A stretch of 62,365 bases of DNA, the filler included, from Aduncisulcus paluster (taxonomy: Eukaryota): NCBI GenBank assembly GCA_024181965.1. It is 8 parts of 8 records of this genome, joined end to end, with 100 filler letters (N's around TTAATTAATTAA, not from the genome) between each part and the next. Parts side by side here need not be neighbours in the genome. Positions count along the whole stretch, not along the records: positions 46,138 to 62,365 come from BQXS01011475.1; 7 more parts are not named here. The stretch is one strand, 5' to 3'. The notes below the pieces were generated by a model, which saw only the letters and a list, made by a program, of their open reading frames with translations, searched no databases and was not told where the DNA came from. Below, piece after piece: positions 1 to 62,365 of this stretch. The position numbers and the translations under genes were made by a program. How positions within the stretch are numbered: position 1 is the first letter of the stretch; every line of letters begins with the position of its first letter.

Positions 1-1582
1 CTCTCACCTTCAGCACACTATCCAATGTACATGGTATGGATATATATGTATATGTATCCACAGCATCAAGTAAAAAAATAGAACAAACCAAATAAGATAA
101 GATATAATATTTTTTTTGGTAGAGGTTCCCCCACTTTTCTCAGCCACCGCCGGTGGAAAGTTTGTATTTTTTTTTTGTTTTTGTTTTTGTTTTTTTGGGA
201 AAAAAATATATTAAAGAAATGTACAGTGCAACCACCGTACAGGGGGGACCCCCACGGATGGGGGTAAAAGGGGGGAAATTTACTACATAGATTGGCAGAA
301 AATAAAAGAATCAAGTTCATTGGGCAGATCAAGTTATCTTCTTATGTTGTTTGAACTGTTCAGAGAGAGAAGGAAAAAGCTTGGATTCAGAGAGAGAAGG
401 AAAGATTACGAATCAAGAATCATCATCCAAGAATAAGATGATGTGACACACAGATTGGGAAACATCATTGATGTCATTGATGCTATTGATGCGTTATTCG
501 AGATTCAAATGAGTTAAGCGAGGAGCAGTTGTGTCATTTTCTCAATTACTTTCAGAGATAATGGGTGGAAACCAGGAGCAACGAACAGAACCAGAAAGTT
601 GAGTGTTTTATATTTGTAACAGTATTTTAGGGAGTAGTACGGTAAATATCAAACGGTTGAGTTCAGTTATATGGCAATAAAAAGAACAATAAGGTATCAA
701 AAGGTTCGAAAATCAAACATATATCATTGATAAACAACAAGAAGCATTGGATGAAGAATAATGGCATGGATACCGAGTTGCAATGACTGTAAGCTCCGTT
801 TTTATCGTAATATTCCAGGAATATTGAGAATTATTTGGAAAAATATTCTTGAGAGGTTGTACAATGAAGATGTAATGAAGGCACAGTATAAAGAGGGGAA
901 TCAAAGCAATAAAACCATGCCATTTGCTCCACGAGATATTTTTGACCCGGAACTCGATGTTTTATCGTGTTTTATACTCTTATTCTCATTGATAAAAAAC
1001 TCATCTCAAGAAAGGGCATAAAACGTCATATTTCGATGTTTGGGAGTTAATATTTCAGTTAGAAATCAACAGCAAAAATTCATTTGGTGGGAATCACTTT
1101 CAGTTAAATTGGATATAGCAACAAAATTAGCTCGGCGAAGCTGAATCATTGGATAAAGCATTAATTTTGCTGGTAGTGTTATTTTCTACAATTTAAATTA
1201 ATGTTCGGCGATAAATATTCTTTTGTTGTACCTATTTAAATCATAAATCTTGCCGCAAGTTATTTTTGTGTTTTCTCCCCGTATAATAATTTTTTGAAAG
1301 TTTATAGAATTATTTCATCAATTATAATTTGAAATAAGTTCAACTTGATAAGTTAGATTTATCGGAGTGAAACATCAACGGAACTTCAAGTTGAATCTGC
1401 CACTCTGAAAATATAACTGAAAAACCAGAATTAATGGCAAATATTCTTAAATTAAGTATAGCAAATATAATTCGGTTAAATTTTACCCTGATAAAAGCAA
1501 CTCTATCAAGGTTCAAATCCAATTCTTTCTTTTTCTCCGAACTCTAATATTATTTAGAAGTAATAAGGGCTATTTTATAATA

Positions 1583-2449
1583 ATGGGTGCTTTATATTTA
1601 TATCGAAATTATATTAGTCAATGGTTTCCCACTTTGGTAAAAAATAATTATTCTGATGGGATTCACCTTCTAAGTTTCGTCTTTATTGCTAAATTGTTTT
1701 TATATTTGTTTTTATCGTTGCATATATTTGCATCATTATTGACATTATCTCCCATGAATTCGACCTTTAAAGAGAATTCTTTTTTCTTTCCTCTACAGAC
1801 GCATTTTACATTAGTACTCTCAAAATTAGATGAAACTGGAAATGCCTTGCAATCTTGTTTATATTTGAAGAGTGAATTCGCAGATCATCCATGTTTATTG
1901 CTCGTTAATGGTGATTCCTTTATTTTGTTTCGTGATTTTCCACAATCAAAATCCGTTTTGACTAAAAATTCACAATTAATATCTGAATTTATGTTCAAAA
2001 ATTCAGTTGACGAAGTTTTTTATAATCAATTTCCTGCCGTTTCTTCATACTCTTCTCAATATAACTATTATTTTGATAATTATTCAACCAGCAATTGTGA
2101 AGAAACAGTTTTTCTAGCTTTTCTTCATTATTTGATACCGCATCAACGCATTTCTAACCTTGAAAATCCACCTATACTTCTTGTAAGTCCTGATGAATGT
2201 TTGACCAATACCCTGGATGATGAATATCATCATATTCAGTTGACTATGACTATTTCCAACAGTATAGCTGTTGTAAAAGGATATTTCAATGGTTCATTTG
2301 AACAGAATCATAATGCTCTGATATTGGATGCGGCCAGATTCTACGCTATTATAAACAACCAATTCTGTTATGGTTTCTTAATGGAATCACCTTTCCTCCT
2401 CTTCTTCTTCTTCTTCTTCTTCTTCTTTGTTGACTTTGCAAGATGGTAG
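1583..2449 (+). CDS. Hypothetical protein; possibly the 5' part of the downstream LRR/EGF gene, separated by a 1-nt frameshift
   Basis: 288-aa ORF with an N-terminal hydrophobic segment. It ends reading a (CTT)n tract as poly-Phe. Removing one T near 2391-2394 reads the tract as poly-Ser and joins the 2427 frame. Confidence 0.4.
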   Translation: MGALYLYRNYISQWFPTLVKNNYSDGIHLLSFVFIAKLFLYLFLSLHIFASLLTLSPMNSTFKENSFFFPLQTHFTLVLSKLDETGNALQSCLYLKSEFADHPCLLLVNGDSFILFRDFPQSKSVLTKNSQLISEFMFKNSVDEVFYNQFPAVSSYSSQYNYYFDNYSTSNCEETVFLAFLHYLIPHQRISNLENPPILLVSPDECLTNTLDDEYHHIQLTMTISNSIAVVKGYFNGSFEQNHNALILDAARFYAIINNQFCYGFLMESPFLLFFFFFFFFFVDFARW

Positions 2450-4339
2450 AAATATTTTGACCTTTAATGATGTTGATTCTTCCTTTATTTTTATTGCTAT
2501 CTTTACCGTTATGCTGTTGTACACCTCGTCCTTCAATTTTCGAACCCTATTTTTAGATTGTGTATCTTCTCAGCGGTCTAAATACATGCATCTTCATCTA
2601 GATGTCGGTAGATATGCCAATGTTTATTGTTCAAGTCCTTGTGATTGTGTTGTTGCCAATCCCGATGTTGCTGATGGTAATATGTCTATTATGGTGACAA
2701 AGACAACCAAAACCCAACCAAAAAAATCAACCATAAGATTACACAAACCCTTCTCTTCCTCTTCCTTTTTCTTTGATTTGATGATCATTTTCATATTTCT
2801 AAATCTCTTACAACATTTGATTTTGCCAGTCTACTCTCTTCCTTCCAATGGTCAAGATAATGCTCTAAAACCAGACTTCTCAGCATATGAGTTTGAATAT
2901 GAATTTGAATATGAATACTCAGGTGTAGGTACAAATGATGTAAATATTTTGAAGAGAAATGATATCAATGCTCTCTCTTCTTCTTCTTCTTCTTCTTCTT
3001 CTTCTTCTTCTTCTTCACATTCCTCACATTCTTCTCACGGATCTATAAATAGCCATATTCAGGTTGGAGTGAAAGATCCAGCCTTGTCATATTTTGAGGT
3101 TGATATTCCCGATTCAAATCTTAGGGAAATGATTTGCACTGATGCCCTTGGATATACTAACACGGCATGTTCAGTGACTGAGTTTGATATGGCTTCCATT
3201 AGCTTTGCTGATGCGGCGAATAATCCTCTTGATTGTAATGCTTCTAATGGGTGTTTTGTATATAATCTTGAAGGAATGCAATATTTGATCAACGTTTATG
3301 GTATTTCTTTTGCTAAAAATAGTATCACGTCGGCCTTACCGGTGTCACATTTAAAACAACTTGTTCACCTTACCCTTGAAGGAAATAACAACGTTCCAAT
3401 ATTATATGACACAAATTCTTCAGATTTATTTAAATTACATCGCTTAGTTTTTTCGATCATACGAGGAAACCCCAAATTTTATGACATTTCTGTTTTTTAT
3501 AGGAATTTGCTCATGCAGAATCTTGATATTGCATATACTGTGATTTCTGTGTATAATCCTATTTGCAGGTCTGAAAATGATACCGATTATTGGACTTTTA
3601 TAAAGCAAATATTCCCTGTTCACAGAGAAGACCCCACCCGAAAAAATTATTACTTCCTCCCCAACAGCTGTCCTCTCAACTCTGATCCTGGAAATTCCCC
3701 ATATAACTGTGATACTTCAAATGCTTCATGCCCTTCAATAGTTCTGAATGAAGTGTACAACAGTGTGGATGGTGTGAACGCGAAACAATGTGCATTCATT
3801 GCGAAGGAAGGGAGCAGTGGTGAGTGTTACACTGTTCATGATGATTCAATTCGACAATATCTGAAGAATCAGTGTCTTTCCACGAGTGACCCTGAATCAA
3901 ATGGTGTCATCAGTGTTGCCACCATGAGGAGTGTTTTGTCATGTCCATTGGATACTAATAGTAATGAGTCATTGTCACTTCCAGACATAGCTTCTGCAGC
4001 TTCCTTAAGTTCTGTGAATTCTATCACGACTCTGCAAGGTCTTGAGTATGCCACTTCACTGACCTCTCTGACCATTGATGGGTATGACTTGAGTGGAGAT
4101 ATTAATTCCAATGCTGAGTATGATAAGTTGGTTGTTCAGATCTTGGCAAAGGCTGTGACGTCTGGAACCATTGATTCTGGTCTGAGGATATTATCTGCGA
4201 GTGGCTGTGGATTGAGTGATATCAGTGATGTGCTTGACTTGACCCCTCCAATTCCTACAACATATGTCCTTGATGGCATCACCGTTTCAACTCCACCATT
4301 TAAACTAACAAATTTGATTCTCTCCAACAATAACATCTC
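2427..4339 (+). CDS. LRR/Cys-rich surface protein, 3' truncated by contig end
   Basis: Signal-like segment MIIFIFLNLLQHLILPVYSLP, IPDSNLREMIC cap and LRRs (LQGLEYATSLTSLTIDG, LTNLILSNNNI). Cassettes are near-identical to those in the 4440-8410 gene. True start uncertain. Confidence 0.75.
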
Positions 4340-4439
4340 NNNNNNNNNNNNNNNNNNNNNNNNNNNNNNNNNNNNNNNNNNNNTTAATTAATTAANNNNN
4401 NNNNNNNNNNNNNNNNNNNNNNNNNNNNNNNNNNNNNNN
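4340..4439. other. Artificial contig linker N44-TTAATTAATTAA-N44
   Basis: 100 bp with a six-frame stop spacer. The identical structure recurs seven times. Confidence 0.97.
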
Positions 4440-7400
4440 CTGAGGATATTATCTGCGAGTGGATGTGGATTGAGTGCTGTTGGCGATATTCTTGATCTGA
4501 CTCCTATTGTTGATAATGCTTTAGTACTTGACACATACACACCCTTCAAACTCACTTCACTTGACCTCTCAAACAACTCCATCTCTGATGTATCTGTTCT
4601 CATCACATCTTCCATGTTCCCTGATGATACTGATGCTGTTCTCACAACTCTTGACATCAGTGGCAACTCCATCTGTGATATTGAAGGAATTGTGAGTCAA
4701 TTACAAATCAAATTCCCAACCCTATCAACCTTGACATATTCTGACCAAACATGCCATTGTTCTGCATCTGTGTCTTCTGCAGCTCACCAAGTGTGTCGTG
4801 AAGTGTATCCCGATCGCTGGGCTGTCGAGTGCTGGAATGGGCATTATCTCGACAAATCAACTAGAGAGTGTGTTGAAGCCACTGATTCCTCAGACATTAT
4901 CCGTTGTCAAGTGTGTGAAGGACATTCCAATATGATGCCTGTTCTTGAGGTTGGCGCTTCATCCATCACATGTGGGTGTCGATCTGCCTGGTATGGTGAC
5001 GATTGTGACCAGTTATATTCCGTCCATATCCCTGATAAGTTGTTCAGAGGTAAAGTGTGTGATGCTATAAGCAATAGTGATCCATTGTGTGATGTCACAG
5101 AGTTTGAAATGGCTGGTATAAGTGGAATTTTTAACTCATATAGTTCCCATATTACATCCTTTGAAGGTACTCAGTATTTGATAAACATTTCTAATTTCCG
5201 TGGAGACAATACGGATGTAACATCAGTTTATCCTATTTCATTCCTTGAACAACTTCCAATCTTATATTTTTATCAGTATTCAACTGCCTATAATGTCAAT
5301 ATTTATGATTTCAATTCCTTGTTTACATTGAACAGATTCTATGGATTGTATATTTATGGGAATGAACAAATCTATGATATATCTGTCTCATTTAGGAATG
5401 TTGGATTGTCTGAGATGTATATCGCGCATACAAATTTTTCTGCGTTCATACCTCTCTGTAGATCAGAAGATGATAACGATTATTGGACATTTATAACGAC
5501 TGTCTTTCCAATTCATGAGTCAACCAATAAGGATTTATTCTTTATTCCCAATAGTTGTTCTTTGAACAATGATGATGATTATGTATGTGACTCAGGAACA
5601 TATCCAACGCAATGCCCTTCAATAGTTCTGAATGAGGTGTACAACAGTGTTGCTGATCCTCCAGTCAAAGAATGTGCATTCATTGCCAAAAAGAGTGGAT
5701 CTGTTGATGATAATAATCTCACATGTTACACTGTTCATGATGACAATATTCGTGCTTATTTGTCCAACCCTAGCAATGGATGTCTGAGTAGTTCTGATAT
5801 TGAAGATAATGGTATGATTAGTGTTGCTACTCTGAGAAGTTCTTTAGCTTGTTCATCATTGAATCTGTCAGATATTGTATCAATTCAGACATTATCCTCA
5901 GTTAATTCCATCACGACTCTACAAGGTCTTGAGTATACCCAAGGTGGGACTGATTCGTCTGATAATCCTATTGGTTTGACATCATTGAACATTGATGGGT
6001 ATGATTTGAGTGGAGATACTAATCCCAATGTTGAGTACGATAAGTTGGTTGTTCAGATATTATCAAAAGGGGTGAAAGATTCAAATTATTATGGTTCCAT
6101 TAACTCTGGTCTTATATCCTTATCTGCAAGTGGATGTGGATTAAGTGTTGTCAATGATGTCCTTGATTTAACTCCGATTGCTTCTGGAGCCATGTATGAA
6201 GGTGGGCAATTTGACCCTACAACAAGAAATTTCAAACTGACATCCCTAGATCTCTCAAACAACTCCATCTCTGATGTATCTGTTCTCATCACATCTTCCA
6301 TGTTCCCTGGCGATACTGATGCTGTTCTTACAACTCTTGATATCAGTGATAATAATATCTGTGACATTGAAGGAATTGTGAGTCAATTGCAAACCGAATT
6401 CCCAACCCTATCAACCTTGACATATTCTGACCAAACATGCCATTGTTCTGCACCCGTGTCTTCTTCTGACCACCAAGTGTGCCGTGAAGTGTATCCCGAT
6501 CGTTGGGCTGTCGAGTGCTGGAATGGGTACTATCTTGACAAAGCCAGTGGAGAGTGTCTTGAGGTATGTGCGAGTGGGTCTGAGCTTGATACTTCCAGTG
6601 GAACCCCACCATATTCATGCACAACAGCTGCTTCAGATGTTGATGATTCCATTTGTCTCCAAGTATGCGAAAGACATACCAATATGATGGCTGTTCTTGA
6701 AGCTGGTGATTCATCCATTACATGTGGTTGTCGATCTGGATGGTATGGAGAAGACTGCTCGAGTGAGTGTCCAATTGTTGGAGGTGAAGTATGTTCTGGT
6801 CATGGAAGTTGTAACACCACCGATCATGTGTGTGAGTGTGACACTTGGTATGGTGATGCTTCATGTTCCACCCTTGTTCCGATATACTCCGCTGAATGTG
6901 ATCGTACATTCATCATTGATGATCATTTGGAGTGCAATGAGGTATATCCTGGTCGTTATGCAGCCGAGTGTGAGGATGGGTATTATTATGACCAAGGTGA
7001 GTATTCTTGTTTTTATGACACCAATACTGACTGTCCCAGTGATATGAATGATAATCAAATGTGTGTCAAAACAGCAGATGGTGATGTTATTACATCTGAT
7101 TGTCGATCTGCCTGGTATGGTGACGATTGTGACCAGTTGTATTCCGTTCATATCCCTGATACGTTGTTCAGAGGTAAAGTGTGTGATTATGCCGGATATG
7201 ATATTACAGTCGATCCACTATGTGACGTGTCAGAGTTTGAAATGGCTGGGATAAATGGGAAGTTTTATTCATCTGGTTCCCATATTAAGTCCTTTGAAGG
7301 AGCTCAGTATTTGATAAACATTTATTTTTTCTCTGGACGAGATACTGATGTAACATCAGTTTATCCTATTCCTCTCCTTGAACAACTATCAGTATTATAT

Positions 7401-8410
7401 TTTCATCAGGAATCAACTACCTATAATGGCAATATTTATGATCTCAATTCCTTGTTCACATTCAATAGATTGTATGGATTGGCTATTTATGGGAATGAAC
7501 AAATCTATGATATATCTGTCTCATTTAGGAATGTTGGATTGTCTATGATGTATATCGCGTATACACCTAATTCTGGATTCATACCTCTCTGTAGATCAGA
7601 AGATGATAACGATTATTGGACATTTATAACGACTGTCTTCCCAATTCATTCCTCAACCGTTAAGGATAATGCTTTTATTCCAAATAGTTGTGCTTTGAAC
7701 AATGTGGATGATTATGTATGTGACTCAGGAACATATCCAACGAAATGCCCTTCAATAGTTCTGAATGAGGTGTACAACAGTGTTGCTGATCCTCCAGTCA
7801 AAGAATGTGCTTTCATTGCCAAGTCTTCTGATGGTAAATGTTACACTGTTCACGATGATTATATTCGACAGTACTTGGTTGCTAATTGTTTATCTGGAGG
7901 AACTAATGATCTAGACTCTGGAATAATCAGTGTTGCCACGATGAGGAGTGTTTTGTCATGTCCATTGGATGCTAATAGTAATGAGTCATTGTCACTTCCA
8001 GACATAGCTTCTGCAGCTTCCTTAAGTTCTGTGAATTCCATCACGACTCTGCAAGGTCTTGAATATGCCACTTCATTGACCTCTCTGACCCTTGATGGGT
8101 ATGACTTGAGTGGAGATATCAATTCCAATGCTGAGTATGATAAGTTGGTTGTTCAGATCTTGGCAAAGGCTGTGACATATCCACCCATTGATTCTGGTCT
8201 GAGGATATTATCTGTGAGTGGATGTGGATTGAGTGCCATCAGTGATGTGCTTGACTTGACTCCGATTGCGTCTGGAGACTCAACCACAGACCAATTCAAA
8301 CTGACATCCCTAGATCTCTCAAACAACTCCATCTCTGATGTGTCTGTTCTCATCACATCTTCCATGTTCCCTGATGATACTGATGCTGTTCTCACAACTC
8401 TTGACATCAG
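4440..8410 (+). CDS. Internal fragment of a giant LRR + EGF-like repeat surface protein
   Basis: Open across the whole contig. Repeated LRR blocks (LTSLDLSNNSISDVSVL), Cys caps (NxICD...QTCHC, CREVYPDRWAVEC) and EGF motifs (CRSAWYGDDC, CSGHGSC...CECDTWYGDASC). Confidence 0.9.
4977..7825 (+). repeat. Intragenic duplicated ~0.7-kb cassette (about 4977-5690 and 7101-7825)
   Basis: Both copies start tgtcgatctgcctggtatggtgacgattgtgaccagtt and share long identical stretches. A second cassette occurs at about 4565-4850, 6255-6540 and 8318-8410. Confidence 0.9.
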
Positions 8411-8510
8411 NNNNNNNNNNNNNNNNNNNNNNNNNNNNNNNNNNNNNNNNNNNNTTAATTAATTAANNNNNNNNNNNNNNNNNNNNNNNNNNNNNNNNNN
8501 NNNNNNNNNN
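8411..8510. other. Artificial contig linker
   Basis: N44-TTAATTAATTAA-N44. Confidence 0.97.
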
Positions 8511-11148
8511 TTGGAGGACAGATCAAGATGTGTCAGAGTGGATGACAATGGATACACTTTCGTTCCATCATCATAACTGCCGACACACTGACCACTGCAC
8601 ATGGCAATGTTGTTCAGCAAAGAAGTGAATGATGACAGGTCGGAACCAATGGAATCATCACTCCCACTGATCTCCAAGGAACGCAACGAGCACAGACCAA
8701 CACAGTACGATTCAGACGTTCCATTCCAGCGTGAAGTATCAGACTCAAGATCCATCTTCAGAGCACCGACAGCATCCGTCAATGTGCTCAGAAGTGATAC
8801 ATCCATGTTTTCAAGCGAATCAAGCTCAAGCACATACAACGAGGATAAGGATGCAATGGGTGATAGATCAGAGATGAGAGTGTTCCCAGGCTCAAACGAA
8901 AGGATTTCAAGGTGCTCGGCATATTCAAGCCCTGAGAGGGAAGCCACGGTGGTAGGGATGGTGAGAGATGTGATGGTTGAGAGATCATCCACAGTCAGCG
9001 AGGAGAGAATGTTTTCAGCAGAAGAAGAAGAACATAACGATTGAACATCTACATCATCAACATACATGGATTCACAGATAGCTTCAACGAGGGCAACATC
9101 CATCCCAAGGGAAGACAGTAGTGTCACTCCACTCTCAATCTCACACAGGTCACCAGTCATGAGAGGTGACGATGAAGATGAAGAGCAGGTGCATGTATGT
9201 GTTTCAGAGTCACAAGTATCGGTTCCATCATAATTCCCACATTCATACCCATACTCATCAACAGGACATTCAGACAGACAATCGTCACCATACCACCCTT
9301 CAGAACACACAATGGAGATGTCATTTATAGACACAGAAGATACATCAGATCCCATTCCAATGCACTTTTGATTGGTACCCGAGAGACTCAGATCAGAGCA
9401 CATTGCATACAAGGATGCAGTTTCATCATCGATGAGCACACACGATAATGAGGATGAGCTCACATCAGTGTAACATGATGAACAGCATGTTGCAGAATAC
9501 TCACCTGGCCAGATCTCAGAGCAGACGATATTGGACGAAAGTGAGATGGAATCATCAGTACAAAGACAAACATTGTCATCGAAGATAGAATACCCATCAC
9601 TTGTCAACGATGATAATGGTGTTGTGAAGACAGACACGAAAGCATTCACTTCCTCTTCATCATCCATGCCACAGACATTGTTGACACGCAGATCAAGTGC
9701 GGTGAGAGTGGATGAGAGCAAGAACAATGGAGATGGGTCAGAGATGTTGTTATCACTGGCATCCAGATACTCTAACATCGGGAACAGGATCGTGAAAGAG
9801 GAAGAAGCGGAATCAACTTCATAGAGCCACAACAAATCATCCAACTTCATGCCACTCACATCAAGCTCCGTGAGATATGATCCAAAAATAGATGCAATAT
9901 CAGAGAGCAGGACATCTGTATTTGCAACACTCAAAGAGGTCAGAACACCAGACAGAGACGAGATCTGGGTCAAGTCATCCACGGCTGTATCGGATATGTT
10001 CAGAGCAGTCAGATGGTTAAACTCACTCAAGGAGTCAAGAACAGAGATATCACTCAAGGAAGTGTTTCCACTCAGATCGATGCATGAGATGTTCGTAAGA
10101 TATTCAAGTCCAGATAAGTCAGTGATATCAAGACTGGACAGATCAAGACACGATAATTCTTCTTCTGCACCGGTTGTGATCCCTTGCAAATTACTCTCCG
10201 TCAGATCACAAGTGGAGTTATAACCATCAATCGCGGAACACAGAGCAAAAAGAAGGTTGGCATCAGGAATTGTAATATATTGACACGAGTCACCATAAAA
10301 GGGAGAAAGAGTGCATTCACAAGTATGGGAAGGAATAAGACATGATCCATACTCAGAACCTCCACATTGAAGTTGGTTGGAGTAATGAAGTGGACATTCA
10401 TCCTCACATCTAGCACCATTCCATCCTTCAATACATACCGCAGCGCTACTAGAGCACTCCATATTCACATTATCCATGGATGAGTTCACACAAGAAGGGA
10501 ATGTGTCAGGAGGAGTGTAGTTATCCAATTCATCAAGATATGACACACATGAACTTGAGCCATCTTCATTATCTACTTTGTAACTATACAGATTACACTC
10601 CACACTCCATTGTTCGTGGGAAGTAGTGGTTGTAGTCACTCCACCAGAGCCATCATCTGCTTCAACAGTTTCTGTCCAGTCCCACACTTTACGACAGATC
10701 GTGTTGGAGGAAAGAGACGCGGCAGAAGAAGTATCTGAACAATGAATAACGGGATCACCAGCACCATCTCCAGCAGTCTCAGAGGATGAACAGAAACCAC
10801 AGGAAGAAGTGTCCTGTGAGGAAGATGTGATGGAAGGAGGATTAGAACTTGCATCAGCTCCAGAAAAGAAATCATACAATGCAGAACCATCATCATAATC
10901 AACTCCATCAAGACAGATGGAATTGTAACTGATATCAAGTGTGGCCAAGTCACCATTCAGATGATATAAAGGAGAGATGTCAACAAGGGAATTATCAGCA
11001 ACATTCAATTCAACAAGAGGAAGATGCACAATGGATAAGAGATCGGAATCTACAAGACCCAGGGAGGCAAGGCCTAAGGAGGAAATGGAAGAGAAACTCA
11101 CAAGAATGGATGGGTCAAACAATGAAGTCGTTTCTGCAACATCATCAT
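8511..11148 (-). CDS. Internal fragment of an LRR + EGF surface protein, paralogous to the 18470 gene
   Basis: ITDLSGLEYLTNISCIDLSGN, DASDNNISDPSPL, CIEGWNGARC. Shares the block VADNSLVDISPLY...CRKVWDWTET...WSVECNLYSY with the 2.9-kaa protein. Confidence 0.88.
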
Positions 11149-11248
11149 NNNNNNNNNNNNNNNNNNNNNNNNNNNNNNNNNNNNNNNNNNNNTTAATTAA
11201 TTAANNNNNNNNNNNNNNNNNNNNNNNNNNNNNNNNNNNNNNNNNNNN
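11149..11248. other. Artificial contig linker
   Basis: N44-TTAATTAATTAA-N44. Confidence 0.97.
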
Positions 11249-11250
11249 GT

Positions 11251-12069
11251 TCCAAAACTCCACCCGTTGATACTGTTCATATTCCTGTCTTGATCAAAAA
11301 ATTCATTATTCTTTCGGAGGGTGTTGATTCGAGAAAGTATTATATGAAGATTCTTCAAAGGTATTTACTTGCAGATAAATTGCACTGTCCATATCTTATT
11401 CCACTTTTGACTTCCTTTCGAGAGTTGCACATCACCCAATTTAACAAGCAATTTGGTGTGTTTGTCATGCCATTCTATGAGAAAGGGGATCTTTCGATGT
11501 GGATAACATCTCCTAATATCAAACCCTCAGATCTGTTCCACGTATTGATTTGTGTTCTTAAGGGCCTTGAAGCACTAATATCCAAAGGTCTTGTGCACTG
11601 TGATATCAAACCCCAGAATATCCTCATTGACGATGCTGGGAATGGCATTTTGTGTGATTTTGAAGGAATTGTTGATAATATGGGAAAGAACTTGAGGAAA
11701 ACGATGGACCTTATATGTTTTCTATATGTTGCCTCGGAGTTAAAAGTTACTGAAAATCCTCACCCAACCCACAAATCGGACATGTATTCATTTGGAGCCA
11801 TGTTAAAGAAAGATATCAAAGAGTATTTCTGGAAATATCTTCATCGACCATATCCTCAAATCCTTCACGACATTGAAGTCAAATGTTGTGACGATAATCC
11901 TGCTAACCGTCCTGATGCACACGATGTTTTAGAATGGATTTGCTCTGATATTGGTTTTCGCGAGAAAAGGTATGATAAATTCGATGATGAATCTTCCGAC
12001 AAGAAAGAGGACAAATGTGACGAAGTATCTGCCGAAACAGAAGAAGAGAAAATGGAGGAAGATGAATAG
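11251..12069 (+). CDS. Ser/Thr protein kinase domain, 5' truncated
   Basis: VLIKK, VHCDIKPQNILID, CDFEG (DFG variant), YVASE, SDMYSFG, PANRP; acidic tail. Confidence 0.85.
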   Translation, partial: SKTPPVDTVHIPVLIKKFIILSEGVDSRKYYMKILQRYLLADKLHCPYLIPLLTSFRELHITQFNKQFGVFVMPFYEKGDLSMWITSPNIKPSDLFHVLICVLKGLEALISKGLVHCDIKPQNILIDDAGNGILCDFEGIVDNMGKNLRKTMDLICFLYVASELKVTENPHPTHKSDMYSFGAMLKKDIKEYFWKYLHRPYPQILHDIEVKCCDDNPANRPDAHDVLEWICSDIGFREKRYDKFDDESSDKKEDKCDEVSAETEEEKMEEDE

Positions 12070-12295
12070 ATATGAAATGTTTCAGATTTCTCCGAAAATC
12101 TATTATTATTGTATCCATTTTCTATTTGGTTTTGATTATGTTATGTTTTTATTTGTTAGGGTTGAGGATGAAATTGGGTGATATTAAGAGAGAATTAATC
12201 TACTTCTCTGATGTTTGGCCTTTCTTAAACTTATTGAAAGGGTTTCTCAACACCTAGACCCAAGATAAAAGCATTTTAAAAAAAATAAGTAAAAA

Positions 12296-12368
12296 AGGTT
12301 TTGCTGGGACTCGAACCCAGGTTATCGGAATCAGAACCCGAGGTGATAACCAACTACACTACAAAACC
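12296..12368 (-). tRNA. tRNA-Gln(CTG)
   Basis: Reverse complement GGTTTTG TAGTGTAGTTGGTTATCACC TCGGG TT-CTG-AT TCCGA TAAC CTGGG TTCGAGT CCCAG CAAAACC T folds into a cloverleaf. A poly-T Pol III terminator follows. Confidence 0.95.
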
Positions 12369-12473
12369 ATCTTGCATGTTTGGATATATATATATTAATA
12401 AATATCCATTTCAAAAAATCAATTTATTTTTAAAATGATTCCTTATTTTAATTTAATCAACAATTATTATATT

Positions 12474-13881
12474 TTATTTTTCCATTGATTTGCTTCTTTT
12501 TGCATGTTCTCTTTCTTCCTTCCTCATGTTTTGCCTCTCTTGCCATTCTTCCCGTCTCCACACTTTCCCGGCTCTATCTTGGATTTCTTCATCTCTGAAA
12601 GTGACCCATGCATTTCTTTCTCCTTCTTTTTGGATTTCTGCATGCAATTTGAGAGCATCTTTAACGGAGACAACACCAAACATATATCTTGAATTTGGAA
12701 TTCCAATTGCTTTTAGAGCTTTCGTGTGAGTAATATTATTGAAATGTTGTTCAAAACTCTGCTGACCTTCGTACACTTTCCCACAGATCTCACACTCGAA
12801 CTTGTGTTTCAATCCCTGTATTTTGTACAGCCAAGGGGCGATGGACAAACCATCAGCAAGGATGGGGAGTGTTTTAGATTTGTAAAATGTCGATACTTTC
12901 TTCGTTTTGTCATCCGATGTCGGTCCCACTTGCTTGTCTCCCCCATCAAGATCTCCAGAAACATCTGATTCTTCCTCCGAGGGTTCAATACCAACAATCG
13001 CACCAGTACTGGCTGTTCTTCCTTCGATTCGACTTCGAGTATGCTTAATCACAGGCCCAAGCAGAGAAGCAAGGGAGATAAGCAGGGAAATAAGAAGTCT
13101 GGGTTGAAATGAAGATAAAGGGAAAGGGAGAATGCGTGAAGATGGAGAGGAAGAGGAAGAGGAAGATAGAATATGCGAAGGGAAGAAAGGATGGAGAGAT
13201 ATATCCTTCGTTAGGGCAGAGGAAGTACTGGTAAGGAGTTGAGCATCTGGGATTGAAGAAAAAAGGACAGGCAGTGATGGGAATTGTGTTCCAGGAATAG
13301 ATTGAGGCTCCATCATATCGACTTTCTCTTCATCTTTCTCTCCTCTTTGCTCAATGATCGTCTCTCTTCCTCTCTCCTCTTCTCTCTCTTCTTCTTCCTG
13401 AGTTCCTTGGGTTCCATTCTTCCATTTCCAAACGCCAGAAGCTTCAAGTTCAGACTTGATCTTCTCTCGACATTTCACACACTTTTTCCCAGAAAGATGG
13501 TGTGAAAATAGAGTATAAGACTTAAATTGACGGTCACAAAAAGGGCAAAATGAAGGAAAGAAGAGAGAAGGGTGTGAAAAAGAAGAGGAGGAAGAAGTCA
13601 ATCCTTTTGCTTCTTCTTCCTCTCTCCTCTTCTCTCTCTTCTTCTTCCTGAGTTCCTTGGGTTCCATTCTTCCATTTCCAAACGCCAGAAGCTTCAAGTT
13701 CAGACTTGATCTTCTCTCGACATTTCACACACTTTTTCCCAGAAAGATGGTGTGAAAATAGAGTATAAGACTTAAATTGACGGTCACAAAAAGGGCAAAA
13801 TGAAGGAAAGAAGAGAGAAGGGTGTGAAAAAGAAGAGGAGGAAGAAGTCAATCCTTTTGCTTCTTCTTCCTCTTTCCTTTG
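12474..13881 (-). CDS. SF3A3: Splicing factor 3A subunit 3 (Prp9/SF3a60), 5' truncated
   Basis: DGLSIAPWLYKIQGLKHKFECEICGKVYEGQQSFEQHF...H...IGIPNS...VVSVKDALKL...EEIQDRAGKV matches the SF3a60 C-terminal zinc-finger region. An upstream matrin-type finger reads CPFCDRQF...HLSGKK. Confidence 0.88.
13365..13870. repeat. Exact 250-bp tandem duplication inside SF3A3 (likely misassembly)
   Basis: Sequence from 13371 repeats at 13621. A period of 250 breaks the frame, and it lies next to the contig end. Confidence 0.85.
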
Positions 13882-13981
13882 NNNNNNNNNNNNNNNNNNN
13901 NNNNNNNNNNNNNNNNNNNNNNNNNTTAATTAATTAANNNNNNNNNNNNNNNNNNNNNNNNNNNNNNNNNNNNNNNNNNNN
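13882..13981. other. Artificial contig linker
   Basis: N44-TTAATTAATTAA-N44. Confidence 0.97.
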
Positions 13982-13983
13982 TC

Positions 13984-15195
13984 CATCCTCTTCCTGGATG
14001 GAAGAAATCGTGTGCTGTATTGTCGCTTCCTGTTCCAACGTATCCCATCCCTCTCGAGCCTGAACCACCCAGTGCATCCTTCAACAACCCTTTATATCAC
14101 CTTGGACTGAAGATATCGCACCCTGTCTCCATGGCGTATGATGGGTATGATCTTGTCATTGGGGGAAAGAAAGGGAAGAAAGGAGAGGCAGGGAAAGTGT
14201 CTATGTTTGAACTTGAGGACAGACAGGTAGTACAGAAAAAGAAGAGGAAGAGTGATGGCAAGAAGGACAAAGAATCACCTCCCAAAACATCTGATAAATC
14301 TGAGCACAGTTATGCTGAAGATGCTGAAGAAGAGGAGAAGGATCCCCGCCGTCTTGTACACCCACCATTGACTCATATTCCAACTTTCCTCTCTAGCTTT
14401 GACCTTCCCTCGTATCCCATCTCTCTCTCCCTCTTCTCGTCTCTTCTCTTGTGCGGATGTGACGATGGTATCGTTAGAGTCAGGGATCGTGAATCTGGGC
14501 GTAGCGTATTGGATGTTGATGTTGGTGCTAAAATACTCTCTCTTACTTCTCATACAGTCATTGGGAAGATGTCTTCTTCCTCCTCCCTTTCCGATTTGGG
14601 TATTACCACTCCGTCTACCCCAACCACATCCATGAATCCAACAACAACATCATCATCTCTCAATGGTCTTGGGGTTTTATGTGGCCTGGACAGTGGAAAA
14701 GGAGTTGTTAACATCGATATGGCAACAAAAAATGTGTCCACCCTATTCAAAGCCACTTCTTGTGTGAAGGTCTGGAGTGTGTGTGGAGACGAAGGTAGTA
14801 ATCTGTTTGTTTGTGGAGGCAGTGATCGAGCCATTCGCTTGTGTGATCCTAGGATTAAGCGAACAAAAAAACGAAATGGATGCGTTGTACATTGCATTAA
14901 AGGAGCTCATAGGTCAGACGTGTCGTTTGTTTACTTGGATTCTTTCAAGCTTATTTCTGCAGGTGCTGATGGATATGTGAGTTTTTATGATGTCAGAGCC
15001 TCTTCAACGAATGATGAAGAAGAGATGAGAACAATTTCTTCACCAAACCACTCATCAGATTTAAGCACTGTCTTCTGCAAACGTATCCGAAATATGCGTG
15101 TTTTCAAGCATTCTCCTGTGATTGGTGGATACATGTGGGGTTCTCGACTGTTCTTACTGGCTGGAGATGGAAACATTCAAATGTATGAATTATAG
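13984..15195 (+). CDS. WD40-repeat protein, 5' truncated
   Basis: LLCGCDDGIVRVRD, FVCGGSDRAIRLCDPR, AHRSDVSFVYLDSFKLISAGADGYVSFYDVR. Confidence 0.85.
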   Translation, partial: HPLPGWKKSCAVLSLPVPTYPIPLEPEPPSASFNNPLYHLGLKISHPVSMAYDGYDLVIGGKKGKKGEAGKVSMFELEDRQVVQKKKRKSDGKKDKESPPKTSDKSEHSYAEDAEEEEKDPRRLVHPPLTHIPTFLSSFDLPSYPISLSLFSSLLLCGCDDGIVRVRDRESGRSVLDVDVGAKILSLTSHTVIGKMSSSSSLSDLGITTPSTPTTSMNPTTTSSSLNGLGVLCGLDSGKGVVNIDMATKNVSTLFKATSCVKVWSVCGDEGSNLFVCGGSDRAIRLCDPRIKRTKKRNGCVVHCIKGAHRSDVSFVYLDSFKLISAGADGYVSFYDVRASSTNDEEEMRTISSPNHSSDLSTVFCKRIRNMRVFKHSPVIGGYMWGSRLFLLAGDGNIQMYEL

Positions 15196-15440
15196 TATCC
15201 AGGATCAATAATTGACCATTAATCAACAGTATTGTCTGCCATATATGCAAATTTATTGACACCTTTTTGATATTCCCATCCATTTTTGAATTCAAGATAT
15301 CAGAATATTTCTCGACAATTTTTACAACATTTTCTTATTCCTTACAAGAAAATTTGCTTAGTACCCCCTTTGGTCACATCAATATATTTAAATTTTCATA
15401 ATAAATTGTACATTATTGCCGAAAAAAAAGCAGATTTGGA

Positions 15441-15506
15441 AAATGATCAAACATAATCTATTATTCATAAAATGATCAAACATAATCCATTATTCATAAA
15501 ATGATC
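15441..15506. repeat. 29-bp tandem repeat, about 2.3 copies
   Basis: aaatgatcaaacataatcYattattcata x2 plus a partial copy. Confidence 0.8.
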
Positions 15507-15586
15507 CTTACATAGCAGGTAATTTATGAATTAAATAGTAAAAAATCCTAATTCGAAGAAATTGATTGGAAAAAAATCAATAAATT

Positions 15587-15658
15587 TGCCGAGACGGAGA
15601 ATTGAACTCCGATTTGCCGGACCACAACCGGCTGTAATGGCCATTATACTATCTCAGC
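15587..15658 (-). tRNA. tRNA-His(GTG)
   Basis: Reverse complement GCTGAGA TAGTATAATGGCCATTACA GCCGG TT-GTG-GT CCGGC AAAT CGGAG TTCAATT CTCCG TCTCGGC A folds into a cloverleaf with discriminator A. Confidence 0.93.
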
Positions 15659-16053
15659 ACAATCCCAAAATTTGATTTCTTTGATTTAATTATATTTTTG
15701 CAAAAAAATTTTCAGAGGGTTGTTTTATTATGATAAATCCTGTTGTCTTGACCTCTAATAAGTATTGAGAAAAATCGAAAATTATTTAGATAATTGATTA
15801 AAAACTATTGATTAGGAGTGCGTAATGATTTGTATAAGGAAGATTTATTAGCTTCTATCACTAAAAAAATACCATTTTATGTGAGATAAAGGAATTACGT
15901 CTGAATATAATTGACAGACAACTTGTACATACTTGTTGTTTGTCTTGTTGTTGAACAACAAGTTCGATCAAACGAAACGACATAAGTTTGGAAAGAGGAT
16001 GTTTCAGCAACCTTTAGTTCTCATATGTCCAAGATATTCCCATAATTCTTCTC

Positions 16054-16592
16054 TTATGGACCCGAATAAACTGGGAAAAAGTTCAGAAGATGTTGTGTTC
16101 TTCTTTGTAAATCAAAAGTAGTCCTATGATGTTTTTTGTCTTTATGTGTTATCCTTTTTGTTATTTCTTTTTTTTCCCTGGAATACTCTCTTGAAGCAGA
16201 TATCAACTCATCTCTCATTTCTTCCAATTTTAGTTTTTCATCATATAATTTCTCTTTTTGTTCAGACATAATTTTTAAAGCTTGATCTTGAGAAATTGCA
16301 CCTTTTTCTTTTGCCTTTTTCCCCAACTCTTCAACATCGTACATTAATTTTTGTAACTCGGGCTCTGTTGAATAAATTTTCTGATGCTCCATTTTGAGGT
16401 CTTCTATCATACGGTGCATCATCATACACTCTTTTTCAGCTTCTGTCATCACTTCTTCAAGTTCTATTTGTTGCAAAACAAACAAAATACAGGAATAAGG
16501 GGGAAAAGGCAATTATCATTCAAACCATTATATATTAAAGATTCAATTACTTCAAGGCTACGTGTAGCTTGTATATAAATGGGATTTTCCAT
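16054..16592 (-). CDS. Small coiled-coil protein, two exons (intron 16464-16525)
   Basis: ATG at 16592 gives MENPIYIQATRSLEVIESLIYN. A 62-nt GTTTG...pyrimidine-rich...TAG intron joins it in frame to ELEEVMTEAEKE. Confidence 0.7.
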
Positions 16593-16698
16593 TTAAGAAG
16601 TGCACACAATTGAAATTTTCGATTTTGGGCATACTTCCAATTGCTTATGTTGCCATACAATAGTTAAATATTTGAATTTACCTAGATACACTGATTTT

Positions 16699-17940
16699 AT
16701 GTCTAAATTGAAGTCCTTATCATCTCTTGTATCTGAGATTGCTTACCGTTTACAATATATTGTGAATTATGTCGGATCTTTTTTAGAAATCCTTAAACTA
16801 GAACATTACTACGCCACGCGAGCGCTAAGTCTTCCTCAAACTCATATTTATCTCCAATCTACTCTCCCTGAGTCTTCGATAACTTCCTATTCTCCACAAA
16901 TAACAAAAACACAATCAGAGACCGATATTGTTCTATCTAAAAGTTATTTGCATGATTTACTTTCTCCCCTCCCCTCTTCTCCTCCATCTCCCACTCCTTC
17001 AAAAACCATTCGAACTCCTCCCAAAAAAATGCATGCTGGAACTCCAAATCCAAAAGTAACACCGCCTCCCTCGACAAGTGGAGCTTTACATGCGATGAAA
17101 TGTCTCCATGTTTCTCATCATTCACATCCACCTCGAGTGACATCATCCATTAAATCAATTCTCTCAAGCATTTCCAAATCAACAAAAGAAGACCTACTTC
17201 GGAGTGCAAATATTGTTCAAAAATGTCATTTTAAGAGAAATATATGTAAACTCGATGAATATTCACCACCCCATCATTCCCTTTCTCAACCTTCTTCCGG
17301 CAAAGTCCATACTTCTTCCGGCAAGGTCCATTCTTCCTCCTCCTCCTCAGATATCGATCTGGATACTCAAAACGAGGACCTTTCATCACCTTTTTGTCTC
17401 GAGATGTTTCCAGAAATGTGTGAATATATGGATATGTGTGGAATTCATATTTCTTCAGACACACTTCGACAACCTGTCAAATCCGTGTCTTCCCAAGTTA
17501 TAATTCCGGCAAAACATTCTCAAAATCAAGGAAAAGATAAACATGAGTTTCCATATGATCAGTACAATATATTCTCTATTCTTGGCGAAGTTTGTCAGGT
17601 ACCGCCCCCACTATCCAAGCCTTCTTCCTATTTACAACTATATTTATCGATCTTCTCCTCCCCACTCTTGTTCGTTCCCTCTGAACAACATCTTCGGGCG
17701 ATATCCAAGAGTTCATGTTCTGTTTTTAAAAACCGAATTGATTATTATCTTATTGAGTTGTTTTCTCCTCTCCTCTCTGAGCTTTATTCTCTATGTATTG
17801 AAGAAAGGACAGATAAGGAGAGAGAAGAGTTGTTTGATGATGAAGTGATGCGTTCTACTATTCTCTCAATATTTCGGCTATTGTCAAGTGTTTTCAAGTC
17901 ATCTTCAATCGGATATTACTCTGTCCAAGGCTTTTGTTAA
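16699..17940 (+). CDS. Hypothetical Ser/Pro-rich protein
   Basis: Long ORF, first ATG at 16699 (MSKLKSL). No recognised domain. Confidence 0.65.
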   Translation: MSKLKSLSSLVSEIAYRLQYIVNYVGSFLEILKLEHYYATRALSLPQTHIYLQSTLPESSITSYSPQITKTQSETDIVLSKSYLHDLLSPLPSSPPSPTPSKTIRTPPKKMHAGTPNPKVTPPPSTSGALHAMKCLHVSHHSHPPRVTSSIKSILSSISKSTKEDLLRSANIVQKCHFKRNICKLDEYSPPHHSLSQPSSGKVHTSSGKVHSSSSSSDIDLDTQNEDLSSPFCLEMFPEMCEYMDMCGIHISSDTLRQPVKSVSSQVIIPAKHSQNQGKDKHEFPYDQYNIFSILGEVCQVPPPLSKPSSYLQLYLSIFSSPLLFVPSEQHLRAISKSSCSVFKNRIDYYLIELFSPLLSELYSLCIEERTDKEREELFDDEVMRSTILSIFRLLSSVFKSSSIGYYSVQGFC

Positions 17941-18469
17941 GAATTTAAGTTAATAATTGTTTCTAAATTAGTCTGAAAACCAAACCTTGTTCATTTTCAG
18001 CCTAATTTAGAAACAAATGTTACACTGTATTGATGGCATAAGATGAAGGCCAAAAACAAAGCCGATAAGGTCGTATACTCGATGGTTTTCCTCGGGCTGG
18101 GGGATGAAGAGGGCCGATTATCAATGATAATTTATCATTATGATATTATGTCATCAAAAACGCCAAAAATCTCGCAAATTAAACGCAAATTACTGAAACA
18201 AATTATCGTAAAATCCTTTGATCAAAAATTTAGCGAGAACCTGCTTCACTCTGTCACGGATTAGATAGATCTAGTCTAATTCACATCGTGTTGGCCTTTT
18301 AATAAAATATTCCAGAATCCTCTTATTGCTTTTTTTCGTTTATTTATTGTTATTGAATTCGTGATTGTTTCGATTCTATATCATAGTTAAAAAGTAGATT
18401 TCTGTTCTTGACCGACATTAGAGTTTGACAGAATCATTAGGTCATTCTTTTTTTATTAAATTGACATTA

Positions 18470-21400
18470 ATGATATCTCTCAACCAGTTCACATTTCTTT
18501 TTTCGATTCTTTCCCTATTCATATTGTTTCATTCAATTGCTGCATGTTCAGAGGGTTATTATGGAGAATCGTGTGAATATATTTCTATTACAGATAGTTG
18601 TTTTCAAGCAAATATATGTATTTCTATTTATGAATATTCAGAATGTGATATTCTTGAAACTGACGCTAATTCCCTTACTTCTCTTTCTATGGCTGAAGGA
18701 TCATGTTCTATCTCTTCTGTTGATGGAATTGAACATTTTTCTAATTTAAATGAAATTGTTGTTTCCAATTTCACCGATTCGCTCGAATTTTTGTCAACTT
18801 TGCCAAATCTAGATTACCTCGTTTTTTCCAGTATTGACTATAGTCAAGATTTTTCATTTTTATCATCCCTTACGATTTCATCAGTCCAGTTCGATGATTA
18901 TTCCGTTAATTCAGCCTCCCTATCGGCTATTTTTGTCTATCTTCCATCTACTATCACATATATTGGATTAAATTTCACATTTGGGGTGGAAAATCTTAGC
19001 TTTCTAAGCGAATTATCAAGTCCTGGGACTGTTCAAACTTTCCGAATCTTGAGTGCCTATCAAGTCGTAGATTATTCCCCCATCAATATATTGACCAATC
19101 TTTCTGAGCTATTTATATCCGGAGCCTCTAATTATGTTGGTTTTGACACTCATCTTGTTGATATATTCGCCAATATATCCTCTTCTCTTACCTCTTTGTC
19201 TCTTATTGCAATTCCAACAACCTTAGACCTAAGTACCTTCACCAGTTGTTATTTGGAGTCATTTGTTGGGATATCCGTTAGTTTTCTTAATGGAGATGCC
19301 TCTCCCTTGGCGAATTGCACATCTCTCACCAAGTTGTCCATCGAATCGGACGATCTCGATTTGTCCACACTCAATGTTGATAATCTCTACAGTCTCGAGA
19401 CTCTATCCATTCGTGCTTCCGATGACAATTCATCAGGTTTTACTGCCGATTATTTATATCTACTTCCCAACTTCCAAGAGCTTTATCTCGACACTGTTGA
19501 AATAGCCTCCTCTTTCTATCAATGGTTCCGTATTTCCCCCGATATTTTTCCAGCCCTCGTATCCATTGACATATCCGGAACAGATATTGAGAGTCTTGAC
19601 GGGTTTACAATGGTTACTTCAGATTCTTTTCCTCTTCTCGAATCAGTCAATATCGACCATGCTAATATTTCAAACCCCCAACCATTAATCGATGCCTATC
19701 TTCCATCCTTAAGGAGAGTCGGTTTGCAAAGTAATTATGTATGCAACGATTATAGCTCTCCAGAAGAGTTTTCTGCACTTTTCGACCAGTATCAAGATGG
19801 CACTGGGGATTTTCAGGCGGTGGTGCTTAATCAACGGTGTAATTGTGGAAATTATACGTGGGATGACGATGGAGCCTTCTGCATGGATACGTATTTCTAT
19901 TCTTATGATGTCGGATGTGATCTTGGCGGTATTAAATCATTCTCAAGTCTTGAGGATGCACAAAGCCACGCACAAACGTTCACGTGCGTTGAGTCCATCG
20001 GTGGAAACACATGTCTCACTAGTGATGCATATCCTATTGTGATAGATGGCATTGGGAATAGACCAAGTGCCGGAGGGTGCAGCGAATATCATGAGTGTAT
20101 TTCGATTGCAGGCGGAGAACCTTATTGTGCTTGTATTGAAGGATGGTACGGTGCTGCATGTGACAAGGAATGTCCCGTCATATTGGATGAGAACGATTAT
20201 GAAGTCATGTGTTCAGATGACTCGGCTTGTCTCCAACTCATGCACACGTGTCTTTGTCCTGACTTTACTACTGGAGACGCTTGCCAATATGTGGACTTCG
20301 TTGATGAAAACCTCCCTATATATCTGTGCGATGAAACTCTTCAGTCTCAGTCCAAATATATGGGGTTTGTTGACAATGAACCATTCGAATGCACGGAGGA
20401 TGGAAATATTCTCATTACAGACATGGCTAAGCTCTTGTTTCTTAATTTAGAGAATTCCAATGTCACTGATCTCACTGGTCTCTTATTTGCAACAAGTTTG
20501 ACCTCTTTGATGATGGATTCAATCAACTTAACTGAAGATGCCGCATCCTCGATCGATTTGTCTGAATTTACGACAATGACAGAACTTGAATCGTTAACCA
20601 TCTCCTCTTCTTCAAATTTCTCAATATCGACCGAGTCTATCCTCAACCTTCCAGCTTCTTTGGTTTCTCTGAGATTTACAAACGATCAAGTGGGAGAAGA
20701 TGTTGATTTCTCTCCTTTAGAAAATCTTGTTCTTCTCGACCTTGCCGATAATTCAGATTTCAATCTCACACTGGTTAATTTGCTTCCTGACAGTTTAGAA
20801 TCCCTTGATGTCGCCAACACAAGCTTTTCTCTTCCTATTCCGGGTATTTTACCTCAATACATCAGATCGCTTAACTTGATGGGCACACCTGTTGAATTTC
20901 CATCATCTTTTGATAATATGACACAAAATGATGGATCTCAACTTCCAAATCTTATTTCCTTGTCCATTTCTGAAACCTCAATATCATCCTTCACGGGTCT
21001 TCCATCCACTATTTCAACACTCACAGCTGCCAGTTGTCCAGGCTTATCTTTACTATCTCTAACAAATACGTCTGCTCTGAGTGCTGTCGTTCAGCTTGAT
21101 TTGTCAAATAATAACATATCTGACCCATCTCCATTATACTTTATGGAAAACCTGGAGAATATTAATCTTTCTCAAAATTCTATTTGTGGATCAGATGTAA
21201 GTTCTCTCCTTCTTCTCGATAAATTCATCAGTGACGATATTGAAATTGAAGTTGAGGATAATTTATGCCCTCAATGCGATGGATCAACTTGTTTAGCGTG
21301 TTTAACACTTGAAAATACTTCCATTTCTGAAAACAAGGTATGTGTGGAGACTTATTTCGGTTCTGGATCGTACCAATCTGTTTGTGCAAGTGATTCTTTC

Positions 21401-24400
21401 GTGGAATACACTTCTTTGAATACATTTACATGCACCCAACCTCTCTGTGATGGTGGAAACTCATATTGTTGTGCTGCGTGTCCATACGGTCAAGAATGTA
21501 GATTTTCCTCTGTTTCCGGTGAGAGTTCATGTGTAGATATCATTCCTGACGACGACTTACACTCATCAATCGCCAATCTTCTTGATGACTCTGATCAGGA
21601 CATTACGAATGGTTTATTCAGCGTTGCCTCTTTGAAGTCACTTGTTTCTTCAACCGATGAACAAGATAATGTCGCACCGATTCTTGATTGCACTGGTTCA
21701 AATGTCAGTGATTTGACAGGAATTGAACATCTTCAAGGGATATCAGAGGTATATCTGGATGAATGTCCATTGAATGCCTCCTCAAATCTCTCAAATCTCT
21801 CAGTTTTATTTGGTCTTGAGAAACTTTCGATGAATTCTATCGAAGCAAACACTGAACTTCCCGACCTTTCTGATCTCGAGCTTCTCACATGGTTTGACAT
21901 TCATAATTCCTCATTCTCCATTCCGGGAGATGCATATGTTCTTCCCTCTAGCTTGTTGTATATCAATTTGAATGGTTCCTCAATTGATCAGAGTGGATTT
22001 GACTGGAATATTGCTGAAAGATTACAATATCTTTTGACTCTAAATATTGGTTCGACTGTTGTGACCGATATCTCTAAGCTATCGCTTTTACAAAGACAAT
22101 CTATTCGTGTTTTGGATGTCTCGTATCTTGATTTGGGTACAGATTCCATTTCCGTTATTGAATCGATGAACCATCTTATATCTATCACTCTTGATGGCTG
22201 TACAAATATTACCACAATCCCCGATCTCTCTGAGAGTTATGACAGTTTGCTGAATCTTAGTATAGCCTTCAACCCTTCTCTCACAACGTTATATCCTTTG
22301 TTCCAATATGGACTCTCTAATCTGACCTCAATCGATGTGTCTAGCTCTTTCATTAGTGATATTTCACCATTATTCGATATGCCTGCACTCTTGAGTATTG
22401 CCGCAAACAATACCGCAGTATGCGTTGGCTCATCCTCTCCTGAGGATTATTACCTGTATTTTGTGAATGGATCAGAGACCGATTTTGTTCTATATATGGA
22501 TCCATTATCATGTAATTGTGAAGATTCTTTGTCCTCTATTCCTATTTCTGATTTTAAGGTCTGCAGTGAGACTAAACCTGGCTCAAATACCTGGTATCCT
22601 GTCTGCTCCAGCCATAGCATTGCATCATACACATCTGTGGATACCTTCGAGTGTCTAGCTCCACTCAACACAGATGGTGAAACATATGGATGTTCTGGAG
22701 GTTGTGAGTATGGATATGAATGTAGATATGATGATGAAACACAAGCTTCCTCTTCATGTTATCATGTGATTGCTGATACTAACTTGAGAGCACACGTGAC
22801 AAATCTGATCTCTGATAGCCATCGCGTTAGTTCACAAGGAGAATATCTTGTTAATGCCGCATCTCTGAAACATTACTCTGGAACAGAGATATATTTCTCT
22901 GGATATGAGTTGGAGAGTGATGAATTGGTAAATGATCTCACTGGTCTCGAATACATGTCTTCCTTGACAAGCATAAATATGTCATCCCATTCCTTCTCTT
23001 CTTGTGACCCTATTAAATATCTCCCATCTGTTTCAAGTTTGATTCTCGGTCACAATGCCAATCTCTCTGATATTTCCTGTGTTTGTCCTTACCAATCGTT
23101 GGTTACATTGGATATTTCTGCATCTCCTGTGCTTGAATTGCCCTCTTCGTGTTCGTTTTCTCCCTTTTCTTCTGTCACTTCTCTTGGCATTTCAGATACT
23201 CTTATTGCAGACCTCAGTGTGTTGCTTGACGATAACGATGAAAATAACACTCTGACGAGACTATCTCTCGCTTCAACAGATCTCTATACCTATAGTGGAG
23301 AATTTGAAGCATATATTGACATTTCTCAGCTTTTATCTTTCTCTTCTATCGAGGATTTGGATATTAGTGGCCTTGAATTGTCCGAATCTTCACTTCAAAA
23401 TTTACTTCATTTGTCTCTGAGATATCTTACTATTGCTGACAATTTACTTTACGACATTTCTCCATTGTATCAGCTTAACCAATCACTAATCTATCTTGAT
23501 ATCTCTGAAAATAATATTTGTAATGCTAATTCTGAACAATATTCCTCGTATTTGCCCTCTACTTCCATTATTCTGAACAATCAAAATGAGACAGATTGCG
23601 ATAATTGTACAGTGTCAGTGACTCTAGATGATGGAACAGTCATTCATGCCAGTGAATCCTCAGATTCTGGGTCAATTTCTGCCAATACTGTGTGTCGTGC
23701 AGTATGGGATTGGACTGAAACGGATGAAATGACGATGGAAAGTACTTTACACCAGTATTGGAACGTTGAGTGTAACTTATACAGTTATCTTGCCGAAGAT
23801 GGAACATGCATATCCTATATCAACTCTGTCACCTCTGCACCAGCCTCTTCCTTCCCCCTCTGCGTTGAGGAGCGTATGGACCATATAACTAAAATGTGCG
23901 ATAATTCTGCGGGTGACTCTACAACCTGTATTGATGGGTGGTATGGTTCTGAGTGTATAGACGAATGTCCAACAGACTCAGATGGGTTTGTGTGCGGAAA
24001 TAATGGAACGTGTCAGTATGATAGTCGTGCTTGTGAATGTGACGATTCTCATCAGGGTTCTTATTGTCAGTATGTTTTATTTGATGATTCTGATCTTGAA
24101 GCGTTTATATGTGATAACATTGAGGGATTAACCTGCAGTGTCGATGGACACATGTTGTTCGAAGACCTTGAATCGGTCACAGAACTTGATTTATCGGGCC
24201 AAACTGATATCACATCAATTGGTGGAATTGAGTATGCCGTCAATCTAATATCCTTATCGTTGAGTTCAATCTCTCTGTCAGATTCTACGAATGTTACTGA
24301 ACTCTGTGAATTAACCTCCCTTGAGAACTTAGATCTTAGCAATTCAAATATATCGTCAATCGGCTGTTCTATCGATTCGATATCCACTCTCGATATTAGT

Positions 24401-27214
24401 TACTCTGAATTGACAAGTTTAAGTGCATTCTCACAATGTAACCTTGATTCATTGAAGATGGATGGAGTATCTCTTGATGATATAACGATTGTTGAGTCCT
24501 TTACAGAACTGGTAACCCTTGAGATGAGTTATGTCTCGATATTCGACGATGATACTGATATTAATGATCCTCAAGTTCATTCTCTTTCTTCAACTGATCT
24601 TTCTCTGATTGAATGGAATGTTTTCGAAAGCCTTTCATATCTTGTTGCCTCCAACAATAATATCGACTCCTTATTATGGTTGGTTTACCCATATGTCACA
24701 GAATTCCATTCTCTGGATCTCTCCTATAATTCTATTAGAGATCCGACTCCTTTGTATTTGTTAGGAACCTCTCTATGCATTGCTGATCTTAGTTATAACT
24801 ATATCTGTGGATCTGACACATCTGAGTCGTATACTTATTTCTCCTCTCATTTCCTTGATGTTGAGTGCCTTGAGACAGAGTATATTTTTAGCGATCAGTT
24901 TGAATGTCCATGCTCCTCTTCTTCTTTCTCGTTTGAGTCCAATCTTGTTTGTTCCGTTGGGTGGATTGATGAATCAGAATCCAGTGTATATCTCGCCTCA
25001 TGTTCTGCATATTCATACAAAGTCATGGACAGTTCCACCGATGTTGGGTTTGTATGTGTAGAATTTGGCTCTGATGACGACGAGTCAGGGGATCCTGAGA
25101 TTGTTGAGGAATGTCTCTTGCAATGCTCCACCCAAGGTCACTTTGAATGTGTTGATATCATGTCATACTCTACATTGTCGACTTCTGTGTCTGTCGAGTG
25201 TGTATGTGACGAGGGATGGTATGGCGAAGAGTGTTCCCGTGAATGTCCAGTTGTGATCAGTGATGTTGATAGTCTTGAGTATCTGTGTGGTGCTATTGAT
25301 GACTCTGTGACTCAAGGTTCATGCAATCTCTCCTCCCATTCGTGCGAGTGTACCCTTGGATGGGGTAGTGATAATTGTTCTGAAGACCAGTGTGCTATGA
25401 CATCTGAAGAAGGAGTCTGCAATAATCATGGAACCTGTTACCAACTCTCCTCGTCATCTTCCTATTGTAGCTGTGAACAAGGGTACGGTGGGGACTCGTG
25501 TGTTGATAAGACCTGTGACGATTCGAGTGGAGAGTTTTGTTCAGGCGTTGGTATCTGTGAGAAGGATTCATATGGAGAATACCATTGCTCTGCTTGTGAC
25601 TCTGCTTATACTCTTAATTACGATGCTTCTGACTGCCTTCCTATGTGTTCCCCTGTTTCATACTGCGGGGACTATGGTACATGTGTTGGATCAAATGAGT
25701 GTGTGTGTGACGATGGATACAGCAACAATCCAGAGGATGCGTCAGCTCCCTGCAGCATTTATACGTGTGGAGACGATGCGTCTAACCCCTGTTCTGGCAG
25801 TGACCATGGTATCTGTACTCGAATAAGTTTTACCGAGCACGAATGTTCCTGTAACCTTGGATGGAATGGTGATTCTTGTGAACTTGAAGGCTGTCCCATG
25901 ATAGATGATGGCTCAGGTTCCTTTATCTCGTCCTGTGGTGACCATGGCTCGTGTGTCATGAGTGAACTCGATGGAACAAGCGCCTGTGAATGTGAGATTG
26001 GCTGGGAACTTGGATTGGAATCTCTCATGTGCGATTCTATGAAAGGAACATGTGTTGATGATGCCTCATGCAGTGACCAAGGAATATGTTCGTTAGATTC
26101 TGATCTTGAGGAATGGAATTGTGAGTGTTTCTCAGGTTGGGGTGGAGAGTCATGCTCAATCGATGAGTGTTCTGCCACCTGTGATACCCTCCATTCAACT
26201 GGATGTGAAGACATTCTTGGCGATGGATCTCTTTCCTGTGCTTGTAAACAAGGGTGGATTGGCGAGATGTGTTCAATTAGTGATTGTGATTGCCACGGCA
26301 AAGGTGAATGTGTAGATGATAGTTCTAATCCTGGAGCTTCAATCTGCGAATGCATTGGTGGTTGGTCTGGTAACACATGTGATGCTATTCAAAATGATTA
26401 TGATTCAATCTGTTTTGATACCTTCTGTGTTCCTTTCACAACTTGGACCAGTCTATTTCCACTCGTTCCTTCCAGAAGTTCTTCAAACATTATCAGGGGC
26501 CATGGAATCTCAATTTTCTCTTCTTCCACCCATCCAATCGATTATTCTTACATGTCTTTCCCCTTTGTTGAAGCTGTACTTGATCCTCTTCTTACAGAGT
26601 TTCTCGAGGAAGGAAGTCAGGTTATAGCCGATGGATCTGTTTTTTCACTCGAATCTGATGAATGTCAGATCATCTTTTGCTCAGATTCTATTACTAGCAT
26701 CTCTGAAGATACCCAATCAATCATTTCTCTCGATCAGGTAATGTGCAAAACATTCTCTCTCTCTGAATGCTCATTTGAATCCAATTCTGTCGAGCTTAAG
26801 AGTTTTACTCACTCAGCAATGAGTGTTATTCATGGGGTTAACAAGCGAAACTGTCAAGATACTGCTTGTGATGTGACTTTCCCCGTGTTCTCTTCCATTG
26901 ATCACTCCTCTGTGCGTCTTTTCCCCCAATACGCTCTCCCTGAATGTAATAGTTCTTCTCATCTTCTTGTTATCAGAATATTTGGAGATTCTCTTGCCCA
27001 ATGCATTAGAATTGAAGATGGCGAAGATGACAGTGTTTATTACGAGTGGTCAAGGATGGAATCTACGGGATTATTTGACATGGGAGATAATTATTCTTCA
27101 GAAATCACGTCTTCAAGTTCATCCAGAGTTGGAAACATCGCTCAGCAAGAGTTTTACTTGAAATCGTATGAAATTGCTCTTTTATGCAGAGGATTGCGTG
27201 CTGTTCTCGAATGA
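18470..27214 (+). CDS. Giant (~2914 aa) secreted LRR + EGF-repeat protein
   Basis: Signal peptide MISLNQFTFLFSILSLFILFHSIAA. About five LRR blocks (DLTGLEY/DLTGIEH...DLSNNNISDPSPL) separated by Cys-rich/EGF units, then a tandem EGF array (CNNHGTC...CSCEQGYGGDSC). Intronless, no clear C-terminal TM. Confidence 0.92.
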   Translation: MISLNQFTFLFSILSLFILFHSIAACSEGYYGESCEYISITDSCFQANICISIYEYSECDILETDANSLTSLSMAEGSCSISSVDGIEHFSNLNEIVVSNFTDSLEFLSTLPNLDYLVFSSIDYSQDFSFLSSLTISSVQFDDYSVNSASLSAIFVYLPSTITYIGLNFTFGVENLSFLSELSSPGTVQTFRILSAYQVVDYSPINILTNLSELFISGASNYVGFDTHLVDIFANISSSLTSLSLIAIPTTLDLSTFTSCYLESFVGISVSFLNGDASPLANCTSLTKLSIESDDLDLSTLNVDNLYSLETLSIRASDDNSSGFTADYLYLLPNFQELYLDTVEIASSFYQWFRISPDIFPALVSIDISGTDIESLDGFTMVTSDSFPLLESVNIDHANISNPQPLIDAYLPSLRRVGLQSNYVCNDYSSPEEFSALFDQYQDGTGDFQAVVLNQRCNCGNYTWDDDGAFCMDTYFYSYDVGCDLGGIKSFSSLEDAQSHAQTFTCVESIGGNTCLTSDAYPIVIDGIGNRPSAGGCSEYHECISIAGGEPYCACIEGWYGAACDKECPVILDENDYEVMCSDDSACLQLMHTCLCPDFTTGDACQYVDFVDENLPIYLCDETLQSQSKYMGFVDNEPFECTEDGNILITDMAKLLFLNLENSNVTDLTGLLFATSLTSLMMDSINLTEDAASSIDLSEFTTMTELESLTISSSSNFSISTESILNLPASLVSLRFTNDQVGEDVDFSPLENLVLLDLADNSDFNLTLVNLLPDSLESLDVANTSFSLPIPGILPQYIRSLNLMGTPVEFPSSFDNMTQNDGSQLPNLISLSISETSISSFTGLPSTISTLTAASCPGLSLLSLTNTSALSAVVQLDLSNNNISDPSPLYFMENLENINLSQNSICGSDVSSLLLLDKFISDDIEIEVEDNLCPQCDGSTCLACLTLENTSISENKVCVETYFGSGSYQSVCASDSFVEYTSLNTFTCTQPLCDGGNSYCCAACPYGQECRFSSVSGESSCVDIIPDDDLHSSIANLLDDSDQDITNGLFSVASLKSLVSSTDEQDNVAPILDCTGSNVSDLTGIEHLQGISEVYLDECPLNASSNLSNLSVLFGLEKLSMNSIEANTELPDLSDLELLTWFDIHNSSFSIPGDAYVLPSSLLYINLNGSSIDQSGFDWNIAERLQYLLTLNIGSTVVTDISKLSLLQRQSIRVLDVSYLDLGTDSISVIESMNHLISITLDGCTNITTIPDLSESYDSLLNLSIAFNPSLTTLYPLFQYGLSNLTSIDVSSSFISDISPLFDMPALLSIAANNTAVCVGSSSPEDYYLYFVNGSETDFVLYMDPLSCNCEDSLSSIPISDFKVCSETKPGSNTWYPVCSSHSIASYTSVDTFECLAPLNTDGETYGCSGGCEYGYECRYDDETQASSSCYHVIADTNLRAHVTNLISDSHRVSSQGEYLVNAASLKHYSGTEIYFSGYELESDELVNDLTGLEYMSSLTSINMSSHSFSSCDPIKYLPSVSSLILGHNANLSDISCVCPYQSLVTLDISASPVLELPSSCSFSPFSSVTSLGISDTLIADLSVLLDDNDENNTLTRLSLASTDLYTYSGEFEAYIDISQLLSFSSIEDLDISGLELSESSLQNLLHLSLRYLTIADNLLYDISPLYQLNQSLIYLDISENNICNANSEQYSSYLPSTSIILNNQNETDCDNCTVSVTLDDGTVIHASESSDSGSISANTVCRAVWDWTETDEMTMESTLHQYWNVECNLYSYLAEDGTCISYINSVTSAPASSFPLCVEERMDHITKMCDNSAGDSTTCIDGWYGSECIDECPTDSDGFVCGNNGTCQYDSRACECDDSHQGSYCQYVLFDDSDLEAFICDNIEGLTCSVDGHMLFEDLESVTELDLSGQTDITSIGGIEYAVNLISLSLSSISLSDSTNVTELCELTSLENLDLSNSNISSIGCSIDSISTLDISYSELTSLSAFSQCNLDSLKMDGVSLDDITIVESFTELVTLEMSYVSIFDDDTDINDPQVHSLSSTDLSLIEWNVFESLSYLVASNNNIDSLLWLVYPYVTEFHSLDLSYNSIRDPTPLYLLGTSLCIADLSYNYICGSDTSESYTYFSSHFLDVECLETEYIFSDQFECPCSSSSFSFESNLVCSVGWIDESESSVYLASCSAYSYKVMDSSTDVGFVCVEFGSDDDESGDPEIVEECLLQCSTQGHFECVDIMSYSTLSTSVSVECVCDEGWYGEECSRECPVVISDVDSLEYLCGAIDDSVTQGSCNLSSHSCECTLGWGSDNCSEDQCAMTSEEGVCNNHGTCYQLSSSSSYCSCEQGYGGDSCVDKTCDDSSGEFCSGVGICEKDSYGEYHCSACDSAYTLNYDASDCLPMCSPVSYCGDYGTCVGSNECVCDDGYSNNPEDASAPCSIYTCGDDASNPCSGSDHGICTRISFTEHECSCNLGWNGDSCELEGCPMIDDGSGSFISSCGDHGSCVMSELDGTSACECEIGWELGLESLMCDSMKGTCVDDASCSDQGICSLDSDLEEWNCECFSGWGGESCSIDECSATCDTLHSTGCEDILGDGSLSCACKQGWIGEMCSISDCDCHGKGECVDDSSNPGASICECIGGWSGNTCDAIQNDYDSICFDTFCVPFTTWTSLFPLVPSRSSSNIIRGHGISIFSSSTHPIDYSYMSFPFVEAVLDPLLTEFLEEGSQVIADGSVFSLESDECQIIFCSDSITSISEDTQSIISLDQVMCKTFSLSECSFESNSVELKSFTHSAMSVIHGVNKRNCQDTACDVTFPVFSSIDHSSVRLFPQYALPECNSSSHLLVIRIFGDSLAQCIRIEDGEDDSVYYEWSRMESTGLFDMGDNYSSEITSSSSSRVGNIAQQEFYLKSYEIALLCRGLRAVLE

Positions 27215-28016
27215 TTATTCAATTACAAATCAAATCAATTTTTTTAAGTTTTTGGTTTATTCTTTTTTCTTGATGATATTTTATTTTATTTTTTAATGCG
27301 TTTTTATTGATTTTGATTCATTTTTTCGCAGACTTATTTTGTTCTGACCTTTTTGTTTCTAGTTCCCTCGCTAGTTTTTAATCATTTTCAGCTTTTGGTA
27401 ACAACTATTATTTTAATATAATGATTATTGTCATAAATTATGACTCATAATGATAATATAAGGTTATATAATTCCAAGATCTACTATAAGTTATAGTCTA
27501 TAACAGTTAACTCATCAATAAATCAGATGTCGACTCTTCTTTTTTCGACTACTGGCCAGGCCATAAATTAGATGCTCATGCTCTTTCCACACCCTTTGGT
27601 TATGAGCCTTCTTCTTGTCATTTCGACAATGATATGGGGTTATTTCGATGAATTTCAACTATTCGCCTCGAAATATTTTGTTTTCATCTGAAATGGTCAT
27701 TTATATTTGTAAAAATAATGCTAAAATCGAAGAATATTTCACTTTCGTTTCATTCATTTCTAAAAATAGAAATTCTAAAAATAGAATTGTATTTTCAAAA
27801 ATCCATCTATAACGGGTAAATTGGTGTCTAAACTGCTGTAATGTTTGGTATTGTCTCTTTATTAGAATAGAACATCTCTTGTATAAAATAGATGGAGAAG
27901 ATTTCTGTTGTTCCGATGGAAATGATCGAAATAATTGACCATTCTTCTCAATAAATCCAACAATCAAGGAGAGAATCCCAAACTATCCTCATTTCTGAAG
28001 ACTCTCCAGTGGAGAG

Positions 28017-28536
28017 GTATTCTTGTTCTAAAGTAGTCTCCTCAGCTTCAGAAAGATCCCTTCGATCAGTGATTCAACATCATGTTGAACATGAATTAAG
28101 ATGCTTTTATTGTTGTGAATAGGGCCAAAGAATGGTCAAAAAAAAGAGATACTCATTCGAAAAGTCGTGAAGGCAGTGACCATCATCAGAATGTTTCAAT
28201 GGCAGAAGAGAGATTCGTTCAGCAGCCAATAATTTCTATTGGCAGAGAAAAAACAAGGGAGAAAAGNNNNNNNNNNNNNNNNNNNNGGTATTCTTGTTCT
28301 AAAGTAGTCTCCTCAGCTTCAGAAAGATCCCTTCGATCAGTGATTCAACATCATGTTGAACATGAATTAAGATGCTTTTATTGTTGTGAATAGGGCCAAA
28401 GAATGGTCAAAAAAAAGAGATACTCATTCGAAAAGTCGTGAAGGCAGTGACCATCATCAGAATGTTTCAATGGCAGAAGAGAGATTCGTTCAGCAGCCAA
28501 TAATTTCTATTGGCAGAGAAAAAACAAGGGAGAAAA
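28017..28536. repeat. Identical ~250-bp duplication flanking a 20-N gap (28267-28286); scaffolding artefact
   Basis: 28017-28266 is repeated at 28287-28536. Confidence 0.88.
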
Positions 28537-28553
28537 GCCACAATATCCTTGGA

Positions 28554-29648
28554 TTATTCCCATGGAAGGAGCGATAATCGTTCAATTATTTCACTTTCTT
28601 CGGGGATTGTAAATACAAGGGAGTAGATATTGAAATATCGACTGTGCTTCTCTCTCCAAGTTCCTTTCCCTTCAATCTCACACAACACGACATTATCAAA
28701 ATCAATAGGAAGGAAGTGCCATTCAAATTCATGCTTAGGTTTTGTGAATTCATACTTCTTGGATGTCTTCTTACCATCACAATCAGTGAAAGTGAAGAGA
28801 AGAGAGGGTGAACTCCAAAACTCATCCACACATATATAAGCACCTTTCATTGGACTAGGTAATGGCAAAGGGATGGAAAGATGGGATAAGTATACATAAT
28901 CTTCCCCTTTTAACATTCTTTGTGCTTCTGAACTCTTATCATACTCCTTAGATTCCTTACTATACGCATCATTCTTGCACTTAACCATTGAGAATGAAGG
29001 AGCTATAAGCTGTAGATCATCTCGTGGAATGGGAATAGAATCTCTACCTTCAGATTCTTCATCTCCTTCCTTAACAAACTCTGCTTTCACAACTGGAGAG
29101 TCAGACCATAGTTTCTCTCTGGCTTCACGAGCTTTGATTTCTTCAGAGATTTCTTCTCTGCAAATGAAAACAAGGTAGGGGATTTCAAAATACTCTTCCT
29201 TTCTCCCTTTCCCTGTAATCTCACACAGAACAACATCAGGGAGATCAACAGGAAGGAAATACCAATACCAACCTTCAAATTCAGGAAATTCGTATTTCTT
29301 GGATGTTTTCTCACCCTTTGAAGACGTAAGAGTGAATATAAGATATTCTGGAGGATCCCAATCACCATTCAGACAGATATATGCCCCTTTCATTTGAGAA
29401 GATGAGGAGAAAGGAATGGAGATATGGGTAAAAATTCCATCATTATACTCTCCTTTCATCATCTTTTGTGCATTAACACTTTGATCGTAATATTGACCAT
29501 CTTCTTCCTGGGTTTCATTGATTCCTGTGATACTAGGGATTTCTGAACTCTTAATATTCGGGGCATCTCCAGGAATTGGACAGCAATTGTTATCTCCTTC
29601 ATGAATAAACTCTGGTTTTACAATTTGTATATCGGTCGAAGAACTCAT
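28554..29648 (-). CDS. Lineage-specific protein with two tandem ~165-aa beta-rich domains
   Basis: Both halves carry VKxEFxxEGD...AQxMxKGE...H(I/L)SIP...MKGAYIC...KTSKKYEF...WxFLP(V/I)DxxxVVLCEIxGKG. Start MSSSTDIQ at 29648. Confidence 0.8.
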   Translation of the reverse strand: MSSSTDIQIVKPEFIHEGDNNCCPIPGDAPNIKSSEIPSITGINETQEEDGQYYDQSVNAQKMMKGEYNDGIFTHISIPFSSSSQMKGAYICLNGDWDPPEYLIFTLTSSKGEKTSKKYEFPEFEGWYWYFLPVDLPDVVLCEITGKGRKEEYFEIPYLVFICREEISEEIKAREAREKLWSDSPVVKAEFVKEGDEESEGRDSIPIPRDDLQLIAPSFSMVKCKNDAYSKESKEYDKSSEAQRMLKGEDYVYLSHLSIPLPLPSPMKGAYICVDEFWSSPSLLFTFTDCDGKKTSKKYEFTKPKHEFEWHFLPIDFDNVVLCEIEGKGTWREKHSRYFNIYSLVFTIPEESEIIERLSLLPWE

Positions 29649-30315
29649 TGACAATGGAAAAGAGTCGGGATCTAAGAAAAAATAAAACAAAAATTTAATT
29701 ACAATACAGTGAATATAATTGCATGACATTGCATAAAATATGTCTTAACGTGCATTTAATAAAATATATGACATACAGTAAATCTTGAATTGCTTGCAAC
29801 GAAGGAAAAGCAGAAGACGAAAACACAAAGTCGCGAATGACAACCTCAGGAAGCAATATCATACAATATATAAATAAATTTATGTGATCATTTTTCTTTC
29901 TATCATATATTGCATGCCATCCTTGTGAGTCCACTCCTGACACGAAATCGTTTCATAACTTCGACATTTGTTTACATAGTGGATTATAAGGTGACAAAAT
30001 ATGCTGATAAGTTACAGTTGAAATCCATGAATATTGTGAATATATCATCGACTTCTTGGCAGAGAAGCTATTCTTCTGGTTTTCTTTGCTTCTCGAATCG
30101 TTCTCACTCTTCTCTGCTCTCTGCTCGATTGATAATAACTAATTCAGTTTATTATTTGTTTATTTTTTGTTTATTATTTGTTTTCTTTCGCTTTTAATTC
30201 CTTACCAAGATGTCTTCGAAAGGAATTAACAAGTTAGATCACAACTTCTTGTTCGAATCATTGGTGATCTATGACCCACCGCCCATCCAAAGTGATCGTT
30301 AACTCGTTCAGCCCA

Positions 30316-30415
30316 NNNNNNNNNNNNNNNNNNNNNNNNNNNNNNNNNNNNNNNNNNNNTTAATTAATTAANNNNNNNNNNNNNNNNNNNNNNNNNNNNN
30401 NNNNNNNNNNNNNNN
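30316..30415. other. Artificial contig linker
   Basis: N44-TTAATTAATTAA-N44. Confidence 0.97.
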
Positions 30416-31426
30416 CTCGTCGAATATGATAAGATGCAACTCACTGTCGTCTCCTTTCTCAGCCTGCTCTTCCTCGGCATCCTTGAAGAGCTCTCGAATA
30501 TTCTCCTCGGACTGTCCTACATACTTGTTCAAAATGGAGGGACCGTTCACAACCTTAGGCTCCTTCGTGTGCAGCATCTTTCCAATCTGACGGGCAAGAA
30601 GAGTCTTTCCAGTTCCTGGAGGTCCATATAAAAGCATTCCACGAACATGCTCAACTCCCATCTTCTTCACCATGTCGGGAGGGAACACACGAGAGGCAAA
30701 CACACGTCTAAAAATAGTTTTAAACTCATCAGAAAGACCACCGATGCCAAGATCCTCAATGGAGAAGTTGGGGTCGAATAAGGTAGCCTGGTGACCAGTG
30801 GCCATGGCTGAACCTTTGAGTTTGATTGAAGAACCTTCTTTTTTCTTCAGATGAATGATTGTGGTGTTCGATATTTGACCATTAACTATCATTGAATAGT
30901 AATCTTCTTTAACATCCTCTTCTTCTTCTTCTTTACGGGTCTGAATGACATCAGAAGAACCTTTCATGGAAGTATCAGCACTAATTACACTCTCTAAATG
31001 TGTTAATGAGGTTGGTTGAAGGATTAATCGAGTTCCATTGAATTCGATTGGAATGCGTTGACTAATTGATATAATATGCTTATCCATGGTTTCTTTGATA
31101 TGGAGAATTAGTCCGTCTGCATCAATTTCACAGTCTCTTGTCTTGGAGGAGAAGGGAGAGACAGTTATTGAGACCACAGACAACATACTTGATGTAGCAG
31201 GATCATATGGTTTCACATCGAGCTCTTGATCAAAAACGGCCCTAAGCATATTACGTTGTTCAACATTGAGACCAACAAAACCTGGTTTTACCCTCTTTGA
31301 AACTGCAGCGACAAATACGAATCCATCGATCACTACATATTCAGAAAAAAGATCAGATTCTGCAACATACACATTATTAAGAAAAGCTAATGATGAAGAT
31401 GGGCATTTAGCCACTTTGAGAATCAT
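30416..31426 (-). CDS. NSF: Vesicle-fusing ATPase NSF/Sec18, 3' truncated
   Basis: N domain followed by LGIGGLSDEFKTIFRRVFASRVFPP...HVRGMLLYGPPGTGKTLLARQIGKML...PKVVNGPSILNKYVGQSEENIR...LHLIIFDE. Confidence 0.96.
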
Positions 31427-31740
31427 GGTGTTGCAACAAAGCAGGGGAATTCGGAAACAATATGCTCAGTGTCGAATATCCGATGTCAGATTGTCAAAAC
31501 AAAAACAAAATATTTTAAATACGCTTTAATATTTATTTTTATTCGAAGAAATATCATAAATTATTTGGTTCCGCAAGATAATTTATAAAAGTGGAATACC
31601 CTGATCCGGCGTTGATTGGAATATATCAATTTTAAATTCATTTATTCTAAGTATTTTTGAAAAGGATATTTGAAAATGAGTCCCGAACAAATCCATCTTC
31701 TTCGAGTGAAAATAAAATCTTCGATTTGGTCGCTGAAACA

Positions 31741-32574
31741 ATGTATGGAAGCTATGGAAGCATGGGAGGAATGAGCATGGAAGGAATGGGAGGAATGGGA
31801 GGAATGGGAGGAATGGGAGGAATGGGTGGAATGGGAGGAATGGGAGGAATGGGAGGAATGGGTGGAATGGGTTCAGATCCTGCCGGTGGACATCACGACA
31901 TGCCCCCTCCTGGATCTGGAGAATCCGGAGCAAAATCTGAAGAGGAAACTTCAAGAAGAATTCTCCCATCCATGGTTAAACTTGTCCTAAAAGCTGAGCA
32001 TAGTTCCCGGACTTTCTACAAACTCGTTGGAATGATGCCCAAGAAAGCTGAGAAAACTGATAGTAATGCTCGTGTCTTTTCATTTGATGATGGCTCTGGT
32101 TTCATAAAATGCCAATATTATATCCAAAAAGAAGAAGAAGATTCATTATATCGTCCAGGTCAATATTTATCCATCATTGGGAAAGTAAGACCCGGTTCCC
32201 ATTCGTCTGACGAGGCTAGATTCTTGGTTTTAAAGATTACAAAATTGGAGGATCATAATGAACTTTCTTATCATTTCCTCGCTGTTATGAATCAATATCT
32301 CGAATCTAAGGGCTACAAATCCAAATTTACTGAGAAAGAATTCCAATATAAACCGGCACAATCATTGACAGGGGGATCCATGGAAGGACAGGCCACAATG
32401 GGTAGACAATTTCCCCAAGGACGGCCTTCCCAGCCACAAGCTCAAGGAGGAGCTTTCGGTGGTCAAGGTGGATTTGGAGGTGGTTTTGGTGGAGGTTTTG
32501 GCGGTGGTTTTGGCGGTGGTTTTGGCGGTGGTTTCGGAGGTGGTTTTGGAGCTACTCAAGGTGGCGGATACTAG
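31741..32574 (+). CDS. RPA2: RPA32/RPA2-like OB-fold ssDNA-binding protein with Gly-rich low-complexity termini
   Basis: KLVG...FSFDDGSGFIKC...GQYLSIIGKVR...ITKLEDHNELSYHFLAV resembles RPA32 DBD-D (STN1 not excluded). N-terminal (GGM)n and C-terminal (GGFG)n. Confidence 0.7.
   Translation: MYGSYGSMGGMSMEGMGGMGGMGGMGGMGGMGGMGGMGGMGGMGSDPAGGHHDMPPPGSGESGAKSEEETSRRILPSMVKLVLKAEHSSRTFYKLVGMMPKKAEKTDSNARVFSFDDGSGFIKCQYYIQKEEEDSLYRPGQYLSIIGKVRPGSHSSDEARFLVLKITKLEDHNELSYHFLAVMNQYLESKGYKSKFTEKEFQYKPAQSLTGGSMEGQATMGRQFPQGRPSQPQAQGGAFGGQGGFGGGFGGGFGGGFGGGFGGGFGGGFGATQGGGY
31783..31871 (+). repeat. 9-bp coding minisatellite (ggaatggga)n encoding GGM repeats
   Basis: About 10 copies, directly visible. 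Confidence 0.9.
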
Positions 32575-32678
32575 TGATAAAGATTCTGAATATATAAAAC
32601 TAATAAACCAATAACATTTACTCAAATTTTGTCCTTACATTTTCATTTAACGACTTTTTAAATTCATTTTAAAATGAA

Positions 32679-32980
32679 ATGTCCATTTGGTATCAATCGC
32701 AAAAAAAAATTCCAATGGAAGATGATTTATTTTCCTTCCAGTTAGGAAAAGAAGATATAGATTGGAAACTTATATCAGGAATCGATGTGCAAAAGATTAT
32801 TTCCGATAGAGATATTCCAGCTCTTAATTCAGTGCTCAAAACATTAGCTTATGGAAATGCATCTGACAAAACGGATGCGCATGATCCAATTACCAAGTTA
32901 TTATTGCTGTCCCAACTCTCAATTCAATATTTATTATTCGTTCAATATTTTTTGGTTCAAAAAGTTCAAAAACTTGAAGA
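32679..32980 (+). CDS. DZIP1/Iguana-like ciliary protein N-terminal domain, 3' truncated
   Basis: IDWKLISGIDVQKII...DIPAL...DPITKLLLLSQLSIQYLLFVQ matches the Dzip-like_N pattern (IDWR..SAIDVD.I...DP...KLFRLAQL.IEYLL.SQ). Confidence 0.75.
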
Positions 32981-33080
32981 NNNNNNNNNNNNNNNNNNNN
33001 NNNNNNNNNNNNNNNNNNNNNNNNTTAATTAATTAANNNNNNNNNNNNNNNNNNNNNNNNNNNNNNNNNNNNNNNNNNNN
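32981..33080. other. Artificial contig linker
   Basis: N44-TTAATTAATTAA-N44. Confidence 0.97.
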
Positions 33081-36063
33081 ATGTCAACCTCAATATATTT
33101 TGAGAAGCATGACATCAAGTTCTCTGCCTCCAAATCTCAAAATAATTTTGCAAAGTTTTGTGATGGAAAAGACGAATGTTATCACCTCGTATATTGTCCT
33201 GATGATGTAAATACCCAATCAATTGCGGATTCGATCAAAAATCACATTCTTAAACATACCAGTGAACCCTCTATTAAAGCTTTCTCTTGCAGTGATCTTA
33301 ACAACTGGCTTCTTGACACTTCCAATTCTTCAAAGGCTGCTGCAGGCTTCCAAGTCACCCCGAATGCCGATTCAACATATTCTGTGAGTATTATGGCCCC
33401 TTATCTCGGTAGTGATACTTGGAGATCGACAAAGCCGGAATATGCTGAAGATATTCAGCAACAAGTGACCCAGGGTGTTATAAGCCTGGCTTCCCCTGGC
33501 CTTGAAGTTGTTTCATCCTTTGGAGAAGTTCCTAGTCTTGGAATTAATTCTGATGCCTTTATTCCTGTTGCTGTATCTGAGATGTCTGTCATTTTTGGTG
33601 CAATCTTTTGTGCCATCGGACTTGTCTCCGATCGTTCGAACGGAATGAAGCAACTTCTGTTTGTGAAAGGAATGAAACCGGGAGTATATCAATTGGGAAA
33701 CGGTATTGTCTTCCTTTCAATGATGTTTGTTGGGTGTATTGCCGGATGGTTAGGTGCTCTTGCCTTTGGTGAGTTCCATTCTATCTCCACTTGCCTTATT
33801 TGTTTGTTTGGTTGCATATTACAGTGTTTTTGGGCAGTTCCCCTCACACTGAGAATGTCCACTCTCATTCCCCATCCAGCTGCATTAATGATCTTCCAAG
33901 CCTTCGCCGTGGTGATATTCCCATCATGTTTCTATGGTTTCCAGGCCCTTGCATCTTGGGACACAATCTGGGCGACCCTCATTATTGGTGCTGGATGTTT
34001 CTTCATCCCTGGAGTCGCCGTTCAACACATCATATATTGTCTCTGCTCAGTTGCAGTGTCCGTTCCTGATCTGCCCCGCTTCTCTCCCTGGTGGTGGAGT
34101 GTATTCTGCGTCATATTGTACCTCGGATGGTCCTTGTTCTGGCTTGTTGTCTGTGACATCACCAGCAAGACACTCAACCCCCTGAGCCCAGGGATTAAGA
34201 AAGGTCTTGAACTGTTCAAGCGAGTTCTTCGTGAAGGTGAAGATGGAGAAGTTTCTAGAGGGAGAGATTCTGAGAGAGAATCCACAGCTCCGGATGACGA
34301 GAGAGAGACCCTCGTTTGCATTGAACGTCTTACCCATACTTACAATGCAAAGATTGTCAAGGAGTTACAAGAGAAATTCGGTCAGGCCGTTACTAATTCC
34401 ATCTTTGAACTGAGTGATCTCTCGATGAATCAAATCATTGACTCCATTAAGTATTCTGAAGCACCCAGTGACAGTAAGTGCGGTTCAACATGCCGAGAGG
34501 CTCGTACACGAATGAGAAAGGGTCCAGCAAAAGATATCGCCAAGAATATCGGCCGTCGTGCCAAAGCTGGGCGTAACTTGTCCATCAGAAACCTTTCCAT
34601 GAAACTTGGCCGTGACCAAGTATTTTGTCTTCTTTCCAGAAATGGTGGAGGAAAGACAACCCTCATCAATCATCTCGTTGCCCAGTTAGTTCCGTCTGTG
34701 GGAGCAATCACAATGCTTGGCCACACGCCTCTAGAATGCTTGCTTCTTGATGTTACTCACGATGGCCGTATCCCTGTTGCTACTTGCCCACAGCACGACT
34801 TCCTGTGGAGCAAGATTAAGACCCGTGATATAATCAAGATGTTCGCTGTCCTCAGTGCAACCAGACTTCCTACTTCCCCAACTTCATCTAAACATGCATA
34901 TGACGAGAGCAGTGCCATCAAATCCCGTGTTCACAGTCACACATCTGAAATGTTGGATTATCTTAAAAAGCTTGGCTTCGACGATGACGCAATTGATCGT
35001 AAATACTGCGATCTTAGCGGCGGTATGAAGAGAAAGATAATGTTTGCTCAGTCTCTCGTTGGGAATCCTCATATTCTATTTTTAGATGAACCCTCATCCG
35101 GTCAGGATATTGTTGCTCAGAGAGCAGTGTGGGATCTTGTTCTGAAGAATAAGACCGATTCTCTTGTTGTTCTCACCACACACACGATGGCAGAGGCTGA
35201 GGCTTTGTCCGATCTTATTGCTATTCTGTCCAAGGGTAAACTGATTGCCGGTGGAACTCCAGTGTGGCTTAAAAAGACATTCTCAGCCGGGTACAGAGTG
35301 TCCGTCGATACTGTTGACGCTGAAGAGATACGCAAGAAGGGTGACGAATCCTCTGAAGGAGAAGACAAAGAAGAAGAGATGGGTGGAACCTCAGCCTCTG
35401 CCATTTCTATCCCTCCTCCTTCTTCCTCTCCTTCTTCTGTTTCATCAACATCGTCATTATCTCCCGAGTTTACTGAAAGTGTCAAAGCTATTCTTGCTTC
35501 TGCTTTTTCGGGATCAGTGCCAGGATCGGTGTCGCTTTCCTATTCCTCCACTGGGGTCGATATTGTTGTTCCTCAGGAATTTGAGGACCAAGTCCCTGTT
35601 CTCCTCGAGCTATGTGAAGGCAAAGAGAAGGAAGGATTTTTCGGTGAAGTTACTTTCTCATGCACAACCCTCGAAGATGTATTCTTGAGNNNNNNNNNNN
35701 NNNNNNNNNGGATCGGTGTCGCTTTCCTATTCCTCCACTGGGGTCGATATTGTTGTTCCTCAGGAATTTGAGGACCAAGTCCCTGTTCTCCTCGAGCTAT
35801 GTGAAGGCAAAGAGAAGGAAGGATTTTTCGGTGAAGTTACTTTCTCATGCACAACCCTCGAAGATGTATTCTTGAGTTGCGTCGGAATGGAGAACCAACA
35901 GGGTGAAGAAATGACGGAAGAACAAAAGAAGGAGATCGAAATGGAATTGAAAGCTGATGAGAAACTCAGGAAGAGTGGAGAGGGACTCATTCTTAGCCGC
36001 GTCAAAGAAATGGTCTCTGTTAGTTCAAAGATAAACATCGAAAAGGGCACTTTATGGTGGTAA
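33081..36063 (+). CDS. ABCA-subfamily transporter (TMD + NBD), probably 5' truncated
   Basis: About six TM helices; Walker A LSRNGGGKTT; CPQHDFLW; LSGGMKRK; LFLDEPSSG; LTTHTMAEAEAL; WLKKTFSAGY; TTLEDVFL. Interrupted by a 20-N gap (35690-35709) with a duplicated ~167-bp overlap. Confidence 0.9.
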
Positions 36064-36894
36064 TAGGTTTTTAGTTTCTCAATTTATTCTATTTTTATAC
36101 ATTTCTGATTGTTAGACAGGCCTGTGTGATGAAAGATGTATTATTATTAAAAATTTCTAAAAATGTAATGAAGAATTCTCCTTTGAATTTTCATTCCAAA
36201 TTATGTACCCTTCGTCTTCTCAAATTAATTTATATCGTATTTCCTTTGAGATTTTTCACACAATTTCTTTGTTTGTCCATGAAAACTTGAGATATTGAGA
36301 TTTTTGTATTCAGATTTTGTTACTGCATTTCAAAACAAAAATATGTGAAATTGTTTAAAATATCAAATAACATAATAAAAGGATCAATATTTTAACATTG
36401 AATGTGCTCCAATCACACAACAACAAACACTGTTGGTGGCACCATCTCTTGGCTGCAAGTCAAATATTTATTTCTTAACTTTTTCAGTTTATGATTATAT
36501 TTTTTATACCATCCTAAAAATTCACTCCCAAAATGTTATAATTATCCTATTTTGACCCCTATCCGAGTCATGTCAATTTGGAGTTCCCATTATGATACTA
36601 TTTATAGCTTTTAAACAATTCACACATTTTTGGCACGACCAAATGTTGTTTTTTTAATCGAAATAATTTTATTTTGAATATAATTTGGACCATTGCAAAA
36701 AAAATATGGACAGAAGAAGAGCCTGGTAAAACACAACTAAACGGCAAAATAATGGAAAGCTTATAAATCAAGAAACAGGAATAATTTTAAAAGAAAAAAT
36801 CTAAGGAATAAGGTAACTGACAATCGTCAACTTACTGAAGGAAATAATAATAAATTATCATGGTATTATTATCTAATCTTGAATTTTTGGACGA

Positions 36895-38649
36895 TTATTT
36901 CGGAGATTTCTCTCTTCTTTTCTTTTTATGAGAAGATGTGGATATGGCAAAGGCTTTGATCATTCCATCCGGCATAGAATAGCCACTTTGCTTTGTCAAT
37001 ATCTTGATGATCACAAAAACAAGGACCAAAATAGAAAGTGAGAAACAAACAATTGGCGCCATTGTGACATAACTCACCCATGCCACANNNNNNNNNNNNN
37101 NNNNNNNATGAGAAGATGTGGATATGGCAAAGGCTTTGATCATTCCATCCGGCATAGAATAGCCACTTTGCTTTGTCAATATCTTGATGATCACAAAAAC
37201 AAGGACCAAAATAGAAAGTGAGAAACAAACAATTGGCGCCATTGTGACATAACTCACCCATGCCACACAAAAGAAAGCCATTGGAGGTGCAACAATCTTC
37301 AAAACAGCCGATGAGGCATGCAAGAGTGGCGAGAGCAATATTCTCAGAACTAAAAATAGAATGGAAGAAATGAGAGGAAGAGAGAACGAAGCAATGTTTA
37401 ATATAACGCGGCTTCGCAATGATAATAACATCTCGAGGTCCTTAGAGGCGAAGAAGTGGAGGACAAAGCTGATCAGACCCATAGAAAGTCCAACTCCGAG
37501 TAACATCAGACACCCACTCACGTTGAGGTGAATTGATTCTTCTCTAGCCCGGATTGTATGCGAAAATATCGAAGACAGTCCCCTTCGATGCTTGGAAACA
37601 CTCTTTGTACTACTGGTTGTCATGGAGTCCTTTGTCTTTGATTTCGTTTTCTTGTGACGACTGAACAGACTCTCCTTCTTCTCCTTCACAGAAAGAGGAA
37701 TGATATTGTCGTTTGGGAACAAAAGAGTCAGAATAGAGAGGGAATGGGGGCATGCCATAATTGTGAGAAGACAACAGCATCCAATGCAAAATCCTGGTCG
37801 ATCGCTCAGAGAAATAAAGAAACGCACTAAAAATGGAATAATAAGAAACGATATGACAACGTGAACCTTTCCAATTTTCTCGAGCTCCTTATCATGGGGA
37901 GTTCGCACTTTTATATTACTAATCGATCGATTACTCATTGAATTCCGGAATATTTCATTTCGGAAATATAATAACAATAGTACAATATTGCCAATCACTA
38001 AAATCATAGAAATTCCCGTCTCAATAACAGCTACAACAACGCTTTGCCCATTCTGCTCAGGATTTGGAAATAAGAATTCAGAATTATTAATAATAGCCTC
38101 TTTCATGGAATAATAGGTGTGATAAAAAGCTGATAATCTTCTAATAAGAAGATACAAGAAAACAGCCAGAAATGGACCTAAAATCCATGCCAAAAAATAA
38201 TTAGCAAAGTGAGTGAGAGATAAAAACTGTCTAGCGATTTTTATGTTCTTTCCAAAGTGTTTCTTGACTTTTTTATGCAATAGACGCTTAACTTGAGCTG
38301 AAATTGAACCAGTATTTTCAATGACACTATAATGCCAAAACCAGTGAGCTCTAAGATCCTCTAAAGAACCTTTAATTGAACAATTGCGTATTGGACATGA
38401 ATATTCAGTGGTTATTTGAGGAGTTATTAAGTTAGCACCCCTTTCAGAAACAGGACAACCACAAGCAGGACATTCAGCCTTTCTCTCATCAATATATGTC
38501 AAAATGCATTGTTTACAAAAACATTGACCACAATCTGGACACGCTTTTGGCTTCTCTGGAGGGATGGCACTGCAGATCCGACAACTCTCGGGTCTCTCAC
38601 CACTCTCCATTAATTGATGGAAGAAATCTTCTTCAAAGGATCCGTCCAT
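36895..38649 (-). CDS. RING-finger multi-pass membrane protein (putative E3 ligase)
   Basis: CRIC...CPDCGQCFCKQC...CPAC, a second finger CPIRNC...HWFWH, then about eight hydrophobic helices. The 160-bp duplication around the 37088-37107 gap is artefactual. Confidence 0.75.
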   Translation of the reverse strand: MDGSFEEDFFHQLMESGERPESCRICSAIPPEKPKACPDCGQCFCKQCILTYIDERKAECPACGCPVSERGANLITPQITTEYSCPIRNCSIKGSLEDLRAHWFWHYSVIENTGSISAQVKRLLHKKVKKHFGKNIKIARQFLSLTHFANYFLAWILGPFLAVFLYLLIRRLSAFYHTYYSMKEAIINNSEFLFPNPEQNGQSVVVAVIETGISMILVIGNIVLLLLYFRNEIFRNSMSNRSISNIKVRTPHDKELEKIGKVHVVISFLIIPFLVRFFISLSDRPGFCIGCCCLLTIMACPHSLSILTLLFPNDNIIPLSVKEKKESLFSRHKKTKSKTKDSMTTSSTKSVSKHRRGLSSIFSHTIRAREESIHLNVSGCLMLLGVGLSMGLISFVLHFFASKDLEMLLSLRSRVILNIASFSLPLISSILFLVLRILLSPLLHASSAVLKIVAPPMAFFCVAWVSYVTMAPIVCFSLSILVLVFVIIKILTKQSGYSMPDGMIKAFAISTSSHXXXXXXXVAWVSYVTMAPIVCFSLSILVLVFVIIKILTKQSGYSMPDGMIKAFAISTSSHKKKRREKSPK

Positions 38650-38942
38650 CAGTTAATAATTCAAAATATTGCGTCCTCAAACTTTTCAGAAGCAAAGCTC
38701 GAAACAAAAAAAAATCAGATTCCAGATTATGAGTAATTTTGTTGACCACCTCTAGGACATATAATTGAATTCTGGCAATGAAAAGTTCTCTAATTATTTT
38801 TTGTAGCTCATAAGATGGAGGAAAATTGACATCAAGCTTGCTGGGGGAGAAAAACAATAGAATGCTGGAAATCCTGCTGCCCGTTGTAATTTGAATTTGA
38901 TTCTATTTTTCTTGGTTAATAACACCATTAAAATATTTTTAT

Positions 38943-39816
38943 ATGCCTGAATCAAAATCAACTGTTATTAAATCGAACCATGAGGAAAGGTTTTTCGCTG
39001 TTCCTTCAACAAACGACGGTGATAAAGATAACACTCATGATTTGGATATTAGTGTATCTAGCATTGCTCCAACTGGATTAAAATCTGAAGAAGAGACTTC
39101 TGAGGGCTTATCCCCATCTGGTAGTGAAGGTAGTGTTTCTGAAATGATATACTGCAAATCTCTGAGAGAAGTATGTTCCCTTTTCATTTTTTCAGAAATA
39201 TTTACCGATTTTGTTTCATATTTTGTTCTTTTTTTTTTTTAAGTCCATCGAGTCAAGTGATGTTAGAATTGCCCAATTATCTGTTCAAAATGATGAACAA
39301 GAAATAGAAATATCGTCTCTTCGTGAACAATTGTCCCAGTGGAAAACAGAAGCTCTTCGTCTTCAAGCTGAAAAGGAGCAATATCACGATCAATGGGTTC
39401 AAAAAATGGAAAAAGAGCATAAATCCATTTTTCAAAAACGAATTAAGCTTGAAAAAACATATTCTGAAATGTGTGAAACATTGAAAGAGATCAGAAAAAT
39501 CGAAACAATTCTCCAGGGACAACTTACTTCCTTTTCGGCCTTATCAAAGGAAATATCTGATGAGACTCCAATTAAAATGGTTGAAAAGGTATTTTTTGAA
39601 TACCAACAGAAACGTCAACATGAATTTGCCCAAACGAAAGCCGAGTTATTTGAGACGAAACGACAATATGATTCAATGTTGACTGATCACCATTCTCTAA
39701 AAGAAAGATGTTCCAAATTGGAGAAAACATTACTCATTATGAGAAAAAAATACACCGAAGAGCGTGAGAAGACGTCCGTTATTATTCAAACCCTCAAACA
39801 GCGGCTTCGTAAGTAA
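38943..39816 (+). CDS. Coiled-coil protein, two exons (intron 39171-39243)
   Basis: Exon 1 has 76 codons ending GAA|GTATGT. A poly-T tract + AAG| acceptor rejoins in frame to SIESSDV. Heptad-rich E/K/Q sequence. Confidence 0.78.
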
Positions 39817-40269
39817 GTCTATTGATCTCTACTGAAAATCCTATTTTTACCCCATTAGAGCCTATAAATAGAATGAGAATCTCCAATTTATTCTATCATT
39901 TACTAATTATCGACTGTTCTGTTCAGTATCCTCAAATACTTTGGTCAAAAGCATTTCATAATATATATTTTGAGCAAGATATCTCCTCAATCAACTTTTA
40001 GTCAGTATGTTCAGGCACCTAAATGGAAATATATATTCCAGATTGCCAAGCCTTGACATTGAATACCAAAGGAAGTCATAAATATCAGGAGAAACGTGAA
40101 AGGATCTATCATGTTGATGTAATTCACTACAATATCAGTGAAGAGAAAGATTTGATCCCCATTAAGAATAAAGGAACAGCTATAGTATATAATGTAGTGC
40201 AGTAAAATACTGGCTACAGAAAACTATTATACTCATACTGACAGTACAACATTCAAAATACCATTAGAT

Positions 40270-41826
40270 CTATTCAGTATCCTTTGAGAACCTCCTCTTC
40301 TCTTTCTTCTCTTTCTTTTCTTTCTTCTCTTTCTTGTGTTTTTTATGTTTTTTATGTTTCTTTTTTTCCTTCTTCTCTTCCTTCTTCTCTTCCTTGTTAT
40401 TCCGAACAATGTCACGTTCTTGTTCTATTTTCTTCATCAGTGCGAGCTGAGAGTCAGATATTTTACCAGCACTTGCATCAATCTGGAAGTCAGGTTTGAG
40501 GAGGTCAGCAAACCTAGAGTCAACAAGAGACACCGAGGAAGACAGCAGAGAGTCCATGGAAGATGAAGAAGTGACCGTTGCACGCTTCTTGCTGCTTTTA
40601 TGGATAGATCTCTGCTCAAGCATTGCATCATCGATGTCAACATCATCACGGACCCTGGAAAGACGTTCAATCTGTTCCCTTTCCTCCTTCAAACGATCTC
40701 CTTTCTTCTTCTTCATCTTTTCCCTCCATTTTTTACGACTGTTCGTGCCCAATCTCTCCTCTAGTCTCTCTTCCTCCTCTCGTTCTTTCTTCTCAGCTCT
40801 CCTCTGCCGCTTAAGTTCTTTCTTTTCATGCTCACGCTCCCGTTGCTGCTCCTCAATTGTCATATACCGCCTCTTCTTCTCTTTCATTTGAATGGTTTCA
40901 CCTACTTTCCTCTCCTTATCTAAATCAAAGGTCACAACAAGATCTCCACTTTCATTTCCTCCTTCTTCTTCCTCCTCCTCTTCTTCTTCTTCTCCTTTTG
41001 AAGAATATTCTGAATTCGAAGCCTCTTCACCTTGGACAGAAGAAGAGTACTCGTCAGCCTGATTACTGGCTTCATCTTCTTCAGAATCATCTCCTAACAA
41101 TAAAGCACGTAACTGTTCGGCCTTTTTCTTCTGTTCTTCCTCGTCTTCCTCTTCGCCTTCGCTCTCACTAGCTATGAAATCTCTGAGATCCTCGTCTTCA
41201 TGTTCTATAGCACTCATGGCCCTATCATACATTTTATACCTTTCCTTGTTATCGGCATCAAAAGAACATTTCACTTTAGTGTGATTTAAGGCACTGGTAT
41301 CGAAGTTATCCTTTGGTTCAATAGTTCTCGAGGGTAATGAGGAACACGAATCACGTTGACGACGAGAAGAGATATCGAAATCATCCGGAACAAAGCTAAG
41401 ATCAAACTTATTCGCAGAACGCTCAAATTCGAGGCCATCAACATTGTTATACACAACAAGAGCAGAGGAAGCGGAATCAAATTCAGCAATCGCATAATAA
41501 TAGCGAAGACGTTCAAGTTCATACCTACGTAAGGCTTCCATATCAATTTCATTTCCTTCTTCCTTTCCTTCAGCAGATGCTGGCATCTCCTTGCCTTGTT
41601 CTTCATATTCCTTTTCAATCGCCTTTTTCTGCATAGAAATACTTTCTCCAGGGCCCATAATATCCTCTTTATCTATTTTAGTAAGCCCAAAATCACTAGG
41701 GTAGACTGTAACATGTCTGAGGGAACCACCGGGAGGAAGAAATGAGCTCATAACAACAAAAAGATCTTGGGCTAAAATATTATCCCAATCCATATTGACA
41801 ATTGCAAGCCGTTTTGTCTCTTCCAT
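40270..41826 (-). CDS. ESF1: Pre-rRNA-processing protein ESF1
   Basis: ETKRLAIVNMDWDNILAQDL...VTVYPSDFG...LRRYELERLRYYYAIAEFDS...DGLEFERSANKFDLSFVPD; NUC153-like DSRFADL...DFQID; Lys-rich tail. Confidence 0.93.
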   Translation of the reverse strand: MEETKRLAIVNMDWDNILAQDLFVVMSSFLPPGGSLRHVTVYPSDFGLTKIDKEDIMGPGESISMQKKAIEKEYEEQGKEMPASAEGKEEGNEIDMEALRRYELERLRYYYAIAEFDSASSALVVYNNVDGLEFERSANKFDLSFVPDDFDISSRRQRDSCSSLPSRTIEPKDNFDTSALNHTKVKCSFDADNKERYKMYDRAMSAIEHEDEDLRDFIASESEGEEEDEEEQKKKAEQLRALLLGDDSEEDEASNQADEYSSSVQGEEASNSEYSSKGEEEEEEEEEEGGNESGDLVVTFDLDKERKVGETIQMKEKKRRYMTIEEQQREREHEKKELKRQRRAEKKEREEEERLEERLGTNSRKKWREKMKKKKGDRLKEEREQIERLSRVRDDVDIDDAMLEQRSIHKSSKKRATVTSSSSMDSLLSSSVSLVDSRFADLLKPDFQIDASAGKISDSQLALMKKIEQERDIVRNNKEEKKEEKKEKKKHKKHKKHKKEKKEKKEKKEKRRFSKDTE

Positions 41827-42094
41827 CTTCTTGGACTCAAAAATGCTGATTGAATTTTTTTTTTCTCGCGAAACAAAACTATAATTATTTCCAAGAACGA
41901 TCCACTTATTCAAGTAAATTGTCATTGAAAATATAATGTAACAGGTTAACTTTGTTGATAATATTCTTATTACTACTATTACAATAATGTCCACTTCTTG
42001 GTGCTCATTGATAAAATCAAAAACAGTTATAGGATATTTTAATACCAATTAATCATAATAGCATCAAAAAATATAAACTTGTTTGATTTTATCA

Positions 42095-45000
42095 ATGGAA
42101 ACTAGCATTGAAAGAGAAATTGATTTTATTCTCCCTCTAGAGAAAACATATGCTGCCCGATCAATATTTCAATCATACTTTCAACAATCTCGAGCCGAAT
42201 CTGGGGTTGTAATTTCTCATGCCCTTATAGCCTTATCATATTTAGTTCTATATGCAGTTGAGACCTTTAATAGTTATGATGTTCTCACTATTCGGATCAC
42301 TTTAGCATCTATTGGTGTAGTATTGCTTGCATATACAGGTTTTTGGCTGTGGGCCAGTCCTCTAATTCCTAGAGAGATAGCTGGTTGGGGAATTTTTGTA
42401 AGTGACCTCATTGCCATTGTTCCAACGTTCGTTGCGGCATTCATCCCATCATATGATATTACCTTTGAATTTTTTATTGCTATCCGTCTGTTTACATTGT
42501 TACATTCCAGGTTTTCTCTGTGGAATTCCCGATTGCTTGGTCGAGTAATTTCATTTGCTGCCCTCATTGTCATGATTATTATTATATTTGGTGGCATATT
42601 TAGGCTCATAGAAACCGTAATATACGAAGCTCAAGAACTCAATTTTGTTGATTCATTTTATTTTGGCACTGTCACTGTCATCACCATTGGATACGGTGAT
42701 ATTGTCCCTCTGACAACTGTTGGAAAGGTTGTAGTTGCTCTGTTTATCTTCCTGACGTTTGCTGTGATCCCATTCGAAGTGAGTCGGCTCAGTCGTGTTG
42801 CAGACAAAACCAAGAAATATGGGAAAACATCTCCAACTACAAAGGCTCCCATGATTGTCGTTGTGGGACGTCCTTCTACAACACAAGGATATGGATCATT
42901 TCTGTCTGAATTTTTCCATTCTTCTCATGGTCCCAGACCTGAGAAAGTCTTATTTATATCTCCAGAATCCCCTGAAGAGGATGTCAAGAATTTTGTGAAG
43001 AGATTTCGTAGCAGCGGCTATTATAAAGCCAGTCTGCGTGATGCCACTGAGCAACTTAGTCTGTCAAATGTGAAAGCTGTCTTCTTCTTCTCTGCCAACA
43101 TCAGTACCGATATACAACTTATGTACAATGCCCTAAATATGCGCGAAACGACACAGGCTTTACTCGATAAGAAACGAGAGGAAGAGCGTCTTAAGGAGAA
43201 AGAAGAGGAAAGGGAGCTACGGATTGTTCTGAGAGAGAAAAGAGATAAGGAAAGGAGAAAACGCAAGAGACACAAGGCAGATCTCAACACACTTCAACGC
43301 TGGGCACAAGAAGATCATGAATGGAGACAGAAAGAGCGTGCTCGTAGGCAGAAAGTGCAGGAGAAAATAGACTTACGTGATTCAGAACAAACCCTTCAAC
43401 TCGTCCCTTTTTATGGCTGTTTATTCCGTGGAGATCTTCTCCCACACTCAAAGACGATTGGTTTCACCTCTGTGTCATCCTTGAAAGAGATTGAACTCAT
43501 GCTCGTTGCCGCTGGTTGTGAGGTTGAAGGATGTGTCTGTATCCTGCAGAATTTGATGCGATCATTCGCTCCTAGTGATTTCGTTGAGATGCGAAAGGAT
43601 ATTGAGAAAGGAATCAAGCAAAAAAGTAAGCGAAGAGACCGCCGGAAAAAGAAAAAGAAACTTCGTGTTGAACGGAGAAAGAAAAAAGAAAAGAAGTCAA
43701 GAATTAAACGAGAAAAACATGCATTGGAAAAACGAATCACGCGTGAAAGTCGTGAAGAACGTCGTGTCCGTCGTCAGCGTAAGAAGGAAGAGCGTAGACA
43801 CCAGATGTTGTTCGAAGGTGGACCCCAAGTGATCGTTGATGATGTGGATCTCGAAGAAGCTGGATTCGATGGCAGTGAGGAAGAAGAAGAGGAAGAAGAA
43901 TCGTCCTATGATCTCTCATCTTCATCCGACACCGATTACAGATCTCACACCGATTCATACTCATATGGTGGCTCTGATGAATATTCCGAGCATTCATTTG
44001 ATACCCAGTTTTCCCTTGATTACGATGAAAAACATTCCCAGGATGGAGTTCCTCAAATTGCCTCAGATAAACGTTCCACCGATATGCCATCAAGAGTGCC
44101 AGAGAGAAACGGACAGGCCCCAGTTATCACCGACCAGAGTGTACAAAAATCAGGAACTCAGCCCTTTGCACCTTCAGAAAATACAATATCATCCACAACC
44201 AGCAAGAAACACCAGAAACGAAGAAGACGATCAACCGGTAGTGGTACGGTTGGCGGCGGTCACCACCACCGTCGTTCCCATGACACTCGAATCACCTCCA
44301 AGGGTAAACCAACCAAGCACGGTGTTTCTGCCGATACTCAGCCTGCTGAAACGCAAGGCAAGAAGAAGATCTCTGTGTCTCGTCAGCATGAAGCCTCCCT
44401 CCATGATAGTGAAGATGCTTCGCAGTCATCAATCAAATCTTCGACGAGTTCTCAGTCAATTCGTGAACACACTCAATCCCAGCTCGATATTTGGGATATG
44501 TACACTCAGATCCACCATCGGACCTCGTTCGAAATGCGTAAAAGGGGACCCACTCTTCAGTCTAGGCTTTCTGAAATCCATAAAGCCCAGAGAAAACAAT
44601 TCAATTCTCAACTCAAAAAGAGAAAACGAAGCCTCCGTCAAAGCAGTCAACTTTCCCAACTCTCTCTTCCGTTGACTTCATCCCACACCTTTTCATATCC
44701 CATTTCCCACCACCGAAGGAATACATCCATCGAGGATTTCCCGCTTCTCTCAAAGAAGTTGTTCGAAAAAGAGGCTGTAGATGGCAAAAGTAAGTCAAAA
44801 ATAACACCTCGCTCCACATCCACTGGTGCTGATCGGTATCAGCATCCTAATTCAGTGGTCACAACGAGCAGAATCCCTATTCATGGTTCGACAGAGTCCA
44901 ATGGGTTTTTATTTGGACCAGATACCGGGAGTTCCCAGCTCAGCCCAGGTTCAAATTCTCTTCTATTCCCATCTGAGCGTCATGGTCCAAGTAGGAGAGC

Positions 45001-46037
45001 GACTACCATTGCTTTGCCCTGCGATATGCGATATGACAGACCTTCAGGATGGAGTGAGGGGGCTAAACCACAAGAGACTCGAAAGAAATCGCCTCGACTT
45101 GCTCTCGAAGAGATCTTTAGACTCTCTCCCCCCATGGAACATAATAAGTCTGAAGAGGAAGAAGAGGAAAAAGTTGGAATCACTCCAGATGATCAAAGAA
45201 AGACTGTATTCCAGCATAGCTTACCTCAGCCAGTTGCCACAACCACTCAAAGATCTGTGAGGAGTGATGGAGACAAGATAATACTGAAAATACCAACATG
45301 TGATGCCTCTGGTAAACTTGTTGGATTGACTCGTTCTGTGGATTTAGGCTCCTACTCCTCCTCCTCAAAAACACAAAAGATATCAGAAGATCAATCACCA
45401 CCTGTAGAAAACACTTCTCCTCATCTCTCAGATTTTGTTAGTCCCATATCTAAACCCTCAAAGTCTACGGCCTCTCTATTAGAAGGATATAACGAGAAGT
45501 CTTCCACACATAATGGCACATCTCATCGCCATCATGGAGCTTCCAAGGAACCAATATCGACATCTGTACCATCATCACACCACTCTCACCATCGTCTGAA
45601 GATACCTCACACACGCACTCCGAAGCTCTCTGATCTCTCAATCGGGAGTGAGCATGCAGAGCTTGAGTCACTCGAACAGTCCCTTGCCATGAGTATATTA
45701 TCCCTTGCTGATAAAGACCAGAGATTCTTTGATAAGGAGGCTGGCCGTTTCACTGGGCGTCTGGAAGTTCACCAGAAAGATAGACGGGAGAGAGAGCGAA
45801 GACGCAAACAACGACATATCGACAAGATTAATCGACGGGCGGAAATGAGGCGAGCTCAACGAATGAAAGCCGCCGATAGCAAGATATTACAACCGACCAC
45901 AGTCGCCTCTCATCCCCCTCCGTCCTCCTCAATGTTCTCTGCCAAGTCTGCTGGTCTTGGTCCATCCCCTTCCAACCTCCACTCTGCCCTCCCTCCTGGC
46001 TCTGGCTCTGTCACGGTCACAAAGAAACACACCCGAT
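42095..46037 (+). CDS. 6TM K+ channel, Slo/BK (KCa)-like, with long low-complexity inserts; 3' truncated
   Basis: S1-S6 helices; pore FVDSFYFGTVTVITIGYGDIVP; RCK-like IVVVG...FLSEFFH...VLFISP and VSSLKEIELMLVAAGCEVEG...ILQNL. Confidence 0.88.
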
Positions 46038-46137
46038 NNNNNNNNNNNNNNNNNNNNNNNNNNNNNNNNNNNNNNNNNNNNTTAATTAATTAANNNNNNN
46101 NNNNNNNNNNNNNNNNNNNNNNNNNNNNNNNNNNNNN
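46038..46137. other. Artificial contig linker
   Basis: N44-TTAATTAATTAA-N44. Confidence 0.97.
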
Positions 46138-46381
46138 GTGGATTTATGTCCAATATTTGTCTTCAACAGTGAGATATTATACTAGGATTCTTCTGATTTT
46201 TTATTCGCAAGAAATATCAATAATAAACACCTTTCCATCTTCCTCATGTGTCATGTTCTTCTTTTTTCAAGATGTTTTTCCCCCCCTTTATTATTTTGTG
46301 TGTGCAGATTCCTCACCTCCACAAATTGGTTTTTTCAGCACCAACAAAATTCCTTGTTTTCGTGTCAATTGGAACAATACC

Positions 46382-46912
46382 ATGGCAATCTTTTTTTCTG
46401 ATTTTAGTTTTGATGGCTTCTGGAAACCGTCATCGAAGGATTCTGGCGATATTTCCCTTTCTGATGAGCTTATAAAACGAACTGAAGCTCAGCTTGGTTT
46501 TAGACTTCCCGCATCGTATATCGAGTTTATGAAACTTCACAATGGTGGTATTCCAATCCGTGATTGCTTTTATTTGGATGATATCGACCTCTCATTTTTC
46601 ACTGAGACTGCTCGACAAATCTCTCGATTCTATCTTGAAGCTCCTTTTACTGTAGGTACCTTTTTCGGTATTAACGATTCCAAAAGTAATTCTCTTGTTC
46701 CAAAAAACAAGTATTTGATTCATGAAAGCAGATATCCCGCAACTGGAGTTTATATAAGTGAATCGTTCATGTTAGATTATGAAGGTTGTCAAATTGGAGA
46801 GGAGCCTCGTGTTGTTTATGTTTATTATCTACTATATTTCTGCCACAAGATTGCTGTTGCTAAAACTTTTGGAGAATTTGTTCGAAAGCTCAAGCCTCCC
46901 AAGCTTCCTTGA
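46382..46912 (+). CDS. SMI1/KNR4 (SUKH) family protein of bacterial type
   Basis: FDGFW...SDELIKRTEAQLGFRLPASYIEFMKLHNGGIP...CF...YPATGVYI...MLDYEGCQIGEEPRVVYV...IAVAKTFGEFVRKL is the SUKH pattern. 176 aa from the ATG at 46382. Confidence 0.85.
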   Translation: MAIFFSDFSFDGFWKPSSKDSGDISLSDELIKRTEAQLGFRLPASYIEFMKLHNGGIPIRDCFYLDDIDLSFFTETARQISRFYLEAPFTVGTFFGINDSKSNSLVPKNKYLIHESRYPATGVYISESFMLDYEGCQIGEEPRVVYVYYLLYFCHKIAVAKTFGEFVRKLKPPKLP

Positions 46913-47109
46913 GTTTATTATTATATTTATTTTATTTTTGTAAACGTATTGATGTAATATTTTATTAATGTCATTTTTGACGATTTTTGTTCTTTTTGAT
47001 TCCTCTTGGCCTATCCCGCCGAAGAAAACCACTTGAGGAACGGATGAAAAGAGATTTTAAGATTTTGGTTGTTTTTTCGAGATAGCAATAATAACCCACA
47101 AATTATATC

Positions 47110-47718
47110 ATGAATATAATTGCAACGTTACCTTTTCTTTATATATGTGATCTAATTGCATCATTAAGCGCTATGTTTGGACTATGGACTCTTGTTGCCC
47201 ATAAAGAGCTAGAAACATATTATTATATTTTTGGTATTAAGATGTTTCTTATTGGAAAGCCAGGATTCGTGTTTAAACTTATTCTATTATTCGCTCTTTG
47301 TGTTGCTTGTCTGGTCTTAACCATGAAAGGTGTTGAGATCCGAAAAGATGAATTGGAAAGTTTAGGTTGCTGTGGATCGATCGAAGCAACTTCTACATGT
47401 AATTTTACTGCATCTGGGGCACTTTTTTTATTATATTATGAATGGATACGCTGGCAAGCTGGTGATCTTGATGAGGATGTGGATACTTATTCTGAGACCT
47501 GGGAATACAAATTGCTTTTGGTGGGTTCTATAGCATGCTATGTATTTTCACTCTTGGGATTTCTCTTTAATGGTTGCAGTTCCAAGAAAAAGGAGGGAAA
47601 GGATCCTGCGATACAACCCATGACATCATCGCAAGCAGTACCGCCAGCATTTGGCAGTCTTCCTCAAGGTGACACCCAATATTATCCAAGTCCTGTTGGC
47701 TTTGGGTTACAAGTATGA
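47110..47718 (+). CDS. Small four-TM membrane protein with Pro/Gln-rich tail
   Basis: Four hydrophobic segments; tail PAIQPMTSSQAVPPAFG...YYPSP. Confidence 0.7.
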   Translation: MNIIATLPFLYICDLIASLSAMFGLWTLVAHKELETYYYIFGIKMFLIGKPGFVFKLILLFALCVACLVLTMKGVEIRKDELESLGCCGSIEATSTCNFTASGALFLLYYEWIRWQAGDLDEDVDTYSETWEYKLLLVGSIACYVFSLLGFLFNGCSSKKKEGKDPAIQPMTSSQAVPPAFGSLPQGDTQYYPSPVGFGLQV

Positions 47719-48272
47719 GACTCAGACTCAGACAGTCGGACTGAGCAGTCTCACAAGACTGTCTGTGACTGTCAATGTATTCAGCATTGGATTGAGCTGA
47801 AATAACTTCATCAACATTCATTAAAATCTAAAATGTTACCAATAAACAAGCCAATTATCAGAATATCCATTTCTTTTATTGATATTATGTAAAAATCATC
47901 TTTTTGGCCTCTCTCTTATCACTTACTCTCTTGTAACACTTTATCACGACCATTACTCCCTATTTATATATCTTTTTAACCGTTAACTTCCCATTATTCC
48001 TTACCATTGTATCATCTCCCTGAAAATGTTCTCTATCCATATCAAATGATCATTTATGTGTTCATCCATATTTTATTTTCGTAATATCTTCCATATTCTA
48101 CCCAGCTTTCAAATGCCCTTTTGTCCAGATAAGTCAGAAATCCCCACTTACTCGGATCAAACACTTTTGTTTCCCTATTCATGTTCTGAGATGACATTGT
48201 TCGCTCACAATTTTGTTTTTGTTTCCCTTTTTTTGTTACCATCGTTAATATAAAATATCTTAAATTCACAAT

Positions 48273-48725
<453 letters not shown>

Positions 48726-50608
48726 GCATTATTCTTTCTGAAGATGAAGATTCATACTACAAATTTCTTTCTCGACAATTCAAGCATTTATAACAATAGT
48801 TATGTGTTGTATGATCTATGATATTCAACTTATATATATATATATATATTTATATCATATCACATAATATGTATCATAAACATATAACGTAAACATATAC
48901 CATCCAACGATAGAAACATATGTTCTGACCCATGACAGACTAACTCATACAATTCTAACTCATACCATTCTCAGCTCTCACCCTCCACGATATAGTACGT
49001 TGTACACCATTCTTATCTCTGTCTATCTCACTGAGAGGATCTCTGGCATAGATACAATGAAACACATTCAAGGCACTTTCGAATATCACACATTCAAGGC
49101 ACTTTCGAATATCACAAACAATAAAAGCCTTTCTCGGTTTTTTTTCCTTATTCCAGGGTCTCTACGGTCATTTGAGAAACATGGAGCAGACAAACTTGGT
49201 TTTGGTAACAAATCTATCAATTCTATATTCTATTTGGCTCATCATTTTTGTCTACTATATTATATACCATTATTCTTTCCGTTGTATATTCATTTATTCC
49301 ATTCTAATCTGTTAATTGATGGTTTGTCCCTTTAGAAGCTTATTGGGGTTGTTTAATGGTATACATTTATTTCATTTAACATATATACTACATTTATTAC
49401 CTTTATTATACCCAGAGCCTATTCGTATTCTTTGAATTTCTATCCAAAAAGGAACAGAAGTCATAGACACACCAATGAGTTCATAGAGAACAATTAAAAT
49501 GATGGAACCAGAGTTTATTCATAAAGTTTTTAATTTAACCTATGGATGCTGTCCAATTCATCAAGATTCTCCCAATATTCAGGCTCCATCCGGATTGTGT
49601 TCAAGTATATCAAAGCCATGGCGGAACGAAAGAAGAAGGTGATAAAACGTGCACGACCGAGGATATGAAGAATCTTTTGGTAGAGATTATATTCCCATTC
49701 CATGTGATGACATGATAATCCAAAGGCTGTAAGATCCTTCATTCTCGATGGTTTAGTGCAAAGATGATTCGGTTAGGAAGGAATCTCAGTGGAATAGTCA
49801 GAGTTCACGTGCATAAGAATACATTTGCATGAGTTTTCCTCCCCTTATTTTAACAAATCCCAAGGAAAGTGAAATTATTGAACGATAATCTCTTTTGATC
49901 TCAGTTGTTTCTTATTTTTTTGGCCCAATTATTTTTGTCTCCCATATATTCTCTCTCCTTTCAAAATGACTTGATTTAAGGATTAAACTTGACTTCTTTC
50001 ACATAACGGTAGCCGTAACAATACCCTCAAATAAGCAAGCAAAGATATTCAAGAAGACTGATCACCAATGCCATTGTTACTGTCACCCATCGAGGTCAAG
50101 TTCACCACCATCATGAACCAGGTTCGCACTGACAATCTCATTGACTACCTCATTCTCCACACTTGCTGGTCCCATATTCGTCCCCAACGTCAATGTTCTG
50201 GGTTGTTGAAGGCCGATGTTGAAATTCTTGTTGACACCTCATGCACGACTGCTGTAATCAAGACCACAGAAGAGGAGATCGAAGAAGCCCAATGCTAGCT
50301 CCATCCACACCGGTTTGCAAGCCGAACTTCTTGTTGAATGCTGGTATTAATGCTGGATAGAGTATGGATGTCATCTCATCTCAATGTTCTCACTATCAAG
50401 AAACTTCACAGTCCGATGAAGCTCTCCTCATTGACACTATCCCTGAAGATGTACAAACGCTACTTTGATTGATTTTTCCATGTGTGAGGTCAATAGTAAG
50501 TATCTTCTTCGCAAACAAGAGCGATATTGATGTAGAACTTTTATTGAGGATTTTTTTTTCGTAGCATAAAGATCTATTACATTATACCAGACAACAATGA
50601 TCAGTGGT

Positions 50609-53213
50609 TCATTTTTTACAATTTCTTGAGAACATTGTATACGTAAAATCCCAACCCCCATTATTCTTGCACCACACCATGTTGGCATCATATTTGGGAG
50701 ATATGCGAGGAACAAGAGATGGAACAGTGGAGAGCATGGAAATGAGTCTGGACCATAATATGATTCCTGATTTATGTTCTTCCTTCTTTATAACTCTATA
50801 CCACCCGTCAAGAAGATCTTTAACATTATCATAGATTTCAACAGCATGTGATGGATCACAACATAAGTTGGAGAAGAACCATAAAACCCTTTCATGATTA
50901 TCCCCAACAATCTTATCCCCAACAAACTCTCTCTTAACAACATCAAGAACAGGGTGGAAGAGGGGCCAGGTTTCAGAACAGATGGATTTGTAGGGTGTTT
51001 CATCATCACTTGAGAGGGTGATTTGTGATAGAATAACCATCCATCTTCCATAACACTCACTATCATTGTATATCCTCAACCAATCTCTGATATATGGTTT
51101 AATGAGGGTGAAAATAGAGGATCGAGTGGAAGAAGAGGGAGAATTAGAGATGTTTCTGAGAGTTATTAATAAATTTGAATCAACATAACCTCCCAACTTC
51201 TTCTTACTATCACTTCCTCTCTCAAGAATACGTTGAAAAGTGGGGGAGATCTTTGGAAGGAAGGAATCTAAAATATCAACTTTGACAGTATAACTCACAC
51301 AAATACAACAATACTCTTCATCAACATCTCCTTCCAACACTTCCTCACATCTTGATAGATGACCAATGAAAGTGTCAATGAGATCATTCAGATCAGGAGT
51401 AGGGAGATAGATATCATTTCCAGAAATAACATGTTCAACAAACCATCTTAAACACTGAGCACAAAGAACAATCTCTCTCTTGTGCTCTTCAATCTTACTC
51501 TTTGATTGGAATGCAAGGAAGACAGAAAGAATCGCATCTCGATGTTCATGATAGAGTTTGGAAGTGGATTCTGAGTCAGGGGATTTCTTGATAGATTCAA
51601 CTAATCCTAACCATTTCTTTAAAGATATATAACAATTACCAAGATATCTTGAATAATCTTCACCCCAACCCCCATTATTCTTGCACCACACCATGTCAGC
51701 ATCATATTTGGGGGATATGTGAGGAACAAGAGATGGAACAGTGGAGAGCATGGAAATGAAATGGGACCAGTATTTGGTTCCCCACTTACCATCATCTTTC
51801 CCTTCTTCACTCTTCTTCTTTATCATCTCAAACCAACCATCAAGAAGACCATCTTTAATACAATAATACACTTCAATGGCTTGGAAAGGAATACAACTCA
51901 AGTTAGTAAAGAACCACAAACAACGAATTACAGCATCATCATCAAATGTAATACCTTTGGAAGCAGTATCCTTAATCACATCCAAGACAGGATGGAACAA
52001 AAACCAGAGTTGTGAGGAACGATCTTTATGAGGGGTGATGTTATCTTTATCATTTGTGATATTTTTCAAGATGTTTGTCCAATGCAGAAAGAACTTCTTG
52101 TCAGGATACTTCTTCATCCAAGGTAAGATGTGAGGGAGAAGAAGGGATAAAAGAGAGTTCTTGGTGGGATCATCTTTGGCAAATGCAATGTGTCGACATG
52201 TTTGAAGGATATCCTCAATAAAAGAATCTTCAAATTTCTTGGATAGGCCGAGAATAAACATCTTGGAGATGAGGGAAGAGATTTGGGGGAAAATAGAAAT
52301 ACAAAGGGATAGAACATGAAATGTAGAGTTGTCAATTATCCTAAACAATAACATTGTGATAGAATTCACCACAGCTTCACTAGTTCTACCTTCTTCTTCT
52401 TCTTCTTCTTTCACTCTCAGAATATTTTCAACTTTGATCATTGAAGGCAAGAAAGTGTCAATAATGTTCTTGATGGAAGAACTATCCAGAATAACCTCAA
52501 TATAATCCTCATCTTCCTTCAAAGTCCCATCTCCTTTTGGAACTTTATGCTTCACAAACAAGGACAAACATTCGAAACAAAGCTCAAAGAGATCTATATT
52601 GGATGTGATAGCAGAGGGTGAAGAAGAACTGAATTCATCAAAGATAGCCTTGAGACGAGGATATGATTCTTTGTAAAGGGATGTGATGGCAGGCTTAGAC
52701 TCAGTTCTTTTGATTGACATAATCAAGGACTGTAATTCTGATTCTGTCTTCCTCACATTATCTGTTTTGAGTTCTTCTCTCTTCCTCTTCTCTTCTTCTC
52801 TCTTTAATCTCAGTTTCAAGGCCTCGACTTCTTTGGCTTGACGATCAACTTCTTTCCTCAATTGTTCTTCTTTTGAAGCACTTGAACTTGCACTTGATGT
52901 TTTGGATTCAGGACGACTCAAACTCAAACCAACATCCCAATTTGGTTTTAACACAACACTTTGAATTGAATCATCTTCCTCAACAATGCATCCAGAATCA
53001 CCTTTATGCTTGGCAAGCTGAGCCTTCACAATATCGTCAATGGATGGACATTCCCACCCTTCTCCAATCTTTGGAAGAAGAGGTTTGATGGATTGAACTT
53101 TCTTGCAGGCTTCATGAACACTCATACGTTCATCAATGTCAATCTTTGTCAATCCTTCGAATATTTCATTCAGACAGGAATAAACAGGCACAAACTTACC
53201 GCCTTTAATGGTT
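50609..53213 (-). CDS. Kinase-associated helical (ARM/HEAT-like) repeat protein, version A (two repeat units), 5' truncated at gap
   Basis: Kinase C-lobe end (LTKIDIDERMSVHEAC), coiled coil, then repeats ending LSTVPSLVPxISPKYDxxMxWCKNNGG. Confidence 0.8.
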
Positions 53214-53233
53214 NNNNNNNNNNNNNNNNNNNN

Positions 53234-53656
<423 letters not shown>

Positions 53657-55621
53657 GCATTATTCTTTCTGAAGATGAAGATTCATACTACAAATTTCTT
53701 ACTCGACAATTCAAGCATTTATAACAATAGTTATGTGTTGTATGATCTATGATATTCAACTTATATATATATATATATATTTATATCATATCACATAATA
53801 TGTATCATAAACATATAACGTAAACATATACCATCCAACGATAGAAACATATGTTCTGACCCATGACAGACTAACTCATACAATTCTAACTCATACCATT
53901 CTCAGCTCTCACCCTCCACGATATAGTACGTTGTACACCATTCTTATCTCTGTCTATCTCTCTCTCTCACTGAGAGGATACAATGAAACACATTCAAGGC
54001 ACTTTCGAATATCACACATTCAAGGCACTTTCGAATATCACAAACAATAAAAGCCTTTCTCGGTTTTTTTTCCTTATTCCAGGGTCTCTACGGTCATTTG
54101 AGAAACATGGACAGACAAACTTGGTTTTGGTAACAATCTATCAATTCTATATTCTATTTGGCTCATCATTTTTGTCTACTATATTATATACCATTATTCT
54201 TTCCGTTGTATATTCATTTATTCCATTCTAATCTGTTAATTGATGGTTTGTCCCTTTAGAAGCTTATTGGGGTTGTTTAATGGTATACATTTATTTCATT
54301 TAACATATATACTACATTTATTACCTTTATTATACCCAGAGCCTATTCGTATTCTTTGAATTTCTATCCAAAAAGGAACAGAAGTCATAGACACACCAAT
54401 GAGTTCATAGAGTACAATTCAAATGATGGAACCAGAGTTTATTCATAAAGTTTATAATTTAACTTATGGATGCTGTCCAATTCATCAAGATTCTCCCAAT
54501 ATTCAGGCTCCATCTGGATTGTGTTCAAGTATATCAAAGCCACGGTGGAACGAAAGAAGAAGGCGATAAAACGAGCACGACCGAGGATATGAAGAATCTT
54601 TTGGTAGAGATTATATTCCCATTCCATGTGATGACATGATAATCCAAAGGCTGTAAGATCCTTCATTCTCAATGGTTTAGTGCAAAGATGATTCGGTTAG
54701 GAAGGAATCTCAGTGGAATAGTCAGAGTTCACGTGCATAAGAATACATTTGCATGAGTTTTCCTCCCCTTATTTTAACAAAGCCCGAGGAAAGTGAAATT
54801 ATTGAATGATTATCTCTTTTGATCTCAGTTGTTTCTTATTTTTTTGACCCAGTTATTTTTGTCTCCCATATATTATCTCTCTCTCTTTTCAAAATAACTT
54901 GATTTAAGGATTAAACTTGACTTCTTTCACATAACGGTAGCCGTAACAATACCCTCAAATAAGCAAGCAAAGATGTATACTGATCTCAAATCACTATCTG
55001 CTGGCAATGACATTGTCTTTGGTATCATCTTCATAGATGGTGGTCATGCTTGTCAATCTCACTAAGCTCATTATCAAGCTTGGAGGTGAACCCAACTCAA
55101 GAAGATGTTCAAGAAGACTGATCACCAATGCCATACAATCTCATTGACTACCTCATTCTCCACACTTGCTGGTCCCCATATTCGTCCCCAACGTCAATGT
55201 CCTGGGTTGTTGAAGGCCGATGTTGAAATTCTTGTTGACACCTCATACACGACTGCTGTAATCAAGACCACAGAAGAGGAGATCGAAGAAGCCCAATGCT
55301 AGCTCCATCCACACCGGTTTGCAAGCCGAACTTCTTGTTGAATGCTGGTATTAATGCTGGATAGAGTATGGATGTCATCTCATCTCAATGTTCTCACTAT
55401 CAAGAAACTTCACAGTCCGATGAAGCTCTCCTCATTGACACTATCCCTGAAGATGTACAAACGCTACTTTGATTGATTTTTCCATGTGTGAGGTCAATAG
55501 TAAGTATCTTCTTCGCAAACAAGAGCGATATTGATGTAGAACTTTTATTGAGGATTTTTTTTTCGTAGCATAAAGATCTAATAGATCTATTGCATTGTAA
55601 CAGACAACAACGATCAGTGGT

Positions 55622-58600
55622 TCATTTTTTACAATTTCTTGAGAACATTGTATACGTAAAATTCCAACCCCCATTATTCTTGCACCACACCATGTTGTTA
55701 TCATATTTGGGAGATATGCGAGGAACAAGAGATGGAACAGTGGAGAGCATGGAAATGAGTCTGGACCAGAATATGATTCCAAAATTATGTTCTTTCTTCT
55801 TTATAACTGTAAACCACCCATCAAGCAGATCCTTAACATTATCATAGACTTCAAGAGCATGTGATGAATCACAACATAAGTTGGAGAAGAACCATAAAAC
55901 CCTTTCATGATTATCCCCAACAATCTTATCACCAATAAACTCTCTCTTAACAACATCAAGAACAGGGTGGAAGAGTGGCCAAGCTTCAGAACAGAGGGAT
56001 TTGTTGGAGAGAGTTTCATCATCTCTTGAGACGGTGATATTTGCAAGAATACCCATCCATCCTCCATAAGACTTACTATCATTGTATATCCTCAACCAAT
56101 CTCTGATATATGGTTTGATTAGGGCGAGAATAGAGGAATGAGTTGAAGGAGAGGGAAAAGGAGAGATGTTTTGAAAAGTTTGGTTTAAATCCTGAGCAAC
56201 TTTACCTCCCAACTTCTCCTTACTTCCTCTCTCAAGAATACGTTGGAAAGTGGGAGAGATCTTTGGAAGGAAGGAATCTCTTTTATCTTTAACTTTGAAA
56301 GTGTAACTCACACAAATACTACAATACTCTCCATCAACATCTCCTTCCAACACTTCCTCACATCTTGATAGATGACCAATGAAAGTGTCAATGAGATCAT
56401 TCAGATCAGGAGTAGGGAGATAGATATTATTTTCAGAAATAACATGTGTACCAAACCATCTTAAACACTGAGCACAAAGAACAATCTCTCTCTTGTGCTT
56501 TTCAATCTTACTCTTTGATTGGAATGCAAGGAAGATAGAAAGAATCGCATCTCGATGTTCACGGTAGAGTTTGGAAGTGGATTCTGAGTCAGGGTATTTC
56601 AAGATAGTTGCAACTAATTCTGACCATTTCTTCAGAGAAGGATAGCAGTTACCAAGATATCTTGAATAATCTCCAGCAAGAACTCCATTATTCTTGCACC
56701 ATTCCATGTCAGCATCATATTTGGGAGATATGTAAGGAACAAGAGATGGAACAGTGGAGAGCATGGAAATGAGATGGCACCAGCATTTAATTCCCCTCTC
56801 ATGTTCTTTCCTTTTTATAACTGTAAACCACCCATCAAGAAGATCTTTCACATTATCATAGATTTCAACAGTATGTGATGGATCACAACATAGCTTGGAG
56901 AAGAATGATAAAACTCTTTCATGATCATCCTCAACAATCGTATCACCAATAAACTCTCTCTTGACAACATTAAGAATAGGGTGGAAGAGAGACCAGGCTT
57001 CAGAACAGAGGGATTTGTTGGGGGATTTGTTATCACTTAAGAGGGCGATAAATGATAGAATATACATCCATCTTCCATAACACTTACTATCGTTGTATAT
57101 CCTCAACCAATCTCTGATATATGGTTTGATTAGGGTGAGAATAGAGGATCGAGTGGAAGAAGAGGGAGAGATGGAGATGTTGAAGAGAGTTTTTAATAAA
57201 TCTAGAGCAACATCTCCTCCCAACTTCTCCTTACTTCCTCTCTCAAGAATACGTTTGAGAGCGGGAGAGATCTTTGGAAGGAAGGAATCTCTTTCATCTT
57301 CAACTTTGAAAGTATAACTCACACAAATACTACAATACTCTTCATCAACATCTCCTTCCAACACTTCCTCACATCTTGATAGATGACCAATGAAAGTGTC
57401 AATGAGATCATTCAGATCAGGAGTAGGGAGATAGATATCATTTCCAGAAATAACATGTACAACAAACCATCCTAAACACTGAGCACAAAGAACAATCTCT
57501 CTCTTGTGCTTTTCAACCTCACTCTTTGATTGGAATGCAAGAAAGACAGAAAGAATCGCATCTCGATGTTCACGGTAGAGTTTGGATTTTGATTTTGAAT
57601 CAGGGGATTTCATGATTGTTTCAACTAATTTTGACCATTTCTTCAGAGAAGGATAGCAATTACCAAGATATCTTGAATAATCTCCATCAAAAACTCCATT
57701 ATTCTTGCACCATACCATGTTGTTATCATATTTGGGAGATATGTAAGGAACAAGAGATGGAACAATGGAGAGCATGGAAATGAAATGGGACCAGTATTTG
57801 GATCCCCAATTACCATCATCTTTCCCTTCTTCACTCTTCTTCTTTATCATCTCAAACCAACCATCAAGAAGACCATCTTTAATACAATAATACACTTCAA
57901 TGGCTTGGAAAGGAATACAACTCAAGTTAGCGAAGAACCACAAACAACGAATTACAGCATCATCATCAAATGTAATACCTTTGGAAGAAGTGTCCTTAAT
58001 CACATCCAAGACAGGATGGAACACAAACCAGAGTTGTGAGGAACGATCTTTATGAGGGTCGGTGTTATCTTTATCACTTGTGATGTTCTTCAAGATGTTT
58101 GTCCACAAGAAAAAGAACTTCTTGTCAGGATACTTCTTCATCCAAGGTAAGATGTGAGGGAGAAGAAGGGATAAAAGAGAGTTCTTGGTGGGATCATCTG
58201 TGGCAAATGCAATATTTCTGCATATTTGAAGGATATCCTCAATAAAAGGATCTTCAAATTTCTTGGATAGGGCAAGAGATATTATTTTGGAGAGGAGGGA
58301 AGAAATTTGTAGGAAAATAGTTGGAGAAAGCGATTGTTCATGAAATGTAGAAACAACAATTATCCTGAACAATAACATTGATATAGAATTCACTCCAACC
58401 TCATCGGTTCCACCTTCTTCTTCCTCTCCTTCTTTCACTCTCAGAATATTTTCAACTCGGATCATTGAAGGCAAGAAAGTGTCAATAATGTTCTTGATGG
58501 AAGAACTATCCAGAATAACCTCAATATCATCCTCATCTTCCTTCAAAGTCCCATCTCCTTTTGTAACTTTATGCTTCACGAACAAGGACAAACATTCGAA

Positions 58601-60273
58601 ACAAAGCTCAAAGAGATCTATATTGGATGTGATAGCAGATGGTGAAGAAGAAGTGAATTCATCAAAGATAGCCTTGAGACGAGGATATGATTCTTTGTAA
58701 AGGGATGTGATGGCAGGCTGAGACTCAGTTATTTTGATTGACATAATCAAGGACTTTAATTCTGATTCTGTCTTCCTCACATTATCTGACTTGAGTTCTT
58801 CTCTCTTCCTCTTCTCTTCTTCTCTCTTTAATCTCAGTTTCAAGGCCTCGACTTCTTTGGCTTGACGATCAACTTCTTTCCTCAATTGTTCTTCTTTTGA
58901 AGCACTTGAACTTGCACTTGATGTTTTGGATTCAGGACGACTCAAACTCAAACCAACATCCCAATTTGGTTTTAACACAACACTTTGAATTGAATCATCT
59001 TCCTCAACAATGCATCCAGAATCACCTTTATGCTTGGCAAGCTGAGCCTTCACAATATCGTCAATGGATGGACATTCCCACCCTTCTCCAATCTTTGGAA
59101 GAAGAGGTTTGATGGATTGAACTTTCTTGCAGGCTTCATGAACACTCATACGTTCATCAATGTCAATCTTTGTCAATCCTTCGAATATTTCATTCAGACA
59201 GGAATAAACAGGCACAAACTTACCGCCTTTAATGGTTTTCAAGGTTTTAAAAAGACGGGATTTGGAGAGTTTTGGACCCATTCCCTTTGAAATGAGATCA
59301 CTAAGCTCTTTAACATATTCTATCGGGGAATCAATCCATTGTAACACAGGATGCTGAAGGAAAGGATCTGCCCTTGAACATGGCAAGGATAGTCACCGAG
59401 TGAGTAAGCATCGCTCTCTTGACTTTGATCTCCTTCAAGAGCTTCACAGGAGTTGTACACAAGTGTGCCACAGATGGAGCGTTTGTTTGGATTTGTTTTA
59501 TCTTCTTTGTTCAGACTTGGATATATCAACAAAGCTCTTGGAAGTCGTGGAAGAGGAGATGGAGTCTTGGATCTGAGCAAGACCGAGATCAGAGAGAACA
59601 ATGGCGCAATCGATCGTCTTGGGTTCAACACGAACAAGGAAGTTGTCAGGCTTAATGTCTCGGTGAATAAGGTCGGGCTTAGCTTTGAACACTTCGGAAA
59701 GGCACTCGATCATTCCAACACACAATGCACTCACTCTCAGAGGATCAAGAGTCATGGGGTCAATGCGAGGAGCTTGAATCAGAGTCAGAGTCAGACTTGA
59801 ATCGGAGTCAGAGTCAGAGCTTGAGTCTTCAGATTCAGCTAGGAGCTTGAACATCCACGTCCATACTTGCCTCCAAACACCAACTCCTGGAAAAGTCTTT
59901 CACACTGCCTCCATACAAAACTCCATGCAAAACCCATACACCCTTTGTATCCTCGTCAAGAAGGTCAAGATGTAGATGGGGCGAGGGATACGGTTGAAAC
60001 ATTTGGGATTCATGAACAGCTTCACTTGGATCTTGAATTCCTTGCGACACGCTTTGATCACGTTCTTATCACCAACTTGTACCAGTTTCTTCAGAACACA
60101 TGGTTGAGAAACACCGTCAATACTCACAATGTAAACGGCCCCGAACCCACCTTTGCCACAGAAACACCTGCACCTTATAACTGACGCAAAAGTGAGATCT
60201 TGTCGTCACGTTTACGTTTGTGCCCAGATTTCGAGGATTTTGAAGCTTTAGAAGTAGATTTGTCTTTACCCAT
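55622..60273 (-). CDS. Ser/Thr kinase + coiled coil + three helical repeat units, version B; kinase part frameshifted
   Basis: ATG at 60273 (MGKDKSTS). Kinase motifs lie in successive frames: GKGGFGAVY, CVLKK, FCMEFC, IHRDIKPDNFL, SDLGL, CGTLVYNSCEAL, SDAYSLG. A 1254-aa open frame follows, with a 1011-bp repeat period. Confidence 0.8.
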
Positions 60274-61467
60274 TGTAGAAAACGGAATAAACAACCAACC
60301 AACCAATGAAAGATAGCAATGGTCTTAAAGTGTACAAATTACAATCGAATAAATGATAAAGATGCGATTGACCAGACTAGGAATGCAATAGAAGGATGGT
60401 GAGGAATAACAAAGAGATAAATAAAAAAGAACGAAAGGGAAACAAGTAATATTTTCATGAATTGGGGAAACATATTGATACCGAGTCAAACACAAATTAT
60501 TCCCTCGTAATTGTAACGAAAAGGGCTGGTCTTTCAGCTTCAAATTCTGTCGTTAATGATCTTGCGAGGTTCATGTGCTCGTCGTTTGAAAGCACAATAT
60601 TTGGAACAGTATGATATAAAATTTTGGATAGTATTGGAATTATCCCTTGTTGACATCAAAGAATCGAAAAGTCGCCATTTGGATGGCATCATGACATATC
60701 CTTGGAGATACAATGGGATAAAATAATTCTTTTTATCTTCCACGAGTTCATTTTACCCCCATCTACTTTGAAGCTATTGCAAACATGGCATCTTTGAGCG
60801 ATTCGATTTATTTCAATAGTTAATAACTAAAATCGTTATTCATAAGTTTTTTACAATCTTTAAACAAACAAATTCGGCCATGATAGACTTGATAGGACCA
60901 TTATTGATTCATTTCTCCTTTTTGGTGAGACTACGATGCGTTCCGAGCCGTTCTATCAACATTTGTCCAATATTTATTACCAATTATATTGACCGGGCAG
61001 TAATTTGTAATGTTATAATGGATGCAATGATAAAGTTTATTTCTCTTCTTTGTAATATTTGCCAAAGACTATCTAAGTAAGGCCCTTACTTCTGATCTAT
61101 CTGATCTATCTGTGATGTTGGCAACGTTGCATTATTATTATCCATTCAAGCCCTGAATGTCTGTTGCAACAGACTCTGTAGGCTGACTGTGAATAATAAG
61201 AATAGCCCGTACATCCTTACATTGGTCATACTCAGGGCCTATCATAGCAAGGAAGCAGGAACAAGGAAAGAACCAAGAAGCACCGAGAAGCACTGTCATA
61301 TCAAGAGATAGAGTATAGTAAAAGAGGTGGGATGGATGGTTTATATATGACATATGATGTTGACCTGGATACAAATGCTCATATGTGTATATACATATAT
61401 ATGTGTGTGTGACAATAGATGACAAGGAGCACCAGGAGAACATGCAATAATCATGCAGTAACCAGGC

Positions 61468-61508
61468 CATAATTAGAGCATAATTAGAGCATAATTAGAG
61501 CATAATTA
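61468..61508. repeat. 11-bp tandem repeat CATAATTAGAG, about 3.7 copies, overlapping a stop codon
   Basis: Directly visible. Confidence 0.85.
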
Positions 61509-62365
61509 CATCACAACACCAGCCATCCTCAACCTCTTCCTGCTACAAGCATAGCAGCAACAACAGATGAGCATGAGAGAAAATGTGATTCCGGCGATTA
61601 TCCCGACGATAATGACACTCTCAAGCGTGGCAATGGCAGAGTCAATGTTGTCGTTGTCACCATCGAAGTCACTTCTGAACACAAGCTTGCATTGGGGAAC
61701 AGAAGGAGCTTCGAGGACATGTTTGAGACGGCAACATCGGAATAAACATCACTGTAACCCGTGATCGAAAAGTAATACCATCCACTGTCGAGGTCAGCAA
61801 TGTCGGTCAGAGAGACGAGATCACTGTACATAATGGTGGCTGGAGTGCTGTAATATGTCAGATGACCATATTCATCCTCGAAGAGGGTTGTGATATCCCC
61901 TCCTTTCCCAGTGTTGACAAAGTTTTCAGAAAAGATGGACAAATATATGGACATATCGTAGGAATGGAGATATCCATTAGTACTCAAGAAAAGCTCAAAT
62001 GAAAGGTATTGATCAAGTTTCTCAGGCATTCCAGTCATTTCCAGTTCAGAACCCACGGATACATCAAAGCGGAAAGAATCTTCTTCAGAGATCTCACTTT
62101 CGGTCATGTGAGAAGCATCATTATAATAGCAAAAATAGAAAGTGACAGTAAGGGAGCCATCTTCGATTATAAGGGGCAGAAATTCCTCATAACTAATAGT
62201 CGGTGTGCTTGGAGTTCCATTAAAGTAGATGGTCTTCCACTCCATCTCGCTAGCAGACCGCCATGAACATTCGCCAACATCGTTCGAAATACAATAAGTA
62301 TAATATCCTGAATTCGCTGTTTGGACAGAAAACAGCAAACTAGTCGTGCTATAAGTAATGACCGA
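61506..62365 (-). CDS. Type I membrane protein, 5' truncated, with a frameshift near 61720
   Basis: Open from the window end. An alternate frame gives ...SAIATLESVIIVGIIAGITFSLMLICCCCYACSRKRLRMAGVVM* (TM + Cys/basic tail), stop at 61508-61506. Confidence 0.7.

What the first reader, a model, noticed from the sequence alone, without database searches (positions are those of the whole stretch)
4977..7825. LRR cassettes diversified specifically at exposed beta-strand positions (variable-receptor signature)
Seen: two intragenic copies of one cassette have long identical DNA stretches, yet amino-acid changes cluster at the x positions of LxxLxLxxN-type strands. Examples: ISGIFNSYSSH/INGKFYSSGSH, INISNFRGDNT/INIYFFSGRDT, LPILYFYQYST/LSVLYFHQEST, FYGLYIYGN/LYGLAIYGN, LSEMYIAHTNF/LSMMYIAYTPN. 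Framework segments such as GNEQIYDISVSFRNVGLS and CRSEDDNDYWTFITTVFPIH are invariant. Established: these positions form the concave ligand-binding face, and they are the diversified sites in agnathan VLRs and plant NLR LRRs. Inference: an uncharacterised diversified recognition or adhesion receptor repertoire in a unicellular protist.
Basis: partly seen in the sequence, partly recalled or inferred. Interest (0 to 1): 0.8.

Follow-up and report, generated by a model that had tools for sequence, protein, structure and literature searches.

The report
Hypervariable internalin-like LRR receptor repertoire
A free-living anaerobic flagellate carries a large, undescribed family of surface-type proteins whose leucine-rich-repeat cassettes keep a nearly identical DNA framework but differ at about twenty codons on the predicted binding face, the pattern seen in immune-type receptors.

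Summary
The window is a string of short contigs. Contig 4440-8410 is one open frame, cut at both ends, from Aduncisulcus paluster (Fornicata). It holds two copies, B (5016-5852) and C (7140-7961), of an internalin-like LRR cassette: a helical cap, five LRRs and a Cys-bearing C-cap.

B and C are recent copies (dS about 0.2), yet 23 of 203 codons carry 2-3 base changes (9.7 expected by chance).

I defined 22 hypervariable positions from five other paralogs. At these, B versus C has dN 1.21 against dS 0.21 (Fisher p 2.5e-7; codon-model LRT p 3e-5). Invariant positions give omega 0.14, and two neighbouring domains give 0.16 and 0.31.

Nine of the 22 positions lie in the five predicted beta-strands, alternating with conserved core residues. 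Others follow the strands or sit in a loop after the C-cap.

All 63 named relatives come from this species. Some have a C-terminal membrane helix or a kinase domain.

Limits:
- Codon evidence rests on two copies.
- The test on textbook x positions alone is not significant (p 0.06-0.14).
- The assembly is short-read.
- Function is inferred, not shown.

This is a new variant of a known kind, the diversified LRR receptor repertoire.

The parts
4340..4439 (.). Contig-joining linker (N44-TTAATTAATTAA-N44). It is not biological sequence. What lies left of it is a different contig.
4440..8410 (+). One open reading frame of 1323 codons covering the whole 3971-bp contig, cut at both ends (= P0001). It encodes a tandem array of extracellular-type modules: LRR cassette, Cys-rich knot, second LRR domain and EGF-like Cys-rich stretch.
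4545..4748 (+). End of a preceding module's second LRR domain (FKLTSLDLSNNSIS...). This conserved LRR is the one Pfam recognises (LRR_4, LRR_6). It recurs at 6231 and 8295.
   Evidence: omega 0.16 between the copies at 4545 and 6231
4749..5015 (+). EGF-like Cys-rich stretch upstream of cassette B.
   Evidence: Pfam gave no EGF hit on this gene itself; EGF hits are on paralog P0029.
5016..5087 (+). Cassette B: helical N-cap (IPDxxFR motif, Cys15 and Cys25).
   Evidence: helices 8-17 and 29-34, pLDDT above 90; aligns to the InlA cap
5088..5456 (+). Cassette B: five LRRs. Seventeen of the 22 hypervariable codons lie here, starting at 5127, 5133, 5142, 5193, 5199, 5205, 5259, 5265, 5271, 5295, 5340, 5343, 5349, 5412, 5427, 5433 and 5436.
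5457..5558 (+). Cassette B: Cys-bearing C-cap (CRSEDDxDYWTFITTVFPIH) followed by a hypervariable loop (codons starting at 5517, 5523, 5526, 5535 and 5538).
   Evidence: pLDDT is low in the loop
5559..5852 (+). Module B: Cys-rich knot (invariant Cys181, 191, 200, 220 and 237). Its segments reassort between paralogs.
5853..6434 (+). Module B: second, conserved LRR domain.
6435..7139 (+). EGF-like Cys-rich region upstream of cassette C. It carries about 120 extra residues that are absent from the equivalent region before B.
7140..7220 (+). Cassette C: N-cap.
7221..7589 (+). Cassette C: five LRRs. The framework DNA is nearly identical to B. The hypervariable codons are replaced, often at 2-3 bases each.
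7590..7691 (+). Cassette C: C-cap and hypervariable loop.
7692..7961 (+). Module C: Cys-rich knot. At about alignment column 256-296 the closest relative switches from B to copy A on the neighbouring contig.
7962..8410 (+). Module C: second LRR domain, cut by the contig end. Positions 7919-8218 are 95% identical to 3902-4201 (copy A).
   Evidence: A vs C omega 0.31
3093..3944 (+). Copy A: the same cassette type on a separate contig (1-4339), 38-41% identical to B and C in the LRR part. The ORF has an N-terminal hydrophobic stretch (2766-2834) downstream of a candidate start codon at 2682.

Best explanation
The region is part of a long gene of Aduncisulcus paluster that encodes tandem extracellular-type modules. 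Each module carries an internalin-like LRR cassette: a helical, disulfide-bearing N-cap, five LRRs and a Cys-bearing C-cap. A Cys-rich knot, a second conserved LRR domain and EGF-like repeats follow.

Shown:
- Cassettes B and C are recent copies of one another (intragenic duplication or conversion, dS about 0.2).
- They differ almost only at about 20 codons, where the non-synonymous rate is several-fold above the synonymous rate.
- The rest of the cassette and the neighbouring domains are under purifying selection.
- The same positions vary among the other close paralogs.
- Within the repeats these positions sit in or just after the beta-strands and alternate with conserved core residues.

Inferred:
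- The cassette is a fixed scaffold carrying a diversified, tyrosine-rich binding surface on the concave face.
- The family is a germline-encoded repertoire of at least tens of proteins and probably over a hundred cassettes.
- New specificities arise by point substitution under positive diversifying selection.
- Recombination or gene conversion at conserved framework stretches reassorts module segments.

Most likely role (inference only): cell-surface recognition or adhesion of variable external ligands by a bacterivorous flagellate. Candidates are bacterial prey or other microbes, or cell-cell recognition. Some paralogs would signal through a kinase.
For: Identity and family:
- 43 of 44 hits and 20 of 20 shorter hits are named Aduncisulcus paluster; the 44th is the window's own protein.
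- A profile search of 1.84 billion representatives gave 220 hits at E<=1e-30. All 5 named proteins among the 10 I looked up are A. paluster. The other 5 are unnamed records that match only the cap+LRR part.

Fold:
- AlphaFold2 on 32 aligned cassettes gave mean pLDDT 81 (above 85 over residues 1-120) and five parallel strands at 36-40, 57-62, 82-85, 110-113 and 133-135.
- The top Foldseek matches are InlB, InlH, InlA and InlC, with E down to 2.8e-8.
- The profile matches InlA at E 3.9e-23, and the alignment fixes the LxxLxLxxN register.

Selection:
- In the B-C tract dS is 0.18 and dN 0.137. Codons with 2 or more changes number 23 against 9.7 expected.
- At 22 positions defined from five other paralogs, dN is 1.21 against cassette dS 0.21 (32 of 53 non-synonymous sites versus 18 of 98 synonymous sites, p 2.5e-7). 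Omega is 0.14 at the 97 invariant positions.
- A partitioned codon model rejects omega_HV = 1 (LRT 17.2, p 3.3e-5).
- Framework codons interleaved between replaced codons are identical, for example TTC and GGA between positions 59-65.
- Controls: omega is 0.31 for the second LRR domain (A vs C, dS 0.165) and 0.16 for the upstream LRR/EGF segment.

Placement:
- Hypervariable positions fall on textbook x positions in 11 of 25 cases, against 6 of 96 other LRR positions (p 2e-5).
- They fall in DSSP strands in 9 of 22 cases, against 13 of 135 other positions (p 6e-4).
- Tyr makes up 20.5% of hypervariable positions and 8.1% elsewhere.

Surface location:
- The complete paralogs P0029 and P0030 end in a hydrophobic helix plus a short tail. 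P0041 has a kinase domain.

Mosaicism:
- C follows B in its 5' half and A in its 3' half.
- Knot segments of A are 91-100% identical to those of P0006, P0009 and P0012, although the LRR parts are about 40% identical. P0011 switches type inside the knot.

Many variants:
- 1088 contigs of a DNA run lie on 1301 bases at 80% likeness or more.
Against: - Codon-level evidence rests on one pair of copies, because no other cassette of the close group is available as DNA.
- The a-priori textbook x class alone is not significant: omega 2.2 with p 0.06, and omega 1.8 with p 0.14. Several x positions (G37, F39, S41, Q87, Y114, G115, A137) are conserved.
- Seven of the 22 hypervariable sites (94, 140, 141, 168-175) lie outside the strand zone. 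The 168-175 loop is modelled with low confidence.
- I could not read model coordinates, so solvent exposure is inferred from strand alternation and the InlA register, not measured.
- If framework identity is maintained by ongoing gene conversion, dS understates the age of the copies and omega is inflated.
- The assembly is Illumina-only with N50 4.6 kb, so long-range mosaics could be chimeric.
- This ORF has neither end, so a signal peptide, membrane anchor or kinase is not shown for it.
- No ligand, localisation or expression has been demonstrated.
Confidence: 0.66

Rival explanations
1. Concerted evolution rather than recent duplication. Frequent gene conversion keeps the framework DNA of many cassettes alike, while old differences at the exposed codons are retained. 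The low dS then does not date the copies and omega is overestimated. Diversity is still maintained by selection, but the substitution rate at these codons need not exceed neutrality.
For: Segment reassortment among A, B, C and other paralogs points to active recombination or conversion. All pairs in the close group are about equidistant in the LRR part, at 70-80% identity apart from the near-identical P0012/P0004 pair.
Against: Conversion tracts are contiguous. Here, replaced codons alternate with identical framework codons at single-codon spacing (positions 59-65, 81-88 and 109-112). A tract-based process cannot produce that without equally fine-grained selection.
Confidence: 0.15
2. Relaxed constraint only. 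The variable positions are simply unconstrained exposed residues of a structural or adhesive LRR and drift neutrally. No positive selection is involved and the family is not a specific recognition repertoire.
For: In any LRR the x positions are the least conserved. The a-priori x class gives omega about 2 without significance.
Against: At the 22 independently defined positions the non-synonymous rate is about 5.7 times the cassette's synonymous rate, and omega = 1 is rejected. Five codons changed at all three bases and 18 at two, in a tract with 13% overall divergence. The composition is biased towards Tyr, Ser and Asn rather than random.
Confidence: 0.08
3. Assembly artefact. The short-read assembler threaded reads from many near-identical paralogs into composite cassettes, so B and C as written are not real haplotypes.
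For: The assembly is Illumina 150-bp paired-end, built with MaSuRCA, with N50 4.6 kb. Over a thousand related contigs lie on this stretch. Only 0.74 of the sampled words of B are held by the best DNA run.
Against: Identical runs inside the cassette are at most 67 nt, shorter than a read. Independent contigs of the two runs match B exactly over 5092-5239 (spanning the first two variable patches), 5663-5933 and 5775-6200. A chimera would still consist of real local patches, so the position-specific variability would remain. The listed contig depths (1255 to 2509) are mostly near 1250-1400, with one near twice that and one (1795) between; this suits fixed genomic copies but does not prove them.
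Confidence: 0.07
4. Programmed diversification. A targeted mutagenic or assembly mechanism (DGR-like adenine mutagenesis, hypermutation, or VLR-like somatic cassette copying) writes the variable codons.
For: Changes are confined to single codons and often replace all bases of a codon, which looks templated or targeted.
Against: There is no adenine-specific pattern: all twelve base-change classes occur, and variable codons include purine-ending ones in both copies. The contig-depth argument for fixed genomic copies, given under the assembly rival, applies here too. No reverse transcriptase or template repeat lies on the 4-kb contig, though that is too short to exclude one.
Confidence: 0.04

Closest known systems
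Listeria internalins (InlA, InlB, InlH, InlC): cap + LRR domain
   Same: They are the best matches by fold (Foldseek E 2.8e-8 and up) and by profile (InlA E 3.9e-23). Both have a helical N-cap followed directly by short LRRs of the 22-residue bacterial type. From recalled literature on the InlA-E-cadherin and InlB-Met complexes, ligand binding is on the concave face.
   Different: About 20% identity. Repeat lengths here are 22-28 residues. Conserved cysteines sit in both caps. The Ig-like inter-repeat domain is replaced by a Cys-rich knot. The protein is eukaryotic, with many cassettes per polypeptide and EGF-like repeats. Internalins are not a hypervariable paralog repertoire.
Agnathan variable lymphocyte receptors (VLRs)
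   Same: An LRR scaffold with an invariant framework and hypervariable residues on the concave beta-sheet plus an adjacent loop. The variable positions are rich in Tyr, Ser and Asn (VLR properties recalled, not tested here).
   Different: VLR diversity is assembled somatically from flanking cassettes. Here contig depths are compatible with fixed germline copies. There are no Pfam LRRNT or LRRCT hits. The LRR class and architecture differ.
Plant NLR and LRR-RLP/RLK immune receptors
   Same: Large germline families. Positive selection is concentrated on solvent-exposed x residues of LxxLxLxxN. Recombination or gene conversion occurs between paralogs (recalled; abstracts of PMC8226289 and PMC3782705 seen only in the listing). 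Some paralogs here carry a kinase domain.
   Different: Plant-specific 24-residue LRRs versus internalin-like LRRs. There is no NB-ARC domain. Cassettes are arrayed in tandem within one protein. The organism is a unicellular phagotroph.
Ectocarpus (brown alga) LRR-ROCO candidate receptors
   Same: A non-plant, non-animal eukaryote with a diversified LRR family, diversifying selection and shuffling of repeat units, proposed as immune receptors (PMC3341825 and PMC11378527; titles and abstracts seen in the listing).
   Different: Those are cytoplasmic ROCO GTPases diversified by exon shuffling in a multicellular alga. Here the ORFs are intronless and extracellular-type, with Cys-rich and EGF modules, in a unicellular metamonad.
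BspA-like LRR surface proteins of Trichomonas, Entamoeba and Trepomonas; Giardia VSPs
   Same: Large surface-protein families in metamonads. BspA-like proteins are counted in diplomonads in PMC11437800 (passages read).
   Different: BspA-like proteins use the TpLRR class (Pfam LRR_5), which did not hit here. The Pfam VSP family did not hit either. No position-specific diversifying pattern is reported in the passages I read.

Membership tests
Leucine-rich repeat solenoid (LRR superfamily) | Tandem 20-30-residue repeats with an LxxLxLxxN-type core | tested here: met
   Five repeats start at model residues 35, 58, 80, 108 and 131. The register is fixed by profile alignment to InlA repeats. Pfam itself did not call LRRs in this cassette.
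Leucine-rich repeat solenoid (LRR superfamily) | Parallel beta-sheet lining one (concave) face | tested here: met
   The predicted model has five short parallel strands spaced 21-28 residues apart, with pLDDT above 85. The top 40 listed Foldseek matches are all LRR proteins. This is a prediction, not an experiment.
Listeria-type internalin domain | Helical N-terminal cap contiguous with the LRRs | tested here: met
   The profile alignment starts in the InlA cap (chain residue 15), and the model has helices 8-17 and 29-34.
Listeria-type internalin domain | Ig-like inter-repeat domain fused after the last LRR | tested here: not met
   All profile matches to InlA and InlB end at profile position 149 or earlier. 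The following 130 residues are a Cys-rich alpha/beta segment with 6 invariant cysteines.
Listeria-type internalin domain | Bacterial cell-wall anchoring (LPXTG, GW) | not tested
   The protein is eukaryotic and its C-terminus is missing. Paralogs end in a membrane helix instead.
Agnathan VLR | Somatic assembly of the mature gene from flanking LRR cassettes | tested here: inconclusive
   Of the 8 DNA-run contig depths listed, six are 1255-1414, one is 1795 and one is 2509. This is compatible with fixed germline copies, but contigs drop rare variants.
Agnathan VLR | LRRNT and LRRCT cysteine caps of the animal type | tested here: not met
   No Pfam LRRNT or LRRCT hit at E<=0.1.
LRR receptor kinase | LRR ectodomain, membrane helix and kinase on one polypeptide | tested here: inconclusive
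   This ORF is cut at both ends. Paralogs P0041-P0044 carry PF00069, but my crude hydropathy scan found no membrane helix in P0041.
BspA-like (TpLRR, Pfam LRR_5) | LRR_5 repeats | tested here: not met
   No LRR_5 hit in the three window proteins or six paralogs.
Giardia VSP / cysteine-rich membrane proteins | Pfam VSP (CXXC-rich) domain | tested here: not met
   No VSP family hit at E<=0.1. The tail motif could not be tested because the C-terminus is missing.
Diversity-generating retroelement target | Variation confined to template adenines (AAY codons) with a nearby RT and template repeat | tested here: not met
   Variable codons change at all bases and include purine-ending codons. RT or TR presence cannot be tested on a 4-kb contig.

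The most novel reading that the evidence does not exclude
A free-living, bacterivorous metamonad has independently evolved an LRR-based variable recognition system. It would be a germline repertoire of a hundred or more internalin-like cassettes, arrayed several per surface protein. New specificities would be generated continuously by positive selection on a Tyr-rich concave paratope and by recombination that reshuffles cassettes and knots. The cell would use it to discriminate prey, pathogens or partners. It could also be a free-living counterpart of the variant surface-protein systems of its parasitic diplomonad relatives, with variegated expression.
Probability: 0.2. Interest if true: 0.85.

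Novelty: new variant of a known kind. Interest (0 to 1): 0.64.

Why it matters
Position-specific diversification of an LRR binding face is the hallmark of the immune receptors of plants, jawless vertebrates and a brown alga. Finding it in a free-living unicellular anaerobe would show three things:
- It occurs on a bacterial-type (internalin-like) LRR scaffold.
- Several cassettes are arrayed per protein.
- The family probably numbers over a hundred copies.

This would mean that repertoire-style recognition is not tied to multicellularity or parasitism. It gives a concrete candidate for how a phagotroph tells bacteria apart.

It may also help explain why this genome assembles so poorly. And it offers a naturally diversified, disulfide-stabilised scaffold with defined variable positions.

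Tried and rejected
- No whole genome is held for this window, so genome-wide collection of cassettes as DNA was impossible.
- tblastn of cassette B against the window found only A, B and C plus one distant copy at 9770-10306 on the minus strand.
- The earlier-findings index held nothing by place, sequence or words.
- Sequencing runs: no RNA holder is listed. Run X2 is only guessed to be RNA. It holds contigs identical to B at 5092-5239 and 5775-6200, but I do not count this as evidence of expression.
- Summed contig depth along the stretch dips over some variable patches. The tool states that such depth is neither a copy number nor a ranking of parts, so I draw nothing from it.
- DGR-like adenine mutagenesis was considered and rejected from the codon table.
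- The a-priori test on the 25 textbook x positions was run and is not significant. The significant tests use positions defined from five other paralogs.
One of them (P0045) was compared pairwise instead: 24% identity, with the same cap+LRR unit.
- PAML, HyPhy and similar programs are not installed. I wrote NG86 counts and a two-partition pairwise codon model myself.
- Model coordinates cannot be read, so solvent accessibility and the spatial position of the 168-175 loop were not computed.
- Supplementary files of papers are closed. Table S2 of PMC11437800 (LRR counts in diplomonads) was not seen.
Full report
**What the window is.** The window contains 18 runs of N. Most form the pattern N44-TTAATTAATTAA-N44, a six-frame stop linker. 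The window is therefore a chain of separate contigs, and adjacency across a linker means nothing.

The finding lies on contig 4440-8410 (3971 bp). This contig is one open frame of 1323 codons, cut at both ends. A database protein of exactly this length on a 3971-bp contig is its own translation (P0001). [quoted passage not shown]

I read the genome announcement in full apart from the end of its reference list. It describes an Illumina-only MaSuRCA assembly: 29.4 Mb, 25,863 contigs, N50 4.6 kb, BUSCO 40%. It says nothing about this family.

**Anatomy.** The frame is a tandem array of modules of about 560-700 residues. Each module has four parts:
- (i) a cassette beginning with an IPDxxFR motif;
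- (ii) a Cys-rich knot;
- (iii) a second LRR domain, which is the part Pfam recognises (LRR_4, LRR_6);
- (iv) an EGF-like Cys-rich stretch of variable length. The one before cassette C has about 120 extra residues.

Two complete cassettes lie on this contig: B at 5016-5852 and C at 7140-7961. A third, A, lies on the neighbouring contig at 3093-3944.

**Is the cassette an LRR?** Pfam does not call it one. I aligned 32 cassettes:
- B, C and A by window reference;
- 29 typed stretches of paralogs.

The paralog stretches came from 34 near-full-length matches among 90 domain hits. I dropped the two P0001 rows, which the window references replace, and three others: the second P0005 cassette, P0036 and P0033.

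AlphaFold2 on this alignment gave mean pLDDT 81 and pTM 0.78, with blocks above 85 over residues 1-120. It predicts helices 8-17 and 29-34 and five short strands at 36-40, 57-62, 82-85, 110-113 and 133-135. Foldseek against the PDB returned Listeria internalins first (InlB 2.8e-8, InlH, InlC, InlA). The sequence profile matched InlA at E 3.9e-23. The printed alignment covers the InlA cap and repeats and fixes the register: I58-x-x-F61-x-G63-x-x-T66, L80...Y88, F108...N116 and L131...T139. The first repeat has a one-residue insertion relative to InlA, so its register is ambiguous.

The cassette is thus an internalin-like cap+LRR domain. It is not an internalin proper, because the Ig-like inter-repeat domain is replaced by a Cys-rich segment. 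Cysteines 15, 25, 148, 181, 191, 200, 220 and 237 are invariant in all 32 rows.

**The observation.** All quoted peptide pairs and framework peptides are present. Sliding windows show that B and C share a recent tract, with pS 0-0.25 from about alignment column 46 to 255. Beyond column 256 pS rises to 0.6-0.8. In that tract (203 codons) 150 codons are identical, 30 differ at one base, 18 at two and 5 at three.

Random placement of the same 81 differences gives a mean of 9.7 codons with 2 or more changes, a maximum of 19 in 10,000 trials, and a 3-change count this high in 0.02% of trials. Differences are spread evenly over codon positions (30, 23 and 28). This is unusual for a coding sequence, where third positions normally dominate. 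Replaced codons alternate with untouched framework codons. An example is ATT [TCT>TAT] [AAT>TTT] TTC [CGT>TCT] GGA [GAC>CGA] [AAT>GAT].

**Selection tests.** I took hypervariable positions from five other close paralogs (P0047, P0006, P0012, P0011, P0009), requiring at least 3 residue types. This avoids defining the site class from B and C themselves. It gives 22 positions: 38, 40, 43, 60, 62, 64, 82, 84, 86, 94, 109, 110, 112, 133, 138, 140, 141, 168, 170, 171, 174 and 175.

| Site class or test (B vs C unless stated) | Result |
|---|---|
| 22 hypervariable codons | pN 0.60, dN 1.21 |
| Whole cassette, synonymous | dS 0.21 |
| Fisher, 32/53 non-synonymous vs 18/98 synonymous sites | p 2.5e-7 |
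| 38 two-type positions | omega 0.58 |
| 97 invariant positions | omega 0.14 |
| HV vs non-HV, non-synonymous vs synonymous differences (32:4 vs 17:14) | p 0.002 |
| Pairwise codon model (F3x4, shared time and kappa, two partitions), omega_HV = 1 | rejected, LRT 17.2, p 3.3e-5 |
| 25 textbook x positions, NG86 | omega 2.2, p 0.06 |
| 25 textbook x positions, codon model | omega 1.8, p 0.14 |
| Control: second LRR domain, A vs C (dS 0.165) | omega 0.31 |
| Control: upstream LRR/EGF segment (dS 0.35) | omega 0.16 |

The free omega estimate in the codon model (about 31) is imprecise because these codons are near saturation. The textbook x class is not significant because several x positions are conserved.

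**Where the variable sites are.**
- Hypervariable positions coincide with textbook x positions in 11 of 25 cases, against 6 of 96 other LRR positions (p 2e-5).
- They coincide with DSSP strand residues in 9 of 22 cases, against 13 of 135 other positions (p 6e-4).
- Within each strand they alternate with conserved hydrophobic residues (F39, F61, L83/F85, L111/I113, M134).
- In an LRR solenoid the strands form the concave sheet and alternate residues point to core and solvent. This is established knowledge of the fold and was not measured here, because model coordinates cannot be read.
- Position 94, positions 140 and 141, and the loop 168-175 after the C-cap helix are also hypervariable. The loop is poorly modelled.
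- Tyr is 20.5% of residues at hypervariable positions in the close group against 8.1% elsewhere, with Ser and Asn next.
- Of the eight close cassettes, seven have distinct 22-residue signatures. P0012 and P0004 differ at one position.

**Family and context.**
- hmmsearch with a cassette model found 127 domain hits in the 191 stored proteins and 46 full-length cassettes in 40 proteins.
- Five paralogs (P0007, P0013, P0018, P0023, P0030) join the N-cap directly to the C-cap without the repeats.
- The profile search of 1.84 billion representatives gave 13,526 hits at E<=1e-3 and 220 at E<=1e-30.
- Of ten proteins looked up, the five named ones are A. paluster. The five that match only profile positions 3-147, in many stretches, are unnamed records, three of them on 4-6 Mb contigs.
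- One of these, P0045, shows the same IPDxNLR cap+LRR unit at 24% identity. The scaffold is therefore a widespread type, while the Cys-capped cassette plus knot was seen only in this species among the records I could name.
- The complete paralogs P0029 and P0030 end in a hydrophobic helix and a short tail. P0041 has a kinase domain.
- Copy A's ORF begins with a hydrophobic stretch.
- On 1301 bases around B, 1088 contigs of a DNA run lie at 80% likeness or more (250 at 99% or more, 341 at 95-99%, 296 at 90-95%, 201 below 90%). Listed contig depths range from 1255 to 2509. That run may be the sample the assembly came from, so it is not independent.

**Mosaicism.** C follows B up to about column 256 and then follows A, with pS 0.04-0.2 between A and C after column 300. 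At protein level:
- A's LRR part is 38-41% identical to the close group.
- A's knot segments are 91-100% identical to those of P0006, P0009 and P0012.
- B, C and P0011 share another knot type.
- P0011 switches type within the knot.

Either recombination or conversion reassorts segments at conserved stretches, or the short-read assembler did. Only long reads can tell.

**Interpretation.** The best-supported reading has three parts:
- a germline repertoire of surface-type proteins;
- cassettes that present a diversified binding face on a fixed internalin-like scaffold;
- evolution by positive diversifying selection plus segment reassortment.

The rivals (conversion-inflated omega, pure relaxation, assembly chimeras, programmed mutagenesis) are weighed in their own sections. 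None explains the codon-by-codon alternation of replaced and identical codons as well. Function (recognition or adhesion of prey, microbes or partners) is inference.

**Literature.** Four searches found no description of this family or of position-specific LRR diversification in a metamonad. The nearest precedents listed are the Ectocarpus LRR-ROCO papers (PMC3341825 and PMC11378527, abstracts only) and BspA-like counts in diplomonads (PMC11437800, passages read; its supplementary table was not available).

Noticed in passing
window 4340-4439, 8411-8510, 11149-11248, 13882-13981, 30316-30415, 32981-33080, 46038-46137: N44-TTAATTAATTAA-N44 six-frame-stop linkers show that the window is a concatenation of separate contigs. 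The 20-N runs (28267, 35690, 37088, 53214) are ordinary scaffold gaps. Neighbourhood across linkers carries no information.
   Followed up: yes
window 18425-27214 (+): A 2929-codon open frame with LRR_EndoS, LRR_4 and Teneurin-type EGF hits. This is another giant LRR/EGF surface-type gene. tblastn with cassette B at E<=1e-3 did not detect it.
   Followed up: partly
window 8511-11122 (-): An 870-residue Ser/Asp-rich LRR/EGF-like ORF on its own contig, with a distant copy of the cassette at 9770-10306 (25% identity) and LRR_4/LRR_EndoS hits.
   Followed up: partly
window 6738-7097: The Cys-rich region upstream of cassette C has about 120 extra residues (additional CxCxxxWYGxxC-type units) compared with the one upstream of B. 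The EGF-like unit number therefore varies between modules of one gene.
   Followed up: no
paralogs P0007, P0013, P0018, P0023, P0030: In these proteins the cassette N-cap (model positions 1-30) is joined directly to the C-cap (positions about 121-157) with the LRRs missing. The repeat block behaves as an insertable or deletable unit.
   Followed up: no
paralog P0030, C-terminus: After the membrane helix the tail begins KCFRGK. This recalls from memory the CRGKA tail of Giardia variant surface proteins. It may be coincidence.
   Followed up: no
window 2950-3030 (contig 1 ORF): A run of about 15 serines followed by HSSHSSH, and an EFEYEFEYEY repeat, lie between the hydrophobic N-terminus and cassette A. 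This looks like a low-complexity stalk or linker.
   Followed up: no
window 33081-35689 (+), 40270-42045 (-), 42083-46037 (+), 55622-59383 (-): Ordinary genes on other contigs: an ABC transporter, an ESF1 RRM protein, a protein with an Ion_trans_2 channel domain, and a large ORF with a weak thrombospondin-repeat hit.
   Followed up: no

What the first reader, a model, noticed from the sequence alone, without database searches (positions are those of the whole stretch)
50609..60273. Kinase-coiled coil-helical repeat gene with two versions differing in repeat number and sequence: candidate intracellular non-self sensor
Seen: versions A (50609-53213) and B (55622-59237) are essentially identical over the kinase C-lobe and coiled coil, and so is the neighbouring E2. 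They diverge strongly in the helical region, e.g. IIDNSTFHVLSLCISIFPQISSLISKMFILGL vs IIVVSTFHEQSLSPTIFLQISSLLSKIISLAL. B has one extra 337-aa (1011-bp) unit. Units vary at recurring patches (WGEDY/FDGDY/LAGDY; WFVEH/WFVVH/WFGTH; GYVDSNL/GDVALDL/GKVAQDL). Established: an N-terminal effector plus polymorphic, copy-number-variable C-terminal repeats is the layout of fungal NLR/HET allorecognition genes. No NACHT or NB-ARC domain is evident here. Inference: an undescribed polymorphic sensor-kinase family.
Basis: partly seen in the sequence, partly recalled or inferred. Interest (0 to 1): 0.78.

Follow-up and report, generated by a model that had tools for sequence, protein, structure and literature searches.

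The report
Kinase–armadillo super-repeat gene, assembled twice
The two "versions" are most likely two haplotypes of one gene that the short-read scaffolder placed side by side, and the gene belongs to a large, undescribed family found only in the flagellate Aduncisulcus paluster: a protein kinase joined to 337-residue armadillo-repeat modules.

Summary
The sequence features are real. A and B share an identical kinase C-lobe, diverge in the helical part and differ by one ~1014-bp unit.

A and B sit on either side of a 20-N scaffold gap. The last 4.9 kb of the left contig matches the first 6.0 kb of the right contig. All 3 other 20-N gaps in the window show the same unmerged overlap. Read-contig depth of the shared parts equals that of the single-copy flanks. 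I read this as one heterozygous locus, not a tandem pair.

The organism is Aduncisulcus paluster, from an Illumina-only draft with N50 4.6 kb. The gene belongs to a family of at least 145 predicted proteins, seen only in this species. Members have a very divergent Ser/Thr kinase, a linker helix and 1–6 tandem units. AlphaFold2 folds the unit confidently as an armadillo solenoid.

dS rises together with dN in the helical part (ω 0.41–0.75). Most 30-residue windows match another paralogue better than the other version, which points to ectopic exchange or chimeric assembly.

B's kinase part has 9 frame breaks in the assembly. No read contig carries the window's version at one of them.

No NACHT/NB-ARC domain was found. 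A non-self-sensor role remains speculative.

The parts
46138..62365 (.). The one scaffold (16,228 bp) that holds the finding. The rest of the window is made of other contigs joined by artificial linkers.
   Evidence: N44-TTAATTAATTAA-N44 linkers at 46038-46137 and seven other places. P0021, which is version A, is listed with a longest contig of 16228.
53214..53233 (.). 20-N scaffold gap between the contig that ends in version A and the contig that starts in E2 copy 2.
   Evidence: The other three 20-N gaps (28267, 35690, 37088) are each flanked by 100%-identical direct duplicates of 251, 167 and 160 bp.
48305..53213 (.). Haplotype or overlap segment 1: E2 copy 1, spacer and version A.
   Evidence: It aligns end to end with 53234-59237.
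53234..59237 (.). Haplotype or overlap segment 2: E2 copy 2 (5' end missing at the contig start), spacer and version B as far as the kinase C-lobe.
   Evidence: Read-contig depths of the shared parts are 2065-2471, against 1928-2412 in the flanks.
50609..53213 (-). Version A ORF, cut by the gap: kinase C-lobe end, linker helix, head unit (51782-52795), one canonical unit (50771-51781) and a ~50-residue cap.
55622..59386 (-). Version B long ORF (1254 aa): kinase C-lobe end, linker, head unit (57806-58816), unit 2 (56795-57805), unit 3 (55781-56794) and cap (55622-55780).
   Evidence: AF2 models: single unit pLDDT 95.1; residues 101-1254 pLDDT 86.6.
58796..58900 (-).
   Evidence: It is helix H63-97 of the model of B residues 101-1254, with block pLDDT about 63-75.
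59369..60273 (-). Kinase N-lobe to activation segment of version B, starting at the ATG at 60273. It is broken by 9 frame changes in the assembly. HRDIKPDN and SDLGL are present.
   Evidence: Read contigs carry 1-nt insertions at 59968/9, 59912, 59876 and 59840.
48273..48725 (+). E2 ubiquitin-conjugating enzyme gene, copy 1. It is out of frame at 48289 and at a (CT)4 versus (CT)5 run at 48589.
   Evidence: All read contigs at 48289 carry one extra base.
53234..53656 (+). E2 gene, copy 2. It is in frame but lacks its first ~31 bp because the contig starts there.
   Evidence: Pfam UQ_con E = 6.4e-50.

Best explanation
Versions A and B are two haplotypes of a single locus in Aduncisulcus paluster. 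The sample could also hold two co-existing genotypes, which would look the same. The scaffolder of an Illumina-only draft could not merge the two overlapping contigs and wrote them one after the other across a 20-N gap, so the tandem pair is an assembly artefact.

The gene is one member of a large family specific to A. paluster. Its parts are a very divergent but catalytically equipped Ser/Thr kinase, a disordered linker with one long charged helix, and a continuous armadillo-type alpha-solenoid built from 1-6 tandem super-units of about 337 residues, closed by a 50-residue cap.

Inferred mechanism: the solenoid is a protein-binding platform whose exposed helix faces, loops and a beta-hairpin vary between units. 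It brings the kinase to different partners or sites. The kinase-less members would act as scaffolds or competitors.

The family appears to diversify by changes in unit number (unequal exchange between ~89%-identical neighbouring units) and by patchwise exchange between paralogues. That would explain why the two haplotypes differ by 8% and by one unit in the solenoid while being identical just outside it.

Shown here: the overlap geometry, the depth parity, the family size, the fold, and the mosaic similarity. Inferred: binding function, exchange mechanism, and the reality of each haplotype's exact sequence.
For: One locus:
- 4 of 4 20-N gaps in the window are flanked by a duplicate that runs exactly from the gap edges.
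- Depths of read contigs lying in A/B-shared near-identical parts are 2110, 2065 and 2471. Depths in the single-copy flanks are 2131, 1928, 2412 and 2303. The shared parts are therefore not doubled.
- At the A/B variant site 49212 the depth splits 1204.5 of 2279.5.
- The flanks are themselves heterozygous: 6 differences in 485 nt and 7 in 323 nt between the read contig and the scaffold.
- A residues 1-165 are 30/30 identical to B in every window, while the best paralogue scores 19-30 and only once reaches 30.

Family:
- 79 hits, of which 78 are named A. paluster and 1 is the window's own protein.
- A unit profile finds 99 cluster representatives among 1.84 billion proteins. Of 10 looked up, 9 are A. 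paluster and 1 is a spurious plant repeat.
- 146 of 146 held sequences carry units, with 206 units in all. Capped proteins hold 0-5 HMM-detected units.
- Kinase motifs GxGGFGxV, CVLKK, HRDIKPxN and SD[LH]GL are seen in paralogues. 27 of 79 carry at least one of the five motifs searched, one of which is the non-catalytic SIKPLLP.

Fold:
- Single unit: pLDDT 95.1, pTM 0.91.
- VIA-align: Z 18.2 to p120 catenin (rmsd 4.8, 266 aligned), 17.6 to plakophilin 1, 17.5 to Kap60.
- B residues 101-1254: pLDDT 86.6, all-helical from about residue 101 of the model.

Mosaic:
- 33 of 45 helical windows of A and 47 of 67 of B match another paralogue better than the other version. In A's N-terminal part the figure is 0 of 11.
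- dS is 0 in the C-lobe and 0.16-0.19 in the units.
Against: - The depths are per-contig k-mer means of Logan contigs. The tool warns they are not copy numbers, and I could not lay raw reads.
- The family region is so repeated (summed depth 16,000-125,000) that either contig could be a chimera of paralogues. In that case the 'allelic' differences would not be real.
- The A-type junction contig has depth 2564.9, not about 1200, which does not fit a simple half-depth allele. Shared k-mers could inflate it.
- E2 copy 1 carries a 2-bp slip relative to copy 2, which is odd for an allele of a conserved gene unless it is an error.
- No binding partner, localisation or kinase activity was tested.
- Pfam finds no Arm model on the units.
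Confidence: 0.6

Rival explanations
1. True tandem segmental duplication. The genome really holds E2-A-E2-B, with the duplication junction or missing sequence inside the 20-N gap, and A and B are young paralogues.
For: A 20-N gap is only a placeholder, so sequence could be missing there. The family clearly duplicates often. The A-type junction contig has about full depth, 2564.9.
Against: The similarity starts at the first base after the gap and ends at the last base before it, as at the 3 other 20-N gaps. Shared parts have the same depth as the flanks, not twice it, and the variant site at 49212 splits about 50:50. Both E2 copies would be incomplete or broken.
Confidence: 0.1
2. Assembly chimera. 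There is one locus, but the solenoid part of contig A or contig B, or both, was threaded through reads of other paralogues. The 8% divergence and the unit difference would then be artefacts, not alleles.
For: The draft is Illumina-only: 150-bp pairs, ~500-bp inserts, MaSuRCA, N50 4.6 kb (whole text read). Most helical windows match other paralogues better than the other version. Summed depth in the region is 16,000-125,000. The scaffold has 1-nt indels that no read contig supports, at 48289, 59968/9 and 61667. Annotated paralogue P0022 contains two internally duplicated blocks, which look like translated unmerged overlaps.
Against: Both contigs run from the locus-specific E2 side to the locus-specific C-lobe with open reading frames of 867 and 1254 codons. 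Read contigs agree with the scaffold at nearly all positions within A and B at 97% or more (table 3). An A-type junction contig occurs in both runs.
Confidence: 0.25
3. Polymorphic intracellular non-self sensor. The solenoid units recognise foreign or allelic ligands, are kept diverse by balancing or diversifying selection, and trigger the kinase, analogous to fungal NLR/HET genes.
For: The family is large and lineage-specific, with highly similar internal repeats (89% nt identity between B units 2 and 3) and variable unit number. Variable positions are enriched outside helices (31 of 81 against 53 of 256, p = 0.002) and follow an i, i+3/4 spacing on helices. ω is 1.12, 1.26 and 3.68 in the most variable quarter of columns.
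Against: No STAND NTPase was found. Overall ω is 0.41-0.75 and dS rises as well. The ω>1 class was chosen for its variability, and only 1 of 3 pairs is nominally significant. Surface positions vary in any protein. There are no population data, no phenotype and no known pathogen of this organism in my searches.
Confidence: 0.1
4. Decaying pseudogene. B has lost its kinase to frameshifts, and the locus is a dead member of a family with rapid turnover.
For: The assembled kinase part has 9 frame changes and in-frame stops. B is not among the annotated proteins found, where the best hit is 77% identical. In Giardia, Nek subfamily GL4 has 29 pseudogenes (PMC3218828, passages read).
Against: The 3.7-kb ORF downstream is intact. 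The frame changes cancel out in groups. No read contig passes 59968-59969 without an inserted base (4882.6+10977.3+4122.2 = 19982.1, the whole depth), and insertions in read contigs coincide with 4 of the 5 +1 shifts. The same kind of unsupported 1-nt deletion sits in the conserved E2 gene at 48289.
Confidence: 0.15

Closest known systems
Giardia Nek kinase / Protein 21.1 expansion (Nek kinase + ankyrin repeats + coiled coil)
   Same: It is in the same lineage (Fornicata). It is a massive species-specific expansion of a kinase fused to an alpha-helical repeat domain plus a coiled region. It includes many kinase-less or inactive relatives and shows rapid gain, loss and polymorphism. In Giardia, 198 of 278 kinases are Neks, and they are polymorphic between strains (PMC3218828, passages read).
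   Different: The repeats here are armadillo-type super-units of 337 residues, not ankyrin. The kinase could not be assigned to Nek: no Nek appears among the best 60 PDB matches listed. The catalytic motifs appear to be kept rather than mostly lost.
Fused/STK36, ULK4 and MAP3K-epsilon/Cdc7-type kinases (N-terminal kinase + C-terminal ARM/HEAT repeats); named from recall, plus search listings
   Same: The order of parts is the same: kinase first, then a long ARM/HEAT solenoid.
   Different: Those are single-copy, conserved genes. Here there are at least 145 species-specific members, tandem 337-residue higher-order units and an orphan kinase domain (best PDB E = 6e-7, eIF2-alpha kinase 1, CDPK, RIPK1).
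Fungal NLR/HET allorecognition genes (N-terminal effector, NACHT/NB-ARC, highly similar WD40/ANK/TPR repeats); recalled, no paper read
   Same: An N-terminal enzymatic or effector domain, C-terminal repeats with high internal identity, and repeat-number variation.
   Different: No NTPase domain was found. The repeat unit is a 337-residue block of ARM repeats. Incompatibility or immune function is untested.
Armadillo-repeat proteins (p120 catenin, plakophilin, importin-alpha)
   Same: The fold of the unit matches: Z 17.5-18.2 over 260-296 residues.
   Different: Sequence identity is 11-12%. No Pfam Arm hit was found. Foldseek gives no match at E of 0.001 or below.

Membership tests
Fungal NLR/HET (STAND) allorecognition genes | Central NACHT or NB-ARC NTPase domain | tested here: not met
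   Pfam scan of the B ORF and the kinase ORF and of six paralogues: no NACHT or NB-ARC at E of 0.1 or 0.01.
Fungal NLR/HET (STAND) allorecognition genes | C-terminal repeats with high internal identity and variable number | tested here: met
   B units 2 and 3 are 89% identical in DNA. Unit number is 0-5 by HMM among capped proteins. The repeat type is different (ARM super-unit).
Fungal NLR/HET (STAND) allorecognition genes | Alleles determine non-self recognition | not testable with these tools
   This needs genetics or population data.
Armadillo-repeat fold (structural superfamily) | Right-handed superhelix of three-helix repeats similar to solved ARM proteins | tested here: met
   AF2 unit pLDDT 95.1. 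VIA-align Z 18.2, 17.6 and 17.5 to p120 catenin, plakophilin 1 and Kap60, above the Z of about 13-14 that the tool gives as common for helical repeats. Handedness was not inspected.
Pfam Arm (sequence family) | Significant match to the Arm profile | tested here: not met
   No Arm family is listed for B (E up to 0.1) or for six paralogues (E up to 0.01).
Eukaryotic protein kinase (ePK) | Pkinase profile match plus glycine loop, beta-3 lysine, HRD and DFG-type aspartate | tested here: met
   Paralogues: Pkinase E = 2e-14 to 1e-13 and motifs present. In B itself the 118-aa ORF matches Pkinase at 24.6 bits, below the 31.7 cut-off, and the domain is frame-broken as assembled.
Nek kinases (Giardia-type Nek-ankyrin) | Kinase domain groups with Nek | tested here: inconclusive
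   No Nek appears among the best 60 of 126 PDB matches or the best 60 of 151. All matches are weak (31 bits or less). No kinome classifier was available.
Nek kinases (Giardia-type Nek-ankyrin) | Ankyrin repeats | tested here: not met
   No Ank Pfam hit was found. The fold matches are ARM proteins.
Fused/STK36/ULK4 kinase-ARM proteins | ULK-family kinase domain | tested here: inconclusive
   No ULK or STK36 appears among the listed PDB matches. The ESM Atlas gives only generic Pkinase clusters.

The most novel reading that the evidence does not exclude
A. paluster carries a repertoire of over a hundred intracellular receptor-kinases. Their recognition surface is a stack of 337-residue armadillo super-units that is reshuffled by unit gain and loss and by patchwise exchange between paralogues. 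Single loci are therefore hyper-polymorphic (8% and one whole unit between haplotypes, against 0-2% next door). This would be an NTPase-free, kinase-based counterpart of NLR-type non-self or prey/pathogen recognition in a free-living metamonad.
Probability: 0.1. Interest if true: 0.8.

Novelty: new variant of a known kind. Interest (0 to 1): 0.4.

Why it matters
For the scan, this shows how an unmerged haplotype overlap in a short-read scaffold can pass for a polymorphic tandem gene pair. It also shows that frame breaks in this draft cannot be read as pseudogenes.

For biology, about 1% of the predicted proteome of a little-studied free-living relative of Giardia (at least 145 of 15,316 proteins) is one orphan family. 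That family couples a kinase to modular armadillo super-repeats, a parallel to Giardia's Nek-ankyrin expansion but with a different repeat. If the between-haplotype mosaic is real, the family would be a good system for studying repeat shuffling and ectopic exchange as generators of binding diversity.

Tried and rejected
- The whole genome of the window is not held, so family loci, their arrangement and codon-level tests beyond the five units in the window were not possible.
- Earlier findings of this scan: none for this genome.
- The look-up of sequencing runs listed no holder on record as RNA. X2 is only guessed to be RNA, so I make no firm claim on expression. Contigs of X2 do cover the locus-specific 3' end of A (49651-50705, depth 35.6) and the family region.
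- Homodimer test of the linker helix (2 copies of B residues 150-232): no answer, score 0.27 against a mark of 0.32. It counts neither for nor against binding.
- Foldseek against the PDB gave no match at E of 0.001 or below. The best were designed ARM proteins at 3.7e-3.
- Pfam on the units gave only sub-threshold, presumably spurious matches (TSR, GSKIP, DUF2719).
- The ESM Atlas search on the kinase part gave generic kinase clusters only.
- blastp of B against itself returned only the diagonal. The units were defined by offset counting instead.
- Literature: searches listed no paper describing this family. Supplements were not consulted.
Full report
**What the window is.** The window has 18 runs of N. 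Fourteen of them form seven N44-TTAATTAATTAA-N44 blocks. These are six-frame stop linkers, so the window is a chain of separate contigs. The piece that holds the finding is 46138-62365 (16,228 bp).

A protein search with B residues 230-1254 gave 79 hits at E of 0.001 or below. Of these, 78 are named Aduncisulcus paluster (ADUPG1_ tags) and one is the window's own protein.

The genome announcement (PMC9933649, whole text read) describes an Illumina-only draft: 150-bp pairs, ~500-bp fragments, MaSuRCA, 25,863 contigs, N50 4.6 kb, BUSCO 40.4%, 15,316 predicted proteins.

**Check of the observation.** ORF A (50609-53213, minus strand, cut by N) and ORF B (55622-59386, minus strand, 1254 aa) are there, and all quoted strings are in their translations.
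- A and B show 0 differences in 115 codons of kinase C-lobe and linker, and 5 differences in 65 codons of the helix region.
- Per 200 alignment columns, identity is 100% at both outer ends of the overlap and 79-97% in the helical part.
- One 1014-nt gap (586+428) corresponds to the extra unit in B.
- Protein self-offsets of 337 and 338 residues mark B 528-864 and 865-1202 as near-identical tandem units.
- The ATG at 60273 opens with MGKDKS..., as in paralogues P0004 and P0022.

**Why A and B are probably one locus.**
- The 20-N gap 53214-53233 lies exactly between them. Similarity begins at the first base after the gap (53234 matching 48305) and ends at the last base before it (53213 matching 59237).
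- The three other 20-N gaps of the window (28267, 35690, 37088) are each flanked by 100%-identical duplicates of 251, 167 and 160 bp that also run from the gap edges. So 4 of 4 such gaps are unmerged contig overlaps.
- Contig 2 starts inside the E2 gene, 31 bp after the start codon seen in copy 1.
- Two runs were laid as Logan contigs: X1 (probably DNA) and X2 (guessed RNA). Single records in the single-copy flanks have depths 2131, 1928, 2412 and 2303. Records in parts that A and B share almost identically have 2110, 2065 and 2471. That is the same depth, not double.
- At 49212, a site where the two segments differ, the depth splits 1204.5 of 2279.5.
- The flanks themselves differ from the scaffold at 6 of 485 and 7 of 323 positions, which suggests 1-2% heterozygosity.
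- Caveat: these depths are per-contig k-mer means and the tool warns against reading them as copy number. The tool also notes that the best DNA holder may be the sample the window was assembled from, so X1 and X2 are not independent of the scaffold.

**State of the kinase part.** Against P0004, the B sequence from 60273 to 59369 changes frame nine times, near 60190, 59965, 59940, 59912, 59874, 59845, 59490, 59395 and 59369. Five of these are +1 shifts and four are -1 shifts, and they cancel in groups.
- Read contigs carry one extra base at 59968/9, 59912, 59876 and 59840, which coincide with four of the five +1 shifts.
- At 59968 the three insertion-bearing sets add up to the whole depth (4882.6+10977.3+4122.2 = 19982.1). 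No read contig supports the scaffold's version there.
- At 59912, 59876 and 59840 only part of the DNA depth carries the insertion: 37150.8 of 89062.3, 15000 of 42148.2 and 2750 of 5872.2. These contigs may come from paralogues.
- The same kind of unsupported 1-nt deletion lies in the conserved E2 gene at 48289. All of X1's 2412.8 and all of X2's 294.1 depth carry an extra base there, and it restores the reading [17 protein letters not shown].
- I therefore treat the frame breaks as at least partly consensus errors and not as proof of a pseudogene.

**The family.**
- A two-sequence unit HMM finds units in 78 of the 79 paralogues. The architecture is regular: a diverged head unit (matching HMM positions from about 57), then 0-4 canonical units, then a ~50-residue piece matching the start of a unit, which acts as a cap.
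- 91 full canonical units occur in 58 sequences, with A counted twice (as A and as P0021). 90 were aligned.
- A profile of 27 units (alignment A1) searched against 1.84 billion representatives found 99 proteins at E of 0.001 or below, 92 at 1e-10 or below and 74 at 1e-30 or below.
- Of 10 looked up, 9 are A. paluster. One is a plant protein that matches only profile positions 5-43 in nine short stretches, which I regard as spurious.
- After I dropped the 7 plant-cluster proteins, all 146 remaining sequences carry units, 206 units in all with at least 200 positions matched.
- Among the 106 sequences that end in a cap, the unit number is 0:17, 1:35, 2:35, 3:13, 4:5 and 5:1. This HMM undercounts head units.
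- An HRD-type motif occurs in 28 of 146. In the first 79, the motifs GxGGFGxV, CVLKK, HRDIKP[DE]N and SD[LH]GL recur, so the catalytic residues look intact.
- Many records are partial, so the share without a kinase is uncertain.
- Some gene models carry other N-terminal parts: LRR in P0061 and a reverse transcriptase in P0060, and names such as 'RTM2-like' and 'TFIID subunit 6 like'. These may be merged gene models.

**Fold.**
- The unit (B 528-864 with alignment A1) folds at pLDDT 95.1 and pTM 0.91 as about 20 helices plus one beta-hairpin.
- Foldseek finds nothing at E of 0.001 or below. Its best rows are designed armadillo proteins, importin-alpha and beta-catenin.
- VIA-align against 48,161 chains gives Z 18.2 to p120 catenin (rmsd 4.8, 266 aligned), 17.6 to plakophilin 1 (rmsd 7.7, 296 aligned) and 17.5 to Kap60 (rmsd 3.9, 260 aligned). 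These are above the level the tool calls common for helical repeats.
- B residues 101-1254 (alignment A2, 30 sequences) fold at pLDDT 86.6 and pTM 0.65. The model has a disordered stretch (model residues 23-62), one 35-residue helix (63-97, pLDDT about 63-75), then uninterrupted helical repeats to the end.
- The three units thus form one long solenoid, although the relative placement of the units is only moderately confident.

**Kinase class.** The kinase domain is very divergent. The best PDB matches are at 29-31 bits: CDPK, STK33, PAK4 and IRAK4, and eIF2-alpha kinase 1, CDPK1 and RIPK1 with a 12-sequence profile. No Nek or ULK appears among the 60 rows listed each time. The ESM Atlas search gave generic kinase clusters.

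**Pattern of divergence.** Nei-Gojobori estimates for A against B:

| Region compared | dS | dN | ω |
|---|---|---|---|
| Head unit | 0.159 | 0.065 | 0.41 |
| A unit vs B unit 2 | 0.192 | 0.105 | 0.55 |
| A unit vs B unit 3 | 0.128 | 0.096 | 0.75 |
| B unit 2 vs B unit 3 | 0.153 | 0.113 | 0.74 |

- Synonymous divergence jumps from 0 to about 0.16 at the border of the solenoid. The excess is therefore not simply amino-acid diversification on a young allelic background.
- I split the columns by entropy in the 87 units from other proteins. The conserved half has ω 0.19-0.35. The most variable quarter has ω 1.26, 1.12 and 3.68. Fisher p values are 0.71, 0.85 and 0.017, uncorrected, and the class was chosen for its variability.
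- Variable columns are enriched outside helices (31 of 81 against 53 of 256, p = 0.002). On helices they follow an i, i+3/4 spacing, for example 241, 245, 248, 252. This fits exposed faces, as in most proteins.
- In 30-residue windows, 33 of 45 helical windows of A match some other paralogue better than B (5 equal, 7 where B is better), with 11 different best paralogues. For B the figure is 47 of 67 (8 equal, 12 where A is better). In A's N-terminal part it is 0 of 11.
- For example, A 631-660 is 14/30 identical to B but 28/30 to P0007.
- The two versions are therefore patchworks of segments that circulate in the family. Ectopic exchange and chimeric assembly both predict this, and I cannot separate them with the tools at hand.

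**Most likely working.** These points are inferred.
- The solenoid serves as a binding platform, and its variable surface gives each paralogue its own partners.
- The linker helix spaces, and possibly pairs, the molecules.
- The kinase phosphorylates what the solenoid holds. Kinase-less members scaffold or compete.

The nearest biological parallel is the Nek-ankyrin-coiled-coil expansion of Giardia: 198 of 278 kinases, polymorphic between strains, with several localised to cytoskeletal structures (PMC3218828, passages read). The repeat type here is different and the kinase class is unresolved. The NLR/HET analogy fails on the defining NTPase domain and rests only on the repeat behaviour.

**Novelty.** The fold is known, kinase-plus-solenoid layouts are known, and lineage-specific kinase expansions in Fornicata are known. 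What appears new is a 337-residue armadillo super-unit used as a tandem module in at least 145 proteins of one species, undetected by Pfam. The literature searches listed no paper describing it.

The headline of the finding, two polymorphic versions side by side, is best explained by the assembly.

Noticed in passing
window 4340-4439, 8411-8510, 11149-11248, 13882-13981, 30316-30415, 32981-33080, 46038-46137: There are seven N44-TTAATTAATTAA-N44 blocks. The window is a chain of separate contigs joined by a six-frame stop linker, so neighbourhood across these blocks means nothing.
   Followed up: yes
window 28016-28537, 35523-35876, 36928-37267: Each 20-N gap is flanked by an exact duplicate of 251, 167 or 160 bp. 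These are unmerged contig overlaps and could create false duplications in gene models.
   Followed up: yes
window 48289, 47906, 60386, 60541, 61667: Single-base indel disagreements between the scaffold and every read contig that covers the site. At 48289 this breaks the start of the E2 gene. The draft has consensus indel errors.
   Followed up: partly
window 46157-46912 (+): A 251-aa ORF with a SUKH-1 (SMI1/KNR4) domain (E = 1.4e-12) lies upstream of the E2 gene on the same scaffold.
   Followed up: no
window 4470-8408 (+), 8513-11122 (-), 18425-27214 (+): Very long ORFs with leucine-rich repeats; the 2929-aa ORF also has a teneurin-like EGF domain. They lie on other contigs and share 86-89% identical DNA segments (4965-5689 with 7089-7822). 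This looks like another expanded repeat-protein family.
   Followed up: no
protein P0022 (annotated paralogue): It contains two blocks that are each present twice in a row, one of about 50 residues in the kinase insert and one of about 100 residues around the linker helix. They look like translated unmerged overlaps, so annotated family members may carry assembly artefacts.
   Followed up: no
window 47089-48092: Read contigs differ from the scaffold at 13 substitutions in 808 nt of non-coding flank. This suggests 1-2% heterozygosity, or two genotypes in the culture.
   Followed up: partly
window 51589-52762: A contig of run X2 (guessed RNA) joins 51589 to 52762, skipping 1172 nt without GT-AG ends. 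It is probably another paralogue with one unit fewer, not an intron.
   Followed up: no
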